Source: Candidatus Latescibacterota bacterium | GTDB lineage: Bacteria > Latescibacterota > UBA2968 > GCA-2709665 | DNA: 64,000 nt | Direction of reading: 5' to 3' | Assembly: GCA_965219455.1 (NCBI GenBank) | Contig: OZ244744.1 | Span: 384,001-448,000 of the forward strand | Shown: in pieces, positions 1-64,000 of the stretch | Layout: each line of letters begins with the position of its first letter | Numbering within the stretch: the first letter of the stretch is position 1 | Made by a program: the position numbers and the translations under genes | The notes under the pieces: generated by a model | The model's database searches: none | Told to the model about the DNA's origin: nothing | The model's input: the letters and a program-made list of their open reading frames with translations, nothing else

Positions 1-1
1 G

Positions 2-2830
2 GACGGCGAGGCCCACGGCTATGTAGAACCCACCAATGCCTTTTATTTCAAAGCCCTCTGCTGGATGAATACCCTCCGCGACCTGGCCGGCAACGTGCTC
101 CATCGCCTGGGCGAAGCCTTCCATGCTGCAGGATTAAAATCAGACCCCGAAACGGCAAGGCGGCATGCCCGCAAGGCCCGGGTCCTCCTCGTGACGCTTT
201 CCAGAGCCTTCCTGGGCGACCCGTATCTTGCCGCAATCCTGAAAACATCCGAAACGAACCTGCAGGAGCGCCTCGCCAATTTTTACGAGACTGGCGCTCC
301 GGACAAATCCTATCCCGGCTACCGCCTCTACGCCCCGTTCGATCATATTGAAGGCGACCCGAAACGCACGTTGAACGCCCCCGGAGACCGCTACGGTACC
401 AAAGGCGCTTCCATCTACCCTGGCGTGTGGAACTGGAAAGCCAGCCTCGCCCAGGATCTCATGGTCGGTTACAGCCTGATTGCCGAATCCTTCGACGAAA
501 CCGAGTCCGATCTGAAAACCGCCGCCCTGCGCATCGTCACGTCCGTCGAAGGCGATTCCCTGAAATTGCAGACCTCCGGCCAAAAACTCAAACGCGGCAT
601 TCTGGAGTACACGCTGCACCCCTACGCGCTCGTCACCGGCGCTGACAACCTCTCCACCTCTACCCAGATGCCCAGGTTGCAACTCGGGCGCATTGTCGGC
701 GACGACCGGATCATCGAAAACGTCGCCAGAGACATTGTCTACTTTCTGCATAATTTCTTTACCGGCGACGGTCTGGGCAAGGAAGGCTCTCCCTCCTACA
801 CCAGTTGGGGAATTTCAAGCGTCATGGCCGCATGCCACGGCCAGCAGGGCGCATTCGACCGGACCGCCCCTTATTACGATGGGGGACGAAACGCAATCAA
901 CCTGCTTGCCCTGCCCGTCTTCAAGCATGGCCTGGGTCAGTACCTTAAGACCGGGTTCCCCGACGGTCGCCCCATCACCTGGGAAGACTGTGTGATCCGG
1001 GCCGCCATGCCCCTGGAACAGCTCGCCCTGGCTGAAACCCTGGGCGGCGGCATCCCTGATGCCTATCGCGAGTATCTGAACATCGATCCGGAGGGCGATC
1101 CCGTCGTCTCCCTCAGACTCCCCATGCCCCTCCCCTCCCACCTGCTGGGCCAGAACCGCAAAGCCATCCTGCGCAGCGGCGAGGGAGACCGTACCCGAAC
1201 GCTCTCACTCGACTTCACGGAGCGTGTGGGTCACTACCACATGGCGCCCCTCAACCTTACGCTCTACGCCATCGGCCACGAACTGGCCACCGACCTCGGT
1301 TACATGGGCTCCACACATTTTATGACGGTGGATTGGATTAAAACCTTCCCCGCCCACAACACCGTCGCCATCCGCACCCGGGACGGCGACCCGATGGGTA
1401 CGGACAACCTCCGTGGAGACCTTCGGTTTTTTGTGGATCTGCCCGGCTTCAAAGCCATCGATGCCGCGGAGGAGGACGCAGACGAACTCGGCAAAGTACC
1501 CGGCACCGACCGCTACCAGCGCACCGTCGCCCTCATTGACAGCGACCCCGAAGATGCCTACGTTATTGACGTCTTCCGGGTCAACGGCGGCAACATGCAC
1601 GACTGGACCTTCCACGGCAATGGTCATCGTTTTTCGACCGAAGACATCGACCTCACAGGCCGGCCGGACCCTGCGGAATCTCTCTACGACTACAGCGGCT
1701 TCACTTTCACGCCGGCTCGCCGCACCCCCCGGGCCGGCGCCAGGTGGGGCACCCAGCGCGTTACGCATCTCAGCGCTGGCCATAGCCACGGACCGTGGAC
1801 GGCAACCTGGGGCGACGTTACCGAATACCCGAACGCGGACGGCTCACCGGAAACCGACCCGGACGCCTTCCTCAAATTACACATGCTCGACATGCCCGGA
1901 TCCGAGATCATCGTGGGCAACGGCCCCGCCCAGCGCTGGCTGGACAACCGCGACCTGGGTGAGGAGATGAAAATCATCACCGTCCGCCGCCAAAACCATC
2001 ATCTCCTGAACACCTTTCTGGCCGTCCACGAACCCTACCGGAATGCCCCGTTCATCAGACAAGTCAGCCGTTTATCCTGCGAAAATCAGGAAGCCGCAGG
2101 TGTACAGGTGACCCACAACCGGGGTATGGATCTGATCCTTAGCAACACGTCCGGCGCCCCGTGTAAAATCTCCCATAACGGCCTGGCGCTGCACAGTGAC
2201 GGCGAAATCGCCTTCGCGTCATTTGATGCACACGGCCTCCGCGCTCTTGCTCTTGTCGGCGGAACGGCCGCCGAAGCCGACGGCCATAAGATCGAACCCT
2301 TCCCCACCCTCGAAGGTCTACTCACCGGATTTGACGACGTTGAAAAATCCCTGACGATCCAGCCTGAGGCCGATATTGCGGACCCCGACGCACTTTTCAG
2401 AAAGACCATCACCATCCGCCACCGCGAACGTGCCTCCGCCTACACCATCCTGTCCGCCGAACGGAATCCTGACGGAGCGTGTACCCTGCATCTGGACGGC
2501 TTTCCCCACCTGGCCGTCGGCTATCTGCTTGTCACCGCCGTCGAGAGTGACCGCGCCTGGGTGGAGCCGCCCCCGGTTATCCAGGGCAAAGAAAACAACC
2601 TCAACATCTTCAAAGCAGGACCGGATCGAAGCCTTACCTTCCTGCAACCTCTGGACAACCTCGTCTCGGAGGACATCCTGGACGAACGGGGTACCCGCAT
2701 CCGCACCCGACACGCCCTGCTTCTGGACGATGCCGAACACCTGTCCGCCGGGAACGAGATCGCCTTTTCAGCGCTGCACCCGGGCGTGGATCGATTCCGG
2801 ATCCTCGGTTCGGGTCACTGGCAACGGTGA
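2..2830 (+). CDS. Heparinase II/III-like (polysaccharide lyase-like) protein, 5' end outside window
   Basis: Frame is open from base 2 through the ATG at 65. Contains GHYHMAPLNLTLY...DLGY, AHNTV, YQRTVALID and YVIDVFRVNGG..HDWTFHG motifs typical of heparinase II/III C-terminal domains. Confidence 0.65.
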   Translation, partial: DGEAHGYVEPTNAFYFKALCWMNTLRDLAGNVLHRLGEAFHAAGLKSDPETARRHARKARVLLVTLSRAFLGDPYLAAILKTSETNLQERLANFYETGAPDKSYPGYRLYAPFDHIEGDPKRTLNAPGDRYGTKGASIYPGVWNWKASLAQDLMVGYSLIAESFDETESDLKTAALRIVTSVEGDSLKLQTSGQKLKRGILEYTLHPYALVTGADNLSTSTQMPRLQLGRIVGDDRIIENVARDIVYFLHNFFTGDGLGKEGSPSYTSWGISSVMAACHGQQGAFDRTAPYYDGGRNAINLLALPVFKHGLGQYLKTGFPDGRPITWEDCVIRAAMPLEQLALAETLGGGIPDAYREYLNIDPEGDPVVSLRLPMPLPSHLLGQNRKAILRSGEGDRTRTLSLDFTERVGHYHMAPLNLTLYAIGHELATDLGYMGSTHFMTVDWIKTFPAHNTVAIRTRDGDPMGTDNLRGDLRFFVDLPGFKAIDAAEEDADELGKVPGTDRYQRTVALIDSDPEDAYVIDVFRVNGGNMHDWTFHGNGHRFSTEDIDLTGRPDPAESLYDYSGFTFTPARRTPRAGARWGTQRVTHLSAGHSHGPWTATWGDVTEYPNADGSPETDPDAFLKLHMLDMPGSEIIVGNGPAQRWLDNRDLGEEMKIITVRRQNHHLLNTFLAVHEPYRNAPFIRQVSRLSCENQEAAGVQVTHNRGMDLILSNTSGAPCKISHNGLALHSDGEIAFASFDAHGLRALALVGGTAAEADGHKIEPFPTLEGLLTGFDDVEKSLTIQPEADIADPDALFRKTITIRHRERASAYTILSAERNPDGACTLHLDGFPHLAVGYLLVTAVESDRAWVEPPPVIQGKENNLNIFKAGPDRSLTFLQPLDNLVSEDILDERGTRIRTRHALLLDDAEHLSAGNEIAFSALHPGVDRFRILGSGHWQR

Positions 2831-3008
2831 CCCTCCGCCCATGAGGGGCGGGCAGGAAGCGGGCAAGAGATCCGGCATATGTAAAACCAGGTCTTACGGT
2901 GCGAATTTGAGGATTAATTTCCAGATTCACTGACGTACCACAACGGATAACACACCTCTAATTGTTCCCCTCGCTTCCCACTCGGGAAGGGGGTCAGGGA
3001 GATAAGGC

Positions 3009-4763
3009 ATGTCCGACCAATCGTCCCGCCTCACGATCGACCCCATCACCTTCGAAGTGATGAAGAACGCACTGCTCAACGCCACCGAAGAGATGGCGTA
3101 TACCATACGCCGCACCGCGTACTCCACCAATATCAAGACCCGTGCCGATTTCTCATGCGCCTTCTTCGACGCGGCATTCCGGGTGGTCGCACAATCCTTC
3201 TCCCAGCCGCCGCACCTCTCTTCCATGAAGAACGCGATCCCGAACGCCCTCCGGGAATACGGCGCCGAGAATCTCGCGCCCGGCGACGGCCTCATCCTGA
3301 ACGATCCTCATCGCGGAAGCAGCCACCTCAACGACATCGCGCTGATCGCGCCGGTCTTTGCAGGAGAGACCCGGCTTGGGTACCTCGCCAACATGGCCCA
3401 CCACGTCGACGTGGGGGGCAGCACGCCGAGCAGCCTGGGAGTAAACCGCGAAATCTACCAGGAAGGTATCATCATACCGCCCACGAAAATCATGCGGCGG
3501 GGGGAAATCGACAACGACGTTCTGGGCCTCATTCTGGAGAACGTGCGGGCGCCTCACGAGACCGGAGGCGACCTCCGCGCCCAGATGGGAGCGAACCTCG
3601 TGGGGGCAAGGCGCATCGCGGAACTGATCGACCGCTACGAAATCGCCCAGGTCGAAGCCTTCTTCGACGAACTGCTCGATTACACGGAGCGATGGGCGCG
3701 GCGCGAGATCGCCGCACTGCCGGCCGGTGTGTATAAGGCCGAAGGGTTTCGCGACAACAACGGATTCGACGACGAACCGGTCAAAATCGCCGTTACCGTC
3801 CACATCGGCGACGGAAGCGCCAAACTGGACGTCACCGGGTCCGCGGCGCAGCAGACCGGCCCGTTGAACGCCACCCGCTCCAATACCCTGGCCGCCATTT
3901 CGGTGGTCATCAAGAGCCTGATCGATCCGCGGATCCTGGTCAACGACGGCCTCTACCGATGCCTGGAAGTCATCGGACCGGACAATACCGTGCTCACCGC
4001 AACGTGGCCCGCCGCCGTCGTTGGCGCATGGGAACTGGCGCAACTCACGGCGGAACTTACCCTCACCGCCCTGCACAACGTGTTGCCGGACAGGATTCCC
4101 GCCTGCGGCAAAGGCATTATCTGCAACCTGGGTTTTGCCGGCAACGACCCGCGAAAAAAAGCGTTTTACTGCTACATGGAGACCGTTGGCGGCGGCAATG
4201 GCGCCCGCCCTGCCAAAGATGGCCCCGACGCCATCCAGACGACCATCCACAACACCGAAAACGCGCCGATCGAAGAGGTGGAAATCAACTATCCCATCCG
4301 ATTCGCCCACTACGGCCTCATCACGAACAGCGGCGGCTCCGGCCGGTTTCGCGGCGGCCTCGGGATCAGGAGGGACTTTGAATTTCCCGACTGCGATACC
4401 ACCTTCACCGTCCTCTCGGATGGCACGCGGTTTCCTCCATGGGGGCTCGAGGGTGGTGGCAACGGGCGCCCCGCCCGGTTCGTTCTGGAACCGGAAAGCA
4501 AGGCTGAAAGACTGCCCTCAAAAGTAAGTATCACGGTGCCCAAAGGCGGCCGCGTGAGCGTGCAGACGCCGGGCGGCGGGGGCCACGGCCACCCGCACGA
4601 ACGCGATCCGGATGCCGTCGTGCGGGACGTCCGGGACCGGAAAATAACGCCTCCAGCCGCCCGCGAAACCTACGGTGTCGTCTACAATGCCAGGACCTGG
4701 ACCGTCGACATCGAAGCGACGCAGGGTCTGCGTCGGCGCCTCGAACGGAGTGCGAATTCATGA
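3009..4763 (+). CDS. Hydantoinase B/oxoprolinase family protein
   Basis: DPITFEV, RTAYSTNIK..DFSCA, NDPH.GSSHLND, HHVDVGG, EIYQEG and TPGGGG motifs. Confidence 0.92.
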   Translation: MSDQSSRLTIDPITFEVMKNALLNATEEMAYTIRRTAYSTNIKTRADFSCAFFDAAFRVVAQSFSQPPHLSSMKNAIPNALREYGAENLAPGDGLILNDPHRGSSHLNDIALIAPVFAGETRLGYLANMAHHVDVGGSTPSSLGVNREIYQEGIIIPPTKIMRRGEIDNDVLGLILENVRAPHETGGDLRAQMGANLVGARRIAELIDRYEIAQVEAFFDELLDYTERWARREIAALPAGVYKAEGFRDNNGFDDEPVKIAVTVHIGDGSAKLDVTGSAAQQTGPLNATRSNTLAAISVVIKSLIDPRILVNDGLYRCLEVIGPDNTVLTATWPAAVVGAWELAQLTAELTLTALHNVLPDRIPACGKGIICNLGFAGNDPRKKAFYCYMETVGGGNGARPAKDGPDAIQTTIHNTENAPIEEVEINYPIRFAHYGLITNSGGSGRFRGGLGIRRDFEFPDCDTTFTVLSDGTRFPPWGLEGGGNGRPARFVLEPESKAERLPSKVSITVPKGGRVSVQTPGGGGHGHPHERDPDAVVRDVRDRKITPPAARETYGVVYNARTWTVDIEATQGLRRRLERSANS

Positions 4764-6865
4764 GTGATTCATACCGCATCGGAATCGACATCGGCGGCAC
4801 GTTCACCGATGCCGTGGTGATGGACGAGAAATCCGGCGACTTCCATCCCGTCAAGGTCTCCTCCACTCCGGACGATCCTTCACGGGCTTTCATGGAGGCG
4901 TATACGCGGGGCCTCGCCAACCAGGATCTCACGGCCGAACAGGTGCGTTTTGTGGTACACGGCACCACCGTGGCAACCAACACGATCATTCAACAAAAAG
5001 GCGCGCGGATAGGCCTCATCGCCTCGGAAGGCTTCAGCGACGTTTTCGAGATCGCCTGGCAGATCCGCCCGAACCTCTACGACCTCGATTACGACAAACC
5101 CCCTCCGCTCGTGCCGCGGCACCTCTGCATGGGCGTCCCCGAACGCATCGACGCCCATGGCGGGCTGCTTGTCCCTATGGACGAAGGCGCCGTGTACCGT
5201 GCCGCCCGTAAACTGGCGAAAGATCGCGTAGAAGCGATTCTCGTCTGCTTTCTTCACGCCTATAGAGACCCGACCCACGAGCGCCGCGCCGCTGAAATCA
5301 TCCAGGAAGCCTGCCCCGGTCTACCCGTCTGTATCTCCTCCGACATCTGTCCCGAGTACCGCGAATATACCCGCGCCAGCACGACCGCCGTCAACGCCGC
5401 CCTGCTTCCCGCCGTGGGCGCCTACGTGGAGCGGCTGGAGGATCGGCTCGGGAATGTGAACGCGGGCTCCGGCCTGTTCCTGATGACCTCCGGCGGCGGG
5501 ATCATTGCCTCCGGCACCGCCAGACAGCAGCCCGTACAACTCATCGAATCCGGGCCGGCAGCGGGCGTGATCGCCGCTTCGTACATCGGCCAGCTCGCCG
5601 GTTTCGAAAACCTTATTGCTCTGGACATCGGCGGCACGACCGCGAAGGCCGCCCTCATCGAAGACGGCCGGCCGCGCCTGGCCGCCGAATTCGAGGTTGG
5701 CGACGCCGCCGTCGCAACCACCACCAGGGACAAGGGCCAGGGATATCCGGTAAAAACACCGGTCATCGATCTGGTTGAAATCGGATCCGGCGGCGGCAGC
5801 ATCGGCCACGTCGATCCAGGCGGGGCGCTTGCCGTCGGCCCGCAATCCGCGGGCGCGGCGCCGGGACCCGCCTGTTACGGGAGAGGGGGTTCCGAACCCA
5901 CGCTCACGGACGCAAACCTTGTTCTCGACCGGCTCAATCCCCACTATTTTCTGGGCGGAGAACTCTGCCTTCACAAGTCTCTCGCGAAAGAGTCGATCGA
6001 GAGTCGCATCGCCGGGCCCATGAATATGGACGTCGAAGAAGCGGCCGCCGGCCTGATTGAAATCGCCAACGCCAACATGACCGGCATCCTTCAACTCGTT
6101 TCGGTACAGAAAGGCGTGGACCCACGCGCGTTCGTACTGGTCGCTTTCGGCGGCGCCGGCCCCCTCCACGCCGCCGCGCTCGCAATGGCGCTGCATATCC
6201 GCACTGTACTCGTACCGCCCAGCCCGGGCGTTACCACCGCGCTCGGTCTGCTCGTTACCGACCTGCGTCACGACTACGTTCGTACCTACATTTCAAAAAC
6301 GGACGACCTGGACCTGCCCGGCCTTTCGGGCATCTACGGCGAATTCGAAGAAAATGCGACCCGCCTGCTTTTGAGCGAGGGCGTCTCCCGCTCCAATATC
6401 CGCTTCGTCCGGGAGGCGGACATGCGGTATACGGGCCAATCCTACGAACTTCGAGTACCCGTGAGCCGGTTGTCAAAGGATCTTCCCGAGAAACTAGACG
6501 CCGCTTTCTTCGCCGCACACCGGCGCCAGTACGGTTTCGCAACCCGGGATGAGCCCACGGAAATCGTCAATGTACGCCTCTCCGCCGTGGGAGCCGTTCC
6601 CCGCCCCAGCCGGCGGCAGGCTCCCAAAGGCAGACCATCCGCGCACGCCGCACTGAAGGCCGAACGCGACGTCCAAATGCCCGGGTCGGCCGGCCGGGCG
6701 ACAACGGCGATTTATGACCGGTATCGCCTGAAGGCGGACAACCGCTTCACGGGCCCCGCCATTGTTGAGGAAATCGACTCCACAACGTTTATTCCCCCAG
6801 GGTGTACGGTAAACGTAGACGACTACGGCAATCTCGTTATCGACACCGGCCCAGGGCCGCCGTAA
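4760..6865 (+). CDS. Hydantoinase A/oxoprolinase family protein (ATP-binding subunit)
   Basis: IGIDIGGTFTD, HGTTVATN, ESGPAAG, DIGGTT, GPQSAGA.PGPACYG and FGGAGPLHA motifs; ATGA overlap with the upstream gene. Confidence 0.93.
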   Translation: MSDSYRIGIDIGGTFTDAVVMDEKSGDFHPVKVSSTPDDPSRAFMEAYTRGLANQDLTAEQVRFVVHGTTVATNTIIQQKGARIGLIASEGFSDVFEIAWQIRPNLYDLDYDKPPPLVPRHLCMGVPERIDAHGGLLVPMDEGAVYRAARKLAKDRVEAILVCFLHAYRDPTHERRAAEIIQEACPGLPVCISSDICPEYREYTRASTTAVNAALLPAVGAYVERLEDRLGNVNAGSGLFLMTSGGGIIASGTARQQPVQLIESGPAAGVIAASYIGQLAGFENLIALDIGGTTAKAALIEDGRPRLAAEFEVGDAAVATTTRDKGQGYPVKTPVIDLVEIGSGGGSIGHVDPGGALAVGPQSAGAAPGPACYGRGGSEPTLTDANLVLDRLNPHYFLGGELCLHKSLAKESIESRIAGPMNMDVEEAAAGLIEIANANMTGILQLVSVQKGVDPRAFVLVAFGGAGPLHAAALAMALHIRTVLVPPSPGVTTALGLLVTDLRHDYVRTYISKTDDLDLPGLSGIYGEFEENATRLLLSEGVSRSNIRFVREADMRYTGQSYELRVPVSRLSKDLPEKLDAAFFAAHRRQYGFATRDEPTEIVNVRLSAVGAVPRPSRRQAPKGRPSAHAALKAERDVQMPGSAGRATTAIYDRYRLKADNRFTGPAIVEEIDSTTFIPPGCTVNVDDYGNLVIDTGPGPP

Positions 6866-7005
6866 TGGACCTGCAACTGGCAACAACGGGCATTACATGG
6901 CAACTCGTGGCCTTCTGCGGCCTTTCCCTATCGGTGGGATGGGGCATCCGGGGCAGACGAATACGGCGCAGCCATACCGGGCGCACTGGCCGCAACCGCC
7001 ACTTC
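6865..7005 (+). pseudogene. Frameshifted, truncated remnant of a membrane protein
   Basis: ATG overlaps the upstream TAA (TAATG). It reads MDLQLATTGITWQLVAFCGLSLSVGWGIRG; the hydrophobic sequence resumes in the +1 frame at 6956 as DEYGAAIPGALAATA. Confidence 0.55.
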
Positions 7006-7102
7006 GAGAACAATCCCCGCCGGGCATCCCGGCCCCGTGGCCCCAATCCCTCCCCGACATTTTACCCTCCCCCGTACCCCTTTGCAACAAGGAGCCACAA
7101 CA

Positions 7103-9454
7103 ATGAACGTCGCCGTCACCGAAGGCGTCTATTCAAAAGACAGCTATGAACCCAACCTCTGCACCCTTCGTGACGACAAAACGTGCTGGACCGGCTGGGC
7201 GGCCTACGGCGCCGCGGGGTCCAGGACATTTGTCCGGAAATTCGTCGGGGAGAACGCCGGTCCCGTGGAGCCGCTGTCCCCCAACAACACCATGCAGACG
7301 CGCCCCATCTGCATCCCGAACGGAGGTCAGTTGGTGTTTGTATGGCTTGAAAAAACCGGCCGGGAATACGCGTTTTGGACCCGCAAACATGATGGAAATG
7401 CGTTCACCCGGTGCCGGAAATGCCACGTCCTGCCCGCTTCGGCGAAGGTCTGGGAGCCGCAGGCCCTCGTCGACGAAAGCGGCGCCCTCTGGATCTGCTG
7501 GGCCCACTCCGTCAGGGGAGACAGCCGCATCGAAATCGTCAGAAACCTCCCCGATGGCGAGACCGCAACGTATTCGATCGGAAACCGGGTACGCTACAAT
7601 TACCGGCCCAGGATGGTCGAACGGGGGTCGGACGGCGTCTACATCATCTGGGACAGCTACGTCGGCCGCACCTACGACGTCTACGGCTGTGCGGTCGATC
7701 CGGCGGGCCCTCGGAAAGAGGTCAAGATCAGCCGCGGCGACGGGTGGGAAAACAGGCCGACCCTCTGCCGGGACGGCGGCGGTGCACTCTGGGCGGTGTG
7801 GGTGCACGGCGTGGACGTTATGTACAGATGCAGCACCCTCCAACAGAAATACTCATTGCGGGGCGCCCGTCTGGACGGTCGGTCCTGGGAGCCCCTGTCG
7901 GGTGCGGAAGGAGGGGCCGACATTGCGCCGCTCCACTACGGGCTGTTAACCGATTTCCCGAAACCGCCCAACCTGGGGCATATGGGCAGGCAGCTCTTCC
8001 CCATTCTCAAGGGCGCCGAAGCCGACGGCGTCTGGCTTTTCTACGAGGTCAAAGCGGACAGCGAGCAGGGCACACTCACGTCCAGGGGCCGCCTCTTCGG
8101 CCATACCTGCGCCGATGGCGTCTGGTCGGATCCGTACGACGTGGCCGAAGGAAACATCTTCTACGAGCTACCCCACAACGGCTCGGTCGGAACGGCGGTC
8201 CACCTCCTGTCCCAGGACATGATCACCGATGAGCGGTACCTGGAAAGGGTCCAACTCTCCACCGACCTCCCCGTTGTGCCTCCTGAAAAACGCCGCATTC
8301 ACCTGACCGAATGGAAGGAAGTCCGGCTTCCGTTCGAGAAACTTCGAGAGACGGGCCGCCCCCGCAACGAGCTTCCCGGCGGGGAGAGCGAAAAATACCA
8401 CCTCTTCTGGGTGGACCTGCACTGCCACTCGGCAGCCTCCATCGAAATGGAAGGTGAGCCGGATGAGTTGGGCCACTACGCCCGGCACAAAGCACAGATC
8501 GACGGGCTGACCGTTTCCGACAACGACTGCTTCTGGAACCTGCCCACCCGTCAGAACGTGCGCCACCTGAAGGACTACGAGTGGGACTACGTCAAAGGCA
8601 ACGCGATGGTCCTCAACGACCCCGGACAGTTCGCCATGTTTCCCGGCTACGAAATGACCATCACCGACCGGGTGGACTCCGGGCGGGACCACCGATCGGT
8701 GATGTCGGGCGACGACGAAATGGAAATGGACCTGCTTCACTTCAAGTACAAGGAGGCCCATACGAAAGGTGAGCGGCATACCCACAAGGACACCGGGGAG
8801 TGTCTCGCCTGGTTCAAAGAAAAGGGCTACCTCTCCCTCCCGCACCCCCACAACGGGAAATGGAACCTCTACGACACGGACGTCGAGTGGGGCATCGACG
8901 TGTGTGCCGCCTGGATGATCAACATCGACCTTTACGACATCTATTTCAGATACCTCGATGCGGGCCATAAATTCGCCTTCACCGGCAGCGGAGACAGCCA
9001 CCACCGAAACCCCGGCTTGAGCGGCGCGCTCACCGGCGTCTGGGCCGAACGCCTGGACCGTGCCGCCTTTCTGAACGCGATCAAAGCGAGACGCTGTTAC
9101 GCAACGGCCGGGCAGAAAATCCTGATCGAATTCACGATCAACGATCAGATGATGGGTAGCTCGCTGGTTGTCGAGGACGACCCGGTGTTGAAGTGGCGCG
9201 TCGTGGGCGAAGCGGGCCGGGAATACATCCTGCGCGTCCACCGGGACGGGCGTCTGATGCACGACGACCGGTTCATCGGCCAGACCCGGGGAGAGCGAAG
9301 AGAATTCCAATTGCGCCGGTATCGCCCCGGAAAGCACTACTACTACCTCGAAGTCCTGTCACCCGACCCCATCCCCCAATACCCGAACAACGTCGCGCAC
9401 GCCATGGGCGCCAGGGGATGGAGCACACCCATCTGGGTGGAGACATCGGAATGA
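7103..9454 (+). CDS. PHP-like/DUF3604-like metallohydrolase with N-terminal beta-propeller-like region
   Basis: GGAG RBS at 7091. DLHCHS, PGYE, HPH, GSGDSHH, LTGVWA..L.R...AIKARRCYAT and WSTPIWV motifs. Confidence 0.7.
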   Translation: MNVAVTEGVYSKDSYEPNLCTLRDDKTCWTGWAAYGAAGSRTFVRKFVGENAGPVEPLSPNNTMQTRPICIPNGGQLVFVWLEKTGREYAFWTRKHDGNAFTRCRKCHVLPASAKVWEPQALVDESGALWICWAHSVRGDSRIEIVRNLPDGETATYSIGNRVRYNYRPRMVERGSDGVYIIWDSYVGRTYDVYGCAVDPAGPRKEVKISRGDGWENRPTLCRDGGGALWAVWVHGVDVMYRCSTLQQKYSLRGARLDGRSWEPLSGAEGGADIAPLHYGLLTDFPKPPNLGHMGRQLFPILKGAEADGVWLFYEVKADSEQGTLTSRGRLFGHTCADGVWSDPYDVAEGNIFYELPHNGSVGTAVHLLSQDMITDERYLERVQLSTDLPVVPPEKRRIHLTEWKEVRLPFEKLRETGRPRNELPGGESEKYHLFWVDLHCHSAASIEMEGEPDELGHYARHKAQIDGLTVSDNDCFWNLPTRQNVRHLKDYEWDYVKGNAMVLNDPGQFAMFPGYEMTITDRVDSGRDHRSVMSGDDEMEMDLLHFKYKEAHTKGERHTHKDTGECLAWFKEKGYLSLPHPHNGKWNLYDTDVEWGIDVCAAWMINIDLYDIYFRYLDAGHKFAFTGSGDSHHRNPGLSGALTGVWAERLDRAAFLNAIKARRCYATAGQKILIEFTINDQMMGSSLVVEDDPVLKWRVVGEAGREYILRVHRDGRLMHDDRFIGQTRGERREFQLRRYRPGKHYYYLEVLSPDPIPQYPNNVAHAMGARGWSTPIWVETSE

Positions 9455-9486
9455 CCGCCGCCGTGGTTCACGCGCCCTAAGCATGG

Positions 9487-9518
9487 AAAAAAAAGGGCGG
9501 CCCCGACCGGCCACCCTT
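9487..9518 (-). terminator. Intrinsic terminator downstream of the Nramp-like gene
   Basis: Stem AAGGGCGGCC/GGCCACCCTT (one G-U pair on the minus strand) with an A-run at 9487-9494 forming the U-tract on the minus strand. Confidence 0.65.
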
Positions 9519-9544
9519 GAACATCTCCACGTCTGTCCGGGTAC

Positions 9545-10888
9545 TTAGCGGGTCCAATTCAAATACAGGTTAACTGCGGTAAAGTTGACGATCGCCCAGA
9601 TCGTCAACAGCAATCCAAGTTCCGTCCAGACGGACATCCGTTCCCTGTCCGCAGCGCGCATCGCCAGGTGCACCACACCGTAGGCCATCGGAATCAGCAG
9701 CAGGTTGTTGGCGTTGGCCCCGATCAGCACCAGGGCAAGCGGCGTATCGGGAGTTGCAACGGTCACACAAAGCCACAGAAACGGAAAGCCGATCTGCAAT
9801 GCCCGCAGCAACCGAAGACGGACCTCGTCGCTATCCAGCCTGGCGACGCCCGTCTGCCTCAGAAAATCCACGCTGATGCGACCTGAACTGGCCGTAAACA
9901 CGAGCAGCGTGGAAAACAGCGTGCAGAAAGCGCCGAACATGAACACGTTTTTCGTCCACGGACCGATACTTCGGGTAAAAATCAGCGAAACCTGCTCCAC
10001 GACCTCCATGCCCTGGGGGACCACGTTCAGCTTCTTCAATATCGAGGCCCCAAGCAAATAGTAGGCGCAGGTAATCACCAATGCGATCCCGGTGCATACC
10101 AGCGCGTCGGTCTTCAGCACCCGCATCCAGCCCCGATACCGCGCCCGCCATTCGGGCGTATCCTCCCGGGGCCCCACAAAATCCGCGTATCCCTTCTCCC
10201 GCACCCAGTATGGATACATAAACAACTCCACCGCAGTCGCGCCCACGGACCCCATCACGGCCAGGGCCACAAACGCCCCGTCCGCGGGCAGGGCAAAGCG
10301 AAACCCCGATAGGACCTCCTCGCCCCCCACGGCGTATGGCGTCGCCTGCATCGCCAACACCGACCCGATTACGACAAGGCTGAAGCCCGCGACCAGTATG
10401 GTGATCATTCGCTCCAGATCGGCGTACAAGCCCCTGTAAAGCAGCGCAGAGATGGCCGCAAAAATCAGCACGGCCCACACGTTGTACGGGACGCCGGGAA
10501 AGAGGGTTACCATCAGTCCGGCCACGGACCCAAGGATGCCGATCACGGCAATCATCACCGAAAAATAACCCAGAACGCACAACCATGCCGCCCAGGAGGT
10601 ATTCACCAGCCGTATCCCGGGCACGCGGTCCAGTACCTGTATCGTCGTGCTGTTGTGCAAAACGCACTGGCGCCCGAGTTCAAGTTGAATGAAGAACTTG
10701 ATCACGCAAGCCAGGATCACCCCCCAGAGAAACGCGAAGCCCACCTCCGCCCCCATGCGCGTGGTCACCAGCAACTCGCCTGAGCCGACGACCGAACCCG
10801 ACACAACCACGCCCGGTCCGATATTCCGCAGCAATCCCCCCACGCCCCGCGGCGCCTCTCGAACCGGCCGCTCAGCTGTATTCTCCAT
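9545..10888 (-). CDS. Nramp-like (YcsG-type) secondary transporter
   Basis: Multiple TM segments. IGPG..SGSVVGSGEL, KFFIQLELGR and YPYWVREKGY motifs; lacks the MntH DPGN motif. Confidence 0.75.
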   Translation of the reverse strand: MENTAERPVREAPRGVGGLLRNIGPGVVVSGSVVGSGELLVTTRMGAEVGFAFLWGVILACVIKFFIQLELGRQCVLHNSTTIQVLDRVPGIRLVNTSWAAWLCVLGYFSVMIAVIGILGSVAGLMVTLFPGVPYNVWAVLIFAAISALLYRGLYADLERMITILVAGFSLVVIGSVLAMQATPYAVGGEEVLSGFRFALPADGAFVALAVMGSVGATAVELFMYPYWVREKGYADFVGPREDTPEWRARYRGWMRVLKTDALVCTGIALVITCAYYLLGASILKKLNVVPQGMEVVEQVSLIFTRSIGPWTKNVFMFGAFCTLFSTLLVFTASSGRISVDFLRQTGVARLDSDEVRLRLLRALQIGFPFLWLCVTVATPDTPLALVLIGANANNLLLIPMAYGVVHLAMRAADRERMSVWTELGLLLTIWAIVNFTAVNLYLNWTR

Positions 10889-10983
10889 AAACGAACCCCG
10901 CGACTTTATCCGACACTGCACAGTTTACGATGAGCCGAATGCCGCATGCCCGGACGAGGCCGGCACACACCCCGCGCCTGGCA

Positions 10984-12318
10984 TTAGTAGACCGGCAGAT
11001 AGCGTTCACGCTCCCACTGGTCGACGTGCAGATGGTACTCCGCCCACTCTTCGCGCTTCACCTGCACGTAATAGTCAGCATACTCCGTACCCAGCGCTTC
11101 CCGGACCACATCGTCGGCCGCCAGGTGATCGGCCGCCTCCGCGAGGGTACCCGGCAGCAGGTCGATACCCCGCGCTTGCAACTCGCTCTCGGGCACCTCG
11201 TAGAGATTGCCCTCGTTGCGCTCGCCCGGTTCCATGCGGTTTTCGATGCCATCGAGCCCGGCCGCCAGCATCGCCGCGGCCGTCAGATATGGATTGGCCG
11301 CCCCGTCGACGGCCCGATTCTCGATACGGCCCGCGTCCGGGATTCGAATCATCTGTGTCCGGTTTGATCCGCCATAGGTGATGCAGATCGGCGCCCAGGA
11401 CGCGCCCGAACGCGGTGCGCCCCTCGTGAGGCGCTTGTAGCTGTTCACCAGAGGCGCGGAAACGGCCGAAATCCCCTTTGCATGGTTAAGGATCCCTGCC
11501 ATAAACCAGTAGGCTTCCTTCGACAGGCCGTTTTCATCCGCCTCGTCGAGGAACAGGTTCGTCCTGTTCTCAGGATCCCACAGGCTCAGGTGATAATGCG
11601 CTCCGCTTCCCGTGAGATGAGAAAACGGCTTCGGCATAAAGGTCGCGTGGTATCCGTGCCGCTCCGCGTTTACTTTCACCATCCATCTGAAAAAGGTCTG
11701 TCGATCGGCGGTCGTCAGCGCGTCGGAATAGGTCCAGTTGATCTCGAACTGGCAATTTGCGTCTTCGTGGTCGTTGGCATAGGGTTCCCAACCCAGTTCC
11801 TGCATATATCCGATCAGCGTGGTCATCACATCCAGGTTGCGATGCAAGGTTACGAGATCGTAGCAGGGCTTCTCCAATGTGTCCAGCGGATCGGCCAGCG
11901 CATAATTGTTCCGGTCGTCTTTTTTCAGGAGGATGAACTCCGCTTCCACGCCCAGATTCAACCGATATCCCTTCGCCTCCGCCCGTGCAAGTTGCCGTTG
12001 CAGAATCGTGCGCGGACAGTACCCGAAAGGCTCTCCCTCGACCTGGATATTGCCCGCCACCCACGCCGTATTCTTGCGCCACGGCAATACGGTCATTGAA
12101 TTAAAATCCGGTATATTCATCATATCGGAATCGTGCGGCCCCTGCCCCATATTCCCGGCCGCGAACCCCGCGAATCCCGCGCCATCCGAGGCCATATCGT
12201 CAAGGTGTGTGACGGGCACCACCTTGGCCTTTGGCATCCCGCCCATCTCCACAAACGAACACAGAAAGAAGTCTACTCCATTCCTGGCTACGAATTCTTT
12301 TACCTGGTCCAGCGTCAT
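10984..12318 (-). CDS. gmaS: Type III glutamate-ammonia ligase / gamma-glutamylmethylamide synthetase
   Basis: KAKVVPV, GAGFAGFA, KPCYD, NDHEDANCQFEINW, FMPKPF and YGG.NRT motifs; located in a cluster with tdm and mgsC-like genes. Confidence 0.85.
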   Translation of the reverse strand: MTLDQVKEFVARNGVDFFLCSFVEMGGMPKAKVVPVTHLDDMASDGAGFAGFAAGNMGQGPHDSDMMNIPDFNSMTVLPWRKNTAWVAGNIQVEGEPFGYCPRTILQRQLARAEAKGYRLNLGVEAEFILLKKDDRNNYALADPLDTLEKPCYDLVTLHRNLDVMTTLIGYMQELGWEPYANDHEDANCQFEINWTYSDALTTADRQTFFRWMVKVNAERHGYHATFMPKPFSHLTGSGAHYHLSLWDPENRTNLFLDEADENGLSKEAYWFMAGILNHAKGISAVSAPLVNSYKRLTRGAPRSGASWAPICITYGGSNRTQMIRIPDAGRIENRAVDGAANPYLTAAAMLAAGLDGIENRMEPGERNEGNLYEVPESELQARGIDLLPGTLAEAADHLAADDVVREALGTEYADYYVQVKREEWAEYHLHVDQWERERYLPVY

Positions 12319-12338
12319 CGTCTGATCTCCCTCAAAAA

Positions 12339-12575
12339 TCAAGGTTGGGAATTCTTGCCCTCGCCTTCTATTGCCGTTGCGAGATGACTCGCCTCGGCCA
12401 ACTGATCCAACTCGTCCTGATAATTTGCTCTCTCGTGTCTGATCTGCCAGAATGTGTACGCTATCCACAAGCCAAGACAAAACACGAAGAGAGGAACCTC
12501 GTACCCGACAAAGGGATACATCGGACCCACGTCGGCCGGATTCCCCACCCACGTGTCTATCAAACCCGTGCTCAT
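12339..12575 (-). CDS. Small single-TM membrane protein in the methylamine cluster
   Basis: AAGGAGG RBS; 78 aa; DVGPMYPF.G.E followed by one hydrophobic helix; ends 20 nt before gmaS. Confidence 0.7.
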   Translation of the reverse strand: MSTGLIDTWVGNPADVGPMYPFVGYEVPLFVFCLGLWIAYTFWQIRHERANYQDELDQLAEASHLATAIEGEGKNSQP

Positions 12576-12722
12576 CTGCCGCCTCCTTACATTGGTGTGT
12601 TTACAAATACGAGTCGTTTCATTCGGGACCGCAAGCGAAGCGTCTCAGATCGGGAATTGACGGATTTCCAACCTGCCCTGCTCGTTGGAAATGGCGATCG
12701 CCACCGATATCGGCTCTCGGCG

Positions 12723-14408
12723 TCAGAACAGACCGACGGTCTGTCCCGCTTCATCGAAATCGATCGCTTCTGCCGAAGGCTTTCGTGGAAGCCCGGGCAT
12801 CGTCATGACGTCACCCGTGAACACCACCACAAAACCGGCCCCTGCAGACACCCGCACGTCGCGGATGGGCACGTCGAAACCCGTGGGTCTTCCCTTCAGC
12901 TTCGGATCGGTCGAGAGCGAATACTGTGTCTTGGCCATGCACACCGGCAGACGCCCGTAACCCTGTTCATCGAGCCTTTTGAACCGGGCTCTCAAGCGCT
13001 TGTCTCCCATAATATCGTCGGCGCCGTAAATTTTCCGGGCTACAATTCGTGCTTTATCCCACAACCGCCGATTATCAGGATAGAGAAGGGTGAAATCGGA
13101 GGTCGCCGTCTCTGCTGCTTCAACCACCGCGCGTGCAAGCGCTTCGGCCCCGACCCCGCCTCTCGCCCAGTGTTCCGATGGCACGATCGGGACTCCCAGG
13201 CAGACGGATTTTTCCTGTATTAACCTTACTTCTTCGGACGTGTCAGACAGAAAGACGTTTACGGCCACGACAACGGGCAAGTCGAAAAGCCGGATATTCT
13301 CGATATGCTTCTTCAGATTCTCCAACCCCTTTTCAGTCGCAGACATGTTGGGCAGTTCGAGCTGCCTGACCGGAATTCCGCCATGGTATTTCAACCCACG
13401 GACGGTGGCCACCAGCACAACCGCGTCGGGCCGGATGCCAGCCTGCCGGCACTTGATGTTCAGGAACTTCTCCGCGCCAAGATCCGCGCCGAATCCGGCC
13501 TCGGTCACCGTATACTCGGAAAGGCGCATCGCCAGCTTGGTCGCAATCACCGAATTGCAGCCGTGCGCGATATTGGCGAACGGGCCCCCGTGAACAATGG
13601 CCGGGTTGTTCTCGAGTGTCTGGACCAGATTCGGCTTTAATGCGTCTCTCAACAGCACGGCCATCGCCCCGTGCACGTTGAGATCTGCTGCCGTGAGCGG
13701 TTCGTTTGCCCGCGTGTACGCCACGATGATCCGACCCAATCGCTCCCGCAGTTCCCCAAGCGATTCTGACAGGCAAAGGATCGCCATCACCTCGGATGCG
13801 ACCGTAATTTCAAACCCCGATTCACGGGGATAGGAATTCCCCGTACCTCCCAGACCGATAACGGTTTCCCGCAGCGCCCGGTCGTTCATGTCCATCACGC
13901 GCTTCCACAGGATGCGCCGGGGATCGATGTCCAGCCTGTTCCGGTGATGAATATGATTGTCAATCGCCGCGGCCAACAGATTGTGGGCGACACCGATAGC
14001 ATGGATATCGCCCGTAAAGTGCAGGTTGATGTCCTCCATCGGCGCAACTTGAGACGCGCCGCCGCCTGCAGCGCCGCCCTTCATGCCGAAACAGGGACCC
14101 AGAGAAGGCTCCCGGAGACAGATGACCGCTGGCTTTCCCAGCCGATTCAGCGCATCACCCAGACCCACGGTTGTGGTTGTCTTGCCCTCTCCGGCAGGCG
14201 TCGGATTGATCGCCGAGACCAGCACCAGCTTGCCCGTGGAATTTCCGGCCACGCTGTCGTAAAAGTCCATCGAAACCTTGGCCTTGTACCTGCCGTAGAT
14301 TTCGAGCTGATCTTCGGGTACCCCCAATGTTTGCGCGACCTCGCCGACATGAAGCAAATCGGCTTGCCTCGCGATTTCGATGTCCGGCAACACGCCATGA
14401 TCGCGCAT
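12723..14408 (-). CDS. fhs: Formate--tetrahydrofolate ligase
   Basis: [52 protein letters not shown] and MTMPGLP motifs. Confidence 0.97.
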
Positions 14409-14417
14409 AGGTCCTCT

Positions 14418-15812
14418 CTAGTTTCCCCTTTGCGCTTCATCGATTTCCACCTGAACGAGTTCGTTTGCGTCCGCCGTTTCGTTCTCGATCGTCCGGTGAT
14501 CCATACCCGCCAGTTCAATTCGCCTCGGGATGCGGAGAACCCCAAGCTTCTTGAGGATTGCCCCCACGACGTAACACGGCAGAAAACCCAGCACAAAAAA
14601 CATGATGACGGCCCCGAGCGTCTGTCCCCACGGCGTAATCGGCGCGTAAGCGGGATTCGCACCCGGATACCCCCAAAGTACGAATCCTGCGACGATCACC
14701 CCGATGACCCCGGCATATCCATGTACCGCCACGGCGCCCACGGCATCGTCAATTCTGAAACGGCGTTCGATCCAGTTGTGCAACTTGTAGATGCAGAACG
14801 TACCGAATGCGCCGATGAGAAGCGCCTGCATCGGATGGTACAGGTCGTTTCCCGCCGATGCCGTGATGATGCCCGCCAATCCGCCGGAGAAGGTCCAGTA
14901 CGGATCGCCTTTGGACACGAAATACCCCATCATCAATCCGCCCGCAAGGGACATTAGAAAATTAAAGGTGATGGCGCTGAGCGTCGTCGGCGTAAGATAA
15001 ATCGTAGTGGCCGAAAAGAACGACCGGCCGTCCGCGGGATCGATGTCCATAATGGGCACGTTGCAAGCCGCATAGAAGCCCCAGAATCCCGTATAAATCA
15101 AAAACAGCCCGATGATCACCAGCCAGGTGTTGTGCGGCGGGAAATTTCTCGGTGACCCGTCCGGCTTGAACCTGCCGATGCGCGGCCCCAGGTGATAAAG
15201 AATCGCCAGCGCGGACCCGCCGCAGATCGCGTGGATCACGCCGGACGCGTACGCATCGTGATACCCCAGTACCTGCACCATCCAACCGTCTGCGGACCAT
15301 CCCCACGCCGCGTCGACTACCCACGTTACCGATCCCACCAACACCGCAAAAATCCAGAATGCGCTGGATCGGATGCGTTCAATCACCGCGCCCGAAAGAA
15401 TCGATCCCGCCGTCCATGCAAACAACAGAAACGCCGCCCAGAACACGCCGTTCAACCGCGCCCAGAGCGCCGTATCGGCCCCTGTCAACCCCCCTCCATG
15501 CGGCTTTCCTCCCATATGTGTTCCCATCAGCTCATTCCAGGGCGCAGCCCATGCGGCTTCGATAAGCCCACCCGTGATCCCGGGCCCGTTTTGAACCGCG
15601 AAATAGATCCACCACCCGAAAAAATAGAACGTGACGGTTACCAGAGGAATCAGCATCGCGTTCTTCATCAGGGTGTGCATCATATTCTTCCGCCTGGACA
15701 CGCCGACTTCGTACAGACAAAACCCGACATGGATCAGGAACATGAGCACGATGCATATCCAGTAATAGAACTCTGTAAACACAACGGTCAATGCACTGAG
15801 TTCGTTATCCAT
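14418..15812 (-). CDS. amt: Ammonium transporter family protein (possible methylamine transporter)
   Basis: About 11 TM segments. SGAVIER, GVIH, LGPRIGRF and DDAVGAVAVHG motifs (twin His retained). Confidence 0.88.
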   Translation of the reverse strand: MDNELSALTVVFTEFYYWICIVLMFLIHVGFCLYEVGVSRRKNMMHTLMKNAMLIPLVTVTFYFFGWWIYFAVQNGPGITGGLIEAAWAAPWNELMGTHMGGKPHGGGLTGADTALWARLNGVFWAAFLLFAWTAGSILSGAVIERIRSSAFWIFAVLVGSVTWVVDAAWGWSADGWMVQVLGYHDAYASGVIHAICGGSALAILYHLGPRIGRFKPDGSPRNFPPHNTWLVIIGLFLIYTGFWGFYAACNVPIMDIDPADGRSFFSATTIYLTPTTLSAITFNFLMSLAGGLMMGYFVSKGDPYWTFSGGLAGIITASAGNDLYHPMQALLIGAFGTFCIYKLHNWIERRFRIDDAVGAVAVHGYAGVIGVIVAGFVLWGYPGANPAYAPITPWGQTLGAVIMFFVLGFLPCYVVGAILKKLGVLRIPRRIELAGMDHRTIENETADANELVQVEIDEAQRGN

Positions 15813-15866
15813 ATCTACCCCCCGTTTAAACTTGAGGAAAACCCTCAGGCATAAGAAAGAAGCTCT

Positions 15867-16355
15867 TCAGACTTTGGCCGACCCTTCCGACATCCGGCAA
15901 TACTTCCCGCGGTAAAACAGCAGCGGACGACCCGCGCCCGCATCGCCCGCTACAATCTCACCAACGAAAATGTCGTGGTCCCCGGCTCGCAACACGTCGA
16001 CCAGCAGACACTCCACGTGGCCCAGCGCGTCCACGAAAACCGGCGCACCTGTCCGGTTCGTGGTTGTGGCCACGTTTGAAAAATCCTTGGGACCCGGTCT
16101 GGCAAACTGCGTGGAAAGCGCTTCCTGATCCTCGCTGAGAATATTCAATGCAAAAACCCTGCTTCCACTCAGATGGGCGTGCATCTGCGCCCCTTTGTCC
16201 ACGGCCACCATGACCAGCGGCGGATCCAGCGACAGCGAGGTCACCGCATTGGCCGTCATCCCCCGCGATTCGCCGCCTGCAACCGTCGTCACAACGGTTA
16301 CGCCGGTTGCAAAACAACCCATAATGCGGCGTTGCTCCATCGGGTCGAACGCCAT
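15867..16355 (-). CDS. Flavin reductase family protein (HpaC/RutF-like)
   Basis: FATGVTVVT, GMTANAVTSLSLDPPL, GDHDIFVG and PLLFYRG motifs. Confidence 0.92.
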   Translation of the reverse strand: MAFDPMEQRRIMGCFATGVTVVTTVAGGESRGMTANAVTSLSLDPPLVMVAVDKGAQMHAHLSGSRVFALNILSEDQEALSTQFARPGPKDFSNVATTTNRTGAPVFVDALGHVECLLVDVLRAGDHDIFVGEIVAGDAGAGRPLLFYRGKYCRMSEGSAKV

Positions 16356-16474
16356 TCCAATACCCTTTCAGCGAAAGCGGTGTCGCATACGGCGCCGTCC
16401 GCCGCCGGACATCCGGGCCCCTCGAACGGGGCCGCCGTGATGACCGGTGAAGAGTAGCAGATTCTGCTTTGTGA

Positions 16475-18808
16475 TCAGGAACGCGGCCGGGTTTTCTCCG
16501 GATCGTAAAACGGAAACCGCACCACCCGGGCGGGGATGCGCTTCTGATGACCGTCCAGCCTTCCCACCTCCACTTCCACGCCGATCGCGGCGTACCCGGA
16601 CGCCATGCGGCATAGCGCGATATTCTTGCGCAAAATGGGTGAGCGGCTGCCGCTGGTGATCACGCCCACGCGGCCGCGCCCATCGTAGACGCCGTCGCCG
16701 GTGGCGGCCGGTTCGTTTCCGGACACCTCCAGCCCCACCAGCGCCCGTTGCGGATGCGACCGCCTTCGAATCAGCGCCTCTTTACCTATAAAATCGTCTT
16801 TCTTGCGCTTGAGCGGAACGGTGAAGCCTATACCCGCCTCAAACGGGTCCGTCTGATCGTCAAACTCACAGCCCGCGAAGACCAGACCAGACTCAATCCG
16901 CAGCATGTCCAGGGCTTCCAATCCAAGCGGTGTCAGGCCATACGGCTGTCCCGCCTCCCAAATGGCATCCCAGACCGCAGGCGCATCGTGGGGATGGCAC
17001 CATACCTCATAACCCAGTTCGCCCGTGTAACCCGTCCGGGATACGACAATTGCCGCTCCGCTGCCATCGCCAATTCGACCCACCGTAAATCGGAACCAGC
17101 CCAATTCGTCCAGTGACGGGCGGGACGGAGGCGTCCAGATGATTTCGCGCAGAATTTCCCGGCTCCTGGGGCCCTGAACGGCAAGATTGTGGAGTTGGTC
17201 GGTCGAGTTTCTGACCCATACACGCATCCCCAGGCGACCCGCCTGCTCGCGCAACCACGTACCCCCGTAATCGTCGCCGCAGATCCAGCGGAAATTCTCG
17301 GACCCCAACCGAAACAGCGTGCCGTCGTCCAGCATCCCGCCTGTTTCGTAACACATGGCGGAATAAGTCACCTGCCCCGCCGAAAGCCTGCGAACGTCGC
17401 GTGTGAGCGTGTGCTGCAACAGCGCCTCGGCGTCCGGCCCGAGAACCTCGAACTTGCGAAGCGCGGACAGGTCCATCACCACCGCCGCCTCGCGGCAGGC
17501 GTAATATTCCTCAACGACGCCCTTCCCGGTATAGCTGGCGGGCAGCCAAAAACCGCGATATTCCTCAAAATGGCGAGTCAAGGCAGAGGTGCGTTGGTGG
17601 AAGGCCGTCTCCCTCGTCAACCTCGGCTCGGCGTCTGCTGTCATCCGGTGAGCAATCCCTCTGGAAAACCGGTACCGTTCAGGGTAAACGCGGACCTGAA
17701 TCTCCGTTGGCTCCCAGCCATTGGCCGGATCGATATCGTCCGGGCACGCGGACGACAGGCAGACCAGGTCCGTTAAGGCTTTCAACAGCACGTAATCGCC
17801 CGGACGAGACCATGGCTCATCCATGAAAAGGACGTTATTTCGATCGATTCTCGTATTGTAGAAAAAATTCACCGCGGGCCAGCCACGCCGGCGCTGAATC
17901 GTATACGGGTCCAATGCCACGTTGAAGTTGTCCGTACAGTTGACGTGACCGGGATAACCCATATCCTCGTAATATTTCGCGGTGCAGGCAAGCGCAAACG
18001 TATCGTGCCGCCCTACCGTATCCCGAACGACTTCGACCAGCGGCTGCATATCCTGGTCGTAAAATTTCGAAAACAGGCCCGGACCGGGATAGGCCGCGCC
18101 CATGAGCGTCCTCGTCGTGGTCGCATCCAGCCCCCGCTCGACACCCCGCTGCAATTGCCTGGCGTCGAATGCCAGAAAATCGGAACACTGGCGACCAGCG
18201 ACGTCGATCACCTGGATGAACTCTCCCGCCTTGACCTCGTAGGCAATTGCCGACGCCCTTTCTACCTCCCGATCCAGGCGCATGTCACCCAGGGGCGCGG
18301 GCATAGGGGGGCGTTCGGGCATTTCTACACGGGAACGCCTGACCACGACTTCCAGGTCCGTGGGGGGATCCTGGGCATCGGCCCTCATCGGACCGCCGGG
18401 CGCCGCAATTACGCAAACGGCGTCCCTCTCGACGGCGAAACACGCTTCGGTGCCCGCTTTCGTCTCTCCACCGAAAACCTGCGCCGCCCGTGCGTCCGAC
18501 AGGTCGACGCCCCTCCGCCGCAGGGCAGCATCAGCCGCCTGCGCGCTTTCGTCCCCGCGCCGGAGCGCCGCCGCGAAACCCTCCATCGCGCCGTCCGCCC
18601 GGAGGCCCAGCCTCGACGGATCGTCACCCCCGTCCGGGCCGAATACGCCCAGTTCGCAACGCTGGCGCCCTTCCACGTCCACAACCGCCAGTTGATCGCC
18701 CTGTGACAGCGCCAGGGCGATCGCCCCGCCGCCCGGCACCCGGTAGCGCTCCCTGCCCGGTGACCACCTCAGCAATCCGGTTCCCGTCATTTGGACGTTT
18801 GCAGGCAT
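16475..18808 (-). CDS. tdm: Trimethylamine N-oxide demethylase (DUF1989 + GcvT-type aminomethyltransferase)
   Basis: DUF1989 region (GRQCSDF, RHDTFALAC, GHVNC, SACPDDIDPAN) fused to a GcvT domain (DLSALRKFE, SRTGYTGELGYE, LRIESG, FYDPEK); TGATG coupling to the upstream gene. Confidence 0.85.
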   Translation of the reverse strand: MPANVQMTGTGLLRWSPGRERYRVPGGGAIALALSQGDQLAVVDVEGRQRCELGVFGPDGGDDPSRLGLRADGAMEGFAAALRRGDESAQAADAALRRRGVDLSDARAAQVFGGETKAGTEACFAVERDAVCVIAAPGGPMRADAQDPPTDLEVVVRRSRVEMPERPPMPAPLGDMRLDREVERASAIAYEVKAGEFIQVIDVAGRQCSDFLAFDARQLQRGVERGLDATTTRTLMGAAYPGPGLFSKFYDQDMQPLVEVVRDTVGRHDTFALACTAKYYEDMGYPGHVNCTDNFNVALDPYTIQRRRGWPAVNFFYNTRIDRNNVLFMDEPWSRPGDYVLLKALTDLVCLSSACPDDIDPANGWEPTEIQVRVYPERYRFSRGIAHRMTADAEPRLTRETAFHQRTSALTRHFEEYRGFWLPASYTGKGVVEEYYACREAAVVMDLSALRKFEVLGPDAEALLQHTLTRDVRRLSAGQVTYSAMCYETGGMLDDGTLFRLGSENFRWICGDDYGGTWLREQAGRLGMRVWVRNSTDQLHNLAVQGPRSREILREIIWTPPSRPSLDELGWFRFTVGRIGDGSGAAIVVSRTGYTGELGYEVWCHPHDAPAVWDAIWEAGQPYGLTPLGLEALDMLRIESGLVFAGCEFDDQTDPFEAGIGFTVPLKRKKDDFIGKEALIRRRSHPQRALVGLEVSGNEPAATGDGVYDGRGRVGVITSGSRSPILRKNIALCRMASGYAAIGVEVEVGRLDGHQKRIPARVVRFPFYDPEKTRPRS

Positions 18809-20202
18809 CACCCCTCATCGGCTTCGGCCAGAAGCTGCCGCGCGAGTTCCTCCTTTTCCTTACCGTCCATCTTCCTGATTTCGTTCCTCAATAACCGTTC
18901 GTTCACGGACTGGTTCCAATAATCCAGGGAGTCAAAACCCAGCAGCACGCTCTTGCCCACAAACTGGCGGAGGACCTCGTTGGTTGGGCCCATCACCCAA
19001 CCGGCCTTACCGTCACGCAGGTATCGTTCGATCCCCAGATCGGGTTTGTACCCGGTACCGCCACAGGCATGAAGCATCTTGTCGGAGACGTTCGCCACGT
19101 TCTTTGCCGCCGTGAACTTCACCTGCCACATCCAGTGCAGCACCTGTGCCCGGGGCAGGCAGGCGAGGTCCTCGTGGATCGACCAGTCGCACTGGTTCGT
19201 CACATCGTCCATCGCCCTGGCCATCAGGTAGACAAAGGACCGGGAGGTGTTGGTATCGATCACGGCCTCGCCCACGTAATCCTGGATCGTCGGATAGTCC
19301 GCCACCCGCATACCCACGTCCGCGTGCCGTCTGGCGGTCGTGTGTCGCGTGGCGATATCGATCATCCCCAAAGAAATGCCGTTCCAGCAAGCCGATGAGC
19401 ACAACAGGAAAAACGGATCCACCGTTTCGTCGTTCGAATTCGCCCCGTCGCCCACGGGCCCGACCAGCCTGCCCTCCGGCATCGTCACGTTGTCGACCTC
19501 AAGCGTGCCGGACTGGTTCCCGCGCAGCCCCAGGCCATCCCACAGGGACGGCTCGGCTTTCACCTCGTCGGCCATCACGAGAAAACAGGACAGATTCGAA
19601 TAATCCCCCGCGAAATCCGGACTCGTCGTCTGCACGATGTACCAGTCGGCAAAACCCGCGGACGTCGTCCACGACGCCTTTTTCCGCACCTTCCAGCCGT
19701 CCGCCACCCGCTCGGCCCCGGAAGATATCGGATACCAGAAATGAGAACCCGTCTCCGGGTCCGAGTAGGATAACGTGCCTACCAGCACGTCTTCGTCGAG
19801 GCGTTTCATGAGATCCTGGAGGGTCGGGTTGTCGTGCGCCCGGAACAACGCCGCGGCCACGGCCCCGATGTGCATGGTATAACACATCGCCGTACTGGCG
19901 CACCCGTACCGCGCAAGCGTCTCCACCACCATCGCCGTACACGTATGGTTTTCCCCCAACCCTCCCCACTCCCGGGGTACGTTCAATCCGAGCAGGCCCA
20001 GCGAAGCCATCGCCTCGAAGTTTTCCCGCGGAAACACAAGGTTGCGATCGCTCTCTACCGCGTTATCCCGCAGCGTTGTCCGGCAAAGTTCGATCAGTTT
20101 CTCCTGTAGCGCCTCCTGCTCAGGTGTCAGTACCCATTGGGGGTCCCAGTCGTAGTCCATACCCCAGAACGCCTCCGGGCCCCACATCTTTGTTTTGCTC
20201 AT
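18808..20202 (-). CDS. Acyl-CoA dehydrogenase-fold flavoprotein (non-canonical; possible monooxygenase)
   Basis: GLLGLNVP.EWGGLG, SDPETGS, W.GLGLRG..S and GG.GY....IERYLRD motifs; the catalytic IYEGT Glu is absent (WVMGPT). Confidence 0.85.
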   Translation of the reverse strand: MSKTKMWGPEAFWGMDYDWDPQWVLTPEQEALQEKLIELCRTTLRDNAVESDRNLVFPRENFEAMASLGLLGLNVPREWGGLGENHTCTAMVVETLARYGCASTAMCYTMHIGAVAAALFRAHDNPTLQDLMKRLDEDVLVGTLSYSDPETGSHFWYPISSGAERVADGWKVRKKASWTTSAGFADWYIVQTTSPDFAGDYSNLSCFLVMADEVKAEPSLWDGLGLRGNQSGTLEVDNVTMPEGRLVGPVGDGANSNDETVDPFFLLCSSACWNGISLGMIDIATRHTTARRHADVGMRVADYPTIQDYVGEAVIDTNTSRSFVYLMARAMDDVTNQCDWSIHEDLACLPRAQVLHWMWQVKFTAAKNVANVSDKMLHACGGTGYKPDLGIERYLRDGKAGWVMGPTNEVLRQFVGKSVLLGFDSLDYWNQSVNERLLRNEIRKMDGKEKEELARQLLAEADEG

Positions 20203-20413
20203 AATGCCTCCCCGGTTTTAGCTGATGCCGGCAATCAGAGTCGAACGCGCCCTGGGAGAAGCACGCCGTCTGAGAATGACATAAGACACGTATTAAAAAG
20301 GAGTCACAACGATTTCCGCCGACAGCGCATCACCGGACTGCTCGCCGGTCGGTCTTTCGCAGGAGCGTTGCCGTGCGGCCGCCCGGCGCACCGCAGCAGA
20401 CTCTTTGCACTGG

Positions 20414-20830
20414 TTACCCGGAGGACCCGGCATCGTCTTCAAGCTTTATTCCGTATGCATCTCTGAGTTCCATAATTGGATGCTTCCCGGACATTTGAAA
20501 CTTGACAAGCAGTTCCCGTGCAATCATGTCACGCTCCTGCTGGTTGCCGGGCAATGCCATATCTTCGGGAACCAGAACCCAGCCATTGATATTCCGGTCG
20601 AATACCGCGGGCTTTCCGTCTTCGTATCCCATATGTACATCTTCCAGCCAGTTCAGGTCACGCCACCCCATCAACTCGATGTATCGCTTCAAGAACGGCG
20701 TCAGGAGCGTATAATCCGGAGGCAGGTTTACGTCGTACCGGTATCCAATGTGCTGTCCGATTTCTTTTTCGCGGTCCGAGTCCAGACCCCTGGACTTCAG
20801 GTAATAGTTCACGTCGTTGGCTTCGTCCAT
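20414..20830 (-). CDS. Hypothetical protein in the methylamine cluster
   Basis: AAGGAG RBS; 138 aa with protein-like composition (HIGYRYDVNL, MGW.DLNWLEDVHMGYE, DRNINGW); co-directional within the operon. Confidence 0.75.
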   Translation of the reverse strand: MDEANDVNYYLKSRGLDSDREKEIGQHIGYRYDVNLPPDYTLLTPFLKRYIELMGWRDLNWLEDVHMGYEDGKPAVFDRNINGWVLVPEDMALPGNQQERDMIARELLVKFQMSGKHPIMELRDAYGIKLEDDAGSSG

Positions 20831-20917
20831 CGAATTCTCCTTGCCACCGCCGCAACCACCCGGGTGGCGTGCGGCCACGGCCGGACCTGACGATCACTGT
20901 GCGGTCCTTTTCGGAGG

Positions 20918-22288
20918 TCAGTACCTGTTCATTTCGGGATGTCCGACGGTATAGCGGGTGCCTGCCAGCGGCACCTCCGCCATGGCGGATGCCTCCATTG
21001 TGAGCGCGGCAAGATCCTCCGGCTCCAGGGAATGCACATCCGTCTTTCCGCAAGCCCTGGCGAACATCTGACATTCGATGGCCAGGGTATGCAGGAAGTT
21101 GAATACCCGTTCGGCCGCCTCGTCCGGGTCCAGACGGCTTCGCAGCACCGGATCCTGAGTGGCCACGCCCACCGGACACAGTCCGGTGTGGCAGTGATAG
21201 CAGGAACCCGCCGGTACGCCGACCGTGCCCTCGTAATCCGCCTCGGGAATATCCTTGTTGCAATTCAGCGCCACCATCGCCGCCGTGCCGATGGCCACCG
21301 CGTCGGCGCCGAGCGCCAGCGCCTTGGCAAGGTCGGCTCCGTTGCGAATCCCGCCTGCATAGACGAGCGTAATCTCCCCGGTCTTGCCCACGTCGTCCAG
21401 GGCCTTTCTGGCCTGCCTGATGGCCGCAATGCCCGGTACGCCCGTCTCCTCGGTGGCCAGGTGGGGACCCGCGCCCGTTGACCCCTCCATTCCGTCCATA
21501 TAAATGCTGTCGGGGCCCGTCTTCGCCGCCATCCGCACATCGTCGTAAACCCGAGCCGCGCCAAGTTTCAACTGAATGGGAATCTGCCAGTTGGTCGCCT
21601 CGCGAATCTCCTCGATCTTCAACGCCAGATCGTCGGGCCCCAGCCAGTCCGGGTGCCGCGCCGGCGAACGCTGATCGATCCCCGCCGGCAACGAACGCAT
21701 CTCGGCCACCTGGTCGGTCACCTTCTGGCCCATCAGATGTCCGCCAAGCCCTACCTTGCATCCCTGACCGATAAAAAACTCCACGCCGTCGGCGAGACGC
21801 ATATGGTGTGGATTGAACCCGTAGCGTGACTGAATGCACTGGTACAGCCATTTCTCCGAATACCGGCGTTCGTCGGGCAGCATGCCGCCTTCTCCGGAAC
21901 ATGTCGCCGTACCCGCCATCGTGGCCCCTCTCGCCAGCGCCACCTTCGCCTCGTAGGACAGCGCCCCGAAGCTCATCCCCGTTATGTAGACAGGAATATC
22001 CAGCACCAGCGGCCGCCTGGCCATAGGCCCCAGGACCGTCCGGGTTTCACATTTTTCACGGTACCCCTCGATCACGAACCGGGTGAGCGTGCCCGGCAGA
22101 AACGTCAGGTCGTCCCACGATGGAATCTGCTTGAAGAGCGCCATACCGCGCATACGGTACCGACCCAGATTCGCCTTGATGTGTATATCGTCGATCACAT
22201 GGGGCGGAAACATGAAATTCCTGCCCAGAACCTGCGGGTTCCGGTCGGACCTTCCATTGTCGTGGCCATTATCTCTACGCGCTTCCAT
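20918..22288 (-). CDS. mgsC: FMN-binding glutamate synthase family protein (N-methylglutamate synthase subunit C)
   Basis: GMSFGALS, SGEGG, GQG.K.G.GG.L.G.KV, SPARHPD and CxxCxxxxCP.G.ATQD Fe-S motifs; heads the gmaS/tdm cluster. Confidence 0.8.
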   Translation of the reverse strand: MEARRDNGHDNGRSDRNPQVLGRNFMFPPHVIDDIHIKANLGRYRMRGMALFKQIPSWDDLTFLPGTLTRFVIEGYREKCETRTVLGPMARRPLVLDIPVYITGMSFGALSYEAKVALARGATMAGTATCSGEGGMLPDERRYSEKWLYQCIQSRYGFNPHHMRLADGVEFFIGQGCKVGLGGHLMGQKVTDQVAEMRSLPAGIDQRSPARHPDWLGPDDLALKIEEIREATNWQIPIQLKLGAARVYDDVRMAAKTGPDSIYMDGMEGSTGAGPHLATEETGVPGIAAIRQARKALDDVGKTGEITLVYAGGIRNGADLAKALALGADAVAIGTAAMVALNCNKDIPEADYEGTVGVPAGSCYHCHTGLCPVGVATQDPVLRSRLDPDEAAERVFNFLHTLAIECQMFARACGKTDVHSLEPEDLAALTMEASAMAEVPLAGTRYTVGHPEMNRY

Positions 22289-22401
22289 AAGACAATACTC
22301 CCGGCTTCGCATCTGGGGGATGACGGCCTTGTCCCCGTCGATTCGCCGATTACGGGGCGCACTAAAGCGTTTCGTTGTATTTGCGGACGGGAAATTGCTA
22401 G

Positions 22402-22429
22402 ATGATACGGCAAGGGCGCGTCATGTCAA
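22402..22429 (-). promoter_or_regulatory. Putative sigma70 promoter for the methylamine operon
   Basis: Minus strand TTGACA-16 nt-TATCAT, about 115 nt upstream of the mgsC start. Confidence 0.55.
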
Positions 22430-22607
22430 AGAGGGAAACAGTGCGGAGGCAAACGTGGAGGGCACAGGCGTTTCGGGATTCTCATATGCCATGTTTTCGT
22501 TAATGGCCAGCGGGCGAAAGGATGTTGTCTTGCTCTTTGGCAGACCCGTGTCTGATGTATCGTGGGGTATGGTCGTTGTCGACGGCGGCGACGTGAAGCC
22601 CGGCATT

Positions 22608-23339
22608 TCAACTTTCTTTCGATGCGAGATAGAGTCCACGATCTCTCATCAATCCGTGTTTGTCGAATCTTGGCCGGAGTCCCTCATCGGCCAGAATCTC
22701 GAGAAATCGCTCGCTGTCGAACAATGCCAATTTGTGGGTGTCCCGGAAGTACCGTACGCCCTTTTTTGTGGATAGAAGAAAATGGAAGTCGAGAACGGCC
22801 AGGTTTCCGCGACGCCTGCTCACGTTGTGCCTGGAGATTCTGACACCCTCTCCTTCCATGGTGCCACCGTGGATCGATCCCGGCCGAAATGTTTTCTTCG
22901 AGTAAAAGGGCTCTATGACAAGGATGCCACCCGGTTTCAGATGTTTTGCAAAACACGCGATTGCTCTCTTCAGATTCCGGTAGGTTCTTACGTAGGCGAT
23001 TGAGCTGAACAGGCAGACGACGGCGTCGAAGCGTCGCTTCATGTCGAATAAGGTCATGTCGCGGCGAAGGAATGAGACACCAGGAATCTTTTTGCGGGCA
23101 ACCTTCAGCATTTCCGGATTCAGATCGATTCCCGTTACACGATAGTGTTCGCGCAGAAACCGGGTATGTCCCCCGGTTCCGCACGCGACATCCAACAGGG
23201 CGTTGCCTGATGACAACCGATGCGTTTGGATCAATTGATGAACCCGTTCCGCCTCGGCGCGATAGTCCTTCCACTGATACATCACGTCGTAGAACGGCGC
23301 CAGTTCAGCCCACATCTTTTCGGTTTCTTTCGGTGCCAC
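22608..23339 (-). CDS. Class I SAM-dependent methyltransferase (TylM1/DesVI-like)
   Basis: KDY.AEA, LLDVACGTG.H, FDAVVCLFSSIAY and HLKPGG motifs. Confidence 0.88.
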   Translation of the reverse strand: MAPKETEKMWAELAPFYDVMYQWKDYRAEAERVHQLIQTHRLSSGNALLDVACGTGGHTRFLREHYRVTGIDLNPEMLKVARKKIPGVSFLRRDMTLFDMKRRFDAVVCLFSSIAYVRTYRNLKRAIACFAKHLKPGGILVIEPFYSKKTFRPGSIHGGTMEGEGVRISRHNVSRRRGNLAVLDFHFLLSTKKGVRYFRDTHKLALFDSERFLEILADEGLRPRFDKHGLMRDRGLYLASKES

Positions 23340-23380
23340 GTCAGCCCCCCACCTCTACCGAAACCACGCGATGCGGTCGC

Positions 23381-24355
23381 TTACCTAGCCAGGAAATGAT
23401 ACGTGGCGCCCACATGGAACTGGTAATCGGAGGTTAGCTGGCTTTCGTTCACGTTCTGGTAAACGGGAAGCGGCAACCTCGCTTCGAGGCTCAGATTCTC
23501 CATTGCCCGTACGCCCAGCTTCGGCGCAAGATAAAGCCACGTGCCCCCGCGTTTTCGGGCTATCTTTCCATATTGGAAATAGTCGCGAGCCGTGTGAACG
23601 TGGTTCAGGCTGAGACCCGCAATAAACATGTCTCCATGCATATATTCCATTGAAAAGATGCCCTGAAACTCGTTCCCGTATTTGTAGCCATATACATTCT
23701 CGCGGGAAATAATGCGTGTGAAAAGCATACCGGAGAAAAACAGGTTGTCGAAGGCGCGCGACAGACTAACGGAGAAGATGGGGTCCATGCTGCCGGAACC
23801 CACCTGCAGCAAGTCGGCGAACCGCTGGCCATACTCATCGACCGCATGGGTCGACCCGTTCGCGAGCTTGACGCCTGCCGAAAAAAGCAGCCCAGGCAAT
23901 GCTTCCGGCAGAGGCGGAGCAAAGTTCAACATCAGGACAACGTCGCCGAGACCGGCGGCACTCCGGACATACTCGCCGCCCAGATACTGGTTGTCGTACT
24001 GACCCGGAAGAAGAAATTTGTCGTTGGTTATGGAACGAAACGGAAGAACAACGGCAGCTCCGAACCATTCGTTGACACCATAACTTGCGAACACCGACAC
24101 CGTTGAAATGCTGGTCACTTCCTGGTTGACGTTGGGGATCGGCCCTGTACCGAACATCGCATCGCCCAGAAACTCATGCTCGTAGTTCACGCTCAGAACG
24201 AAAAGATCCTGGGTAATCAGACTGCCCTGGAGCATTCTCCCGCCCGGGAGCACGGGACGACGTCAACTCACGCCTGGTTGCGCCGGCACAGATTTGTTTC
24301 CCGGAACCAGGTGGGTAAAAAGGACCAACGCCAAAACCGGTAAAACCCGTTTCAT
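23381..24355 (-). CDS. Putative selenoprotein outer-membrane beta-barrel (MetA-pathway/transporter-like), in-frame TGA at codon 31
   Basis: GAGGAG RBS 8 nt before ATG 24355. Signal peptide MKRVLPVLALVLFTHLVPGNKSVPA, then QPGVS-TGA(24265-24263)-RRPVLPGG, in frame with the 290-aa ORF (GLGDV, QVGSGS.D, Y.YGNE, C-terminal aromatic strand). Confidence 0.7.
24237..24250 (-). promoter_or_regulatory. SECIS-like hairpin
   Basis: CTCCC-GGGC-GGGAG; the loop begins 17 nt after the in-frame TGA. Confidence 0.55.
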
Positions 24356-24397
24356 CGTCCACGCTCCTCAAGCATTGTGGTTGGCGTTCAATAAAAA

Positions 24398-24901
24398 CTA
24401 GCCCTTCAATGCCTTATCCAGCAATTTTCTGAATTTTCGAAAGGAAGCGTACCCGGAAAATAGGACCTCCCCCCGGCCGTCTACGATCACCACGGTGGGT
24501 GTAAGCCGGGTCTCGAAGGCCTCGAACACTCGCCCATCCGTATCGATATAGCTGTGCAGAGATTCTTTCCTGCCGGCAAAATAGGTCTGGATCTCCTCCG
24601 CGCTGTTCTTCCACGCGATGCCGAAGACCTGGACCTTCTCTCCGAATTTCTCCCTTAACTTGAAGACATGCTTCATATCCTTCTTACATGTCGTGCACCA
24701 GGTGGCCCACAGATAAATGAAGGATGTCTTTCCTTCGCAAACCTCCGCCAGACTCAACGTATCACCCTCGAGCGTGACGACCTGCACCAGAGGCAACGGA
24801 TTGGAATTTTCGTCATTTGCGAACCCGATATCGGGGAAACAGAAGATAAGGCCCGCCCCCAGCATAACACCGGTGATCCAGACCCGTTTCGTCCCGCCCA
24901 T
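24398..24901 (-). CDS. TlpA/ResA-type exported thiol-disulfide oxidoreductase
   Basis: AAGGGAG RBS; signal peptide; LWATWCTTC and TPTVVIVD motifs. Confidence 0.85.
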   Translation of the reverse strand: MGGTKRVWITGVMLGAGLIFCFPDIGFANDENSNPLPLVQVVTLEGDTLSLAEVCEGKTSFIYLWATWCTTCKKDMKHVFKLREKFGEKVQVFGIAWKNSAEEIQTYFAGRKESLHSYIDTDGRVFEAFETRLTPTVVIVDGRGEVLFSGYASFRKFRKLLDKALKG

Positions 24902-24966
24902 AATCACTCCCTTAAAGAACGGCATCCATACCCGAAAACGATGTCGCCGGCCGACCGATTGATAGA

Positions 24967-26163
24967 TCACCTTTTGACGATTTCCTTGTACACCACGCGA
25001 ATCCGATGGTTGAACGTATCGGCGATGTACAGATTCTCGTCCTGATCGAGCGCGACCCCATAGGGATTCCTGAGTTTTCCCCATCGGGGATGGTCGCTGT
25101 CGCCCTTGAAACCCGGCTCACCACACCGGCCGGCCAGGGTGGTAATGATACCGCCGGTATCCACCTTGCGGATGCAATGGTTACCGGTATCGGCAATGAA
25201 CAGGTTTCCCTCCGCATCGACGACCACGTCGCTGGGGCGCGAAAGGTTGGCCTCGGTCGCCGGTCCGCCATCTCCCGAATACGTTCCGGCAGTCGGGCCG
25301 ATACTGCCGCCGCCGGCCACCGTGCTGACCCTGCCGTTGGTGTCCACCATGCGGATGCGATTGTTGAACGTATCTGCGATATAGAGGTTGCCCCGGATAT
25401 CCAGGGCAATCCGGCCGGCGGGCTGCGCCGCGTCTCCCGTCGGCGCATAGAGGTCGGCCAGAATGGCAGGGCCACCGTCGCCGGCAAGTCCTTCCCGTCC
25501 GGTTCCCGCAATCGTCGAGATCAAACCGTTCAAATCCACCATACGAATGCGAAGGTTGCCCTGATCCGAGATATACATACGGCCGGATTCGTCGAAGGCC
25601 GTGGAACTCGGAAGATTCAACGAGGCCTCGAGAGCGGGGCCGCCGTCGCCCCCGAAACCGCGTTCGCCCCGGCCGGCGATGGGTTCGACGCGGCCCGTGG
25701 TGAAATCATACCTCAGGATCCTGGAATTCTGCCAGGCCGAAAGGATCAGCCGTCCCTGAGGATCGAATGAAATATGGGTCGGGTGGTCGATGCCCACCCG
25801 CAGCGCCGGACCCGCAGGCGCATCGCCCGGTTCGCCGTTGCCGATAAGAGGACGGACGACTCCGTTGTGGATCTCAAGAACGCGATTGTTGTTCCAATCC
25901 AGAATGTACGTCCGCCCGTCGGGACCGACAGTCATATCCTGGGGAAAATACAGGTGCGTATCCAGAGGACCCAATCCCGTGGCGTTCCTGCCTGCATCTC
26001 CGGTGCCGGCGAGGGTGATCATGATCCCGTAGGGCAACCCCGGGTACTCTTCGTACAGATCATCGTCCACGGTGGGCGGCGTTTTGCCGCAGTCAGCCAC
26101 AGAGAGGAGCAGGCCGAACGCAAGCAGGTACCGCGCCCACACATGTTCGAGGATTCTCTTCAT
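24967..26163 (-). CDS. NHL-repeat (teneurin-like) exported protein, possible lipoprotein
   Basis: Repeated GNLYIADT.N.RIR and GF.GDGGPA..A.L..P units; N-terminal hydrophobic stretch followed by Cys. Confidence 0.85.
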   Translation of the reverse strand: MKRILEHVWARYLLAFGLLLSVADCGKTPPTVDDDLYEEYPGLPYGIMITLAGTGDAGRNATGLGPLDTHLYFPQDMTVGPDGRTYILDWNNNRVLEIHNGVVRPLIGNGEPGDAPAGPALRVGIDHPTHISFDPQGRLILSAWQNSRILRYDFTTGRVEPIAGRGERGFGGDGGPALEASLNLPSSTAFDESGRMYISDQGNLRIRMVDLNGLISTIAGTGREGLAGDGGPAILADLYAPTGDAAQPAGRIALDIRGNLYIADTFNNRIRMVDTNGRVSTVAGGGSIGPTAGTYSGDGGPATEANLSRPSDVVVDAEGNLFIADTGNHCIRKVDTGGIITTLAGRCGEPGFKGDSDHPRWGKLRNPYGVALDQDENLYIADTFNHRIRVVYKEIVKR

Positions 26164-26362
26164 CCGTATTTGTACGACCTCTCCAAGTTGAGCAGAAACG
26201 GCGCCTATCCGAGCCAGGAACGATACCTAACAAAAATAGGTACAATGAAGCACCGATTCAACCCCGAAATTGAACCAGATCTCAAAATGGGGCGCGCCGA
26301 ACGGGAATCTCTGGACCCGGCGATGGTCGGCGCAAGTCGATCGATGATACAACCGCGTGCTT

Positions 26363-27247
26363 TTATACGCCCGAAAACGCCTGATATTCTGCCAGTGGCT
26401 GGCTCATCCGGTCGTCGACCTCCGTTAACGCAAGGCGCATGCGAACCGTGCGACGACTGCCGGGTACGAGGTCGTCGCCGAAGAGAGAAAAATCAAATGC
26501 GCTGTAATCCGTCATGCGATCGGCTTCGTCCGCAACGTGGTAACGGGTACTGATGGCATAGCAGTCCTCTTCCGTAGACATCAACACGACCCCCAGCCGA
26601 TTCCCGGGGGCCGTCAGGAAGGAAAACGGATACCCGTAATACCTCACCGGGCACATCTGGACAGTGGGCGAGTTGCTCTCACTACGATTCCAACGTCCGT
26701 CTACGCAGCGCCTCGCGGCATGCGGGTCCCGTGGAAACACAATGACGGTTCCTCGAAAGACGTCGTTCACCATGGGAACGACCCGTTCGGGGTCCACGCT
26801 CGCGCGGCCGTACCGGCTTCCGTGGAGATAGATGTGGGGTCGTAACGCCTTGTCGAAATAGTTGGAAAGGAAGAGCTCATATCCCGCATAGGTCCCGTCA
26901 CACCTCACCGTCACCGTCAGGTCGATGTGATTCGGCTCGCCCACCTCGTAGCGGGCGGTCAACGCGCCCTGATGGGTTTCAGTGGCGGCCCAATGCACCT
27001 CAACGGCGTTGTCCCGGGCTTCGACGGTGCGGTCCATCAGGCGCGGTTGGTCCAGACCCTGATGAACGGCAAATAGCCGAAACAGGTTCAATGCCGAATA
27101 TTTCGGATGGATCACCTGTCTCCCTGTGTTCCTTTCCGTTAGTGTCCAGACCCCGTGATAGTCTCCCGATGCCCGAATTTCGCCGGTCATGGCTTCCGTC
27201 TCGAATTGATATGTATCGGTGCCGGCATCGTATACCAGTTCGGCCAT
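26363..27247 (-). CDS. Hypothetical protein
   Basis: GGAGAG RBS before MAELVYD; 294 aa; directly downstream of the ceramidase-like gene. Confidence 0.7.
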   Translation of the reverse strand: MAELVYDAGTDTYQFETEAMTGEIRASGDYHGVWTLTERNTGRQVIHPKYSALNLFRLFAVHQGLDQPRLMDRTVEARDNAVEVHWAATETHQGALTARYEVGEPNHIDLTVTVRCDGTYAGYELFLSNYFDKALRPHIYLHGSRYGRASVDPERVVPMVNDVFRGTVIVFPRDPHAARRCVDGRWNRSESNSPTVQMCPVRYYGYPFSFLTAPGNRLGVVLMSTEEDCYAISTRYHVADEADRMTDYSAFDFSLFGDDLVPGSRRTVRMRLALTEVDDRMSQPLAEYQAFSGV

Positions 27248-27261
27248 GTCGATCTCTCCGT

Positions 27262-28719
27262 TTAAGACTGACGTGCAACCACGAGTTCCTCGATTCGTTC
27301 CGCAATCGCGTCTGTCAGGGTCTCCAGACAGCCCGGGGCCAGGCTCGACGGCTCCTCCTGGTAAAGGCCCTTGCCGTACGCGTCTTTCCGCAACAGATAA
27401 GCGACCTGTAAATTGCCCGAAAGTGGAGAAACCAGAATCACGAACCCGGGAAATCGCCGGCGCAACTCGACCTGCAGAAAGCTGTACGGTTCCCCGCCGC
27501 AGGTCACCCAGATCGCGTCTCCCATTCGATAGACGGAGAATCGATACGGGTATGTCTCGCCCGGCGGCAGGTTCGCGATCCGCGCCAGCCATCGCCTCGC
27601 CCGCTCCGCCCGGGCACCGCACGATCGGGCCTGCGGGGCGTCTCCGGCCGCGTCGGCTTCCCGCTCGGCTTCCGACCACCGTGCCAGATCCGCCAGGAGC
27701 GCTTCACGGTCCGGCTGTTTTTTCATCGGGAGGTCCACGGAATATACGCCGCCGGAAATGACCGAAACGCCGCGCAAACGCCCATCTCCGAATCCCACGT
27801 GCGCCCATGCACCCAGCGTGGCGCCTGAGATCACGGGACCCTGGTATTCGAAATCCGTGCCCGGCGGACCCATGGACATGACCACGGACAGCGCCGCAAA
27901 CCCGAGCTGGCGTCCGTTCTTCTCAGCGACTTCCGGATCTCCCAAAAATCCGTCTCTCGGCCCCAGATCCCCGCATGGCGCCAGGGCGAACGTGCAGGGC
28001 GCCCCGGTTACCCTCTCGACTTCCTCCCGCATCGCACCCACGTAATCCGGGCTGATCAGGGTATTTTTCCAGGCCAGCGTGGTCGGATGGCATCCGTAAT
28101 TCACCACCGTCGCAGTGGTCCTGCCCTCTCCGTCGCTTATCCGTCCCACCAGCAGCGTATCGTCACCCTCACCCTCCGGATTATACCCGCATACGTAGCC
28201 TCCGAAGACTTTATCCCGATAGTCCCTGTCAGCCGCCATGTTGCAATGCCCGCGCGCATAGGTAATCAGCACCTCCCGCATACCCGCCAGCGCCTCCCCG
28301 CAGGCCCGCGCCAGCTTTTTCTCCACGTCCTTCAGAAACGGCTCGATCAGTTCGCCTCCCGGCAATTCGAAACGATCCGGCGCGTACCATCCGGAGGAAT
28401 GGGTGTGGGAGTACGTCACGTCCACCCGATCCTGCCCCACCCCGGCGGCAACGCTGAGCGAATCCACGAGCGCCGCGTGCTGCTGAGCCACCAGGCCGAC
28501 CAGGTCCACGTGCGCCCGAACCAGCCGTATTTCTCCGGGTGCGTCCACCGGCCCGAAAACCAGCACGTCACCCGGAATCGAACGATGAACGCCCGTTGCC
28601 CTGTCGTGCCTGGCCGCGCCCCACATCCGGTGATAAATCCCCACCGGCGGCGTTATATCCACACGGGCGAAACCGAGCCGAACCCTGGAGGTCGGGGCCG
28701 GCACTTTTCTTCGAACCAT
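27262..28719 (-). CDS. Neutral/alkaline ceramidase-like amidohydrolase
   Basis: G.ARVDITPP.G, SHTHS, NYGCHPT, ISPDYVG and CGD motifs. Confidence 0.75.
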   Translation of the reverse strand: MVRRKVPAPTSRVRLGFARVDITPPVGIYHRMWGAARHDRATGVHRSIPGDVLVFGPVDAPGEIRLVRAHVDLVGLVAQQHAALVDSLSVAAGVGQDRVDVTYSHTHSSGWYAPDRFELPGGELIEPFLKDVEKKLARACGEALAGMREVLITYARGHCNMAADRDYRDKVFGGYVCGYNPEGEGDDTLLVGRISDGEGRTTATVVNYGCHPTTLAWKNTLISPDYVGAMREEVERVTGAPCTFALAPCGDLGPRDGFLGDPEVAEKNGRQLGFAALSVVMSMGPPGTDFEYQGPVISGATLGAWAHVGFGDGRLRGVSVISGGVYSVDLPMKKQPDREALLADLARWSEAEREADAAGDAPQARSCGARAERARRWLARIANLPPGETYPYRFSVYRMGDAIWVTCGGEPYSFLQVELRRRFPGFVILVSPLSGNLQVAYLLRKDAYGKGLYQEEPSSLAPGCLETLTDAIAERIEELVVARQS

Positions 28720-28813
28720 ACTGACCCTCTCTGTGTTATCAATGATGGATGCAGACGTATATCGATCTGTGCACGCGCCAGCTACCCTCTCCCACCGTCG
28801 CCGTTCCCGGCCA

Positions 28814-29536
28814 CTATCGCAACTGATACGCGATCGCGTAGGCCGTCTTGTGCGCGCCCGAACGGTTTACCTCCGACCGATGCCACGTGTAATTCGAGAA
28901 AAACGCGGCGTCCCCCGGCTGCATCGACAACACGACTTCCCTGGATAGGTCCAATCCCTCTGTCGGAATGCGCCAGCGGGTGAACGGTTCGGCCGTCCGG
29001 GCGGCATAATAATTGGGCTCATCGTAATAACGCTCGTGGGTTGTCAGGGTCCAATCCCTGTGAGTCCCGGGCAGAATACCCAGCGCGCTGGCGTCGACTC
29101 CTACTTCATCCAGCGCGATCCAGGCATTGCAACCCTGCCTCGGCTCGATCTTCCAGTAGTAGGAATCCTGGTGATAGAACGACTGGCCGTCGATTGCCCG
29201 GTTCTTGATTAACGCCTGATCCGTAAAACGCTTCACCTGACCGCCCAGAAGCCGGGACATCGCCCCCTGCAAATTGACGTGGTCCGCAACCTGCCGGAAG
29301 ACGGCCTCCTGTCTGGCGGGTCTCTGGACGCCGATCGGCACGAACTCGTCCCTCGTGTTGCGGAACTTCACGGGATCCAATATCTGAAAATGCAGATCCG
29401 GCCAGTCGTGCTCTCCCTCCAGTAATTCCAAAAGCCGCTTCCGCACCGCGGCCGCCTCAGCTGCCGAAATCAGCCCCTGTACGGTGGTATATCCCTCTTC
29501 CTCGTACTGCCGCAATTTCGACTCGTCCAGTTCCAT
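28814..29536 (-). CDS. Phytanoyl-CoA dioxygenase (PhyH) family protein
   Basis: Y.EEGY, HQD, WIALD, PGTH, PGDA.FF and WHRS..N (HxD...H facial triad). Confidence 0.88.
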   Translation of the reverse strand: MELDESKLRQYEEEGYTTVQGLISAAEAAAVRKRLLELLEGEHDWPDLHFQILDPVKFRNTRDEFVPIGVQRPARQEAVFRQVADHVNLQGAMSRLLGGQVKRFTDQALIKNRAIDGQSFYHQDSYYWKIEPRQGCNAWIALDEVGVDASALGILPGTHRDWTLTTHERYYDEPNYYAARTAEPFTRWRIPTEGLDLSREVVLSMQPGDAAFFSNYTWHRSEVNRSGAHKTAYAIAYQLR

Positions 29537-29625
29537 GTGACGTTCTCCTGATCACCTGCGTTTATCATAACGCTATAGCGGATATGGTGTCGCCGCGTGC
29601 AGGGCCCACGTCGAATAATCCAGAA

Positions 29626-30627
29626 TCATCCCTCACTCTCGACCCTTCCCACCGCGTATCCCATCCCCGTTGCACCGAACCCGTTTCCGGTATACCAGCA
29701 CCTGTATTCGTCGCCGCATTTAACGACACTCACGTAACACCGTTGCTTGTCGTCGAACGCGCCCGGCGCGCCCACGCCCAACTCCCCGTCGGACCCGCTT
29801 TCGCACCAGCGCCATTCCTGTCCGTCGGGTCCGACCAGACTCCTTATCCGATAGGCCGTACCAAACGTGTTCACCCACATCCTGTAACCGTCAGGTTCCC
29901 GCAAGACGAAGGGCTTTGAACAGATGTACTCGTAGGGTTCGGTGTCGAAACCCCTTGGACTGACCATCAGACCATTCAGCGGCTTGGCCCACGTCAACCC
30001 GTCTGCCGAAACCGCGTAACCGACCCCTATGCGGGGTATCACATCACCGTGGCCCGTCCTGGCGCCCTCGGGCCGGGCGAAATAGGCCCCGATAGCCGTA
30101 TAATACATATGGTACCGATCGCCGTCGTGCAAGACAAATACGCTTCCGGTTCCCTCTCGGTCCCAGTCCCGGTCCATCAGCAAAATCGGTTCTTTTTGCA
30201 GGTAATCAAAACGGTATCCGCCGTCTGCGCTGAACGCCACGCCCGTGGTGTTGGGCAGTTTGCCGTCCGCCCTGGGTTTCCCCCACCCGCAGAAATACAG
30301 GAGCCATGGGCCGTCTTCCCTGGGAACCACGAACGGGAACCCCGGCCCCTGATCGTTATACGCCGTGCCGGGCTGCCGGTCCAGCACGGAGCCCAGCGGC
30401 CGCCAGTCGTTCGGCGCATCAATATGGCTCTCGGCCAGCAGATTGTGATGGTACCCATCCGTTCCGGTTCCCCAGTAATACATCCGGTATCGATCTCCGA
30501 CCTGGACAACATGCGCGGCGCCGGCGCGCCGGCTATCCATATCTGCGTGCAGCTGACCCGGCGCGACCACCGGATTGTCGCCGCTGAACCTCCAGACTAT
30601 CCGTCTGGAAAGCGGGTTCCGTTCCAT
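29626..30627 (-). CDS. Five-bladed beta-propeller glycoside hydrolase-like protein (GH32/43/130-like)
   Basis: Repeated Y.MYY, A.S.DG..W and P.V motifs; ends YTGNGFG.TG.GYA. Confidence 0.65.
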   Translation of the reverse strand: MERNPLSRRIVWRFSGDNPVVAPGQLHADMDSRRAGAAHVVQVGDRYRMYYWGTGTDGYHHNLLAESHIDAPNDWRPLGSVLDRQPGTAYNDQGPGFPFVVPREDGPWLLYFCGWGKPRADGKLPNTTGVAFSADGGYRFDYLQKEPILLMDRDWDREGTGSVFVLHDGDRYHMYYTAIGAYFARPEGARTGHGDVIPRIGVGYAVSADGLTWAKPLNGLMVSPRGFDTEPYEYICSKPFVLREPDGYRMWVNTFGTAYRIRSLVGPDGQEWRWCESGSDGELGVGAPGAFDDKQRCYVSVVKCGDEYRCWYTGNGFGATGMGYAVGRVESEG

Positions 30628-30682
30628 TAATCACCTCCACGGGGAAAGATGCGGGAGTAGCGCGATGTGGGTCTGAAGCCCG

Positions 30683-32272
30683 TCAGGCTCGGCGAAGCAC
30701 CTGGCCGTACCGCTGTCCCGTGACAGCGCCGTCCCTTACTGTGAAGCCGCCGTTTACCAGCACGTGCCGCATACCCACGGCTGTCCGATTGGGCTCTAAC
30801 GTGGTTCCTCTCTCGGCAAACATACTCGGATCGAAGACGGCCAGGTCCGCCCGCGCACCCTTGCGTATCGCGCCGCGGTCGGTCAGCCCCAACCGCGCGG
30901 CCGGCAGCGACGTCAACCTGCGCACGGCCTCCTGCGGATTGAGCAGCTTCCGTTCGCGGACGAAATGACGGTAAAACCATGATGCCCACGTATAGGCGCC
31001 GTGGAAAGTATTATCCTTCAACGGGCCGTCCGCGGCCAGCGCGGTCGCATCGGATCCGACCATGCAGAACGGGTGTTCAAATGCCGGTCGAACGTCCTCC
31101 TCGCGATAACTGAACGCGATCACCATAATTTCGTGCAGATAGTCGATTCCCGCATACAAAATATCGCAGATGACGTCAATGGCATTGCCGGTTCCGGCGG
31201 CAGTGAGTTCGGCAATACGCTTTCCCGTCAGTTCCGGCTGCGCGGGGGAGTGGAAGATGACGATCCGTCCCCAGTCGCCCTGCGCCAGCGCAGCAACGAT
31301 ACTCTGATAGCTTTCCATCTCGCGGCGGACGGACGGATCCCGCAGCCGCCTCGCGATGTCTTTTGAACGTCCCTCCAGCGCCCATGGCGGCAGAGCGGCG
31401 CTCAAGTTGGTGGTCCCGAAGAGCCGTGTATGCATATCGAACTGCACGTCCAGCCCGCTGCTGCGCGCCCGGTCGACCTGCTCGAGCGCCTGTTCGACCG
31501 CCCACCGGCCGTCTTCCGCGAGCCTGGCAACGGACGAAATATGCGAGATCTGCAGGGGCGCGTCTGCCGTTTCGGCCGTGCGAATCGCCTCCGCGACGGT
31601 CTCCTCCGCCTCTCCCACACGGTTGCGGGTATGGGTCGAGTAGATCCCGCCGTATTCGGCAGCGATCGCGCACAGCTCGGAAATCTGTCTCTCGGGGCAA
31701 TCCCGCTCCGGACCGTATTCAAGGCCCGTGGAATATCCCGCCGCCCCCTCCTCCATCCCCTGCGCCAGCAGGCGCTTCATCGTCCTGTGTTCGTCCGGCG
31801 TGGACGGACGATCCACCGCCTCGCAGACCGCCAGTCTCAGATTTCCGTTGGGCACCAGCGTCATGACATTTACGGCCGGACGCTGCGCCTCCAGGCGATC
31901 CAGGTACTCGCCCATGGTGCGCCAGTCAATCTTATGCTCGGCTCTACATCCGTATATGTTCGCCCTGGCACGCGCAGGGTCGCCAATCGGCGCGCACCCA
32001 TGCCCGCAGTTCCCCACCACCTCGAGCGTTACGCCCTGCAAGACCGAACTCACCGCCCGCGGGTCCACGACCAGGGTGAAATCGGAATGACTGTGAATAT
32101 CGATAAACCCGGGCGCCACGTAGCAGCCGGCCGCATCCACACACGGTACGCCCTCCGGCCGCCGGAACCGGCCGACGTCGACGATCCGGCCGTCGGCCAC
32201 GGCCACGTCGGCCCGGACCGGCGGGCTACCCGTACCGTCAACTACCGTCCCGCCCGAAATCACCATATCCAT
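30683..32272 (-). CDS. N-acyl-D-amino-acid deacylase (amidohydrolase)
   Basis: VVDGTG, APGFIDIHSHSD, GVT..V.GNCG, STGL.Y, GSD, RGAI..G..AD..VFDP and VLVNG motifs. Confidence 0.9.
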   Translation of the reverse strand: MDMVISGGTVVDGTGSPPVRADVAVADGRIVDVGRFRRPEGVPCVDAAGCYVAPGFIDIHSHSDFTLVVDPRAVSSVLQGVTLEVVGNCGHGCAPIGDPARARANIYGCRAEHKIDWRTMGEYLDRLEAQRPAVNVMTLVPNGNLRLAVCEAVDRPSTPDEHRTMKRLLAQGMEEGAAGYSTGLEYGPERDCPERQISELCAIAAEYGGIYSTHTRNRVGEAEETVAEAIRTAETADAPLQISHISSVARLAEDGRWAVEQALEQVDRARSSGLDVQFDMHTRLFGTTNLSAALPPWALEGRSKDIARRLRDPSVRREMESYQSIVAALAQGDWGRIVIFHSPAQPELTGKRIAELTAAGTGNAIDVICDILYAGIDYLHEIMVIAFSYREEDVRPAFEHPFCMVGSDATALAADGPLKDNTFHGAYTWASWFYRHFVRERKLLNPQEAVRRLTSLPAARLGLTDRGAIRKGARADLAVFDPSMFAERGTTLEPNRTAVGMRHVLVNGGFTVRDGAVTGQRYGQVLRRA

Positions 32273-32320
32273 GGTATTTTTTTCGATTCGCGAACCTGAT
32301 GGAACCAACTCGCCCATACT

Positions 32321-32359
32321 AAAAAAACAGTCTCGCAAGGTAACGCCATTACGAGACCG
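32321..32359 (-). terminator. Intrinsic terminator after ankyrin gene 1
   Basis: Minus strand GTCTCGTAA-loop-TTGCGAGAC followed by TGTTTTTTT. Confidence 0.75.
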
Positions 32360-32390
32360 TCCCGACACCTGGCACCAATACTGAAAGCAC

Positions 32391-33113
32391 TTACCTGTTA
32401 CTCCCTTCAAGCAACCGCAGGTCGGCCTTTATTAGAAGATTCACGATATCCAAATGCCCATTCTCGTAAGCCAAATCCTGTGCGGTTTTTCTGTCCGGCG
32501 AATCGTGAACCTGTTGGGGATACGTACGATTAAGATATCCGATCCTCTTAGGCGTGCGGCTGTTTGCGTCGACACCGGCGTGTCCACGTCGATCATAAAG
32601 GCGACTTCGAGTAGAGCCACTTTTTTTACGCACGTCCGCGCCTGCCTGGATCAGCGCTTTGACGATCTCCACGTGCCCCCTCTCAGCGGCGAACATCAGC
32701 GCCGTTTTCCCGTCTCTCAGCGCAAGGTTGGCGTGGTAACGGGAACGATGCGCCATGAACAGGGACTGAGGTCCGGAACTGTCGACATTTACGAACCGCT
32801 CTCGGGTAAGCTCTGGAGCCAGATGGCGGTAGATGCGCGTACGCGAATTTGCGCCTATAGTCCAAGCCCTGACATCCAGTTCCGCACCGGCCTGAATCAA
32901 CGCCCGGACTACGTCCAGGTGCCCTTCCCTGGCCGCCAGCGTCAGCGGGCTTTGCCCCTGAACCGTCCTGGCATTCACGTCGTGTCCATCGTGCAACGCC
33001 CGCTGCACGGCTTGCAGGTCTCCGAGCTCTGACAATTCCATCAACGAGGCGCCGCAACCCCCCACACCCATCACGATCAACAGAAATGCAAATGGCTTGA
33101 TCGTTCGAGACAT
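32391..33113 (-). CDS. Ankyrin-repeat lipoprotein
   Basis: GGAGG RBS; lipobox VGGC; GQSPLTLAAREGHLDVV and GKTALMFAAERGH ankyrin repeats. Confidence 0.85.
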   Translation of the reverse strand: MSRTIKPFAFLLIVMGVGGCGASLMELSELGDLQAVQRALHDGHDVNARTVQGQSPLTLAAREGHLDVVRALIQAGAELDVRAWTIGANSRTRIYRHLAPELTRERFVNVDSSGPQSLFMAHRSRYHANLALRDGKTALMFAAERGHVEIVKALIQAGADVRKKSGSTRSRLYDRRGHAGVDANSRTPKRIGYLNRTYPQQVHDSPDRKTAQDLAYENGHLDIVNLLIKADLRLLEGSNR

Positions 33114-33163
33114 TGGCCGCCTCCGCTGTGAGTCGATCATCGATCCTGCTCGTTCCAATCGAA

Positions 33164-33192
33164 AATATATCCACCTTCGCCTTTTAGGTCAA
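33164..33192 (-). promoter_or_regulatory. Putative sigma70 promoter for ankyrin gene 1
   Basis: TTGACC-17 nt-TATATT on the minus strand. Confidence 0.55.
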
Positions 33193-33244
33193 ATCGTATC
33201 TCGACCCCCAATACCATAGCCGGAATTCTCCGCGACTAATTCGC

Positions 33245-33928
33245 TCATGGCCCTTCGACATCGACCCCGTTTTTAAGTAGCCTCAAGACTTCCTTCTCCA
33301 CTTCATCGTAGTCTATCTTTCCCGACCACTGCGCCACGATCCGACTCTCTCTATCGAGAAGATACATGGCCGGAATCGCTTTCACCTTGAACTGATACCA
33401 CGCGGGGGTCTGTTTCTCTTCGACAAAGATGGGATAGGAAATATCCAATTTGCCCACCATCTTCCTGATCTTCTCAACGCGGTCTTTGTCTTCATCAATA
33501 GACACACCCCAGACGTCAAAACCCTTGCCGGAATACGCGCTGTAGAGTTTCTGCAACCGGGGCATCGTCTCAAGACAGGGTTTGCACCACGTGGCCCAGA
33601 AATCCACGAGCACGACTTTGCCCTTCAAATTCCTCAACGACTTGTCCCCGCCCTCCAGTGTTTCAATGACGAAGGCAGGTGCAGGCCGCGGGAATACCGG
33701 TGGCAAATAAGCCACGGGATCTGCGTCGAATTCCTTTTCGCAGTTTTCAGAACAGAAATAGTACGCCTTGCCTTCATATTCAGAATGGGCTTTGACCTTT
33801 TCCAACTCCGTCTCGCCGCCCTTCAATGCACAGACAGGGCAGAGCGCCGTTTCGGGAATCCGCGTTTCAGCGAGAAGCGCTGGCGGACCTGACAAAACAA
33901 TCAGAATTAACAGAACGCTAAAACGCAT
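33245..33928 (-). CDS. Exported YHS/TRASH-domain + TlpA redoxin fusion
   Basis: Signal peptide; CPVC...YEGKAYYFCSENC...F..DP (YHS/TRASH); GKVVLVDFWATWCKPC (TlpA); GGAGG RBS. Confidence 0.88.
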   Translation of the reverse strand: MRFSVLLILIVLSGPPALLAETRIPETALCPVCALKGGETELEKVKAHSEYEGKAYYFCSENCEKEFDADPVAYLPPVFPRPAPAFVIETLEGGDKSLRNLKGKVVLVDFWATWCKPCLETMPRLQKLYSAYSGKGFDVWGVSIDEDKDRVEKIRKMVGKLDISYPIFVEEKQTPAWYQFKVKAIPAMYLLDRESRIVAQWSGKIDYDEVEKEVLRLLKNGVDVEGP

Positions 33929-33939
33929 TGATCCTCCAT

Positions 33940-34602
33940 CTAAAACCCGAGTGAAAGCGACAAACCCATGGTTTCAAGCCACACATAAATCACACTCACT
34001 CCGTATTGAGCGGCGAAATAATTCAGCATCAGGTGCCCCCGGTCGCCGTCGTACATCGGTCGAAATGAAAAGCCTTTGCCCAATTCGACCCCCACGCCAA
34101 AGGGAACATTGAGCTTCTCATCCCATTCCGAATAATTCAAACTGCCATAAAAAGACGTGCGCAGCCGGGGTATATATTTGCTTATCGTCGCAAAGTAAGA
34201 TTGTTCGCCCGCCGGCGAACCGATTCGATCCGAACTCGTGCCCAAGAAGAGCGCAGGCCGCGTCTCGGTCTCGGTTAACAGGAACAGAGTCACAAGAGGT
34301 CCCGCCTCTTTGGCTTTCGGGTTCAGCTCAACCCCGACCTGCAGGCGATGATGCAAACTGTAATTGGCGGTGAACCGCCACTGCGGGCGGTCCATTGAGG
34401 TATCTACGTACCGCCCCGAAAATGTAATCTTCGTATGGATGCCACTCCCCCGGAGTGGTGCGCCTTCGCCCGGTCAGCCTACTCACGTAGGTGTCATCGA
34501 AAATGTCGGCCGTTCACTCCGCGTGGAATCCGCGTCCGATTCCTGTGCAAAAACGGGGGAGGTACCGAGGTATAGGATCAAGAAAAAAAGGACGAATTTC
34601 AT
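33940..34602 (-). CDS. Putative UxxU selenoprotein outer-membrane beta-barrel (in-frame TGA at codons 40 and 43)
   Basis: GGAG RBS before ATG 34602. Signal peptide MKFVLFFLILYLGTSPVFA, then ...MTPT-TGA-V-G-TGA-PGEGAP... in frame with the 151-aa ORF, which ends in an amphipathic strand with terminal Phe (GLSLSLGF). Confidence 0.72.
34442..34458 (-). promoter_or_regulatory. SECIS-like hairpin
   Basis: CCACTCC-GGG-GGAGTGG; the loop begins 22 nt after the second TGA. Confidence 0.55.
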
Positions 34603-34727
34603 CAATGTGCTCCGTTGACCGAGCCAAAATAATTCACGAAATGCCGTTTTCTTACTCAAGTCATTGTATTATGGTTAGACCAACAAACCTGCAATAACGA
34701 ACTTCAGGGACACAACTCGCGCATACC

Positions 34728-34770
34728 ACAAAATTCGGTCTCGCAAGATAACGCTTTTACGAGACCGAAT
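34728..34770 (-). terminator. Intrinsic terminator after ankyrin gene 2 (homologous to 32321-32359)
   Basis: Minus strand ATTCGGTCTCGTAA-loop-TTGCGAGACCGAAT followed by TTTGT. Confidence 0.7.
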
Positions 34771-34798
34771 CTCCAACGGAGAAGACCGCTCCAGGGTC

Positions 34799-35596
34799 CT
34801 ATCTTGAACTCGATGGAGTCATCCCGGCGCCCGTTTCCAGGAGTAAATCGATGATCTCTTTATGTCCGTTCTGGTAAGCGAAGTCCAGTGCCGTGCTTCC
34901 GCCGATCGACCAGGAAGGACGGCCGGGGTATGAATGGACAATATCGTAATAGAGATGGCGGCCATGCTCAGGCCCGTAGTAACTGCCGCCATGTTTATCC
35001 TCTTCGTGTCCGATGTCTTCCGGTTGCGCGCCGGTGTAACCAGCGATATACCCGTCATAATCCTTATACGAAGGCATTCCGGAGGTCACGATTTCACCGC
35101 CGCTTGTCGCGAACAGGTCGGCGCCGCCTTCGACAAGCGCCTCGACAACATCCAGGTGACCGCCCTCGGCAGCAAGCATCAACGCTGTTTTACCGTCTCT
35201 CAGTACCCAACTCGCCGAGCCGCGTGTACGCTGCGCCATAAACCTGGACTGGGGCCCGGAACTGTCGGGGTTGACATACCGTTCCCTGATGAACGCGTAG
35301 CCGCCATGTCGATCCTGGCTTTCGACAGTATGGGCGCCTACGGTCCATGCCACGGCGTCGAGGTCCGCGCCGGCCTGGATCAGGGCCAGAACGACCTCCA
35401 GGTGACCCGCCCTGGCTGCCAGCGTCAACGGGCTGTGCCCCTGAGGCGTCCTGGCATTCACGTCGCGCCCGCGATCGAGGGCCCGCTGGACGCCCGTAAT
35501 GTCTCCACGCTGTGACAATTCTGTCAGCGAAGCGCTGCATCCGGCCGCGCCCACCAGTAAAAGAATCAGCGTTAATCTATTGATTTTAAAGGACAT
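34799..35596 (-). CDS. Ankyrin-repeat lipoprotein (paralog of 32391-33113)
   Basis: Lipobox AAGC; GHSPLTLAARAGHLEVV, GKTALMLAAEGGH and TALDFAYQNGH repeats. Confidence 0.85.
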   Translation of the reverse strand: MSFKINRLTLILLLVGAAGCSASLTELSQRGDITGVQRALDRGRDVNARTPQGHSPLTLAARAGHLEVVLALIQAGADLDAVAWTVGAHTVESQDRHGGYAFIRERYVNPDSSGPQSRFMAQRTRGSASWVLRDGKTALMLAAEGGHLDVVEALVEGGADLFATSGGEIVTSGMPSYKDYDGYIAGYTGAQPEDIGHEEDKHGGSYYGPEHGRHLYYDIVHSYPGRPSWSIGGSTALDFAYQNGHKEIIDLLLETGAGMTPSSSR

Positions 35597-35669
35597 AGGT
35601 ACCTATAAAATGCATCCTGCTGAACGTACTCGAAGGCCCATGCAAATATACAGCCTTTCCAGCGCCGAG

Positions 35670-37427
35670 TCAACCTGCTTTGCCACTGCACAGGACGGCT
35701 CCGTGTTCCACCATCCGTTGCCGCGTGTCCGCGGTTTCCGTCTCGCACACCGCGAGGTTCGTGGGGTCCAACACCACGCCGTACTCCTCCCGCGCCTGTT
35801 TCACGGATACTTTCCCGTTCTTTACGTCCCGCGCGACGGCCTCGGGGTCCCGTTCCATCGGGTCGCCCCATCCGCCTCCACCCGCCTGGCGGTGGTAGAT
35901 TCGCTCACCGGCCGACATCGTCGTTGATATCATGGTCGGCAACACCTTGCTGCCATCTTTATGATACAGCACATTGTTCGATCCCGTCGCCGGCCGGCCC
36001 CCGTACAATCCATACGGCAGGTGGTCCCTTCGGTCGGACCGAATCGCCAGGTGCGCCTCCCCGGCGAGCAGCGTCCACTCCCGCTCGATCGCCAGCCCGC
36101 CACGATATCGTCCGGCGCCCGCGCTGTCGCAAACCAGTCCGTACCGGTCGATCCTGACCGGATATTCGCACTCCGCCTGTTCAATGGGAATATTGCTGGC
36201 CACGTTCGCCGGATTGCACAGCCCGTCGTTTCCGTCCCGGTCCGGCCGCGCGCCCCAGGTTCCGGAGAGCAACTCATAGTAGACATAGGGCGACCGGTCC
36301 TGACGTTGGCCGCCGATGATCACCAGCGTATTGCCGCCCTCGCCCGCCGCCAACACCCGGTCGGGGAGCAGCCCGGCCAGCGCCCCGAATACCACGTCGG
36401 TCATCCGAAACCCCGTCACGCCGCGCATCGAGGACGCGCCGGGCATCCGCACATTCACGAGCGTGCCCTCTGGCGCGATGATCTCCAGCGGCCGGAACAT
36501 GCCTTCCGTGTTCGGAATCTCCTCCCGCATCACGGCGCGCACGCACAGGGCCACCACCGCTGCCGTAAACGAGAGCGTGCTGTTGACCGCCCCCGAGACC
36601 TGGGGGTCCGTCCCCGTGAAATCGGCAGTGAGCGAATCTCCCCGCACGGTCACGGTCACCCGGATTTGCACCCGGGGGCCGCCCACGCCATCGCTGTCCA
36701 GATAATCGGTAAAGGTATGGGATCCATCGGGCCAGGACGCGATCTCCGACCGTACCAGCCTTTCCGTATAGTCGATCAGATCCCGGGCGCACGCCAGGAA
36801 CATGTCGCGTCCGTACCGCTCAATCAGCGAATGCACCGCCCGCTCCCCGATGTGGCAGGCCGCCAACTGCGCCCGGATATCCCCGATCGTCATCTGCGGT
36901 ACCCGCACATTCGCCCGGATCAGGGAAAATATGGACTCGTCCGGCTCGCCCCGGCGATAGAGCTTCAACCACGGAATGCGAATGCCTTCCTGAAAGATCT
37001 CCGTGTTGTCGCACGCGGAACTGCCGGGCAGGCGTCCGCCCAGGTCAAGATGATGCGCCGTACTCACCGCAAAGGCCACCCGTTCGCTTTCCCAGAAAAT
37101 CGGCTGCACAATAAAGATGTCCGGAATGTGCATCCCGCCGTCGAAAGGATCGTTCAGAATGAACACGTCGCCAGGGTCGATGTCATCGCCGAAGCGTTCA
37201 AACAGTGCGGCCATCGCGTACGGTACCGACCCCAGATGCAGTGGGATCGTCACGCCCTGCGCGATCATCTGGCCGTTTCCGTTGCACAACGAGGTAGAAT
37301 AATCCAGGCAATCGCGCACAATGGTGGAAAAGGCCGTGCGATACAGCGCGGCGCTCATTTCATCGGCGGCCGCTGCAAGCGCATTCTGCATGATCTCACG
37401 GGTAATGGGGTCAATTTCCGTCATCAA
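35670..37427 (-). CDS. Hydantoinase B/oxoprolinase family protein
   Basis: DPITREI, RTAFSTIVR..LDYS, NDPFDGGMHIPD, HHLDLGG, EIFQEG and GGGGWGDP motifs. Confidence 0.92.
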   Translation of the reverse strand: MMTEIDPITREIMQNALAAAADEMSAALYRTAFSTIVRDCLDYSTSLCNGNGQMIAQGVTIPLHLGSVPYAMAALFERFGDDIDPGDVFILNDPFDGGMHIPDIFIVQPIFWESERVAFAVSTAHHLDLGGRLPGSSACDNTEIFQEGIRIPWLKLYRRGEPDESIFSLIRANVRVPQMTIGDIRAQLAACHIGERAVHSLIERYGRDMFLACARDLIDYTERLVRSEIASWPDGSHTFTDYLDSDGVGGPRVQIRVTVTVRGDSLTADFTGTDPQVSGAVNSTLSFTAAVVALCVRAVMREEIPNTEGMFRPLEIIAPEGTLVNVRMPGASSMRGVTGFRMTDVVFGALAGLLPDRVLAAGEGGNTLVIIGGQRQDRSPYVYYELLSGTWGARPDRDGNDGLCNPANVASNIPIEQAECEYPVRIDRYGLVCDSAGAGRYRGGLAIEREWTLLAGEAHLAIRSDRRDHLPYGLYGGRPATGSNNVLYHKDGSKVLPTMISTTMSAGERIYHRQAGGGGWGDPMERDPEAVARDVKNGKVSVKQAREEYGVVLDPTNLAVCETETADTRQRMVEHGAVLCSGKAG

Positions 37428-37462
37428 TTAACACTTCTCCCTAGTCCTGCCGCGGGCCATTT

Positions 37463-39556
37463 CTACGCCCCGGCCCCTTCCAGGACCACAAAGTCCTGCC
37501 TGTCACGATACACGCGCATGTCCGGAGGGACCACAATCGTGGAATCGTATTCATCGATCAGCAGGGGTCCATCGCGAGGCTCCGTCAACGCCGTGCGGTC
37601 GATTACGGGGGTTTCCACCCTTCCCCAGGCCTTCCCGAAATACGCCGGACGTGCGGACATCTTCCGCCCGCCCCGCCGCGCGGACCGTATTCGTCCGCTC
37701 CTTTCGGGTTGGGCGGTTCTGCCGATCAGGCGAACGGCAACCACCTCAACCGGATTATCGGGGTCTGACGAATGCCCGTATTGCTGCCGGTGTGCGCGTT
37801 CAAACGCTTTACAGAGGCTTTCTACCGTGGCATCCGTCCCCGGCGACTCCGGCACCGGAATCCGGATTTCCGATGCCTGGCCTCTGAAGCGCACGTCGAC
37901 ACTGTCGTTCAAATCCACCTGTTCGGCGGAATAACCCTCGGCCTGGAACCGGGCCACCATCTTTGTCTTCAGATCCTTCTGAATGGCACCCAGCGTTTCG
38001 TCACTCAAACCGTCCCCTGAGAGCAGGCAACTGAACACATCGTGATGCTCCACGCCCGAGTACAGAAGCCCCAACGCACTGAACAACCCCGGCAACGGAG
38101 GCACAATGACTTTCGGACTGCGCAGTTCTGCGGCCAGCCCGGCGGCATGAATCGGTCCGGAACCGCCGAACGCGATCAGGGAGAACGCCCTCGGATCCCG
38201 CCCCCGCTCCGTGGACACGGCCCGAAGCGCCCGCATCGACCGGGCATTGGCAATCCGGTGTATGCCCTCCGCGGCCTCGAGCAGATCCAGACCCAGCGGG
38301 GCTGCGATCCGATCCTGGACGACCCTTCGCGCGGCCTCGACGTCTACGGAGACCTCGCCGTCGGCCAGTTCACCCGGCCGGATGTATCCGAGTACCACGT
38401 TGGCGTCCGTTACCGTGGGTTCCTCTCCTCCACGGCCGTAACAGGCGGGACCCGGCACGGCGCCGGCGCTTCTGGGACCGACCCGCAACCCGCCGGCCCG
38501 ATCCAGATACGCCACGCTTCCTCCGCCCGATCCCACCTCGGCGATATCGATGCTCGGCGCACGGATCAACTCGCCGCCCCCGCCCACCAGCCTGTTTCCG
38601 GCCGACACGGATGCGCCGACCTCGTATTCCGTGCTGTAGGAAATCTCCCCATCTTCGACGATGGACGCTTTCGCTGTGGTGCCTCCCATATCGAACGTGA
38701 TGAGATCGGCGATGCCCAGCCGGGTTCCGGCGAAACGGGCCGCAAATACACCCGCCGCGGGGCCGGACTCGAGTACATAGACCGGTCGCCGCGCCGCATC
38801 CCCCTCCGGCGTCAACCCCCCGGCGGACTGCATGATCAACAACGGCGCCAGAACGCCTTCTTTTCTCATGCCATCCCGCATCGCCCTGAGATAACGCTGC
38901 ATGACCGGACGCACGTACGCATTCAGCACCGTGGTTGCCGTACGTTCGTACTCGCGCCGTTCCGGCAGAATCTCCGACGAGAGAGACACCGGTACGTCCG
39001 GAAACGCGCTTTTGAGAAACTCACCGATAGCATGTTCGTGCGAGGGATATGCGTAGGAGTGAAGCGTGCATACCGCAATCGACTCCACCTGCTCATGTTC
39101 CAACGCCGCTTTGACCGCTCCGAGTTCCGCTTTGTGCAGGGGCACAAGCACTTCGCCGCCGGCGGCAATGCGTTCCGTCACCTCAAACCTCAGGTGCCGG
39201 TCTACCAGCGGTTCGGGTTTGTCAAAGAACAGATCGTACATCTGAGGCGCCCTGATACGCCGCAATTCCAGGACGTCGCGAAATCCGCGCGTGGTAATCA
39301 GCGCCGTCCTGGCGCCCCGACGCTCCAGGACGGCGTTGGTCGCCACGGTGGTCCCATGCGAGACGTCCCCAATCGAACCGCCCGGTACGGAGGACTCCAG
39401 CAGCAGGCGCCCGACGGCGTCCAGAACGGCCCGCTCAAAATCCGGCGGCGTAGAGGGTATTTTATGCGTCCATATATTCCCCTCAATGTCCATGAGGATC
39501 ACATCTGTGAACGTCCCGCCGACGTCGGCGCCGATTCTATACGATGGCTCATTCAT
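37463..39556 (-). CDS. Hydantoinase A/oxoprolinase family protein
   Basis: IGADVGGTFTD, HGTTVATN, ESGPAAG, DMGGTT and FGGSGPIHA motifs. Confidence 0.93.
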   Translation of the reverse strand: MNEPSYRIGADVGGTFTDVILMDIEGNIWTHKIPSTPPDFERAVLDAVGRLLLESSVPGGSIGDVSHGTTVATNAVLERRGARTALITTRGFRDVLELRRIRAPQMYDLFFDKPEPLVDRHLRFEVTERIAAGGEVLVPLHKAELGAVKAALEHEQVESIAVCTLHSYAYPSHEHAIGEFLKSAFPDVPVSLSSEILPERREYERTATTVLNAYVRPVMQRYLRAMRDGMRKEGVLAPLLIMQSAGGLTPEGDAARRPVYVLESGPAAGVFAARFAGTRLGIADLITFDMGGTTAKASIVEDGEISYSTEYEVGASVSAGNRLVGGGGELIRAPSIDIAEVGSGGGSVAYLDRAGGLRVGPRSAGAVPGPACYGRGGEEPTVTDANVVLGYIRPGELADGEVSVDVEAARRVVQDRIAAPLGLDLLEAAEGIHRIANARSMRALRAVSTERGRDPRAFSLIAFGGSGPIHAAGLAAELRSPKVIVPPLPGLFSALGLLYSGVEHHDVFSCLLSGDGLSDETLGAIQKDLKTKMVARFQAEGYSAEQVDLNDSVDVRFRGQASEIRIPVPESPGTDATVESLCKAFERAHRQQYGHSSDPDNPVEVVAVRLIGRTAQPERSGRIRSARRGGRKMSARPAYFGKAWGRVETPVIDRTALTEPRDGPLLIDEYDSTIVVPPDMRVYRDRQDFVVLEGAGA

Positions 39557-41220
39557 CCGGGAATCACCGGCAAACGCAGGTATGAAGCATATTGGCGGCT
39601 ATGATGGATCGTCTGGCGGGCGACCCGTACATCATCGTCCAGACCCGGGGTATTCCCCGTATTCAGGTTCCTGTCGAAACGCGGAAAGTTGCTGCTGGAA
39701 ACTTCCAACCTGATCCGATGGCCAGCCTTAAACGAATTACTGGTCTCCCATAGGACGATCCTGTATTCCACGACCGCCCCCGGGCGAATCAGACTCGGTC
39801 TGTGATACGACTCCCGGAATCTCGCCCGTACGATGCCCTCCGTAATGTGGATCGCCATGCCATCCGGATGTACGTCGACGAGGGTGGCCGTAAAATCCGT
39901 ATCCCGTGCATCCGATGCGGCAAACAGGGTGAGTTCCACCGGACCGGTCACTTCCACATCCGACGCCAACGCTTCCGTCGTATACACCAGTACATCCTCG
40001 CGACGTTCCACCGAACACCGATCCCTGGGACCCGTGTTGGCGGGAAACATACTCTGTCCGCCCATCGTCGGTACCGGATCCTCGGGATCGTAGTCGAACC
40101 GATCCGCGGGCTCGTCTCCCGGGCCTTCGCGAGTGAGTTCTCCGTCGCCGAGCAGCGAGCCGGCGCGGCCGCCGCTGTGCAGATAGTACGCTGTGTACTC
40201 CGTTCGCGCCAACGGCCACTCGTTTTCCCAGCGCCAGACATCTTCGCCCATCACGAAAATCCTGACGGGCGGTTCTTCGTCGATCCCGGTATCGATCCCG
40301 CGCAACCGTTGATCGTACCAGCGCAGGTGTTCACGGGGAATATCCACCACGGCGTCAGACCCGAAGTCAATATCTCCAAAGGGTTCCGCGCTCCCGATCT
40401 GCGAATGCGTCCAGGGACCCACCATCAGACGGCTCAATCGCCGGGTCCGGGCGTCGCCTGCGTCCATCCGCCATCCGCGAAAACACTTGAAGCCTTCGTG
40501 GACCAGATTGTCGTACCAGCCCGTCACGAAATAGGCCGGCGTTCTCACCTCCCTGTACCGGCCTTTCATGCTGTATGACGACCAGAACGCGTCGAATTCG
40601 TTGTGCCTGACCACCTCCCTGAAGAACGGCCGGTCCGCGATACCGTCCATGGCCGAAATCAACGGCAGCCGGCGGTAGATCCGGTCCCAGTCCAGCAGGT
40701 CCCGGGGCGCGTTCTGATTGGTCCGTTCGCCGAGCCAGATCCAGTTCATCGCATTCTGCAATTGGAGGACGCCGTTGTAACGCAGGTGCCCGTAGTTGTC
40801 CTCCTGATTCGCAATGGGCATCAGTCCCTTCACGAAGGGACTCCGATGCGGCGCCGGCAGAATTTGGGTGAATCCCGGGTAGGATATCCCGAACATCCCG
40901 ATATTCCCGTCGCACCACGCCTGCGCCCCGATCCATTGCTGCGTGTCATAGCCGTCCCGCGCCTCGTCCACGTACGCCCGCCACTTTCCCTCGGACTCAT
41001 AACGCCCCCGGCTGTCCACCATGATCACCGCGTATCCGGAACTCGAAAAACGCACGGCCCAATCCACATACCTGGGGTGCTGCGTACTGTAGGGCGACCG
41101 GATCAGCAGAACGGGAAACCGCTCTCCACGCGCGGGGCGATACGCCGCACCGTAAAGGTTCACCCCGTCTCTCATGGGGATTTTCAGGTCCAGTTGAATC
41201 CGAATGTCCGCAACCGACAT
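39553..41220 (-). CDS. CocE/NonD family hydrolase
   Basis: IPMRDGV.L, RSPY, DSRGRY.SEG, GISYPG (nucleophile), GWYD, GPWTH and SSSNFPRFDRN motifs. Confidence 0.92.
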   Translation of the reverse strand: MSVADIRIQLDLKIPMRDGVNLYGAAYRPARGERFPVLLIRSPYSTQHPRYVDWAVRFSSSGYAVIMVDSRGRYESEGKWRAYVDEARDGYDTQQWIGAQAWCDGNIGMFGISYPGFTQILPAPHRSPFVKGLMPIANQEDNYGHLRYNGVLQLQNAMNWIWLGERTNQNAPRDLLDWDRIYRRLPLISAMDGIADRPFFREVVRHNEFDAFWSSYSMKGRYREVRTPAYFVTGWYDNLVHEGFKCFRGWRMDAGDARTRRLSRLMVGPWTHSQIGSAEPFGDIDFGSDAVVDIPREHLRWYDQRLRGIDTGIDEEPPVRIFVMGEDVWRWENEWPLARTEYTAYYLHSGGRAGSLLGDGELTREGPGDEPADRFDYDPEDPVPTMGGQSMFPANTGPRDRCSVERREDVLVYTTEALASDVEVTGPVELTLFAASDARDTDFTATLVDVHPDGMAIHITEGIVRARFRESYHRPSLIRPGAVVEYRIVLWETSNSFKAGHRIRLEVSSSNFPRFDRNLNTGNTPGLDDDVRVARQTIHHSRQYASYLRLPVIPG

Positions 41221-41280
41221 TAGAGGTACCCGGTTTGAAGATTCCCGAACCGTTGAGTCCGGGTCCGCAATCGACCCGCG

Positions 41281-42720
41281 CTATGTCGCCAACCTGTCGA
41301 GTACGTTACGCGTGATGGTCGCGACCGCGCTGCGGTCCCTGTACAGCCCGTGCGCCCACTCGATGGTCGCGGCATTGAATACCGTACCCTCGAACTCCGT
41401 TTCATTTATGGCCACCGTGCCGTAGCACCTGGCTTCACCCTCTTTCCCGCCCTCCTTGACCAGACGGTGGCCGTCGGGCGTCATACATTCGGCAAGGGCC
41501 ACAATTCTATATTCCGGCGACACGCCATCCGTGCCGGTGTACTGCGGCCGTCCATTTTCGAATTTCAGGTCCGCCGCATCCGCCTCCACACCTACGATCG
41601 AGTCCTCCCTTCCGAATTCGTCCCCTTCTTCCAGCTCTGTACCCCCAAACACCCAGTGGTCCGCATCGCACACACGATAATATCCCCAATCTTCGGTCGT
41701 AGGGGCCAGGAACACATTCGGATCGGGTGTCTTTGTGTGGACAAACGACGTGTAGAACAAGCCGATGGTCCTCTGGCGCAAATCGTCCAGAAAACACAGA
41801 AACGACGTCTCCGGTCGCTCGGGGGTCGGATGGTCGTGATAATAGGGCTTCGCGCAATAGATCTGCCTGCCCTGATTTCTCAACTCGATCTCCTGGCAGA
41901 AACAATTCCCGCCGAAGAGAATCAAATTGCCCCCATCCTGAACGAAACGCTGCAGCTGTTCGCACTCGCTCCGGCTGTTGTATTCATCGTGACCGAAGCG
42001 CACATTCGCCCGGTAGTCTTTCAGAATATCGGGTTCCGCGTCGTGGTCGCCGTTCACACAATAATCGACGCGGTACCCTTCGGCATCCAGCCAGGACGTG
42101 AAAAACTGATCCCAGATATAGAAGTTACCCAGACATTCCATCTGAAGGGGGCGTTCGAAACTCAGTAGCTTGGCATGCTGCCGATCTGTGGAAATGTAGT
42201 CGTAGAAGCACTTGCCGCCCACGTTATTGTAGGCCTGGTAGGTATTTGTCGCAACCGTAAGCAACATCGGCGCTTCCGGAGACCTGGGCCGCACCACGAA
42301 GAAAATCTCCCGCAGCCCCTGTCCGGTGGGGAAGGTTGCAAGATAGATCCCGCTCGTCCAGGTATCCGGAACGACGAAAGACACCGTCGGCGCCCACCTG
42401 TATCCATCCTGATAGCCCAGCGCCGGAACCTCCTGAAGCGCCCCCCGGAGGCCCTCGATTGTCTTGACCAACTCCCGCCTGGCACCTTCACGGAAAAGGA
42501 AAATCTCGTAGTATGACCGCGAGTTTGAAATGTGAAACGTGATCTCGTCGCCGGGTCTCACGCTCTGCCGGTCCGCATAGCCGCCCTCCATCAACTTCCA
42601 GCTGATCGTCGCATCCCATTCATGATGCGCCCAGATATGTTCTCTCTTCATCGTGGATACCGCCTTTCTCCGAATGGCCTGATCGCCAGCGACCGCGTGG
42701 TTGTGGGTTGTCCTTGACAC
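41281..42720 (-). CDS. N,N-dimethylformamidase beta-subunit-like (DUF6605-like) protein
   Basis: GYADRQSVRPG, W.SG.Y, FFVVR, TYQAYN..GG, SFERP, GHDEY and HWVF.GT motifs; start may instead be ATG 42651. Confidence 0.75.
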   Translation of the reverse strand: MSRTTHNHAVAGDQAIRRKAVSTMKREHIWAHHEWDATISWKLMEGGYADRQSVRPGDEITFHISNSRSYYEIFLFREGARRELVKTIEGLRGALQEVPALGYQDGYRWAPTVSFVVPDTWTSGIYLATFPTGQGLREIFFVVRPRSPEAPMLLTVATNTYQAYNNVGGKCFYDYISTDRQHAKLLSFERPLQMECLGNFYIWDQFFTSWLDAEGYRVDYCVNGDHDAEPDILKDYRANVRFGHDEYNSRSECEQLQRFVQDGGNLILFGGNCFCQEIELRNQGRQIYCAKPYYHDHPTPERPETSFLCFLDDLRQRTIGLFYTSFVHTKTPDPNVFLAPTTEDWGYYRVCDADHWVFGGTELEEGDEFGREDSIVGVEADAADLKFENGRPQYTGTDGVSPEYRIVALAECMTPDGHRLVKEGGKEGEARCYGTVAINETEFEGTVFNAATIEWAHGLYRDRSAVATITRNVLDRLAT

Positions 42721-42795
42721 AGGTATTCACTCATTCCCATATTGCCCATGCACTCGGGAATTTCAAATCGCCGCCAAGTACGGAAGGGGTCTCCA

Positions 42796-43581
42796 ATGAA
42801 GTCCATCCGACTGGATGTCCGGTATTACCACCTCACCAGGAAAGCCTCCGTTGAAGAAAAAGACTTCCATCTCAGGATCCTTCAGCATGAATACCCGGTG
42901 GACCGGGTCGCGCTGGTGCTCGTCGACGTGTGGAGCGACCACTTCGTATCCACGCATCTGCAGCGCGGCAGGAACATCACCATAGAACGTATTCTTCCCG
43001 TTGCCGACGCCTTCCGATCCGTCGGGGCCGCGGTGATTCACGCGCCCAGCCCCGACTGCGCCAAACGCTATGCGGCGTGGACCCGTTTCGCGGGCGATGA
43101 GGAAGTCTTCGGCCGTTCGTCCCCGCCCCGGGACGACTGGCCGCCCGCGGAATTCCGATCAGGAACGGGCGACTATGAAGAGTGGGCCCAGCCAAAGGAT
43201 CCGCACGACGAGGTCTTCGAAGACATCATCAAGAACCGCCGCATCATTCCCGAAGCCGAACCCCGCGCCGGTGACGACGTTATCGTAACCGGCGCCCAAC
43301 TGCACCGCCTCCTGAAATACAGGGGAATCCTGCACCTGTTCTACGCCGGCTTCGCCGCCAACATGTGCGTCCCCTTCCGGGACTACGGCATGCGGGCAAT
43401 GAAGGACCGCGGCTACGACATTGTCCTCATCAGGGACTGCACCACGGCTATTGAAGTCGCGGAAACCTCCGAGAACCTGGACCTGTCACGGGCGGCCGTA
43501 ATCGACACGGAAGTCAACATAGGATACACGACGTCCCACAGCGACCTGGTTGCGGCCTGCCGGCAGGCGCAGCGAACGTAA
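42796..43581 (+). CDS. Isochorismatase/cysteine hydrolase family protein
   Basis: ALVLVDVW, VIHAPS, YAGFAANMCV and LIRDCTTA motifs. Confidence 0.8.
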   Translation: MKSIRLDVRYYHLTRKASVEEKDFHLRILQHEYPVDRVALVLVDVWSDHFVSTHLQRGRNITIERILPVADAFRSVGAAVIHAPSPDCAKRYAAWTRFAGDEEVFGRSSPPRDDWPPAEFRSGTGDYEEWAQPKDPHDEVFEDIIKNRRIIPEAEPRAGDDVIVTGAQLHRLLKYRGILHLFYAGFAANMCVPFRDYGMRAMKDRGYDIVLIRDCTTAIEVAETSENLDLSRAAVIDTEVNIGYTTSHSDLVAACRQAQRT

Positions 43582-43628
43582 GCATCTCCGTGCTTAAGGG
43601 ACTCCTCCTTGGCGCGGTTCACAGCGAC

Positions 43629-44627
43629 CTACGACGGCCCCAGAACGAACCTCGCGGCGTGTTGAATCACCTCCACGCCCGATCCGGGCCTGTGTGCGTT
43701 CTCGCTCAGGTGCCGACGCCAGGCGCGGGCCCCGGGCATTCCCTGAAAGAGGCCCTGGATGTGCCGCGTCATGCCGACAAGCGGCATGCCCAGGCGCAAC
43801 TGATCTTCAACGTACTCGCAGAAACGATCCAGGATTTCCCGCCGAGCGGCCACGGGGCGGGTATCGCCGTAGAACAACTGATCCATCGAAGCCAGAAAAT
43901 AGGGATTCTGATAGGCCTCGCGTCCAATCATCACGCCATCCACATTTTCGAGGTGCCGACGCACCTGGTCGCGGGTCGTGATTCCTCCGTTCAGAATCAC
44001 CTCCAGGTCCGGGAAGTCCTGTTTCAGCCGATACACCACGTCGTATCGCAACGGTGGGATCTCCCGGTTCTGCTTTGGACTCAACCCCTGCAGCCAGGCC
44101 TTTCTGGCGTGAACGACGAACACCCGGCATCCGCCGCCGGAAACGGTCCGTACGAAGTGGACGAGGTCCGCGTATGATTCCCGGCCATCGATTCCAATCC
44201 TTGTCTTCACGGTTACCGGAATCCCAACCGCATTGCGCATCGCCGCCACGCACCGGGCGACCAGGTCAGGCTCCGCCATGAGGCACGCGCCGAACCGACC
44301 GGCCTGCACCCGGTCGCTCGGGCATCCCACGTTCAGATTGATCTCGTCGTACCGGAAGTCTTCGCCGATCCGGGCACAGCGTGCCAGCGCCGCCGGATCG
44401 CTTCCTCCCAGTTGAAGCGCCACCGGATGCTCCCGGCGATGGCGTTTCAGAAGCTGCTCGCGGCGACCTCGTAGGACGGCATCGGCCGTAATCATCTCGG
44501 TATAGAGCAGAATATGCCTGGAAAACAACCTCAGGAAATACCGTTCATGCCTGTCGGTCCAATCCATCATCGGCGCCACCGACAGGCGTCTGTTGACCGT
44601 TTTTTCCGCCAACGTCAAACTCCACAA
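43629..44627 (-). CDS. dusA: tRNA-dihydrouridine(20/20a) synthase
   Basis: SVAPMMDWTDRH, EHPVALQLGGSDP, NLNVGCPSDRVQ.G.FGACLM and HARKAWL.GLSPK.NREIPPL.Y motifs. Confidence 0.95.
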   Translation of the reverse strand: MWSLTLAEKTVNRRLSVAPMMDWTDRHERYFLRLFSRHILLYTEMITADAVLRGRREQLLKRHRREHPVALQLGGSDPAALARCARIGEDFRYDEINLNVGCPSDRVQAGRFGACLMAEPDLVARCVAAMRNAVGIPVTVKTRIGIDGRESYADLVHFVRTVSGGGCRVFVVHARKAWLQGLSPKQNREIPPLRYDVVYRLKQDFPDLEVILNGGITTRDQVRRHLENVDGVMIGREAYQNPYFLASMDQLFYGDTRPVAARREILDRFCEYVEDQLRLGMPLVGMTRHIQGLFQGMPGARAWRRHLSENAHRPGSGVEVIQHAARFVLGPS

Positions 44628-44701
44628 AAATAGACGGACCGTGGGACCAGGAGTGCCGCCGCCGGTACCTGATCTCCGCCCGATTCCGGGAGACCCTTTC
44701 T

Positions 44702-45559
44702 ATGCGCGTTGAACGCCTGCCGAACAACCCCATCATCCGCCCGCACATGGACGCCCGGATGGGGGCCAACATCAACGGTCCATCGCTGGTCCGGGCTCCC
44801 GACTGGCTGCCGAACCCCATCGGGAAGTATTACCTCTATTTCGGCCACCATAGAGGCGAGTACATCCGCGTCGCCTATTCGGACCGTCTCTCCGGTCCGT
44901 GGACAACCTACGTGCCTGGCGTGCTGGACCTCAACGAAGCCTACACGACAGGTCATCTCGCCTCGCCGGACGTTCATGTCGACGACGAGAGTCGCACAAT
45001 CAGGATGTACTATCACGGCCCGGTACCGGACCGTGGCCAACAGTCCAAGGTCGCGCTGTCTTCCGACGGGATTAACTTCACAGCTCGTCCGGAAGATCTC
45101 GGCAATTCCTACTTCCGGGTCTTCCAGTGGCGGGGCGCAACGTACGCGTTGGGTATGCCCGGCATCTTCTATCGATCGTCGGATGGCCTCACGGATTTCC
45201 GGCAGGGTCCCGTGCTATTCTCCGAAGACCAGCGGCACGCCGCGCTGAAACTGGATGGCAACACGCTCTCGGTCTTCTATTCCAACGCCCACGACTGCCC
45301 CGAACGCATCCTGCGGTCCAGGATCGACCTGACGCCGGACTGGATGAATTGGCGGGCGTCAAAGGCTGAGGTTATCCTCGAACCCGAAACCGTCTACGAG
45401 GGCGCGGACCTTCCCCTGCAACCCTCCAGGCGCGGATGGTCCCCCGAGCGGGTGCGTCAGCTTCGGGATCCGGGGGTCTTCAAGGAGGGCCCCGACACCT
45501 ATCTCCTCTACTCTGTTGCCGGTGAATCCGGAATTGCCATTGCAAAGATAACGGAGTGA
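44702..45559 (+). CDS. Beta-propeller GH43-like hypothetical protein
   Basis: NINGPS, YYLYF.HH.G.YIR.AY.D...GPW, H.ASPDV and QLRDP motifs. Confidence 0.7.
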   Translation: MRVERLPNNPIIRPHMDARMGANINGPSLVRAPDWLPNPIGKYYLYFGHHRGEYIRVAYSDRLSGPWTTYVPGVLDLNEAYTTGHLASPDVHVDDESRTIRMYYHGPVPDRGQQSKVALSSDGINFTARPEDLGNSYFRVFQWRGATYALGMPGIFYRSSDGLTDFRQGPVLFSEDQRHAALKLDGNTLSVFYSNAHDCPERILRSRIDLTPDWMNWRASKAEVILEPETVYEGADLPLQPSRRGWSPERVRQLRDPGVFKEGPDTYLLYSVAGESGIAIAKITE

Positions 45560-45660
45560 CCGACGGCGTGCCACGAAAAACCGAGCGGCGGGATTTCACG
45601 CCTTGTTTGCGCAGAACCCCGCCGCTGTATTGCAAATATTCCGCATAAACACCGGTTCAG

Positions 45661-46806
45661 TTACCCGGCAACCGGCAGTCCCAGTTCTTCTGCATTCACA
45701 ATACTCGGACAAGCGTTGGGCGCCCCGTCGCTCAAAAACGGCAGTATATCGTCCTGGTCCGCCCACGTGGGAAAGCCCCTCAGAATGCCGGCCACGTTGC
45801 TGGCGGCGAGCGTCGCCATGCCTTCGCGGGTCCAACTCGTCGCCGACGCGATATGGGGAACAATCACCACGTTGTTCAACTCATTCAATCCGGGTTTCAT
45901 TTCCGGCTCGTCTTCGAAGACATCCAGCCCGACGCGGAAGTCGGGATTTTTTCTGCAGTGCGCCACGAGTGCGCTTTCGTCGATGACTGGACCCCGGCTG
46001 GCATTCACGAGAATCGCATCACGTTTCATCAGGTTCAGAGTTTCCTCGTTCATCAGATTGTGGGTCGTCGAATCGAGAAGCGGATGCAGGCTGACCACGT
46101 CGGCCTCGCGCAACACCTCGGCTACGGAATCCGCTCTGGTAACGCCAACAGGCTCTTCACCCTGCCCCTCCAGGAACGCGGCGTAATCCCGAATGTAGTT
46201 CTCGAGCCTTTCGTTGGGATAGGGATCGTAATAGATAAAGTTCATCTTGAACCCTTCGACCATCATGCGGGCATAGGTCGCGCCGATCCGCCCCGCGCCG
46301 ACCACGCCCACGGTCTTCCGGTTCAGCAACTGCCCCAGGAACAGGGTAGGCAGCCATCCCTCGTACCTGCCGCCTCGCATGTATTCGTCGGCCTCCACCA
46401 CGCGACGCGCAGCCGAGAACGTAAGCGCAATCGCCATCTCGGCCGTGGTCTCAGTCAACACGCCAGGCGTATTTCCCACCGGGATTCCATTCTGTGTTGC
46501 CGCATCCACATCCACATTGTTGAAACCCACCGCATAGTTGCTATACGCCTTGCCGCCGGCCGCTTTCAGTGCCGAGAATAGTGGTTGGCCCCAGTCTTCG
46601 GTAAGCTGTCCGATCACGGCGTCGCACCGATCGCCTATTGCCGCCTTGATTTCATTCACCTGTAATATCCGGATGGAGGTATTATATTCAACGCAACAGC
46701 CCGCCTGTTCCAGAATATTCAGCCAGCGGTCGCCAGGAAGCTCCTTGGTAACCACCACGCGCAGATTCCCCGAAGCATTGAACGTCGTCCACTCTTTAGC
46801 AGCCAA
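45661..46806 (-). CDS. D-glycerate dehydrogenase / hydroxypyruvate reductase (plant HPR1-like)
   Basis: AAGGAGG RBS with TTG start. VIGQLTEDWG, NTPGVLTETTAE, GAGRIG..YARMMVEGFKMN, SRG and PHIASA..WTREGMA motifs. Confidence 0.9.
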   Translation of the reverse strand: MAAKEWTTFNASGNLRVVVTKELPGDRWLNILEQAGCCVEYNTSIRILQVNEIKAAIGDRCDAVIGQLTEDWGQPLFSALKAAGGKAYSNYAVGFNNVDVDAATQNGIPVGNTPGVLTETTAEMAIALTFSAARRVVEADEYMRGGRYEGWLPTLFLGQLLNRKTVGVVGAGRIGATYARMMVEGFKMNFIYYDPYPNERLENYIRDYAAFLEGQGEEPVGVTRADSVAEVLREADVVSLHPLLDSTTHNLMNEETLNLMKRDAILVNASRGPVIDESALVAHCRKNPDFRVGLDVFEDEPEMKPGLNELNNVVIVPHIASATSWTREGMATLAASNVAGILRGFPTWADQDDILPFLSDGAPNACPSIVNAEELGLPVAG

Positions 46807-46969
46807 AACACGCCCTCCTTGGAAATTGAAGATTGGGTACGATGCTGTCGGCACACCGTGGCTCCGACCGGACCCGTCTCAGAAATTTCGCTTGATTTCC
46901 CGTCGAATATACGCAATCGGGTGCGCCAATCCGCCAACACCGGCGCCTGCCGGCTTGTGACGGCAGGAC

Positions 46970-48019
46970 TCAATCAGCCCTGTAGTCCGGAACGTCAACC
47001 GGCACGCTTCCCTGTTGGGCGGACAGATGCGCGCACAGACCCGGTGTTGAGAAGTCAAGGGACCTGTAAACATCTATCGGCACCGTCCCACGGCCGTTGA
47101 CCGCCCGTACGAACCGGTCCACCATGAAATATTCCGACGTCCCGTGCCCGCCCGCCAGCGCCTCATCGGGCGCATCGGGATCCGAGTCTTCGGCAGGAAT
47201 TGTCACCATTGGCCCCTCGCCCGAACGGGAAATCTTGGCCTCTTCCCACGGCGCCCGTCTATTTTCCAGGGTACCTTCGGTGCCGTAGAAAACCTGCCAG
47301 TGCATCGCAGGCTCCCGGGTCACGGTAAATCCGCACAGGATCTTGATGACGCATCCCTTCTCCGTCCGAAACAACCCCACCTCCATGTCAATCGAGCCGA
47401 TCTCGGGCGCGGTATGCGTGCCGGTTGACATGCCCACCGCGGAGACACAACGGTCGTCAAGGATATCCAGCACCGGTCCCAGGCTGTGCGTACAATAGTA
47501 GATGGGCGGCATCGACGCCCGCCACGTCAGCTGTCCCCCCGGACCTCGCATCAGTTTCCGGCAATCGTGTATATACTCCGCTTCCGCGTAGAAAACACGC
47601 CCGATCGCACCCGACTGGATTTTCGTCTTCCAGTCTTGAACATAATGGTAAAAGTTCATATTCTCAGCCATCATGTAGACCCGTCCGGTGCGCCGAACGG
47701 CTTCCGCCAACGCCTCACATTCCTCCAGCGTCCAGGCTGCCGGCACCTCGCTCAGGACGTGCGCGCCGGCTTCCATTGCCCGAATGGATTGTACCGCATG
47801 CAGGGGCGCCGGAGTCGCCACGACAACCACGTCCAGGTCCGCCGATAGAAATGCGTCAAAATCCGCGTACGTCTGTCCGACACCGAAAGCCTCGGCCGCC
47901 TGTTCCCGCCGCTCCGCTTCCGGTTCGCAAATCGCCGCCAGTTGCGTTTCCCGATGGTTTTGAAACGTATTTGCAAGGCTTCGTCCACGCCTCAAACCGG
48001 CTACGCCGACCTTTAACAT
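46970..48019 (-). CDS. Gfo/Idh/MocA family oxidoreductase
   Basis: KVGVAG, VVVATP..LH, HVLSEVP, YMMAEN, YCTHS and GGHG motifs. Confidence 0.88.
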   Translation of the reverse strand: MLKVGVAGLRRGRSLANTFQNHRETQLAAICEPEAERREQAAEAFGVGQTYADFDAFLSADLDVVVVATPAPLHAVQSIRAMEAGAHVLSEVPAAWTLEECEALAEAVRRTGRVYMMAENMNFYHYVQDWKTKIQSGAIGRVFYAEAEYIHDCRKLMRGPGGQLTWRASMPPIYYCTHSLGPVLDILDDRCVSAVGMSTGTHTAPEIGSIDMEVGLFRTEKGCVIKILCGFTVTREPAMHWQVFYGTEGTLENRRAPWEEAKISRSGEGPMVTIPAEDSDPDAPDEALAGGHGTSEYFMVDRFVRAVNGRGTVPIDVYRSLDFSTPGLCAHLSAQQGSVPVDVPDYRAD

Positions 48020-48082
48020 ATTTCCGTCCGAGACAGGGCGAGGCGGCATCGAGAGACTGCCGGACCTCCGCCGACTTACGCA

Positions 48083-51000
48083 TTAGACCCGTTCAACGAC
48101 GGGCTCGATGGAAAGATAAGGTTCGGTAGACGGGAGATGTCCGTTGCCGTTCATCGTCGCCGCCGCGGCCTGATACGCGGCCTCGATTTTGGGACGGATC
48201 ACCTCGCGATAACCGCGCACCTCGTCCGGCATCCGGAACAAGCGTACGTAGTCCCCGTACCGCTCTTCATGATCGAATTCAAACCGATCCACAAACTCGA
48301 CATACCAATCGCGGTACGCCTTCTCCTCTTTATGCCACGCCGGCATCAGTTTGCGCAGGAACTTCATGCGTTTCATCAGCTTCAGCATCCAATCCCGGGT
48401 CGTCAGTTTGAGATAGACATTGAACCCGAGGATATTGAAATTGCCCCGGTTGAAGTGACGGTAGGCAATCCGGTCTCCGCGCTCGGCGCACACGTTGTAT
48501 CGTTCGCAATCGCGCCGGTATTTCTCTTCGCTTGTCAGCAGATGCGCAACGTACACTTCATCTTTGTAAGCCATCACGCGGGGCAGGTACCTGATGACCG
48601 CGCGGGTCGCCTCGTACCCCTCCTCCGGCCGGTCGTTTCCGTACATCTTCCGCACCCGTCGTACGTAAGACCTGGCATAGTCCGCGCCGTCCCACTGCAT
48701 CAGATCGTACACGCCCAGGGCAAACTGCAGGCAATCCTCTTCGTCAAGGGCCAACGGCTCCACCTCAGCCGCCAATTCAAGATAGACATCGCGCGCTTTC
48801 CTGCCCTTTCCGCGTTCGAGAATGCCAGCCTTGTCTTCGACCAATTCCATGTAGGAAAGCGAGCGCTTCTCCTCGGCGACGACGTCCGGGTCGATGGCGA
48901 TTTTGCGCCCGAGGTCAAACGCTTTCAAATTGGACTCAAGGTCGCTACGTTTGAGGTTGCGCTCCATTGACCATTTTATGTGTTCCAGTTCCAGCGGCAA
49001 CACGCCCCGCTGATAGGCAACCCCGAGAAGGATGCTGTTGGCATAGATCTTATTGCCCAGAAAACGCTCCGAGATCTCCCCGAGGTCCATCCCGAAAAAT
49101 CCCTCTGCATTCGTGTGTTGTTTCAGCACGTCCTCCAGTTCCGAGGTATCGAATTCGTCCTGTCCCGTAAGCGTCAGTACCGTATGCCGCTTCCCTGTTT
49201 CCACTACCGCGGTGGTATGTCTCGGGCTGGCGACACGGCCGTTTCCCATGGACTCCAGCCCGCGCACCGCCTCCAGGATATCCAGGCCAAGAAGCAGATC
49301 GGCATGGCCGTAGGGGGTGATTTGAGATATAACGCGGTCGCCCTTTGCAAAACTTACATGGGAATACACAGCCCCATTTCGGATGGCCAACCCCTTTTTG
49401 TTGGTAAATCGAACGGCATAACCCTGCCGGGCGCCGGCCACGGAGAGAATCGCGGCGATGGTATTGATGCCCATGCCCCCCACCCCGGCAATGTACGCGT
49501 ACCACGTGGCGTCGAATGCCTTCACTTCGGGCGCAGGCAAGTTTGAAAGGTCGATTGCTTCCGTCTGCCTCTGCGCGGGCCCGGTGCGCTTTACAATGAC
49601 CTCCTCAAACGACGGGCAGGTGCCATCCCCATTGGAAACGGTCACCCTGGTACACGCTCCGTCCGCCACACACAGAGAAAGATCCGTGGCGATCTTGGGC
49701 CCGTGCAACGTCTGCTCAACCGTCAATCCGCTGCAACCGGTTGCCCGCGTGCATTCCAGGCAATATTCGCAGACCTCCGGCGTAATGTTGATATGCCGCT
49801 CCTCGGGCAGGTATCCCCTATCCTGAACGACCTCGTTCTGCGTCGCGCGCTGCCGGCGGTGGAATGTTATTCCGCACTCCTTGTCCGCAATGACAATCTT
49901 CACGCCATCCTTCAACAGCGCGCGCTCCAGTGTCTGCCGGTAGGACGTCCGTTCCGCTGGATTCATCCGCGCGACAAACACGCAATCTCCGGTGCCTGCC
50001 ATGCCCCGCACAACCTGTTCGATATCCTGGGCAAATGTCGGCTTGCCCAGAATATCCACGTCTACACCCGGCGTGGGCTGGTGCCCCGTCATTGCCGTTG
50101 TTTTATTGTCCAGAATGACGTAGGTAATGTCCTGACCGTGTTTTATCGAATCGGAGATCGCCGCCATTCCGCTGTGAAAAAAGGTCGAGTCTCCCATAAA
50201 GACAAGCTGCTTGTTGTCGATATACGGATCGATACCGGCTCCTGTGCCCCCGCCCAACCCCATCCCGGACAAATTGTGCATCAGCCGGTCGAATGGTTTG
50301 TATTTCAATAGGGAATAACAGCCGATATCTCCATGAAACACCAGGTCGGCCGGGTCTCTCTGGTGGTTTTTCTGCATATAGTCCGTACTGCTGAAATCGT
50401 CGACTACCCGATTCAACACACTGGCGGAATCCCGATGCGGGCAACCGGGGCAGAAGGAAGGGGTGCGAACCGCCGCCTGCACCAGGTAGTTGGCCGTCTC
50501 GTCAACGAGATCGACCTCCCGCACAATCCGATCCCGGTCGATGGGCACTGTGGGATCGTTCAGGCCCAGCAACACGGGAGCCAACGCCTTGAGCAGAATG
50601 GATGGATTCATACCCTTGCTGTCCGGGAAGCCCGGTTGACCGTTTGGAAAGCGCTTTCCCCAGATTCGGAACGGGCCGATCTCTCCATCCTGATGCAATC
50701 CCTGCAACGCGGCCGTGACCTGCCCTTCCAGAAACCCGCGCTTCTCTTCCACCACATATATCTCGTCGACAATGGCCACGAAAGCCTTCAGTATCTCAGG
50801 ATCTACGGGATACGTCAGCCCATATTTCAAAATTGGAATGCTGCCCTCCAGCCCCACCATATTCATCACATGCTCAAGGTAGCAATAGGCGAGACTGGAA
50901 CTGATGAATCCAACCCGCTTTTTCCCGGAAGCAGGCGGATACAGAATACGGTTCAGATTGTATTCGCGGGCATATTCGAGCAACTCCGGCATCCGTCGAT

Positions 51001-51688
51001 GAAGTACATCTTCCTCCTTGATGGCCGTGCTGGGGGGAATGATCACCCGGTCGTCGAGCGGAATCGACTCGCTGTCGATAGTTATTGGCGTGTGCGCCGT
51101 CAGTTCCGGGAAACGATTCGGCCCCACCGTAACGGTGCCCCCGCCATCCGCCTGGTTGGAGGTAATGAGATAGGCCACATAAAGGCGTGTTTTTTCCGAC
51201 AGATCGAACGCGACCCCGATCCAGTCCTTGATTTCCTGGAACGTACTCGGCTCAAGTACGGGCATATAAAGGTGTTTCGCGATAAACCGGGAATCGGCCG
51301 GCACCTGGGTGCCTTCGGACCACGTATCGTCGCCAAACACCGCCACCGCAGCACCCCCGGGGGCCGTACCCGCCATGTTACCAAGAGCAAGCCCGTCGGA
51401 CGCCACATGCGCACCCACACTCTTCATCACCGCCATAGCGCGGACGGACGCCATCTGGGAACCGTTCAACCGCGCGGCGCTGAGCGCTTCGTTATTGGCG
51501 ATCTGCACCACCACGCCCTGCTCAACCAGCAGTTCCCGGATGCGTTCCGCGGCATCGAAGACCTCGGCCACCGGAGAACCCGGGTAGCCCGTCAGCATAC
51601 CCATGCGGTGTTCCAGACCGCCCTTGACAATGAGCTCATTGCCGGTAAAGATCCCGACGCCTTCTTCCAGGAGAAATCTCGGATCCAC
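48083..51688 (-). CDS. Fused indolepyruvate:ferredoxin oxidoreductase family protein (alpha+beta, C-terminal DUF6537-like)
   Basis: GYPGSP, RTPSFCPGCPH, GDIGC, GDSTFFHSG, N..TAMTG.QP, CEYC.EC, GVGG.G and MAYKDE motifs; GTG start after AAGGA (alternative TTG 51724). Confidence 0.88.
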   Translation of the reverse strand: MDPRFLLEEGVGIFTGNELIVKGGLEHRMGMLTGYPGSPVAEVFDAAERIRELLVEQGVVVQIANNEALSAARLNGSQMASVRAMAVMKSVGAHVASDGLALGNMAGTAPGGAAVAVFGDDTWSEGTQVPADSRFIAKHLYMPVLEPSTFQEIKDWIGVAFDLSEKTRLYVAYLITSNQADGGGTVTVGPNRFPELTAHTPITIDSESIPLDDRVIIPPSTAIKEEDVLHRRMPELLEYAREYNLNRILYPPASGKKRVGFISSSLAYCYLEHVMNMVGLEGSIPILKYGLTYPVDPEILKAFVAIVDEIYVVEEKRGFLEGQVTAALQGLHQDGEIGPFRIWGKRFPNGQPGFPDSKGMNPSILLKALAPVLLGLNDPTVPIDRDRIVREVDLVDETANYLVQAAVRTPSFCPGCPHRDSASVLNRVVDDFSSTDYMQKNHQRDPADLVFHGDIGCYSLLKYKPFDRLMHNLSGMGLGGGTGAGIDPYIDNKQLVFMGDSTFFHSGMAAISDSIKHGQDITYVILDNKTTAMTGHQPTPGVDVDILGKPTFAQDIEQVVRGMAGTGDCVFVARMNPAERTSYRQTLERALLKDGVKIVIADKECGITFHRRQRATQNEVVQDRGYLPEERHINITPEVCEYCLECTRATGCSGLTVEQTLHGPKIATDLSLCVADGACTRVTVSNGDGTCPSFEEVIVKRTGPAQRQTEAIDLSNLPAPEVKAFDATWYAYIAGVGGMGINTIAAILSVAGARQGYAVRFTNKKGLAIRNGAVYSHVSFAKGDRVISQITPYGHADLLLGLDILEAVRGLESMGNGRVASPRHTTAVVETGKRHTVLTLTGQDEFDTSELEDVLKQHTNAEGFFGMDLGEISERFLGNKIYANSILLGVAYQRGVLPLELEHIKWSMERNLKRSDLESNLKAFDLGRKIAIDPDVVAEEKRSLSYMELVEDKAGILERGKGRKARDVYLELAAEVEPLALDEEDCLQFALGVYDLMQWDGADYARSYVRRVRKMYGNDRPEEGYEATRAVIRYLPRVMAYKDEVYVAHLLTSEEKYRRDCERYNVCAERGDRIAYRHFNRGNFNILGFNVYLKLTTRDWMLKLMKRMKFLRKLMPAWHKEEKAYRDWYVEFVDRFEFDHEERYGDYVRLFRMPDEVRGYREVIRPKIEAAYQAAAATMNGNGHLPSTEPYLSIEPVVERV

Positions 51689-51782
51689 AGCAATTTCCTT
51701 GGATGGTTGCCCGCTTGACGTCAACTTTTACCGCAAACCCGGAACCGCACCGGCCCCGAATTCTCCGGCCCGTGCACGAGCA

Positions 51783-53159
51783 CTATTCCATCAGCCGCCA
51801 TTGCGGGTTATACGTTTCCGCCGGATGCGTGGAGTGCACCAGTTCGAAGACTCCTGCGCCGCGACGATCCTTGAAGATGAATCTGACACCCCTCTGTTCT
51901 TCGTAAGTCCAGACTTCAAACGGCTTTTCATTGGAAGACGCCAGATTGTATTGAATGTCGCTCGGCTCGCCGAATTTGACGTAGATTCGTCCCTTGTCCG
52001 TATCCGACCCCCGCCTGCCCCGGCCAGCCGCGTAGTTGTTCTCGGCAAACCGCATTCGCTGGATGTGTTGAATCAGGCGTTCGTTTTCATCGGTTGCCGG
52101 CGTTGGATCCAGTTCCTTCCAGAACATTTTCAGATACGCCATCTGATCCTGCCTACCCTTCAGTTCTTTGTATTCCTTCCGCTGCGAACCCCTGGCAATA
52201 TATCGAATGGCTTTGTAATAGCGAATATTGTCCCGTTCCTCCTGAGTCAACTCCACGACTTTCTGCTGCACGCCCAGCGAAACCATCCGCCTCGCCCGGA
52301 GAACGGCGCGGTTGCTCCGGTCAAGCGCCTCTACTTGCAGGTAATACGTGCCCGGAGGCAGGTCGCCGGTATTGAAGACCTCTGTTTTTACCGCGCTTGT
52401 ACCTGGCTTCAGCAATCGCTGGTCGGCAAACTCCATCAGCGCGACGCCGGCCGTATCAAGCATGCTGTAACCCAGTATGAAAGTATTGTCTGCTCCCTCC
52501 ACAGGGGGCGACAGGTGATAGATCTCGAAATAGACTTCGATATCCCCGCCGGCCGGATAGGTGCGCGTCACGTTTGGAGTCACCAGCCAGCCATATCTCG
52601 AAAACCTGCCGTCCGTGTCGGTTTTGGATAGCCCGGATGCGAACAGCAGATCGCTGGATTTCAAGGCCTGCCTCTCAAAATCCCGAACCTGCAAAACACC
52701 TTTGGCCACCGCTTTGTAATCCTGCTTCAGGTCTCGAATCGAAAGCGTCATGCGATAGGTGCCCGGCTTCAGATCGAACCCGATCATATCGCGAAACGGC
52801 AGACCCGCGCCTTCGATATCCTCGGCGTTTTCCACCCAGACCTTCCGCTTCCAGGTCTCTTCGTTGACAACGGTACCTCCCGAGTCGGCCAGTGCGATGG
52901 ACAACTCCAGCTCCGCCTCGTACCGTTTTTTCTTTCGTCTGAATTTCAACTGACTCGCGTCGAGAAGAACGTAAATTTCCTGGCGGGTATATCCGACTGA
53001 ACTCTGAAATCCGGCGGTGTCCGTGAAAAATCTCAAATCTCCTTCGCCCATCAGCGGCAGATCCATGCGCCGCACCTCTCCACCGTGCCCCTCCGAGCAC
53101 CAGACCGTAACGCCCGCAACCAGCAGGGCGCCTATCCAAATCCGCTTCGCGATCCTCAT
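51783..53159 (-). CDS. GWxTD-domain exported protein
   Basis: Signal peptide; FWKELDPTP.T.ENE, GSDTDKGRIYVKFGEP and EVWTY motifs. Confidence 0.82.
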   Translation of the reverse strand: MRIAKRIWIGALLVAGVTVWCSEGHGGEVRRMDLPLMGEGDLRFFTDTAGFQSSVGYTRQEIYVLLDASQLKFRRKKKRYEAELELSIALADSGGTVVNEETWKRKVWVENAEDIEGAGLPFRDMIGFDLKPGTYRMTLSIRDLKQDYKAVAKGVLQVRDFERQALKSSDLLFASGLSKTDTDGRFSRYGWLVTPNVTRTYPAGGDIEVYFEIYHLSPPVEGADNTFILGYSMLDTAGVALMEFADQRLLKPGTSAVKTEVFNTGDLPPGTYYLQVEALDRSNRAVLRARRMVSLGVQQKVVELTQEERDNIRYYKAIRYIARGSQRKEYKELKGRQDQMAYLKMFWKELDPTPATDENERLIQHIQRMRFAENNYAAGRGRRGSDTDKGRIYVKFGEPSDIQYNLASSNEKPFEVWTYEEQRGVRFIFKDRRGAGVFELVHSTHPAETYNPQWRLME

Positions 53160-53246
53160 TTCCAAGGTCTCCAAGTTTGTTTGGATCTATTCGCAGCCGG
53201 GAATCAACTGCGGGAGGGGGGCTTTCCGCCCCGGGCCGAAACAGGC

Positions 53247-53275
53247 AATGTATTGAACTCCAACATTCAAGTCAA
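53247..53275 (-). promoter_or_regulatory. Putative sigma70 promoter for the GWxTD gene
   Basis: TTGACT-17 nt-TACATT on the minus strand. Confidence 0.55.
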
Positions 53276-53397
53276 CTCCAAAGCACCCGGCAATCCGTCA
53301 GGCCCTGGTGTCCCGTCCCAGAAATATGTCACCATTCATCCGCCGGTTCATCCCGTCTCGCAGCGTTGCCTTCGCTCGGCGGCCGAATTCAGGCAAT

Positions 53398-53802
53398 CTA
53401 TTTCCGGGACAGAACACTAGCGTCGGGCGAGACAAAAATCTCATCCTGCCGGATACGCACCGGGTATTTTCTGATTTTGAAATGCGGCGCCTCGGGACAA
53501 GCGCCGGATTCAAGATCGAACGTCAGGTTGTGCCAGAAACAGGTTAGCGTGCCGCCCCTGATCCCATCTGTCCCGATGGGGCGCTGGTTGTGTGGACAGA
53601 TATTGTCAATCGCCTCAATTCTGCCGCCCACGTTGAAAAGCCCGATTTCTCGGCCCATCATCATCACCAGCTTGCCGGTGCCGGGGGGGACTTCACGCAT
53701 CGAAGCCACACGAAAAAACCGCTGGTTTCGCCCAGAGCCGCCGGGGGCGTACTGACCGGTCCGGCACTGGCCTTTCGGACGCCATCGATTCAACTTGAAC
53801 AC
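53398..53802 (-). CDS. Rieske 2Fe-2S ferredoxin (NirD-like)
   Basis: AIDNICPH...CFWH..FDL.SG motif; start uncertain. Confidence 0.8.
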   Translation of the reverse strand: MFKLNRWRPKGQCRTGQYAPGGSGRNQRFFRVASMREVPPGTGKLVMMMGREIGLFNVGGRIEAIDNICPHNQRPIGTDGIRGGTLTCFWHNLTFDLESGACPEAPHFKIRKYPVRIRQDEIFVSPDASVLSRK

Positions 53803-53806
53803 GGTC

Positions 53807-54715
53807 TCACCCTGCAACGACGTGGTTTGCGGCGTGGTAGGAACTCCGTACCAGCGGACCCGACTCCACGTGGCGGAATCCTCGCATCTGCGCAAAAATC
53901 CGGATCTTCTCGAATTCTTCCGGATGGTAAAATCTGGCAATGGATACGTGGGCCGGCGAGGGCTGCAGATATTGCCCCACGGTCAGAATATCGGTTCCCT
54001 GTTCGGCAATGTCGTCGATGGTCTGGTAAACCTCTTCCATGGTCTCGCCCGCGCCAACCATAATGCCGGACTTCGTTGTGATATCGGCATTGGCCACGCC
54101 GGCGCGGCGCAGCAATTCGAGGGACTGCACGTAATTCGCCTGGGGGCGCATCGTTCGATACAGTCTGGGCGGCGTCTCCACGTTGTGGTTCAGAATATCG
54201 GGACCGGCGGACATCACCGCCTCCAACGCGCGCCAGTTTCCCCGAAAATCAGGAATCAACACTTCCACCCGGGCTTCAGGACTAAGCCGGCGGATCGCCC
54301 GGATGGTGGCTGAAAATATCGACGCGCCCCCATCCGGCAATTCATCGCGGTTCACAGATGTCACTACGGCGTGTCTCAGCCCCAGCCGCCGGACGGCTTC
54401 GGCGACCCGGCCGGGTTCTTCCACGTCGAGACCTTCGGGCCGCCCGGTCTTCACCGCACAAAACCCGCAGCTGCGAGTACAGATGTCTCCCAGAATCATG
54501 AACGTGGCCGTACCGGCCCCCCAGCATTCACCGATATTCGGACACTTCGCACTTTCGCAAACGGTGTGCAGATCCAGTTCCCGCATGAGCCGGTTCAATT
54601 CGCGGTACCCGGCATTGCCGGGCGCGGGTACCCGGAACCAGTCGGGCAATCGCCGGTTTTTCCTCGGGTTCGGGTTTTCGATTTGCAGGCTCATAAAGGC
54701 ATGTGGGTCCGGCAT
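53807..54715 (-). CDS. lipA: Lipoyl synthase
   Basis: [20 protein letters not shown] and [11 protein letters not shown] motifs. Confidence 0.97.
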
Positions 54716-54762
54716 CGCTTGCGAAGTCCCGGCGCGACCGCAAGGGGTTTTAAGACAGCTTC

Positions 54763-56139
54763 TCAGCGTTCGGGTTCGCCTATTAGCGTGTGTGACGTTG
54801 CGTTCGTGATTCTGACGTTCACGAATGTATTGGTTTTAATCCCGTTTCTCGGAAACACAACCGTTTTGAATCCGTCTGATTTTCCTACCGCCTGCCCTCT
54901 ACCCCGCTTCGCGTCGCCCTCCACGAGCACCTCCCGTAATTTTCCGACGTAGCGCCTGTTGATCTCGCTGGAGATCCTCGTCTGCTGGGCAATTACGGCC
55001 TCGAGCCGCCGTCCCTTTTCGGTTTCCGACACCGTATCGGGAATCTCCCGGTAGGCCACCGTACCCTTCCTGGGCGAATACTTGAACATAAACGCCGAAT
55101 CGTACCGTACCTGTCTCATCAGCGCCATGGTCGACTCGAAATCCGAATCCGCCTCGCCCGGGAATCCCACAATGATATCCGTGGATAGACAGAGCCCTGG
55201 CAGGGCCGTTCTCAGCCGGGTGACCAGGTTCAGGTACCGGTCCTTGGAGTAGGTCCGCTTCATGGCCTTCAAAACCGTGTCGGAACCTGACTGCACCGGC
55301 AAATGGATGAAACGGCAGATCTTTCTCTCCTCGGCCATGGTACCGATCAGTTTTTCCGAAAAATCGCTGGGATGCGGCGACGTGAAGCGAATCCGCCGTA
55401 TACCGTCCACACCTGCCACCATCTTCAACAGATCGGCAAAATCGGATTCGCCGTCGTGATAGGAATTCACGGTCTGCCCGAGCAGGGTCACCTCCTGGAA
55501 CCCCTCCGACGCAGCCATGCGAACCTGTCGCAACAGGTCGCCGGCAGGCACGCTCCGCTCCCGGCCGCGCACGTAGGGAACGATGCAGAACGTGCAGAAC
55601 TTGTCGCATCCGCGCATGATCGTGATCCAGGCATTGGTGCCTTCCTGGCGAACGGGATCCAGATCCAGATAATCCTCGTGCCGGTCGAGCCGCACGTCCA
55701 ACGCGGGATTCCCGGCCGCCTCTTCGATCAACTGGGGCAGGCGACGATAGGAATCGGGCCCGACCACGAGATCGACGTACGGCAACTCGTTCAGAAGTTG
55801 CTCGGCAAGGTGCTTGGCCATGCATCCGCTCACGCCGAGTACGAGGTCCGGGCGCGTCCGCTTCGCCTGGCTAAGTTGAGAAAGGCGGCCCACCACCCGC
55901 TCCTCCGCCCGCTCTCGAATGGCGCAGGTATTCAACAGCACCACGTCCGCGTCTTCAAGACCGAACGCCCGACGGAATCCCGCCTTCTTCAGAACGCCCA
56001 TCATCAGTTCCGTGTCGGACACGTTCATCTGACAGCCATAGGTCTCAATATAGACCCGATACGCTGCGCCAGAGAAGGGCAGGTTCACTTCATCCGCCAA
56101 GGAAATGTCCGACTGTCGTTCAATGTCCAGAAGCCGCAT
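54763..56139 (-). CDS. miaB: tRNA-2-methylthio-N6-dimethylallyladenosine synthase
   Basis: [35 protein letters not shown] and RFTSPHP motifs plus C-terminal TRAM domain; GGAG RBS. Confidence 0.95.
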
Positions 56140-57370
56140 CCGGCACTCCAGGATGATTGTCCGTCTTCGATGAGTCAGGAGATTTCTGCTTCCTGTCGCG
56201 GAGTCCCCGATGTTCGACCCCACAGTCGATCTCGTCGATCGCCAGCCTGATTTCCTCGCGGACGGCGTCGTCCGTCTCGGCGCCACGGGCCGCTGAAAGC
56301 GCACGGCGCGCATCGGGTCCGCCGATGCGGCCCAGCGCCCAGGCCGAATGCCCGCGGACAAGGGGTTCACTATCGGATAGCGCGGCCACCAACGCGGGAA
56401 TATCGGCCAACGTACCGCGATTGCCCAGAGCCACGGCGGCGTTCCGCAACAACCCGCGCCGTTTGGCGCGTTTGACAGGGCTCCCGCGAAACCTCCGGCT
56501 GAAGGTCGTCTGGTCCATGGCCAGTAACCCGGAGAGGTCGGGCGCGTCCAGATCCTCGCGGGCTTTCAGAGCCGGCTCGTCGGTCGGCCTGGCATGTTTC
56601 AGGTTCCACGGACAGACTTCCTGGCATATATCGCAACCGTAGACCCAGTCCCCTATTTTTTCCCGATAAGGCCTGGGAATCGCGCCTTTCAACTCAATCG
56701 TCAGGTACGAGATGCACCGATTGGAATCCAGCACGTATGGCTGTGGAATCGCTTCGGTCGGGCAGGCATCCATACATAGTCTGCAAGTCCCGCAATGGTC
56801 GGCAACGGGACGGTCGAGGGCCAGAGGCAGGGTCAGCAGAATTTCTCCGAGGAAAAACCACGACCCTCTGCGCTTATGTATGAGGTTGGTGTGCTTGCCG
56901 AACCACCCCAGGCCGGCCCGGGCGGCGAAATCGCGCTCCAGCACAGGACCCGTATCCACGTAGACCCGTCCCCGCACCTCCGGTTTCAGGCCCTGAATCC
57001 ATTCCAGCAAACGCTCCAAACGGGCGGTCATCAGGTCGTGATAGTCGTCGCCCCTGGCATACCTGGAGACCTTCCCCCTGGACCGCCCATCGGCAGAAGG
57101 CGCACCCGTCGCCTGATCGTAATTCATCCCCACGCAAAGGACCGTTCTGGCGCCCGGGAGCACCTGCTCGGGATGCGACCTGCGGTCGAGATTCCGGCCA
57201 AGATAAGCCATCTGGCCGGCATATCCCCGCGACAGCCAGTCCAGATAAAAAGCCCAGTGCTCCGGTGGCCCGGCGGGCGCAACCCCGACGGGGTTAAAAC
57301 CCATCCCGCGCGCCTTCCGCTTGACCTGCGCGGTCAACTTCCGCTGTTCGGTTTCCAAATCCGTGGTCAT
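56120..57370 (-). CDS. queG: tRNA epoxyqueuosine(34) reductase
   Basis: SRYARG.DYH, VDTGPVLER, CGTCRLC.DACPT, CISYLTIE and GCDICQEVCPWN motifs plus C-terminal HEAT repeats. Confidence 0.95.
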   Translation of the reverse strand: MTTDLETEQRKLTAQVKRKARGMGFNPVGVAPAGPPEHWAFYLDWLSRGYAGQMAYLGRNLDRRSHPEQVLPGARTVLCVGMNYDQATGAPSADGRSRGKVSRYARGDDYHDLMTARLERLLEWIQGLKPEVRGRVYVDTGPVLERDFAARAGLGWFGKHTNLIHKRRGSWFFLGEILLTLPLALDRPVADHCGTCRLCMDACPTEAIPQPYVLDSNRCISYLTIELKGAIPRPYREKIGDWVYGCDICQEVCPWNLKHARPTDEPALKAREDLDAPDLSGLLAMDQTTFSRRFRGSPVKRAKRRGLLRNAAVALGNRGTLADIPALVAALSDSEPLVRGHSAWALGRIGGPDARRALSAARGAETDDAVREEIRLAIDEIDCGVEHRGLRDRKQKSPDSSKTDNHPGVPDAASGH

Positions 57371-57387
57371 GGCAGCCAAACAAGCCC

Positions 57388-57421
57388 AAAAGGACAGGGA
57401 ACGGACGCACCCTGTCCTTTT
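57388..57421. terminator. 12-bp perfect hairpin (terminator-like) between the iscU-like gene and queG
   Basis: AAAAGGACAGGG-10 nt-CCCTGTCCTTTT. Confidence 0.5.
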
Positions 57422-57443
57422 CTGTTTAACAACATCAAAACCA

Positions 57444-57824
57444 TCAGGCCCTCACCCGGGACCTGAAATCCGCAACTGCCGCCCTGACTGAATCTCTGGC
57501 CAGCGCGGCCGCATGTCGTCTTGTGGGCGGCAGTCCGCCCAGCCTGGTCTCGACATCCGCCCGGGAAACCGCCCCCGCAGCGGCCACCGACAGCCCTGCC
57601 ACCATTTCCGTCAGTACGGAAGCGGCGGCGATGGTGGCCGTGCATCCCTGAGCCTGAAACACTGCCCGTACGATCCGCTCATCCACGATTTTCAGTTGAA
57701 GCGACACCACCGCGCCCGATGCCGGATTTTCGACGGAGCCGACGCCGTCCGCATCGTGCATGGTTCCTGCGTTGCGCGGATTCCTGAAATGATCCAGGGC
57801 AATTTCGCTATAGGTCTCGGCCAT
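57444..57824 (-). CDS. IscU/NifU-N-like scaffold protein, degenerate
   Basis: YS...LDHF.NPRN.G, F...GC...IA..S.LTE and LGGLP motifs; only one Cys. Confidence 0.82.
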   Translation of the reverse strand: MAETYSEIALDHFRNPRNAGTMHDADGVGSVENPASGAVVSLQLKIVDERIVRAVFQAQGCTATIAAASVLTEMVAGLSVAAAGAVSRADVETRLGGLPPTRRHAAALARDSVRAAVADFRSRVRA

Positions 57825-57845
57825 GGAGCCCAACCACCCGCCGGC

Positions 57846-58343
57846 TCATCGGGTATTTTCAAGTGGCCTTCGAGGCGGCGTAAGCGTCACCCGGTCTTCC
57901 ACGGCCAGCAGTTGCTCTTTGGTATAGATCAGTTCGGCGCGGCTCTCCGCTGCCAGTTCGGTTCGCTCCGTCATGACGATCGCGTCTTCCGGACAGGCTT
58001 CAACACACATGCCGCAGAAAATACACCGGAGCATATCGATGTCAAACCGCTTGGGATGTTTCTCCCGATCCTCCCACGGCGCTTCTTCGGCCTCGATGGC
58101 GATGCAATCCGCCGGACAAGCCGTGGCGCACATGTAGCATGCGACGCATTTCGGGCGACCCTTATCGTCCTTCGTTAGCTTGTGCAGCCCTCGGTATCCG
58201 CTGGGTTTTGTCCAGGTTTCTTCCGGATACTGCATCGTTATCTTCTTGCCGAGCAGATGCCTGAAGGTCAGAGACAGACCCTTTGTGATTGCCGGAAGGT
58301 ACATTCTTTCGGTCAGAGTCATTTCGTGACCGACCTTTTTCAT
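57846..58343 (-). CDS. nuoI: NADH-quinone oxidoreductase subunit I (stand-alone)
   Basis: T.QYPEE, YRG.H.L, CVACYMCATACP and RCIFCGMCVEACP motifs; AGAGGAG RBS. Confidence 0.88.
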   Translation of the reverse strand: MKKVGHEMTLTERMYLPAITKGLSLTFRHLLGKKITMQYPEETWTKPSGYRGLHKLTKDDKGRPKCVACYMCATACPADCIAIEAEEAPWEDREKHPKRFDIDMLRCIFCGMCVEACPEDAIVMTERTELAAESRAELIYTKEQLLAVEDRVTLTPPRRPLENTR

Positions 58344-59961
58344 ATCGGCGTTCTCCTCTCCTGTTTCGGGATCTGCCCTTACGCCGTTTATTGGAACGGC
58401 CCGCCCACTGGGTGGCAACCGTCTGTCGGATGATCGTAACCTGAATCTCGCCGGGATAGGTCATTCCCTCCCGGATGCGCTGCGCAATTTCAAATGACAG
58501 ACCCCTGGCGTGTTCGTCGTCCACCCGGCCGGCATTCACCATCACACGGATCTCCCGGCCGGCATTAATGGCATACGCGTCACGTACGCCATTAAATCCC
58601 CGGGCAATATCCTCCAGATCGCGTACCCTTCGAACATACCCTTCCGCGTCGTCCCGGCGGGCGCCCGGACGGGAGGACGAAATGGCGTCCGCAGCCTTTA
58701 CCAGGAAGGATATGGGAGAACTGGCCTCGGCGTCTCCGTGATGGTAGAGAATAGCATTCCCCACCTCAGGCCCTTCGCCATGTTGCCGCACCATCGCCAC
58801 GCCGATATCGGTATGCGTTCCTTCCTGCTCCTGATCGACCGCCTTACCGATGTCATGCAACAGTCCGGCCCGCCGCGCCAGCATCTCGTCCATCCGCAGT
58901 TCCGCAGCCATTGCGCCTGCCAGGAACGCAACTTCCTTGGAATGTCCCAACACACTCTGACCGTAGCTGGTGCGATACTTCAGGCGTCCCAACATCGTTA
59001 CCAGTTCGGAGTGCAAGTTGTCGATGCCCACTTCCTTGACTGCGCGCCGCCCCTCCTCTTCGATCAGGGTCTCGATACGAGTCTCACAATCGGCCACAAC
59101 CTCTTCCACCCGGCTTGGATTGATTCGCCCCTCCTTCACCAACTGCTCCATCGCCAGCCTGGCCACATCCCGCTTTACCGGATCGAAGCTGGAGAGAACC
59201 ACGGCTTCGGGCGTATCGTTAACGATCACCTTCACACCGGTCGCAGCTTCGAATGAGATAATATTCCGCCCCTCCTTGCCGACGATTCTTCCCTTGATAT
59301 CGTCGTCGGGCAGCGCCACAACCGAAATGGACGATTGTACGGTCTGATCCGTTGAACATCGTTCAATCGCCTGCGCAATGATCTTTTTTGACTCACGCTC
59401 GGACCGGTCCTTGGCCTGATCGATGATCTCCATACCCATCGCGGTCGCCGTATGCCGCAAATCGGTCTCGATCGTCTCCAGGAGCATTTCCCGGGCGCGG
59501 TCCACATTCATGCCGGATATGCGTTCAAGTTGGGCGCGTTGTTCGGTCAGTACCTGATCGAGTTCCTGCTGATTCTGATCCAGGCGTACCACGCGCTGCC
59601 GTACGTCGCGCTCCCGGCGATTCAGCTCCTTGTTTCGCAGTTTGAGGTTATCGTGCTGCTCCAGTATGCCGTTCTCTTTTTCGTTGAGGTCCTCACCCCG
59701 CCGTTCCAATTCACGCCTCTTGCTATCCAGTTCGCGCTCGAACGTCGTCTTGGCATCGTACCACTTGTTCTTCTCTTCGAGAAATGTGGCTCTGCGCTCC
59801 CGGCCCGCCTTCTCAACCAATTTTGAAATCCGACGCTCGGTGTGGTGTTCAATTTCCTGAATTCTGCGGGCCTTGAGCCTCGCGCATAAAAACCACCCGG
59901 CAGCGAAGAGGAGAAACGCGCATGCAATGGCAAGACAAACTGAGTATGCATCCAGCGCCAT
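58162..59961 (-). CDS. rny: Ribonuclease Y, with long basic C-terminal extension
   Basis: N-terminal TM and coiled coil; KGRIVGKEGRNI (KH); RTSYGQ..L.HS; LLHDIGK; ADAISSSRPGAR; GREIRV; YPGEI.VT.IR. Confidence 0.95.
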   Translation of the reverse strand: MALDAYSVCLAIACAFLLFAAGWFLCARLKARRIQEIEHHTERRISKLVEKAGRERRATFLEEKNKWYDAKTTFERELDSKRRELERRGEDLNEKENGILEQHDNLKLRNKELNRRERDVRQRVVRLDQNQQELDQVLTEQRAQLERISGMNVDRAREMLLETIETDLRHTATAMGMEIIDQAKDRSERESKKIIAQAIERCSTDQTVQSSISVVALPDDDIKGRIVGKEGRNIISFEAATGVKVIVNDTPEAVVLSSFDPVKRDVARLAMEQLVKEGRINPSRVEEVVADCETRIETLIEEEGRRAVKEVGIDNLHSELVTMLGRLKYRTSYGQSVLGHSKEVAFLAGAMAAELRMDEMLARRAGLLHDIGKAVDQEQEGTHTDIGVAMVRQHGEGPEVGNAILYHHGDAEASSPISFLVKAADAISSSRPGARRDDAEGYVRRVRDLEDIARGFNGVRDAYAINAGREIRVMVNAGRVDDEHARGLSFEIAQRIREGMTYPGEIQVTIIRQTVATQWAGRSNKRRKGRSRNRRGERRYEKGRSRNDSDRKNVPSGNHKGSVSDLQASARQEDNDAVSGRNLDKTQRIPRAAQANEGR

Positions 59962-60266
59962 TGAAGCCTCCCGTGTTCGAAAAAATTTAGGTCCAGGTCA
60001 ATCGATTCACGCACATTCGGCCCTACCGTGAATTGTCGCTTTTGCTCATTACAGCAATGCGACGCCGGTTCTCCGGAATTCGCCAACAGAGCCAATTGCT
60101 GCCCGCACCCGTGCGGGAGCAGGCTTGCAATGTGCAACAAAATCAACATAAGACTCCGGTTCAGCTGATCGATCGGACGACAAAGGGAGGCATCCGTCCC
60201 GGACCCCTCCCTCCCTTAATCCAGAAACAAACCGGCTGCTGCCACAAAACACGCCGGTTCATTTCA

Positions 60267-60590
60267 TTATACACCAAACGACTCCCCACAGCCGCACTGA
60301 TTCGTGGCATTGGGATTCAGTACCCTGAAGCCCGTACCCATCAGCCCATCGTCATAATCCAGTTCGGACCCGGCGAGATAGAGCGCACTCTTCATGTCCA
60401 CAAACACCCTGACGCCGTTGCTTTCGATAGTGTCGTCATCTTCGCCGGGGCCATCTTCAAAGCCCATCTGGTACTGCAACCCGGAACATCCGCCTCCGAC
60501 CACCTTCATCCGGAGACCGGCTTGGGGAACGCCTTCGCGTTCCAACAGGTTCCTGATCTTTACCGCTGCAGCCTCGGTGACCGTAACCAT
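60267..60590 (-). CDS. iscA: HesB/IscA/ErpA family Fe-S carrier
   Basis: GGGCSG.QY and NPNA...CGCGESF motifs. Confidence 0.92.
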   Translation of the reverse strand: MVTVTEAAAVKIRNLLEREGVPQAGLRMKVVGGGCSGLQYQMGFEDGPGEDDDTIESNGVRVFVDMKSALYLAGSELDYDDGLMGTGFRVLNPNATNQCGCGESFGV

Positions 60591-60630
60591 TGTGCCCTCA
60601 ACCTTCTCGGAAATCTTGAAACGTTACCGC

Positions 60631-61107
60631 TCAACCGATCGTGGAAAGACAGCGTTTTACAGCGTCGAAGTCGGGCAGTTCGGTCGCGTCTTCCGAAACT
60701 TCCGCGTACCGGATGATCCCTTGTTTGTCTACAACGAACGCCGCCCGTTTCGCGACACCCTTGAAACCCAAAAGATCCTGATATTGAGCTCCGTAGGCGG
60801 CGCTCACGTCTTTGTTGAAATCGCTCAGCAGTTGAAAGGATATACTGTTCTGGTCCGCCCAGGCCTCCTGGGCGAACGGACTGTCCACACTAATGCCCAG
60901 CACCTGTGCATTCAGGTCATCATATTCCGAAAGACCTCCGCTCACCGAACACATTTCGTCGGTACAGACCGAGGTATACACCAATGGAAAAAACAGCAAC
61001 ACGACGTTCTTATTTCCCTTAAAACCGCTCAACATAACATCCTCCAGGTCGCCGCGTTTGCTCTTTAACGTGAAGTCTGGCGCCTGATCGCCTACATTGA
61101 GCCCCAT
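60631..61107 (-). CDS. Peroxiredoxin (AhpE/BCP-like)
   Basis: FFP..YT.VCT.EMC, GISVDSP, LLSDFN and R.AFVVD motifs. Confidence 0.9.
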   Translation of the reverse strand: MGLNVGDQAPDFTLKSKRGDLEDVMLSGFKGNKNVVLLFFPLVYTSVCTDEMCSVSGGLSEYDDLNAQVLGISVDSPFAQEAWADQNSISFQLLSDFNKDVSAAYGAQYQDLLGFKGVAKRAAFVVDKQGIIRYAEVSEDATELPDFDAVKRCLSTIG

Positions 61108-61215
61108 CGGTTGATCCTTTCGTGAAATTTCAATAAAGCGGCCGTATATTCAAACAACAAACGAAAATCGTCTACAATGCTCCGGCGCGCGGTTTCGGCT
61201 GACCGGGCGCCCGGT

Positions 61216-61830
61216 CTAGGAGGTCGCTGCCGCGAACCGGGCCGCCACCGCGTCCCAGTCAATCACGTTTCCCCAGGCCTCAATATAATCGGGGCGCAGG
61301 TTCTGATAATTCAGATAGTACGCGTGCTCCCAGACGTCCAGCCCGAGAATCGGCGTGCCGTCGCCCGTCATTAGCGGGCTGTCCTGATTCGCGGTACTGA
61401 GAATCTCCAGTTTTCCGTCGTTCACGACCACCCACGCCCATCCGCTGCCGAAACGGGTGGTTGCCGCCTGGGCGAACTGGTCTTTTGCCGCATCGAGGCT
61501 GCCAAATGCGTCTTCGATAGCGTCGGCCAGATCTCCGGAAGGTTCTCCACCGCCACCGGGCGACATCACCGTCCAGAACAGACTGTGATTGGCATGCCCG
61601 CCGCCATTGTTCCGAACCGCGGTGCGAATTGCCTCCGGAACACCATCGAGATTACTGATGAGATCTTCAACACTCTGGGCGGCCAGATCGGCGTGCCCTT
61701 CGAGTGCGTTGTTCAGATTCGTAATATAGGCGTTATGGTGCTTGCTATGGTGAATCTCCATTGTTCGGGCGTCGATATGGGGCTCCAGAGCATCATAACT
61801 GTACGGCAGATCCGGAAGTGAATATGCCAT
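61216..61830 (-). CDS. sodA: Superoxide dismutase [Mn]
   Basis: [14 protein letters not shown] (Mn-type), FGSGW, NQD and DVWEHAYY motifs; AAGGAG RBS. Confidence 0.95.
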
Positions 61831-61900
61831 TGAGTACACTCCTTGTTGAATGAGGATGGGCGACAGATCCAGATATTACAATCGATTATGAAGGAAACAA

Positions 61901-61929
61901 AATATAACGAACTCCAGGCTCAACGTCAA
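61901..61929 (-). promoter_or_regulatory. Putative sigma70 promoter for sodA
   Basis: TTGACG-17 nt-TATATT on the minus strand. Confidence 0.6.
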
Positions 61930-61968
61930 GTGATTTCCACCCCGCCTTATTTATAAAAAAACTTATAC

Positions 61969-62850
61969 TTATGGTATTTCGTGCAGCGTTGGTCCTTCGG
62001 TTTCCACGACGATATTGTCGATGAGCCGGGATTGGTCAAACTGCACGGCCACCGCCAGAAGCACCCGGCCTTCAAGCCTGTCAACGGGCTGAAAATTCTC
62101 GGTATCGACCGCCGCGACGTAATCGACCTCCGCGCCCGATCTCTGTCGCACGCGGCGGTTCATGGCGGCAACCACCACGGATGCGCGCTTTTCGCCCGCC
62201 AGCACCAGATCTCTTCCTTCCTGCAGGGCCCTGTAAAGCACAGTGGCGCACTGGCGAAAACAGGGTGTCAGGTAAACGTTTCGAGAGCTCTTGGCCAACC
62301 CGTCAGCATCTCTCACCGTCGGCGCGATCAGGATGTCTACGTCAAGATTCAGATCTCTCACCAGCCGGCGGACAACACCCGCCTGCTGGGCGTCTTTCTG
62401 TCCGAATATGGCCAGGTGCGGCTTGACGGCGGTAAAGAGCTTTAACACGACCGTGGCGACACCCCTGAAATGACCGGGGCGGGATGCTCCGCACAGGTGG
62501 TCCGCCAGCTTCTCCACCTCCATGTACGACGCATGGCCGTCAGGGTACATCTCCTCTGTCGAAGGTGCGTAAATCAAATCGCCGCCCTCTGCCCGGATGA
62601 ATTCGCTGTCTCGTGCGAAATCGCGCGGATACGTCGTGAAATCTTCATCAGGGCCGAACTGGATGGGATTGACGAAGGTACTCACGACCGTCCGGTCGGA
62701 CGACCGCCGCACCTGGCGTATCAGACTCGAATGGCCCTCGTGCAGATAACCCATGGTAGGAACCAGTCCGATCCGAATTCCATCCCTCCGCATCTCGTCT
62801 GCAATGCGGTGCATTTCTCTCACCGTCCGTATGACCCGGACCTTTCCCAT
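61969..62850 (-). CDS. panC: Pantoate--beta-alanine ligase
   Basis: VPTMGYLHEGH, FVNP.QF, RPGHF.GV, FGQKD.QQ, SSRN and RLIDN motifs. Confidence 0.96.
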   Translation of the reverse strand: MGKVRVIRTVREMHRIADEMRRDGIRIGLVPTMGYLHEGHSSLIRQVRRSSDRTVVSTFVNPIQFGPDEDFTTYPRDFARDSEFIRAEGGDLIYAPSTEEMYPDGHASYMEVEKLADHLCGASRPGHFRGVATVVLKLFTAVKPHLAIFGQKDAQQAGVVRRLVRDLNLDVDILIAPTVRDADGLAKSSRNVYLTPCFRQCATVLYRALQEGRDLVLAGEKRASVVVAAMNRRVRQRSGAEVDYVAAVDTENFQPVDRLEGRVLLAVAVQFDQSRLIDNIVVETEGPTLHEIP

Positions 62851-62938
62851 CGTCTGGGGGCTGCCTTTCTCCACACAACAACGCAGGGCAAGAGATCCCC
62901 GCCCCGCGTTCTTGTCGCTGTACGACCGGACGTTGTGT

Positions 62939-63823
62939 TTAATCCTCCGCCAGTGCCTTGAACTTCCGTAACTCTTCGTTCCTGATTCGATAACGATGTT
63001 CCTCGGCAGGATACCGCTTCGCCTTCACATCGTTTACGTACGCCGAAAAGGCTTTGCACATGGTACTTCCCAATTCCGCGTACCTTTTGGAATACCGAAA
63101 TGAAAAGTCGTTGAGGCCCAACAGATCCGGCGCCACGAGCACCTGCCCGTCGCACCGGCGGCCCGACCCGATGCCGATCGTGGGAATGCTCAGTGCGCGC
63201 GAAACAACGCCGGCCACCTGCTCGGGAACACATTCCAACACCACGGCGACCGCCCCGGCGACCTCCAGCGCGAGCGCGCCCGCAAGGACCAGCGCGGCCT
63301 CATCCGCCCGGTCTCCGTAGACATGCCGGTTTCCCTTCCAGGTCTGCGGCATATGGCCCACATGGCCAACCACCGGAATGCCCTCGGCCGTAATCGCCGC
63401 GATTCTCCCGGCCACATCCTCGGCGCCCTCGAGCTTTACCATATCGGCCCCCGCGTCCGCCAGCAACCGGGCGTTGTTGACCGCCTGGGAATCTGTCTCA
63501 TAGGACCTGTAAGGCAAATCCGCCAACAGGATTGCCTTCTGGACACCCCGCCTGACCGCGCGGGTATGGTGAAGCATATCCGCCATGGTAACCTGTTGGG
63601 GACTCTCGTATCCCAATATATTGATCCCCACCGAATCGCCGACCAGGATGACATCCAAGTTCGATGCATCCTGCAGGATGGCGGTCGGAAAATCGTAGCA
63701 CGTCAGCATGGAGATCGGTTCGCCTCGCCTTTTCATCTCCACCAGAAAATTGGGAGTGGCACGCAATTGCTCGTCGGACACGCCTTGAACTCCCTTATCG
63801 GTATATCCGTATTCCATATCCAT
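62939..63823 (-). CDS. panB: 3-methyl-2-oxobutanoate hydroxymethyltransferase
   Basis: MLTCYD, LVGDS, VKLEG, GHVG..PQ, LECVP and IPTIGIG.G..CDGQVLV motifs. Confidence 0.96.
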   Translation of the reverse strand: MDMEYGYTDKGVQGVSDEQLRATPNFLVEMKRRGEPISMLTCYDFPTAILQDASNLDVILVGDSVGINILGYESPQQVTMADMLHHTRAVRRGVQKAILLADLPYRSYETDSQAVNNARLLADAGADMVKLEGAEDVAGRIAAITAEGIPVVGHVGHMPQTWKGNRHVYGDRADEAALVLAGALALEVAGAVAVVLECVPEQVAGVVSRALSIPTIGIGSGRRCDGQVLVAPDLLGLNDFSFRYSKRYAELGSTMCKAFSAYVNDVKAKRYPAEEHRYRIRNEELRKFKALAED

Positions 63824-63832
63824 ATTCCGTCA

Positions 63833-64000
63833 TCAGGCCTTAATTTGAAACGGACAATAGTAGCGAGTGCCCGCAGGTGGCGCTTTCACCTGCTGCAGCA
63901 ATACCTCCAGGCCCTCCGGATTCCGCACGAAGTCGACCTGTGACACGTTGATGATGAGCAAAGGCGATTCGGTATAGTGAAAGAAAAAATGGGTGTACGC
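63833..64000 (-). CDS. Deoxynucleoside kinase family protein, C-terminal part
   Basis: Reads AYTHFFFHYTESPLLIINVSQVDFV...KA*, a typical dNK C-terminus, in the usual position upstream of panB. Confidence 0.75.
   Translation of the reverse strand, partial: AYTHFFFHYTESPLLIINVSQVDFVRNPEGLEVLLQQVKAPPAGTRYYCPFQIKA

What the first reader, a model, noticed from the sequence alone, without database searches (positions are those of the whole stretch)
15867..20202. Candidate unrecognised two-component methylamine monooxygenase inside a tdm-gmaS operon
Seen: an ACAD-fold gene is translationally coupled (TGATG) to tdm, and a flavin reductase follows tdm. The ACAD lacks the catalytic Glu (RDGKAGWVMGPTNE versus canonical RDA...IYEGT.E). 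Known: ACAD-fold proteins plus a flavin reductase form group D monooxygenases (HpaBC/DszC type). Tdm converts TMAO to DMA and GmaS uses MMA, so TMA oxidation (Tmm) and DMA demethylation (DmmDABC/Dmd) are needed, yet neither gene set is in this window. Inferred: this pair may fill one of those steps.
Basis: partly seen in the sequence, partly recalled or inferred. Interest (0 to 1): 0.72.

Follow-up and report, generated by a model that had tools for sequence, protein, structure and literature searches.

The report
Candidate two-component trimethylamine oxygenase beside Tdm
An uncharacterised flavoprotein and its flavin reductase flank the trimethylamine-oxide demethylase gene in bacteria that lack the usual trimethylamine oxygenase, so they probably replace it, which would reveal overlooked methylamine degraders.

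Summary
An ACAD-fold gene (18808-20202, minus strand) overlaps the start of a true tdm (16475-18811). A PF01613 flavin reductase (15867-16355) follows, then amt, fhs and a gmaS-like gene. The protein lacks both known ACAD catalytic-base positions. The complete 5.84 Mb genome showed no Tmm, DmmA, DmmB or DmmC.

The family is 72-98% identical across at least six phyla. Tdm is present in 49 of 50 carrier genomes. In 401 sampled Alphaproteobacteria the clade occurs in 9 of 37 Tdm-positive and 0 of 364 Tdm-negative genomes. Tmm is nearly exclusive with it: 4 of 56 carriers against 20 of 28 Tdm-positive non-carriers.

Sister forms in crustaceans, corals and other invertebrates are fused to an FNR-type reductase, which argues for a reduced-flavin oxygenase.

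Best reading (0.55): a two-component monooxygenase that oxidises TMA to TMAO for Tdm, replacing Tmm. DMA oxidation remains a live rival, because four genomes carry Tmm inside the cluster and have no Dmm. No assay exists.

My literature searches found no description. This scan had already flagged the same family in four other genomes.

The parts
18808..20202 (-). ACAD-fold protein (P0001, 464 aa), proposed oxygenase component
   Evidence: It matches the Pfam ACAD N, M and C domains. Its best NCBIfam hit is Rv1679/FadE16 at 219.7 bits, far below the 600 cut-off. The AF2 model has pLDDT 92 and an ACAD fold. G405 and F264 sit at the two ACAD catalytic-base positions. The family is 72-98% identical across phyla.
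16475..18811 (-). Trimethylamine N-oxide demethylase Tdm (DUF1989 + GcvT domains)
   Evidence: It scores 1252.4 bits on NF053776, cut-off 1100, and matches PF09347, PF01571 and PF08669. It is 57% identical to Tdm of P. aminophilus pAMI6. Its start overlaps the ACAD stop.
15867..16355 (-). NAD(P)H:flavin reductase (HpaC/StyB/HsaB type), proposed reductase component
   Evidence: PF01613 matches at E 1.6e-43. The best NCBIfam hits are the HPA hydroxylase reductase, HsaB, FerA and StyB, all below their cut-offs. A homologue lies in 48 of 80 ACAD loci, and within 500 bp on the same strand in 21 of them.
14418..15812 (-). Amt-family transporter (possible methylated-amine or ammonium uptake)
   Evidence: PF00909 matches at E 6.5e-58. 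TIGR03644, the marine subtype, scores 159 bits, below its cut-off. An Amt gene also sits beside tdm on pAMI6.
12723..14408 (-). Formate-tetrahydrofolate ligase (C1 oxidation of methylene-THF from Tdm)
   Evidence: PF01268 scores 865 bits and NF010030 scores 866 bits, above its 652 cut-off.
10984..12552 (-). Type III glutamine-synthetase-like ligase (GmaS-like). The true start is probably about 75-85 codons downstream of the listed GTG.
   Evidence: TIGR03105 scores 586.8 bits, above its 469.6 cut-off, matching residues 85-519. It is 41% identical to the pAMI6 glnT/GmaS.
20414..20830 (-). Conserved 138-aa ORF of unknown function between the MgsC-like gene and the ACAD gene
   Evidence: It has no Pfam hit and no Atlas hit. 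It is conserved at 66-92% identity and co-located with the MgsC-like gene in relatives from several phyla.
20918..22312 (-). MgsC-like FMN-binding glutamate-synthase-domain protein, here without MgsA or MgsB upstream
   Evidence: PF01645 matches at E 1.5e-89. It is 53% identical to pAMI6 MgsC. In relatives L012-L015, L024, L027 and L028, mgsA and mgsB precede it.

Best explanation
The ACAD-fold protein (18808-20202) and the PF01613 flavin reductase (15867-16355) most likely form a two-component, reduced-flavin-dependent monooxygenase of the ACAD-fold group D type. It would work with Tdm in methylated-amine catabolism.

Proposed steps:
1. The reductase uses NAD(P)H to reduce free FMN or FAD.
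2. The oxygenase binds the reduced flavin and O2 to form a C4a-hydroperoxyflavin.
3. That intermediate N-oxygenates trimethylamine to TMAO.
4. Tdm, made from the overlapping downstream gene, splits TMAO into dimethylamine and formaldehyde, captured as methylene-THF.
5. FTHFS, Amt and the GmaS-like ligase in the same gene row handle the C1 unit and methylamine.

On this reading the pair is a non-orthologous replacement of the class B flavin monooxygenase Tmm.

What is shown: the gene anatomy, the loss of the ACAD catalytic bases, the linkage to tdm and to a reductase, the reductase fusions in sister proteins, the failure to find Tmm and Dmm in this genome, and near-exclusivity with Tmm across genomes. 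What is inferred: oxygenase chemistry, TMA as the substrate, and TMAO as the product.
For: 1. Not a dehydrogenase. G405 and the invariant F264 occupy the two positions where ACADs carry their catalytic Glu. The flavin-site motif (W178, T180) is kept.

2. Reductase dependence. A PF01613 reductase lies in 48 of 80 loci of the clade. In 21 of them it is within 500 bp on the same strand, including loci where tdm is 5-7 kb away. Sister proteins at 38-53% identity are fused to an FNR/Fre-type FAD_binding_6 + NAD_binding_1 module.

3. Tie to Tdm.
- tdm lies in 56 of 80 loci, and in 42 of the 50 loci with at least 5 kb on both sides.
- Tdm is present in 49 of 50 carrier genomes.
- In 401 sampled Alphaproteobacteria the clade (at least 68% identity) is in 9 of 37 Tdm-positive and 0 of 364 Tdm-negative genomes, Fisher p = 2e-10.
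- In the window's own phylum Tdm occurs in only 17 of 168 genomes, in two families. Of these, 13 coincide by coordinates with carriers G001-G011, G048 and G050, two more (G499, G500) carry it, the sixteenth (G495) matches the L007 genome, and the seventeenth is G000 itself.

4. Complementarity with Tmm. Tmm was found in 4 of 50 carriers and in 0 of 6 further carriers. It was found in 20 of 28 Tdm-positive non-carriers, one of them a fragment with stops. Pooled, Fisher p = 2e-9.

5. Xanthobacter flavus and X. oligotrophicus carry dmmD-ACAD-reductase-tdm...dmmABC in one cluster and have no Tmm. There the pair sits exactly in the Tmm slot.

6. This genome. No Tmm, DmmA, DmmB or DmmC was found in a 100%-complete single contig, with positive controls ringing.

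7. Chemical precedent. A review table lists isobutylamine N-monooxygenase and dibenzothiophene monooxygenase among group D enzymes (PMC6165268, passages and Table 1 read).

8. Pocket residues. Acidic and aromatic residues (E259, D262, W273, W402, W178) are conserved in the bacterial clade and the animal fusions but not in Rv1679-like relatives. D262 and W402 lie next to the former catalytic positions, which fits binding of a small cationic amine. This last point is inference.

9. Presence in RNA libraries. The operon appears in contigs of four metatranscriptome runs from three studies. This is weak evidence, because contigs cannot prove transcription.
Against: - No biochemical or genetic datum exists for any member.
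- Four carrier genomes (L045 Virgifigura deserti, L060, L075 and the genome of L062) also have Tmm. In three of them it lies between the ACAD gene and tdm, and none has DmmC. There the pair looks redundant as a TMA oxygenase and would fit the DMA step instead.
- DmmC is also somewhat depleted in carriers: 2 of 56 against 5 of 28, p = 0.04. Within the alphaproteobacterial sample alone the difference vanishes: 1 of 9 against 5 of 28, p = 1.
- In Acidobacteriota only 1 of 9 full-flank loci has a PF01613 reductase nearby.
- Genomes are related, so the Fisher tests overstate independence. Many genomes are MAGs.
- Fold search cannot separate ACADs from group D oxygenases. Both appear among the top hits.
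- Tdm-positive genomes with neither Tmm nor the ACAD exist (8 of 34). A TMA oxygenase is therefore not obligatory beside Tdm.
Confidence: 0.55

Rival explanations
1. The pair is a dimethylamine-oxidising system that stands in for DmmDABC. Reduced flavin and O2 would oxidise DMA, for example by N-hydroxylation, possibly followed by Tdm-like demethylation of the hydroxylamine. The result would be methylamine for the GmaS-like ligase in the same operon. A dual TMA and DMA oxygenase is a variant of this reading.
For: - The operon ends in a GmaS-like ligase and an Amt transporter. The genome showed no DmmA, DmmB or DmmC and no clear TMA/DMA dehydrogenase: the only hit was one weak, partial PF00724 match. 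The DMA-to-MMA step is therefore the conspicuous gap.
- Four carriers have Tmm, three of them with Tmm, Tdm and the ACAD-reductase pair in one cluster, and none has Dmm. That is a complete pathway only if the pair handles DMA.
- Real DmmC occurs in 2 of 56 carriers against 5 of 28 non-carriers, p = 0.04.
- No carrier examined has both Tmm and Dmm.
Against: - Strong exclusivity with Tmm is not predicted by this reading.
- Xanthobacter carries DmmDABC in the same cluster as the pair.
- 23 of 28 Tdm-positive non-carriers also lack DmmC, so a missing Dmm needs no substitute. The 'DMA bottleneck' is described in PMC5520151 (abstract and section 12 read).
- To my knowledge, flavin hydroperoxides N-oxygenate amines rather than hydroxylating methyl C-H bonds. 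N-hydroxylation of DMA does not give methylamine directly.
- A search for Tdm activity on dimethylhydroxylamine found no paper.
- The animal fusion homologues occur in TMAO-accumulating invertebrates that are not known to catabolise DMA (PMC10077225, passages read).
Confidence: 0.22
2. The pair is a reduced-flavin oxygenase for another small heteroatom substrate, such as dimethyl sulfide, other tertiary amines or a hydroxylamine. On this reading it is only co-regulated with Tdm.
For: - NCBIfam gives weak hits to sulfur-acting ACAD-fold oxygenases (SfnB at 70 bits, DszC at 51 bits).
- Group D enzymes that oxidise DMS or DMSO were screened in Acinetobacter baylyi (PMC13352529, passages read).
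- Tmm itself also oxidises DMS (same paper).
- Corals and annelids, not noted for TMAO, also carry the fusion.
- Sister copies at 59-61% identity occur in genomes without Tdm.
Against: - Tdm is present in 49 of 50 carrier genomes, and the clade is in 0 of 364 Tdm-negative genomes.
- The gene overlaps or lies within 78 bp of tdm in 21 loci across several phyla.
- The gene sits inside a cluster of otherwise purely methylated-amine and C1 genes.
Confidence: 0.13
3. It is a genuine dehydrogenase or oxidase: an acyl-CoA or acyl-ACP dehydrogenase, or an amine or nitroalkane oxidase, using tightly bound FAD. The neighbouring reductase would then serve something else, for example Tdm.
For: - The best sequence and fold matches are bona fide ACADs.
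- Database names are 'acyl-CoA dehydrogenase' or 'AidB-like'.
- Most Acidobacteriota loci have no reductase nearby.
Against: - Both catalytic-base positions are lost and invariantly non-acidic.
- The reductase stays directly beside the ACAD gene even when tdm is 5-7 kb away.
- Sister proteins are physically fused to an NAD(P)H-flavin reductase module.
- No CoA-metabolism genes lie in the cluster.
Confidence: 0.07

Closest known systems
Tmm, bacterial trimethylamine monooxygenase (class B flavin-containing monooxygenase, PF00743)
   Same: It has the proposed reaction (TMA + O2 + NAD(P)H gives TMAO), the proposed place in the pathway immediately before Tdm, and the same gene neighbourhood (tdm, dmm, amt, gmaS) in Paracoccus aminophilus pAMI6 (PMC4543880, passages read).
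   Different: The fold is unrelated: single-component, Rossmann-type, with bound FAD and NADPH. The window's genome gave no PF00743 or Tmm match. The window pair uses an ACAD fold plus a separate reductase. The two are near-exclusive across genomes.
ACAD-fold (group D) two-component flavin monooxygenases: isobutylamine N-hydroxylase, the nitrososynthases (DnmZ 4zxv, KijD3 3m9v, ORF36 3mxl), DszC, HsaA, C2-HpaH
   Same: It shares the ACAD fold without the dehydrogenase catalytic base, a partner PF01613 flavin reductase, and precedent for N- and S-oxygenation.
   Different: Sequence relation is remote: E 1e-9 to 1e-11 to the nitrososynthases, and 51-70 bits to DszC, SfnB and HsaA against cut-offs of 430-850. 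The window protein belongs to a sharply separated clade whose nearest relatives are the uncharacterised Rv1679/FadE16-like proteins. No known member acts on methylated amines in catabolism.
DmmDABC dimethylamine monooxygenase (DmmC = DUF3445/HODM, DmmB = PDR/VanB reductase)
   Same: It is a possible alternative role in the same pathway, and it is co-located with the ACAD pair in the Xanthobacter clusters.
   Different: There is no homology. No match to DmmA, DmmB or DmmC was found in this genome.
Rv1679 (FadE16) family, NF049984
   Same: It is the best NCBIfam match, and the two share the 'RD..AG.VM.PT' motif lacking the catalytic Glu, plus H111.
   Different: The score is 219.7 bits against a 600 cut-off. 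Identity is about 30-35%. A long branch separates them (stem 1.33) in the quick tree. The family has no established function: in my search the listed papers (listing and abstract starts only) were proteomic or transcriptomic, or unrelated battery studies matched by the term.

Membership tests
Group D (ACAD-fold) two-component flavin-dependent monooxygenases | Acyl-CoA-dehydrogenase fold | tested here: met
   Pfam ACAD N, M and C domains match. The AF2 model has pLDDT 92, and the top PDB matches have TM-scores of 0.83-0.92 normalised by target length.
Group D (ACAD-fold) two-component flavin-dependent monooxygenases | Absence of the ACAD catalytic carboxylate | tested here: met
   G405 aligns with the Glu of 'YEGTNQ' and F264 with the helix-G position. 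Both are invariant in 18 family members. The numbering of the reference positions in MCAD and IVD is recalled.
Group D (ACAD-fold) two-component flavin-dependent monooxygenases | Dedicated NAD(P)H:flavin reductase partner | tested here: met
   A PF01613 gene lies in the operon. It is conserved nearby in 48 of 80 loci, though only 1 of 9 full-flank Acidobacteriota loci has one. Sister proteins are fused to an FNR-type reductase. This is genomic evidence only.
Group D (ACAD-fold) two-component flavin-dependent monooxygenases | Reduced-flavin- and O2-dependent substrate oxygenation | not testable with these tools
   This needs an enzyme assay.
Acyl-CoA dehydrogenases (EC 1.3.8.x) | Catalytic Glu at the MCAD-type or IVD/LCAD-type position | tested here: not met
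Rv1679/FadE16 family (NF049984) | Score at or above the curated cut-off of 600 bits | tested here: not met
   The score is 219.7 bits.
Tmm / FMO-like (PF00743) | Class B FMO sequence family | tested here: not met
   The protein matches only ACAD families. The genome has no PF00743 match. It is proposed as an analogue, not a member.
Tdm, TMAO demethylase (NF053776), for the neighbouring gene | DUF1989 + GcvT architecture and a score above the 1100-bit cut-off | tested here: met
   The score is 1252.4 bits, with PF09347, PF01571 and PF08669.
DmmDABC dimethylamine monooxygenase | DUF3445 (DmmC), DmmA and PDR/VanB DmmB homologues | tested here: not met
   No match was found in the genome with the pAMI6 proteins or with PF11927. 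The PF11927 control genomes did not ring either, so the tblastn with positive controls carries the weight.

The most novel reading that the evidence does not exclude
The family may be a previously unrecognised class of trimethylamine N-oxygenase with two forms. The first is the bacterial two-component version, which together with Tdm may even process both TMA and DMA, giving a minimal TMA-to-methylamine module. The second is a self-sufficient oxygenase-reductase fusion, sharing ancestry with the bacterial enzyme, that could be the TMAO-synthesising enzyme of crustaceans, hadal amphipods, barnacles, brachiopods, annelids and corals.
Probability: 0.3. Interest if true: 0.9.

Novelty: new variant of a known kind. 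Interest (0 to 1): 0.74.

Why it matters
Methylated amines are a major pool of marine and soil organic nitrogen and are precursors of climate-active aerosols. Surveys of who oxidises TMA rely on tmm as the marker gene.

If this pair is a second, unrelated TMA oxygenase, tmm-based surveys miss TMA degraders. Going by the record titles of the loci found here, these would include Latescibacterota, Gemmatimonadota, Acidobacteriota, Dongiaceae and other Rhodospirillales, Xanthobacter and cyanobacteria.

If it acts on DMA instead, it would explain how the many Tdm-positive organisms without Dmm avoid the 'DMA bottleneck'.

In both cases the experiment is cheap and decisive, and cultured carriers exist: Xanthobacter flavus, X. 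oligotrophicus, Virgifigura deserti, Dongia deserti and Hypericibacter adhaerens.

The fusion homologues offer a concrete candidate gene for TMAO synthesis in marine invertebrates.

Tried and rejected
- First AF2 run, on an 18-sequence alignment with 75-86% identity to the query, gave an unusable model (pLDDT 47). A 49-sequence alignment that included 25-35% relatives fixed this.
- Foldseek against the PDB returned ACADs and one 'flavin-containing monooxygenase' (5z8t) side by side. The fold cannot decide between oxygenase and dehydrogenase.
- I recalled DmmC as a glutamate-synthase-like protein and suspected that 20918-22312 was DmmC. The pAMI6 annotation shows DmmC is DUF3445, and the window gene is MgsC-like. 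Idea rejected.
- Neighbourhoods of the 49% and 61% paralogues (L083, L084) were heterogeneous: an mgsABC-like set, a sulfatase, a cupin, HldE and GGT. They gave no hint about substrate.
- Pfam annotation of extra ORFs in L045, L039, L051 and L016 added little. Several were probably spurious ORFs in GC-rich DNA.
- Two same-genus genomes that appeared to lack Tdm do not show co-loss. In G497 the contig ends inside the ACAD gene. In G498 the whole operon is present but frameshifted in Tdm (6 pieces), ACAD (3), Amt, GmaS and the small ORF. This is either decay or assembly error, and it is unresolved.
- The small 138-aa ORF gave no Pfam hit and no usable Atlas hit.
- Literature searches for the enzyme found no description. 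A search for Rv1679/FadE16 function found none. A search for Tdm acting on dimethylhydroxylamine found no paper.
- Only one weak, partial PF00724 match (70.8 bits) was found in the genome, so no clear TMA or DMA dehydrogenase is present.
- RNA runs: parts of the stretch without cover in X15 (for example 12086-13378) are not evidence of anything.
- No complex prediction was run, because no binding claim is made.

Full report
**Observation**

The minus strand of the window carries a tight gene row:

| Coordinates | Gene |
|---|---|
| 20918-22312 | MgsC-like FMN protein |
| 20414-20830 | 138-aa ORF with no family match |
| 18808-20202 | ACAD-fold protein (P0001, 464 aa) |
| 16475-18811 | Tdm (NF053776, 1252 bits against a 1100 cut-off) |
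| 15867-16355 | PF01613 flavin reductase |
| 14418-15812 | Amt-family transporter |
| 12723-14408 | formate-THF ligase |
| 10984-12552 | type III GS (GmaS-like) ligase |
| 9545-10921 | Nramp transporter |

The ACAD stop codon overlaps the tdm start. The reductase starts 119 nt after the tdm stop. In the HMMER alignment to the solved ACAD 8i4p, the catalytic Glu of 'YEGTNQ' faces G405 of 'VMGPTNE'. The second known base position faces F264. Both residues are invariant in the family.

**The genome**

The window lies in a single 5.84 Mb contig rated 100% complete.

- PF00743 (FMO/Tmm) gave no match.
- The Tmm1, DmmA, DmmB and DmmC proteins of Paracoccus aminophilus pAMI6 gave no match. I fetched these as references; the gene assignments come from PMC4543880, passages read. 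In the same tblastn run Tdm (57% identity), GmaS (41%) and MgsC (54%) rang.
- Only one weak, partial old-yellow-enzyme match exists, so a TMA or DMA dehydrogenase is not evident.
- A canonical mgsABC-mgd cluster sits elsewhere, at contig positions 4,846,056-4,850,649.

**The family**

P0001 has more than 120 cluster representatives at 75-94% identity. Sources call them only 'acyl-CoA dehydrogenase' or 'AidB-like'.

In one-genome-per-species contigs, 255 stretches encode a relative. The 80 loci kept are labelled Latescibacterota, Gemmatimonadota, Acidobacteriota, Alphaproteobacteria (Dongiaceae, Rhodospirillales, Xanthobacter, Virgifigura, Dongia), Verrucomicrobiota, Cyanobacteria and Gammaproteobacteria.

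Against 1.84 billion representatives the family is sharply bounded. A few full-length relatives lie at 38-74% identity. After that the hits drop to Rv1679-like proteins at about 30-35%. The best NCBIfam model, Rv1679/FadE16, scores 219.7 bits against a 600 cut-off.

**Linkage to tdm**

- tdm lies in 56 of the 80 loci.
- Among the 50 loci with at least 5 kb on both sides, 42 contain tdm, 31 of them within 3 kb. By group: 10 of 10 Latescibacterota, 3 of 3 Gemmatimonadota, 8 of 9 Acidobacteriota, 21 of 27 Alphaproteobacteria/Pseudomonadota, 0 of 1 unlabelled.
- I handed 50 of the 80 loci, mostly those on long contigs, to whole-genome searches. Tdm was found in 49 of those 50 genomes, 46 above the cut-off.
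- In an even sample of 401 Alphaproteobacteria, Tdm is in 37. The clade at 68% identity or more is in 9, all of them Tdm-positive. That is 9 of 37 against 0 of 364, Fisher p = 1.8e-10. Two Tdm-negative genomes carry only a 59% sister copy.
- In the window's own phylum Tdm is in 17 of 168 genomes and is confined to two families. All 17 carry the ACAD-tdm arrangement: by coordinates 13 are carriers G001-G011, G048 and G050, one (G495) matches the L007 genome, two (G499, G500) carry the gene, and one is G000. This looks like joint acquisition.

**Evidence for a reduced-flavin oxygenase**

A PF01613 reductase homologue lies in 48 of 80 loci. In 21 of them it is within 500 bp on the same strand, including loci where tdm is 5-7 kb away. 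The reductase therefore pairs with the ACAD gene rather than with tdm. Acidobacteriota are the exception, with 1 of 9 full-flank loci.

Independent of gene order, sister proteins are fused at the C-terminus to an FNR/Fre-type FAD_binding_6 + NAD_binding_1 module.

By their source names these fusions are animal proteins: lobster, prawns, shrimps, crabs, crayfish, a mantis shrimp, an isopod, amphipods including the hadal Hirondellea gigas, krill, barnacles, an ostracod, the annelid Owenia, the brachiopod Lingula and several corals. They account for roughly 66 of the top 120 hits to the lobster protein. The next hits are the bacterial Tdm-linked clade at 52-56% identity.

A quick maximum-likelihood tree (SH-aLRT support only; the careful search did not finish) puts the animal clade (support 100) inside a 38-row group (support 100, stem 1.33) with the Tdm-linked bacteria. 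This group is separate from the Rv1679-like proteins.

A second AF2 model (pLDDT 92) confirms the ACAD fold. Fold search cannot separate oxygenases from dehydrogenases.

**Which step does it fill?**

| Set of Tdm-positive genomes | Tmm | Real DmmC (66-76% identity) |
|---|---|---|
| 50 carriers | 4 | 2 (the two Xanthobacter species), plus 2 weak DUF3445 hits |
| 6 further carriers among 34 sampled genomes | 0 | 0 |
| 28 non-carriers among the same 34 | 20 (one a fragment with stops) | 5 |

- Eight of the 34 sampled genomes have neither Tmm nor the ACAD.
- Pooled, Tmm is in 4 of 56 carriers against 20 of 28 non-carriers (p = 1.8e-9). DmmC is in 2 of 56 against 5 of 28 (p = 0.04). Within the sample alone DmmC is 1 of 9 against 5 of 28 (p = 1).
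- Kinship inflates these tests.

The pattern says that the ACAD pair and Tmm are alternative partners of Tdm. That is what a functional replacement of Tmm predicts. The Xanthobacter clusters (dmmD-ACAD-reductase-tdm...dmmABC, with no Tmm in the genome) place the pair exactly where Tmm sits in known clusters.

Chemistry agrees. Heteroatom oxygenation by a flavin hydroperoxide is what Tmm does. It also has precedent in ACAD-fold enzymes, namely isobutylamine N-monooxygenase and dibenzothiophene monooxygenase (PMC6165268).

Residues conserved in the bacterial clade and the animal fusions, but not in the outgroup, include E259, D262, W273, W402 and W178. D262 and W402 lie next to the former catalytic positions. 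This fits a pocket for a small cationic amine, though that is inference.

The animal fusions occur in groups reported to accumulate TMAO, namely amphipods and decapods (PMC10077225, passages and reference list read). That also points to TMAO formation. It is a lead, not a test.

**Against this reading**

Four carriers also have Tmm: L045 Virgifigura deserti, L060, L075 and the genome of L062. In three of them Tmm lies between the ACAD gene and tdm, and none has DmmC. There the pair would complete the pathway only as a DMA enzyme.

No carrier examined has both Tmm and Dmm. A dual TMA and DMA role therefore cannot be excluded. I found no paper on Tdm acting on dimethylhydroxylamine.

Lack of Dmm is common in Tdm-positive bacteria anyway: 23 of 28 non-carriers. 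This is the bottleneck described in PMC5520151.

**Expression**

Contigs from four metatranscriptome runs of three studies cover the operon. One run has short contigs with 0-4 mismatches each over the reductase, tdm and the ACAD gene. Three runs have 6.7-6.9 kb contigs from roughly 95% relatives, spanning from tdm (in X18 also part of the reductase gene) through the ACAD gene and the small ORF to the MgsC-like gene. Contigs cannot prove transcription, so this is weak support.

**Literature and earlier notes**

Full-text searches found no description of such an enzyme. The searches combined trimethylamine, tdm, acyl-CoA dehydrogenase, flavin reductase, two-component, dimethylamine monooxygenase and Rv1679/FadE16. 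Supplements were closed.

This scan had already flagged the same family in four other genomes. Two follow-ups favoured TMA oxidation and one favoured DMA oxidation. These notes are not independent evidence. I reached my reading before seeing them and tested the linkage myself.

**Verdict**

- The pair is very probably (about 0.8) a reduced-flavin-dependent oxygenase functionally bound to Tdm.
- TMA to TMAO is the best-supported reaction (0.55). DMA oxidation is the main rival (0.22).
- It is a new functional variant within the known ACAD-fold two-component monooxygenases. It is unproven biochemically but directly testable in cultured carriers.

Noticed in passing
P0123, P0130, P0135 and P0300-P0363 (proteins); no window coordinates: Aquatic invertebrates encode homologues of the window's ACAD-like protein, 38-53% identical to it. 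By source name they are decapods, a stomatopod, an isopod, amphipods including Hirondellea gigas, krill, barnacles, an ostracod, Owenia, Lingula and several corals. Each is fused to an FNR-type NAD(P)H-flavin reductase module, giving about 770 aa. Several are on multi-megabase scaffolds. They form one clade next to the bacterial Tdm-linked clade, which makes them a candidate invertebrate TMAO synthase.
   Followed up: partly
window 20414-22312 (-): An MgsC paralogue, 53% identical to pAMI6 MgsC, stands without MgsA or MgsB, followed by a conserved 138-aa ORF with no detectable family. In related Latescibacterota, Gemmatimonadota and Acidobacteriota loci, mgsA and mgsB precede it. The pair 'MgsC-like + small ORF' is 66-97% conserved across phyla. 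The role of the small ORF is unknown.
   Followed up: partly
G000 contig C1, about 4,846,056-4,857,894 (outside the window): A second, canonical mgsA-mgsB-mgsC-mgdA... cluster lies here, together with a further MgsA/MgsB pair and a GS-like gene. The N-methylglutamate pathway is therefore encoded away from the tdm operon.
   Followed up: no
L087 (G498:C12:192000-208000): A same-genus genome carries the whole operon, but with frameshifts in Tdm (6 pieces), ACAD (3), Amt, GmaS and the small ORF. FTHFS, the reductase and the MgsC-like gene are intact. This is either operon decay or assembly error.
   Followed up: partly
G090:C1:2654841-2656220, G440:C11:1274917-1276296, L084:8934-10316, L083:8188-9555: Sister copies of the ACAD-like protein at 59-61% and 49% identity occur without tdm nearby. 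Two of them are in genomes without any Tdm. One of the 49% copies lies near a diverged mgsABC-like set. They may act on other amines.
   Followed up: partly
window 3009-6865 (+): A hydantoinase B / hydantoinase A (oxoprolinase-type) gene pair lies upstream of the operon region. It is followed by an 805-aa ORF with a weak DUF3604 match (7037-9454).
   Followed up: no
alignment A2; Rv1679-like proteins P0173-P0265: The uncharacterised Rv1679/FadE16-like relatives also lack the ACAD catalytic Glu. They share 'RD..AG.VM.PT', H111 and T180 with the window protein. The whole superclade may consist of oxygenases rather than dehydrogenases.
   Followed up: no

Follow-up and report, generated by a model that had tools for sequence, protein, structure and literature searches.

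A predicted selenocysteine-containing outer-membrane β-barrel encoded next to an exported thioredoxin-fold protein in a Latescibacterota genome

The window, by which we mean the whole 64,000-nucleotide stretch analyzed here (Candidatus Latescibacterota bacterium, assembly GCA_965219455.1, contig OZ244744.1, positions 384,001 to 448,000), carries on its reverse strand the genes of an NHL-repeat protein, an exported redoxin and a β-barrel protein, the last of which is crossed by a single in-frame TGA. Under translation table 11 the barrel is represented by an open reading frame at 23381..24253 (−) of 290 amino acids, which begins MLPGGRMLQG and, as the first-pass annotation had noted, has no signal peptide. 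Reading on through the TGA (24265-24263) leads, as that annotation also described, to an ATG at 24355-24353 with GAGGAG ahead of it (24369-24364), and the extension read directly from the sequence is MKRVLPVLALVLFTHLVPGNKSVPA followed by QPGVS-U-RRPVLPGG. The hairpin it had pointed out past the TGA is present too (CTCCC 24250-24246, GGGC 24245-24242, GGGAG 24241-24237), with a loop that begins 17 nt past the TGA. The features of the locus are as follows.

23381..24355 (−), full-length predicted selenoprotein gene, 324 codons plus a TAA stop; homologues found
24364..24369 (−), Shine-Dalgarno GAGGAG, 8 nt 5′ of the start codon, as seen in the sequence itself
24353..24355 (−), ATG start of the complete gene, conserved in 15/15 orthologues at 30 codons ahead of the TGA
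24281..24355 (−), signal peptide, codons 1-25 (MKRVLPVLALVLFTHLVPGNKSVPA), with a predicted signal peptidase I cut between VPA and QPG
24263..24265 (−), in-frame TGA, predicted selenocysteine codon 31 (mature residue +6), conserved in close homologue loci
24237..24250 (−), SECIS-type mini-hairpin CUCCC-GGGC-GGGAG, 5 bp and a 4-nt loop, starting 12 nt past the UGA
24206..24280 (−), mature N-terminal segment, residues 26-50, presumed to lie in the lumen or form a plug; it bears the predicted Sec and the invariant RRPxLP
23384..24205 (−), 12-stranded β-barrel body, residues 51-324 (AlphaFold2 pLDDT 83.1, pTM 0.79)
24398..24901 (−), partner gene, separated by 42 nt from the barrel gene downstream of it, for an exported TlpA-like thiol:disulfide oxidoreductase
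24686..24697 (−), redoxin active site CTTC (WATWCxxC), with C69 and C72 invariant in 10/10 aligned partner redoxins
24967..26163 (−), NHL-repeat β-propeller protein (Pfam NHL/TEN_NHL), upstream of the redoxin

The stretch ahead of the TGA behaves as coding sequence. Across the 15 orthologues, variable columns in the upstream frame fall at codon positions 1/2/3 in the ratio 17/13/26, and over the final 8 codons ahead of the TGA the counts are 0/2/6, a pattern indicating that this stretch is under protein-level selection in frame; the gene body is under purifying selection. An earlier in-frame ATG is additionally found in 2 of the 15 orthologues, and in 15 paralogues the ATG lies 24-26 codons ahead of the TGA. 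By inspection, the window protein and its homologues begin with a cleavable signal peptide (a K/R n-region, a hydrophobic core and small residues at −3 and −1), the homologous signal peptides diverging in sequence while the pattern and the AxA-Q cleavage site are retained. One RNA-library contig, matching 24147-24376 at 99% identity or more, spans the start codon and the TGA with at least 31 letters on each side, which gives weak support for transcription and may reflect DNA in the library; four metatranscriptome runs covered the stretch in short pieces only, and a second RNA contig ends its match 19 nt beyond the TGA and then continues into dissimilar sequence. A scan for promoters and terminators returned nothing exceeding shuffled sequence.

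Conservation of the TGA was assessed in homologues from the phylum, from other phyla and from metagenomes. It is kept at all 71 homologue loci that are at least 28% identical and whose N-terminus is readable (34 from the phylum, 15 from other phyla and 22 from metagenomes), within the family motif AQGG[VI]S-U-RRPxLPGG. The 168 genomes of the phylum yielded 50 match rows, 34 of them with exactly one TGA; the 16 rows without it are distant matches (≤38% identity over the matched part, E of 4e-14 or weaker) or a C-terminal fragment, and phylum loci that span the N-terminus have the TGA in 34 of 34 cases. Outside the phylum it is present in 15 of 17 loci, the remaining two (24-25% identity) having Cys motifs, and among metagenome loci that include the N-terminus the count is 22/22 (23 loci were fetched, of which L127 is without the N-terminal part). 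S-U-RRPxLPGG occurs in both orthologue and paralogue in 14/14 same-genus genomes, in another genus and in genome G008 (28% identity), and carriers outside the phylum are recorded as KSB1, Calditrichaceae, Fidelibacterota and Marinimicrobia. Altogether the same TGA appears in independently assembled sequences of at least five phyla, in 47 distinct contexts, and is retained in three deep clades of the tree, a pattern of conservation well beyond chance. The first-pass annotation had counted this gene as the second hidden barrel of its kind; two read-through scans, a hairpin scan and a genome-wide PF13557 search disclosed no other in the window, and the sole paralogue (53% identical) lies 5.29 Mb away (G000:C1:5700575-5701540). 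In database gene calls, 26/29 homologues begin just past the TGA. In the host genome TGA terminates 839 of 1668 long open reading frames, it is likewise the stop codon of the barrel gene at 6/13 loci from other phyla, and it is not reassigned in the host.

Downstream of the UGA, RNAalifold predicts the helix of the mini-hairpin, and 99.0% of hairpin cells pair, a value reached by 0 of 500 shuffles. All four Watson-Crick pair types occur at two synonymous third positions without a mismatch (pair 3: C-G 31, U-A 7, U-G 4, A-U 4 and G-C 1; zero mismatches in the 47 distinct contexts). The codon that closes the hairpin is AGY or AGA without exception: where Ser follows GG it is AGY in 35/35 contexts, as against 32% AGY genome-wide, and where Arg follows it is AGA in 8/8, as against 6%. 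The host's own SelD has a TGA followed by 12 nt and AGUCC-GGUC-GGACU, a geometry identical to that of the barrel hairpin, and a strict scan for this geometry, open on both sides, returned 8 sites in 5.8 Mb, two of which are the barrels. The loop that SelB binds in Moorella is likewise of GGUC type. The locus thus has the covarying stem-loop with a G in the apical loop that is looked for downstream of the UGA in a selenoprotein gene, and the proposal that the hairpin acts as a SECIS is borne out by the helix prediction, the pairing relative to shuffles, the synonymous covariation and the match to SelD. Folded as a single sequence, the region around the TGA does not exceed shuffles in stability (z 0.14) and its minimum-energy fold adopts a shifted register; cross-sequence comparison is therefore what supports the hairpin. 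The hairpin is also short and partly imposed by the L-P-G-G codons, and an Rfam scan gave no SECIS match, its only return being a chance lncRNA match (E 6.3). Like a standard bacterial SECIS of the Escherichia coli fdhF type, it sits inside the coding sequence at a fixed short distance past the UGA with a G in the apical loop; it differs in being very small and in overlapping a conserved peptide motif, LPGG.

A missing selenocysteine machinery had been named in advance as grounds for abandoning the selenoprotein reading, and the machinery proved complete: selA, selB, tRNA-Sec (selC) and selD are all present in the host genome, with a SelA match of 481 bits, the SelB wing domain and tRNA-Sec(tca) adjoining the SelA gene, and a SelD that itself contains a TGA. 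SelA was also found in 5/5 other carrier genomes tested and in 14/14 genomes of the genus; the only tested carrier genome without it is G044, which is 80% complete. The first-pass reading of this gene as a selenoprotein is thus supported, its own checks having come out in favor, and Sec insertion itself is what the comparison of sequences leads us to infer.

The body of the protein had been likened to MetA-pathway/transporter barrels on the strength of two motifs, GLGDV and Q.GSGS.D. Both are present, the second as QVGSGSMD, and fall on invariant or near-invariant family columns (G135, D138, Q184, G186, G188 and D191), and a relationship to the MetA-pathway/COG4313 channels was confirmed by profile, model and structure comparison. 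Foldseek searches with the model found FapF (E 4e-12) and 4rl8 (E 2.8e-11); VIA-align gave Z 26.4 with 4rl8 (rmsd 2.2 Å over 255 residues) and Z 24.0 with FapF, and PcoB, a copper channel that also has 12 strands, is a structural neighbor at Z 13. Searched against PDB sequences, the wider profile (A6) recovered FapF at E 1.4e-13 and 4rl8 at E 0.0021; the close-family profile (A2) returned only a chance match to RadA (E 1). The 12-stranded fold and the homology by both profile and structure place the protein in the FapF/COG4313 superfamily. The window protein (P0001) had no match at E up to 1 in Pfam, where the PF13557 gathering threshold was not reached, or in NCBIfam; the paralogue passes the PF13557 cut-off (26.6 versus 22 bits), and 6/24 and 19/66 relatives match that family. 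The window protein is a divergent relative of PF13557 (Phenol_MetA_deg)/COG4313 and not a strict Pfam member. Its closest solved relatives, FapF (PDB 5o65) and Pput2725 (COG4313/PF13557, PDB 4rl8), share the 12-stranded barrel fold, and in the sections of PMC5557850 and PMC4493636 that describe them the segment just ahead of strand 1 lies in the lumen on the periplasmic side. Unlike the window protein, neither has Sec or an N-terminal Cys motif (the word "cysteine" is absent from the text of PMC4493636), and FapF differs further in its long coiled-coil N-domain. Redoxin and propeller-lipoprotein partners are no part of either system as those sections of PMC5557850 and PMC4493636 present them.

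The predicted Sec is indeed at position +6 of the mature chain, as first proposed, on the segment ahead of strand 1. U31, P34, L36 and P37 are invariant across 16 Sec-type sequences, and hhalign of these against 55 Cys-type barrels (Prob 100, E 7.7e-53) sets U31 on an invariant Cys and P37 on a conserved Pro, the two types sharing the spacing of an invariant U or Cys with Pro six residues on. Sec thus falls in the same column as the first, invariant Cys of a paired-Cys N-terminal motif (C-x5-P) of related barrels, so that homologues with Cys at the Sec position, a usual sign of a selenoprotein, exist by this alignment. In the wider branch of barrels, for which 4071 representatives match at E ≤ 0.001, CC, CxC or Cx4C occurs near the N-terminus in 98/125 long representatives. 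MAFFT alignments are inconsistent at this site, A1 setting U on the second Cys of P0030 and A6 three columns past the invariant Cys, and the placement is drawn from the profile-profile alignment and the U/Cys-to-Pro spacing only. The expected pairing of Cys with TGA at codon 31 accordingly holds at the superfamily level and fails for the two closest full-length non-Sec homologues (P0016 and P0019), which have Ser; as both nest inside the Sec clade, their Ser replaced Sec secondarily. In the L025 branch, the aligned sequences of non-Sec relatives read Ala, Glu or Pro at the site. The Sec residue is thus dispensable, and the RRP motif is retained where it is missing. Model residues 38-50 (pLDDT 44-72) align with residues 1-14 of Pput2725 (4rl8), which fill the lumen according to PMC4493636, and alignment rows with autotransporters begin at model residues 25-30, also at low pLDDT (44-72). 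By analogy with the solved relatives, the Sec would be lumenal and enter from the periplasmic side, at a point of the model where AlphaFold2 confidence is low (pLDDT 44-63). Lipoprotein-type processing of the N-terminal Cys motifs was considered and rejected, the residues at −3 to −1 fitting signal peptidase I (A-x-A) and not a lipobox.

The partner gene upstream of the barrel matches Pfam Redoxin/AhpC-TSA/Thioredoxin_2 and has an export signal by inspection; thioredoxin fold, CxxC and export signal together make its product TlpA-like. Redoxin orthologues lie directly upstream of the barrel at locus L023, in another genus, where the order NHL, redoxin, barrel recurs, and at 8/10 other-phylum loci; they are absent beside the paralogue and at 2/10 other-phylum loci. 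In one subfamily (L126) a thioredoxin domain is fused to the C-terminus of the barrel in 7/7 members tested. A propeller lipoprotein is encoded directly downstream of the barrel in other phyla and also beside the paralogue, and resembles the NHL protein of the window at the repeat level only. A covalent Se-S bond to the propeller lipoprotein was rejected, as its sole invariant Cys is the lipobox Cys. Cys-type relatives of the barrel adjoin DUF3179 or di-haem peroxidase genes. The partner gene shares with TlpA/ResA-type reductases the Redoxin/AhpC-TSA fold, the export signal, the invariant WCxxC and the cis-Pro TPT, and like them is genetically dedicated to one client. Known clients of such reductases are apoproteins of cytochrome c and proteins with copper sites; the presumed client here, by genetic linkage only, would instead be a selenol on an outer-membrane barrel.

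We consider it probable (roughly 80%) that the locus holds one intact gene for a Sec-containing outer-membrane protein that works with an exported thioredoxin-fold partner. The ribosome would initiate at ATG 24355; SelB and Sec-tRNA would decode UGA31, guided by a 14-nt hairpin beginning 12 nt past the codon; the Sec translocon would export the chain and signal peptidase would cleave after Ala25. The mature protein would then start QPGVS-U-RRPVLPGG, its remainder folding into a 12-stranded barrel of FapF/COG4313 type, and the selenol would cooperate with a dedicated exported thioredoxin-fold protein (the TlpA-like WCxxC neighbor here, the C-terminal fusion in one subfamily), which would keep it reduced or resolve selenol adducts. 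We infer this selenol-redoxin couple from genetic support, namely linkage and fusions. That the Sec serves as a redox or metal-binding residue had been suggested at the outset; the suggestion stays conditional, now with the backing of a conserved TlpA-like partner gene and of barrel-thioredoxin fusions. Regarding what the site does, a redox-active nucleophile or gate in the channel is the role to which we assign a little under even odds. A soft-metal ligand kept reduced by the redoxin is possible at distinctly longer odds, a part in relaying reducing equivalents or chalcogen to the surface of the cell is doubtful, and some other role takes up what is left.

How the UGA is read was weighed against three explanations that dispense with selenocysteine. 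Near-cognate readthrough, in which a Trp, Cys or Arg tRNA reads the UGA under stimulation by the hairpin, draws on the fact that Sec in the protein is argued from sequence comparison, and on a database homologue, P0047 (GVSWRRPILPGG), printed with Trp at the site. That Trp may, at a guess, be a TGA called under table 4, however, and the match of hairpin spacing, stem length and GGNC-type loop to the host SelD element, together with SelA in every carrier genome tested except the 80%-complete G044, makes such readthrough very improbable. Were the TGA instead a true stop, the gene would comprise a 30-residue leader peptide and a barrel separately translated from GTG 24253 or ATG 24235. Gene callers across databases agree on this (26/29 homologues start just past the TGA, and the calls for P0010 and P0023 begin at the codon that aligns with the GTG), but a barrel bound for the outer membrane needs a signal peptide to be exported, frame, length and the AQGGVS motif are conserved right up to the TGA, no Shine-Dalgarno-like purine run was seen ahead of the internal starts and the hairpin would cover them, which leaves a true stop hardly credible. 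A pseudogene or sequencing error, suggested by a lone in-frame stop in an otherwise intact gene, is refuted by comparative data (the same TGA in 47 contexts and at least five phyla, with a body under purifying selection), and its chance is practically nil.

If Sec is inserted, its chemistry may still matter less than its supply: the UGA could be mainly a selenium-dependent translational gate that ties channel synthesis to available selenium. The position of the UGA at the very start of the mature chain would suit such a gate, as would non-Sec relatives that have Ser, Ala, Glu or Pro yet retain RRPxLP. We nevertheless hold it to be improbable, given the alignment of Sec with an invariant superfamily Cys, a thiol-redox partner linked and even fused across phyla, and the preservation of the UGA in three deep clades. 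A more serious alternative accepts the selenoprotein and gives the selenol no role but that of a soft-metal ligand, for a metal such as Cu(I), Zn or Hg, within a channel for metal uptake or efflux; the TlpA-like protein would then only keep the ligand reduced until metallation, as TlpA does for ScoI and CoxB. Distant Cys-type relatives (L028, L031, L033 and L036) have His-rich loops beside SCGTxSCP, the paired motifs CC, CxC and Cx4C are typical metal sites, the copper channel PcoB is a structural neighbor (Z 13), and a 2026 review (PMC13188914) links several selenoproteins that are transporters to the handling of metals or metalloids. Against this, Sec-type proteins have a single chalcogen with no Cys/His cluster near it, the 12 neighborhoods examined contain no linked metal transporter, chaperone or regulator, and Ser, Ala and Glu replacements exist at the site; we regard a purely metal-binding selenol as a possibility of the second rank.

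The selenoprotein with its redoxin partner also admits a bolder version, in which the barrel would be the outer-membrane counterpart of DsbD, a trans-membrane chalcogen relay passing reducing equivalents from the periplasmic TlpA-like protein or fused thioredoxin to the selenol and on to the surface. The mobile N-terminal segment with its selenol would thread the 12-stranded pore, and acceptors might be the co-encoded propeller lipoprotein, a T9SS-secreted FG-GAP protein, or an external disulfide, polysulfide or selenium compound. We put this forward as speculation with rather low odds. If it were true, Cys-type relatives would be thiol versions of the same device, and "MetA-pathway-like" barrels by the thousand would serve as redox conduits rather than passive channels.

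The selenoprotein family is apparently undescribed. It is absent from NCBIfam and from the 2026 list of 119 selenoprotein families, and P0001 and 65 relatives matched no NCBIfam selenoprotein model, NF041027 and NF049945 included, the scan of these 66 giving one unrelated weak match; large surveys cited in PMC13188914 (refs 59-65) may already include it. Two predicted Sec outer-membrane β-barrels of bacteria are known, the GSU2204 family (MtrB/PioB-type, NF041027) and a TonB-dependent receptor with an FCYXU motif (NF049945) (PMC13188914, Table 1). Both resemble the window protein in being predicted bacterial Sec outer-membrane β-barrels, and both are other barrel families; in the window family Sec stands alone at mature +6, with no CxxU or UxxC. 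The GSU2204-family and FCYXU-motif barrels are also much larger.

What emerges is a well-supported selenoprotein family missed by current annotation, in which TGA-cut gene calls hide the exported form. Its carriers (Latescibacterota, KSB1, Calditrichota-like bacteria, Fidelibacterota and Marinimicrobia) belong to mostly marine phyla, some groups being abundant and marine or sponge-associated. The protein would place selenium chemistry in or at an outer-membrane pore, a location rare among known selenoproteins. The Sec/Cys pairing further reveals that paired Cys near the N-terminus are conserved as a motif across a very large, unrecognized FapF/COG4313-like branch whose gene partners are periplasmic redox proteins, and FapF/COG4313-like paired-Cys channels may be redox-active or redox-gated. 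Redoxin, Sec barrel and propeller lipoprotein form a conserved three-gene module, and with it a defined system in which the idea of a redox channel can be pursued.

On the minus strand, the table-11 ORF at 23381..24253 encodes 290 aa from the start MLPGGRMLQG without an export signal, and its frame is open upstream past a single TGA (24265-24263) to an ATG at 24355-24353, which has GAGGAG (24369-24364, minus strand) 8 nt upstream. The extension reads MKRVLPVLALVLFTHLVPGNKSVPA followed by QPGVS-U-RRPVLPGG, and a CTCCC-GGGC-GGGAG hairpin (24250-24237, minus strand) starts 12 nt past the TGA. Every detail given in the first-pass annotation proved correct. Because inspection of the extension shows a basic n-region ahead of a hydrophobic core, with small residues at -3 and -1, the TGA codon (codon 31; U31) would be residue +6 of the predicted mature chain, about where Sec had been proposed. 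The gene order in the window is as follows.

24967-26163, minus strand: NHL propeller
24398-24901, minus strand: TlpA-like redoxin
23381-24355, minus strand: Sec barrel
22608-23339, minus strand: SAM-dependent methyltransferase, 41 nt downstream of the barrel

To establish how widely the TGA is kept, 168 genomes of the phylum were searched in six frames. Barrel matches were found in 33, and 34 of the 50 match rows contained exactly one TGA; these comprise an orthologue and a paralogue in the genome holding the window (G000) and in each of the genus's 14 other genomes, together with matches in a second genus (two genomes) and in G008, from another family (28% identity). Within the genus, orthologues share 85-94% identity and the paralogue about 53%. 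The 16 rows without a stop were either a C-terminal fragment or distant matches, with ≤38% identity across the matched part and E values of 4e-14 or weaker. The TGA position was identical in 34/34 rows (AQ(G/P)GVS-U-RRPVLPGG; AWAVA-U-RRPTLPGE in G008). A scan of one genome per species across all phyla added loci from records titled Latescibacterota, KSB1, Calditrichaceae, Fidelibacterota, Marinimicrobia/Neomarinimicrobiota and “Gemmatimonadota”; 15 of the 17 new loci read carried AQGG[VI][SN]-U-RRPxLPGG, and the other two (24-25% identity) had SCGSxxCF instead. In JGI metagenome contigs, the TGA was present in all 22 loci with an N-terminus (a 23rd lacks that part), as URRP in 21 and K-U-ASPNLPVGG in one. 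Database gene calls begin just past the TGA in 26 of 29 homologues. Against a simple nonsense mutation, the alternative raised in the first-pass annotation, the same TGA recurs in genomes of several phyla. Nor is TGA reassigned in G000, since it terminates 839 of 1668 long ORFs and also ends the same barrel gene in 6 of 13 other-phylum loci. Among 15 orthologues, variable columns numbered 17/13/26 at codon positions 1/2/3 over the 30 codons before the TGA and 0/2/6 over the last eight; by this pattern, the codons ahead of the TGA are translated in the barrel frame.

The Sec machinery, whose absence would have spoken against recoding, was found in G000, including a selD that carries its own TGA.

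G000:C1:4374337-4375434: selA (481 bits)
G000:C1, ending at 4377395: selB
G000:C1 4377535-4377632: tRNA-Sec, anticodon tca

The three genes above form one cluster (G000:C1:4374337-4377632; L001, L054). SelA was detected in 131 of 168 phylum genomes, including 14/14 of the genus, and in all five carrier genomes of other lineages; the single carrier without it, G044, is 80% complete.

RNAalifold on 43 distinct contexts predicted exactly the 5-bp helix, with 99.0% of cells paired; none of 500 shuffles matched the paired fraction or covariation score, and slid registers paired at most 79.5% of cells. The telling pair links the Leu codon and the second Gly codon at their third positions, both synonymous; across 47 distinct contexts it was C-G in 31, U-A in 7, U-G in 4, A-U in 4 and G-C in 1, with no mismatches. 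The stem-closing codon after GG was AGY in 35/35 cases of Ser (32% of Ser codons genome-wide) and AGA in 8/8 cases of Arg (6% of Arg codons). SelD of G000, a bona fide selenoprotein (locus L055, G000:C1:3407174-3408097, motif TCG-U-AAK), has AGUCC-GGUC-GGACU 12 nt past its TGA, matching the barrel hairpin in spacing, stem length and loop type. A strict whole-genome scan for this geometry with the frame open on both sides returned eight sites, two of them the barrels. By these comparisons the hairpin past the barrel TGA behaves as a SECIS, with the caveat that its size is small and the L-P-G-G codons dictate part of it. Locally, folding was no more stable than shuffles (z 0.14), a competing register exists in the window sequence, and an Rfam scan found no model matching the hairpin. 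Six other in-frame TGAs in G000:C1 (634525, 1540741, 2155904, 3000515 and 3312573 on the plus strand; 888725 on the minus strand) have a 5-bp hairpin with an NGGN loop 11-13 nt on and a frame open on both sides, one reading ...QTVAK-U-PGGVSQARIYPG; they may be further selenoprotein genes or chance.

Cys/TGA pairing at codon 31 was borne out at the level of the superfamily. Among the best 149 relatives, 125 were at least 290 aa long, and 98 of these carried a Cys motif just past the signal peptide (CC 51, Cx4C 36, CxC 11). The first Cys never varies across 55 aligned Cys-type barrels, and the Pro six residues on is nearly invariant; U31 and P37 are invariant in 16 Sec-type barrels. Run on these two alignments, hhalign (Prob 100, E 7.7e-53) placed U31 on the invariant Cys and P37 on the Pro. 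MAFFT was less clear, setting U on the second Cys of the homologue P0030 in one alignment and three columns past the invariant Cys in another, and both full-length close homologues have Ser at the Sec position. The Ser is secondary, because these homologues nest within the URRP Sec clade of an ML tree of 34 rows (support 100/99). With midpoint rooting only, that tree has Sec in three clades and the Cys types in their own (100/98). Among non-Sec relatives in the G008 branch, the position is taken by Ala, Glu or Pro, as read from the aligned sequences. The two Arg that follow Sec are under tighter conservation than Sec; they may anchor the segment to acidic residues of the barrel, in the manner of the FapF salt bridges (PMC5557850), or may bind an anion.

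The barrel body and its MetA-type relation, suggested in the first-pass annotation, held up structurally. AlphaFold2 on 16 Sec-type sequences gave a barrel of about 12 strands (pLDDT 83.1, pTM 0.79), which matched FapF (E 4e-12) and the COG4313 channel Pput2725 (4rl8; E 2.8e-11) in Foldseek, and 4rl8 (Z 26.4, rmsd 2.2 Å over 255 residues) and FapF (Z 24.0) in VIA-align. A profile of 66 relatives against solved structures gave the same pair (FapF E 1.4e-13; 4rl8 E 0.0021), and a profile search of 1.84 billion representatives returned 4071 relatives at E ≤0.001. Kinship with PF13557 is more partial: the paralogue exceeds the cut-off (26.6 vs 22 bits), as do 6/24 relatives in one set and 19/66 in another, but the window protein itself (P0001) matched no Pfam or NCBIfam model. 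In FapF and 4rl8, the stretch immediately preceding strand 1 reaches into the lumen from the periplasmic side (PMC4493636 and PMC5557850). The alignment pairs model residues 38-50 with 4rl8 residues 1-14, and autotransporter rows begin at model residues 25-30, both in a low-confidence region (pLDDT 44 at residues 21-30, 63 at 31-40 and 72 at 41-50). At this low confidence, Sec is tentatively placed on a lumen or plug segment.

The order NHL, redoxin, barrel is kept in the second genus. The redoxin lies directly upstream of the barrel in 8/10 other-phylum loci, and a propeller of 350-410 aa, bearing an invariant lipobox Cys and LYLADYGNN repeats of NHL-like type, directly downstream in 10/10; an invariant WCxxC, along with a TPT cis-Pro loop, is common to the ten redoxins. 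Eight of these loci also have a neighbouring FG-GAP/ASPIC protein with a T9SS sorting domain, and a ninth (L098) has one lacking a match to that domain. Bordering the redoxin-barrel-propeller module in KSB1, Fidelibacterota and Marinimicrobia records are FG-GAP/ASPIC-UnbV proteins (L073, L079, L092, L096, L097, L101 and L098), most with the T9SS C-terminal sorting domain. The paralogue (L038, G000:C1:5700575-5701540, about 53% identity) shares S-U-RRPVLPGG and the hairpin with the window barrel; it has a 358-aa propeller lipoprotein 11 nt downstream and no redoxin upstream, and both copies occur in all 14 other genus genomes. At two listed genus loci (L009, L016) the barrel is followed by an ORF as large as the methyltransferase, but at L023, in the other genus, an acetamidase-like gene takes its place. 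Elsewhere in the window, a 778-aa ORF (16475-18811, minus strand) combines DUF1989 and aminomethyltransferase (GCV_T) domains beside flavin reductase, acyl-CoA dehydrogenase-like and glutamate-synthase-like genes. Thioredoxin was also found fused to the barrel C-terminus in 7/7 proteins tested.

L126:1498-2820, metagenome contig: barrel-thioredoxin fusion, thioredoxin LCHTC, Sec motif K-U-ASPNLPVGG
P0039, P0040, P0051, P0054, P0060, P0083: database fusion relatives, all without N-termini

The L126 hairpin is CUCCC-AGUU-GGGGG, 12 nt past the TGA, and the missing N-termini of the other six are as expected if these too were cut at a TGA. Both ends of an even-stranded barrel face the periplasm, so the fused CxxC and the N-terminal Sec would share one side. 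In genomes of the phylum, Cys-type barrels with QTCSCAAAP or ASCGTSSCPLD past the signal peptide have as immediate downstream neighbours DUF3179 genes (L026, L030) or genes for di-haem cytochrome c peroxidase/MauG (L033, L036); SCGT-type proteins have His-rich loops (L033, L036, also L028 and L031). DUF3179 has known Sec members (Table 1, PMC13188914).

Short contigs at least 99% identical on the barrel gene occur in four metatranscriptome runs labelled sponge metagenome, one (24147-24376) covering the leader, start codon and TGA; this is a weak sign of expression, as such libraries can hold DNA. The bridging contig differs by C>A on the plus strand at 24307 (Val17 to Phe in the signal peptide), probably strain variation.

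Table 1 of a 2026 review (PMC13188914) lists 119 selenoprotein families. Its two outer-membrane barrels are of the MtrB/PioB type and a TonB-dependent receptor; none is of the FapF/COG4313 type, and NCBIfam (June 2026) has no model for the family. The accessible full-text literature on outer-membrane, MetA-pathway, FapF, TlpA or Latescibacter selenoproteins held nothing on it, though candidate lists of surveys may contain it. We rate the Sec barrel as a new selenoprotein family, unusual in its location and accompanied by a defined partner module. The data show how the gene is built, its recoding signals, its fold, the match of Sec to Cys and a genetic link to a thiol-redox partner; we infer that Sec would be inserted at the UGA, would sit on the pore-entering segment, and would form a selenol/dithiol couple with the TlpA-like protein. 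The site may serve as a redox nucleophile or gate, bind metal as a ligand maintained in reduced form, or act in a relay towards the surface.

Follow-up and report, generated by a model that had tools for sequence, protein, structure and literature searches.

Two outer-membrane barrel families with predicted selenocysteine, each linked to its own exported TlpA-like redoxin

Outer-membrane channels of the COG4313/PF13557 (Phenol_MetA_deg) family are represented by Pput2725 (PDB 4RL8) and FapF (5O65). Selenocysteine (Sec) in exported outer-membrane barrels has been described for the GSU2204-family MtrB/PioB barrel (NF041027) and for the TonB-dependent receptor FCYXU (NF049945) (PMC13188914). Two Sec residues three positions apart (UxxU), served by one downstream hairpin, occur in Prx-like proteins (PF00578), the NF041115 metal-binding protein, the FmdB family and SelL. 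On the side of the redoxins, PMC6669012 describes how, in Bradyrhizobium, the periplasm-facing thioredoxin TlpA keeps the Cys pair of ScoI and CoxB reduced before copper binding, and PMC4626032 presents a YHS domain as the probable copper sensor of a mycobacterial cyclase.

The window analysed here (the whole stretch of 64,000 nucleotides, from a Candidatus Latescibacterota bacterium) holds two cassettes, each combining a TGA-containing barrel gene with a gene for an exported TlpA-like redoxin (Table 1). For both, the Sec coding, the fold and the linkage to a family-specific exported TlpA were established computationally, and the two cassettes point to unstudied envelope machinery whose most likely task is to deal with soft metals, copper among them. 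The first-pass annotation had described two barrels without obvious similarity, each beside a co-directional TlpA with a signal peptide; its coordinates and its gaps of 42 and 11 nt are correct, and all four genes share one direction.

Table 1. Features of the two cassettes and their neighbours (positions in the window)
Feature	Position	Strand	Description
Barrel 1 (B1)	23381..24355	-	324 aa, signal peptide, 12-stranded COG4313/PF13557-like outer-membrane barrel
B1 Sec UGA	24263..24265	-	codon 31, mature residue 6; sole in-frame TGA
B1 SECIS-like hairpin	24237..24250	-	5-bp stem, GGGC loop 17 nt past UGA
TlpA1	24398..24901	-	exported TlpA/ResA-like redoxin, WCTTC; ends 42 nt before B1
NHL beta-propeller, probable lipoprotein	24967..26163	-	PF01436; upstream of TlpA1
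Ankyrin-repeat probable lipoprotein	32391..33113	-	PF00023; local neighbour of B2, outside conserved cassette
YHS-TlpA	33245..33928	-	exported; four-Cys YHS/TRASH-type domain and WCKPC TlpA domain; B2 ends 11 nt before it
Barrel 2 (B2)	33940..34602	-	220 aa, signal peptide, small 12-stranded barrel, UxxU at codons 40, 43 on N-terminal arm
B2 Sec UGAs	34483..34485 and 34474..34476	-	PT-U-VG-U-PGEG; CxxC in Cys-form homologues
B2 SECIS hairpin	34442..34458	-	7-bp stem; GGG loop lies 31 nt past the first UGA and 22 nt past the second
Ankyrin-repeat probable lipoprotein	34799..35596	-	PF00023; local neighbour of B2, outside conserved cassette

Predicted selenocysteine coding in the barrel genes

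Both pore genes appear to be broken by stops, and both almost certainly encode Sec, as judged from their sequences. The genome contains tRNA-Sec (selC), selA, selB and selD. Within the phylum, selA is present in 28/29 genomes with B2 and in 17/18 with a B1 UGA, which is a weak test because the background is already 131/168. The UGA is kept in 30/30 B1 loci, and the UGA/UGA pair in 200 of 201 B2 loci (a redundant set, with 137 distinct bodies). Weak B2 profile matches without stops (L266, L267, L283-L298) found no counterpart by tblastn and were left out. In Cys-form relatives of B1 the UGA position matches, without gaps, the first Cys of a CCSAGTP or CSC tip, and in two close homologues Ser replaces Sec. 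Ten database homologues of B2 have CxxC at the UxxU site.

Bacterial SECIS elements are described as having a stem of 4-16 bp and a loop of 3-9 nt, with G in its initial two positions, lying 16-37 nt past the UGA (PMC13188914). Both hairpins follow this rule, with the loop at +17 in B1, which is also its position in selD of the same genome, and at +22/+31 in B2. Both show compensatory changes at synonymous positions; in B2, Leu3xGly3 is Watson-Crick in 92/93 (0/10000 permutations). A strict hairpin regex did not pick up the B1 hairpin, the minimum free energy (MFE) fold of B1 is not the covarying stem, and the MFE values of the SECIS regions, -15 to -17 kcal/mol, are no better than those of shuffles (z 0.15 to -0.65). 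A coding-potential scan recovered the UGAs of selD and of FdhA-, SelW- and ArsM-like genes, and missed those of both barrels. Sequences resembling Shine-Dalgarno (SD) sites, GAGGAG in B1 and GGAG in B2, precede the ATG of the signal peptide, and the downstream starts chosen by gene callers lack an SD-like sequence.

It is extremely improbable that the UGAs are stops, in pseudogenes or split genes, or Trp codons. Such a reading could draw on W/W in three database proteins and C/W in one at the UGA positions, and on short-form annotation in 118/120 and 26/29 homologues among the matches listed. However, the DNA underlying P0066 reads TGA/TGA (L088, 98% identical), and UGA also terminates the same gene in several genomes and therefore does not stand for Trp. 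Upstream of the UGA, signal peptide and frame are conserved, and by conservation, Cys homologues and SECIS covariation the TGAs behave as Sec codons, the point on which the first-pass annotation had made its proposal depend.

Barrel folds and redoxin partners

Structure prediction gives a 12-stranded barrel for both proteins, with the N-terminal segment of B1 and the N-terminal arm of B2 inside the lumen. The B1 model matches the COG4313/FapF fold with Z 26.3 and rmsd 2.3 over 255 residues, and its N-terminal arm superposes on the pore-spanning luminal helix of autotransporters. B1 itself has no Pfam match (PF13557 included); its homologues P0135 (53% identical) and L045 score above the PF13557 cut-off. 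The B2 model reaches Z 16.1 over 164 residues, with 4RL8, FapF and KdgM tied (Z 16.1/16.0/15.6), and B2 has neither a Pfam match nor a sequence link to PF13557. Neither barrel matches NCBIfam at E<=1. Profile-profile comparison of the two families (hhalign) gave a probability of 42% over 20 columns, and there is therefore no clear sequence relationship between them.

Both redoxins carry WCxxC and score above the cut-off for PF08534/PF00578 and below those of the NCBIfam TlpA/ResA equivalogs. Both look soluble, with a cleavable signal (signal peptides were called by eye and with a crude hydrophobicity rule). The YHS domain of YHS-TlpA matches PF04945 with E 9.5e-10, and its Cys10, 13, 39 and 43 are invariant in 57/57. 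There is one DsbD-type gene (DsbD_TM) in the genome. With 14 redoxin genes among about 3973 ORFs, the chance of one gene neighbouring a redoxin is about 0.7%, a figure calculated post hoc.

Judged from gene neighbourhoods, the pairing with a redoxin is real and partner-specific for each barrel family, as the enrichment suggested by the first-pass annotation would have it; the linkage and conservation counts given here include related, non-independent genomes. Orthologues of TlpA1 were found only with B1, in exactly the 17/168 genomes of the phylum that have a close B1, and TlpA1 lies upstream of B1 in 4/4 Sec-form genomes of a second phylum. Among Cys-tipped relatives of B1, a TlpA-like neighbour was seen in 1/47 loci (flanks mostly 1.5 kb), and distant relatives adjoin cupredoxins, an MbnH-like peroxidase or DUF3179. 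Wherever the flank is long enough, Sec-form B1 loci have a lipoprotein neighbour: the NHL gene lies upstream of TlpA1 in this family only, and in another phylum a different propeller lipoprotein is found downstream of the barrel, so that TlpA1 stays beside B1 while the lipoprotein partner varies. The genome also holds a B1 paralogue that retains Sec and a propeller lipoprotein and is without TlpA (none within 5.5 kb in this genome; absent in 4/4 paralogue loci checked). The proposal made in the first-pass annotation is partly supported: both families have conserved, family-specific partners, but this paralogue departs from the pattern.

YHS-TlpA is, on the evidence of gene linkage, the probable dedicated partner of B2. 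It adjoins B2 in 48/54 informative 90%-identity clusters, in 25/29 loci of one further phylum and in 6/14 of another, and across the 168 genomes of the phylum the two genes are kept or lost together. All 29 phylum genomes with a near-full B2 have YHS-TlpA, and the single additional genome that carries it shows a deleted cassette. An adjacent YHS-TlpA is missing in one B2 clade (12 loci) and in 8/14 loci of one phylum, and it was found elsewhere in 4/5 of the non-adjacent genomes tested. No recurring metal transporter or regulator was found around B2, where YHS-TlpA is the sole conserved neighbour. Pairwise identities of the two proteins correlate (Spearman 0.79), for which shared descent alone suffices. 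There are also YHS-barrel fusions, in which CxxC takes the place of UxxU, the YHS is in tandem and a TlpA domain is absent; one member of this cluster is named Armatimonadota, and a search of viral contigs with a fusion as query gave no match.

The first-pass annotation had treated the two loci as one recurrent module with exported repeat proteins at each. In fact they are two independent cassettes on the same plan, close together only in this genus: B2 occurs without a close B1 in 22/29 genomes, a close B1 without B2 in 10/17, and the spacing of about 11 kb is confined to the 7 members of the genus in which both occur. The NHL and ankyrin genes are indeed present, but the ankyrin genes lie beside B2 in close relatives only and were rejected as members of the cassette. 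Coverage of the region by metatranscriptome contigs is thin and patchy, is similar for neighbouring genes, and does not bear on expression or co-transcription. Promoters and terminators scored no more often in a scan than in shuffles (10 vs 6.4+-2.7; 8 vs 12.6+-4.0).

A possible mechanism and its alternatives

In the reading that we prefer, to which we give a probability of about 0.4, a selenolate site in the pore would capture a soft metal, and the partner would reduce that site and, through the YHS domain, take the metal. After export, each barrel would form a 12-stranded pore in the outer membrane, its N-terminal arm folding into the lumen with the Sec (UxxU in B2, one U in B1). The selenolate(s) would there form a site for capture or gating, most likely of Cu(I), with Ag or Hg possible. 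TlpA, fed by DsbD, would keep the Sec site reduced, acting on the barrel while it crosses the periplasm still unassembled, or on an arm that has swung out to the periplasmic side. The four-Cys YHS domain of cassette 2 may then receive the metal from the arm, comparable to the way TlpA readies ScoI/CoxB Cys pairs for copper. In cassette 1 a beta-propeller lipoprotein is present as well, and the substrate there may be a different one. The YHS domain and the Sec arm are putative metal sites, and we infer that the partner role of TlpA is to reduce the barrel Sec with DsbD/CcdA electrons. Hints of a metal come from the YHS-barrel fusions, the invariant Cys of the YHS domain, the cupredoxin, MbnH-like peroxidase or DUF3179 neighbours of distant B1 relatives, and the copper precedents for YHS and for TlpA with ScoI/CoxB. 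Counting against this reading are the lack of a recurring metal transporter or regulator around B2, the B1 paralogue without TlpA, the close B1 homologues with Ser, and the B2 loci that lack an adjacent partner. The Sec arms (pLDDT ~60) are modelled inside the lumen, away from the periplasmic TlpA, and access would therefore require movement of the plug or action before assembly. Diselenides are hard to reduce (PMC2397514), and a UxxU diselenide has a very low potential.

The motif UxxU/CxxC is typical of redox proteins, and both families conserve a dedicated TlpA. Together with the overlay of the B1 arm on the autotransporter helix, this would suit a relay without metal cargo: the Sec arm would pass DsbD/TlpA electrons through the outer membrane and reduce oxidants on the outside or proteins of the surface; in a variant, its oxidation state would open and close the pore. 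We consider this unlikely, in that it leaves the invariant four-Cys YHS and the TlpA-less YHS-barrel fusions unexplained, and mature B1 has a single U without a resolving Cys. It is rather unlikely that TlpA acts on something other than the assembled barrel, be it its own YHS Cys, the co-encoded lipoprotein, or folding and transit, with the Sec site independent of it. The luminal position of Sec in the models, the rarity of TlpA-like neighbours at Cys-tipped B1 loci and the paralogue that kept Sec and lipoprotein but lost TlpA would agree with this; however, TlpA1 could serve that paralogue in trans, a third gene is absent from B2 cassettes, and TlpA1 is kept beside B1 while the lipoprotein changes.

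The clear COG4313/FapF fold of B1 raises the further possibility that these are channels for an organic substrate (hydrophobic, organoselenium or organosulfur) or for lipoprotein export, in which Sec would be a catcher that binds covalently or a structural clip. PMC4493636 links the COG4313 family to the uptake of hydrophobic molecules, FapF is titled a secretion protein, and a lipoprotein gene accompanies the Sec-form B1 loci; yet recurring catabolic genes are seen beside neither barrel and the YHS of B2 is left unexplained, and we regard the proposal as decidedly unlikely. In a bolder reading, the cassettes might form a new class of envelope machine with at least two origins, a pore whose luminal plug carries a selenolate/diselenide switch; a dedicated periplasmic thioredoxin would reset it and, in one family, also carry a metal chaperone domain. 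We put this forward only tentatively and with some doubt.

Significance and comparison with known systems

If this last reading is true, soft-metal or redox traffic would cross the outer membrane by a selenium-based route coupled to a reductase, and the system might include a natural reductase of protein diselenides. The two families are widespread predicted selenoproteins, shortened in sequence databases, and neither is in Pfam, NCBIfam 20.0 or a 2026 catalogue of 119 families; the families of Haft and Tolstoy 2025 were covered through the table of the review and NCBIfam. In B2 the UxxU, itself rare, lies in a membrane pore. Cassette 2, with two genes, small and self-contained, and with natural Cys-form and fused counterparts, offers a test bed for Sec in an oxidising envelope, and bears on thioredoxin reduction of a protein diselenide and on soft-metal passage across the outer membrane in uncultured phyla.

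B1 shares the fold of the COG4313/PF13557 channels; homologues of it pass PF13557, and B1 itself does not match that model. The barrels described here differ from those channels in a longer, Sec-tipped arm and a dedicated TlpA. Compared with the TlpA-ScoI/CoxB system, the presumed client is a Sec-bearing outer-membrane barrel, and the TlpAs appear to be soluble proteins, one of them carrying a YHS domain. The NF041027 and NF049945 proteins likewise place Sec in an exported barrel, but belong to other barrel classes than B1 and B2. B2 has the spacing and single hairpin of the known UxxU selenoproteins, but whereas those have a thioredoxin fold or are small and soluble, its UxxU is on the plug of a membrane pore. 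Finally, the YHS/TRASH domain (PF04945) is here exported, and is fused to TlpA or, in Cys-form homologues, to the barrel itself.

Two barrel genes and the decoding of their TGA codons

The first-pass annotation reported two TGA-containing barrels, B1 and B2, each beside a TlpA redoxin with a signal peptide, and all of these features are recovered when TGA is read as selenocysteine (Sec, U). TlpA1 (WCTTC) ends 42 nt before the start of B1, and B2 ends 11 nt before the start of YHS-TlpA (WCKPC). Both barrels begin with a signal peptide preceded by an SD sequence and end in an aromatic-rich strand. Neither has a match in Pfam (E ≤ 0.1) or NCBIfam 20.0 (E ≤ 1), and comparison of their family profiles gave no clear similarity, in keeping with the earlier impression that the two are unlike. 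A genome-wide scan for a signal peptide, a UGA and a long frame gave 83 candidates, nine of them with a hairpin; B1, B2 and a B1 paralogue are three of these nine.

Features of the two cassettes and further sites (C1, contig of the host genome, where the window spans 384001-448000; other positions are those of the window unless a locus is named)
Feature	Position	Strand	Remarks
B1	24355-23381	-	324 aa, U31
TlpA1	24901-24398	-	cassette 1
B2	34602-33940	-	220 aa, U40 and U43
YHS-TlpA	33928-33245	-	cassette 2
Ankyrin probable lipoproteins	32391-33113; 34799-35596		paralogous (46% identical), flanking cassette 2
B1 paralogue	C1:5700575-5701540		outside the window; 54% identical to B1, same UGA and hairpin
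Decaying cassette 2 (genome G139)	L337:4442-6055		barrel deleted, TlpA broken by insertion
In-frame TGA with hairpin	C1:634525	+	between hydrophobic N-terminal segment and TlpA-like redoxin domain; could be Sec, read-through or a broken gene
Probable selenoprotein (motif)	C1:3107795-3108181	+	presumably redoxin with one TGA
Probable selenoprotein (motif)	C1:588350	+	presumably AhpD-like CxxU
Probable selenoprotein (motif)	C1:1254110	+	presumably SelW-like CxxU
Probable selenoprotein (motif)	C1:1621896	-	presumably arsenite-methyltransferase-like
Probable selenoprotein (motif)	C1:5417399	+	presumably FdhA-like
tmRNA, two copies	C1:2870202-2870561; C1:2872398-2872757		same tag, 2.2 kb apart

The host genome has tRNA-Sec, selB, selA and a Sec-containing selD. 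In 80 metagenome loci of B2 the codons are TGA/TGA in 78 and TAA/TGA in one, the last being truncated; over all fetched loci, 200 of the 201 that bear the motif have TGA/TGA (a redundant set, with 137 distinct coding bodies), and these come from the host's own phylum and three others, reached via genomes G169, G171 and G172. The same gene is terminated by UGA in several genomes. Database proteins that reach the motif carry CxxC (10), W/W (3) or C/W (1); for one of the four W-bearing proteins, P0066, the underlying DNA was examined and is TGA/TGA, and its W is therefore a gene-calling artefact. For B1 the codon is TGA in 30/30 loci, at identities down to 28%. Its U aligns without a gap to the first Cys of CCSAGTP/CSC relatives, and two full-length homologues have Ser at this position.

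The B2 hairpin has 7 bp and lies 22 and 31 nt 3' of the two UGAs, distances that fit the bacterial SECIS model as set out in section 5 of PMC13188914. Among distinct 36-mers coding PLRGS, Leu3 and Gly3 form a Watson-Crick pair in 92/93 (C-G 80, U-A 12), a level reached in 0/10000 permutations, which is an overstated figure because the sequences are related. The hairpin Leu is CTC or CTT in 93/93 versus 31% in the barrel body, and the Gly is GGG or GGA in 93/93 versus 39%. Eight further 36-mers code other peptides, seven of them with an equivalent hairpin. In one variant locus (L305) the post-UGA peptide is changed to PVGGD with the hairpin kept at the same place; a search of that genome found no YHS-TlpA orthologue. 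The B1 hairpin has its loop at +17, as in the host selD, and its stem in 17 distinct sequences is CTCCC/GGGAG (13), CTTCC/GGAAG (3) or a variant (1). Folding energies are no better than those of shuffles, and a generic hairpin also follows 74 of 1304 ordinary UGA stops, both of which count against the SECIS reading. On computational grounds, B1 and B2 are shown to encode Sec, as the first-pass proposal needed; it is most improbable that the UGAs are not Sec.

Linkage of each barrel to its redoxin

YHS-TlpA lies next to B2 in 109 of 133 loci, is displaced in one and missing from 18, the other five being too short; by cluster, the two genes are adjacent in 48/54 informative clusters at 90% identity and 22/25 at 80%. 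YHS-TlpA is the sole broadly recurring neighbour in these loci. In two further phyla it is adjacent in 25/29 informative loci and in 6/14, and four of five non-adjacent genomes tested have an orthologue elsewhere. Across 168 genomes of the host's phylum, YHS-TlpA is present in all 29 with a near-full B2; the one extra carrier, making 30, is G139, where a deletion fuses the B2 signal peptide to an interrupted YHS-TlpA. The five genomes with only B2 fragments have no YHS-TlpA at E ≤ 1e-40. Within the genus, both genes are present in 7/15 and neither in 8/15. All 57 partners compared keep the four YHS cysteines and WCxPC unchanged, and five Cys-form B2 homologues have N-terminal YHS domains fused ahead of TCAGC and the barrel, one cluster member of these fusions being named Armatimonadota. 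The ankyrin probable lipoproteins beside cassette 2 differ in copy number and order among genus members.

TlpA1 orthologues occur in exactly 17 of the 168 genomes, these being the ones with a close B1, and lie directly upstream each time. In a second phylum, all four Sec-form genomes have TlpA1 upstream of B1 and a β-propeller lipoprotein downstream; at two loci there (L263, L264) the operon comes after genes for a PorV-like barrel and for an FG-GAP protein whose C-terminal domain is of the T9SS type. A B1 copy in G008 (28% identical) is followed, at a distance of 1.4-1.8 kb, by two TlpA-like genes. The predicted enrichment of redoxins thus holds for B2 and for close B1, and fails for the B1 paralogue, which has no TlpA in 4/4 loci checked (in the three whose flank exceeds 5 kb, the barrel is followed by the propeller lipoprotein). 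This paralogue adjoins tRNA-His/tRNA-Arg and is common to all 15 genus genomes. The two B1 paralogues form one clade (support 97/94), which, subject to the position of the root, would fit a duplication that separated the partners. We regard the partner specificity of the barrels as established.

Non-Sec B1 relatives have a TlpA-like neighbour in 1/47 loci (flanks mostly 1.5 kb). Scanning 34 of their 105 listed neighbours, picked by eye, found DUF3179 in 11 loci, cupredoxins in two and an MbnH-like peroxidase in one. The DUF3179 lipoproteins adjoin Cys-tipped (CCSAG/CSC) relatives (L173, L174, L185-L188, L193, L195, L196, L199, L200), the cupredoxins CDYC-tipped relatives (L222, L226) and the peroxidase a CGxxxC form (L178). 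DUF3179 is itself a listed selenoprotein family.

The first-pass annotation took the cassettes for one module recurring within about 11 kb, and this does not stand: they assort independently, with 22/29 B2 genomes lacking a close B1 and 10/17 B1 genomes lacking B2, and they lie ~10 kb apart only in the seven genus members holding both.

Position of Sec and possible function

AlphaFold2 models, built with U replaced by C, are 12-stranded barrels for both B1 (pLDDT 88.0, pTM 0.84) and B2 (pLDDT 87.0, pTM 0.82), and we consider this fold secure; the N-terminal arms score about 60. For B1 the match to Pput2725 has a Z of 26.3 at rmsd 2.3 over 255 aligned residues, and FapF is matched as well. B2 matches Pput2725, FapF and KdgM with near-equal Z of 16.1, 16.0 and 15.6. 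According to passages of PMC4493636, the first 14 residues of Pput2725 enter the lumen from the periplasmic side. The structure comparison pairs residue 12 of B1 with residue 1 of Pput2725, and residue 17 of B2 with its residue 5, and B1 residues from 1 onward fall within the range aligned to autotransporter luminal segments. Because of these aligned ranges, Sec6 of B1 and Sec21/24 of B2 (mature numbering) are predicted to lie inside the pore.

Selenolates have a high affinity for soft metals. The reading we prefer, with a probability of about 0.4, is that a selenolate site carried by the arm inside the lumen would bind a soft metal or gate the pore, and would be kept reduced by TlpA fed by DsbD, of which the genome holds one DsbD_TM gene. 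In cassette 2 the YHS domain of the partner might take over the metal, by analogy with TlpA-ScoI/CoxB as presented in parts of PMC6669012; elsewhere, YHS is described as a probable copper sensor (PMC4626032).

Several points weaken this reading: Sec is predicted to be buried in the lumen, metal genes do not recur near B2, B1 has Ser variants and a TlpA-less paralogue, and diselenides have a low potential (passages of PMC2397514). Among the alternatives, the redoxin could serve a client other than the barrel, which is unlikely but comes before the rest; a pure redox relay or gate comes after it, and a channel for an organic substrate or for lipoprotein export is less likely again.

Comparison with known selenoproteins and barrels

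Neither family appears in Table 1 (119 families) of PMC13188914 or among the passages of PMC9312934 consulted, and the main texts of BSepDB, deep-Sep and SelCysML (supplements and BSepDB sequences lying outside the comparison) make no mention of a barrel, porin or outer membrane. A literature search, with Haft and Tolstoy 2025 outside its scope, found no paper on either family. That the soft-metal or gating site with its redoxin represents a new class of machine is nevertheless doubtful: two other classes of outer-membrane barrel are already catalogued as carrying Sec, and neither the fold of B1 and B2 nor the types of their reductases are new.
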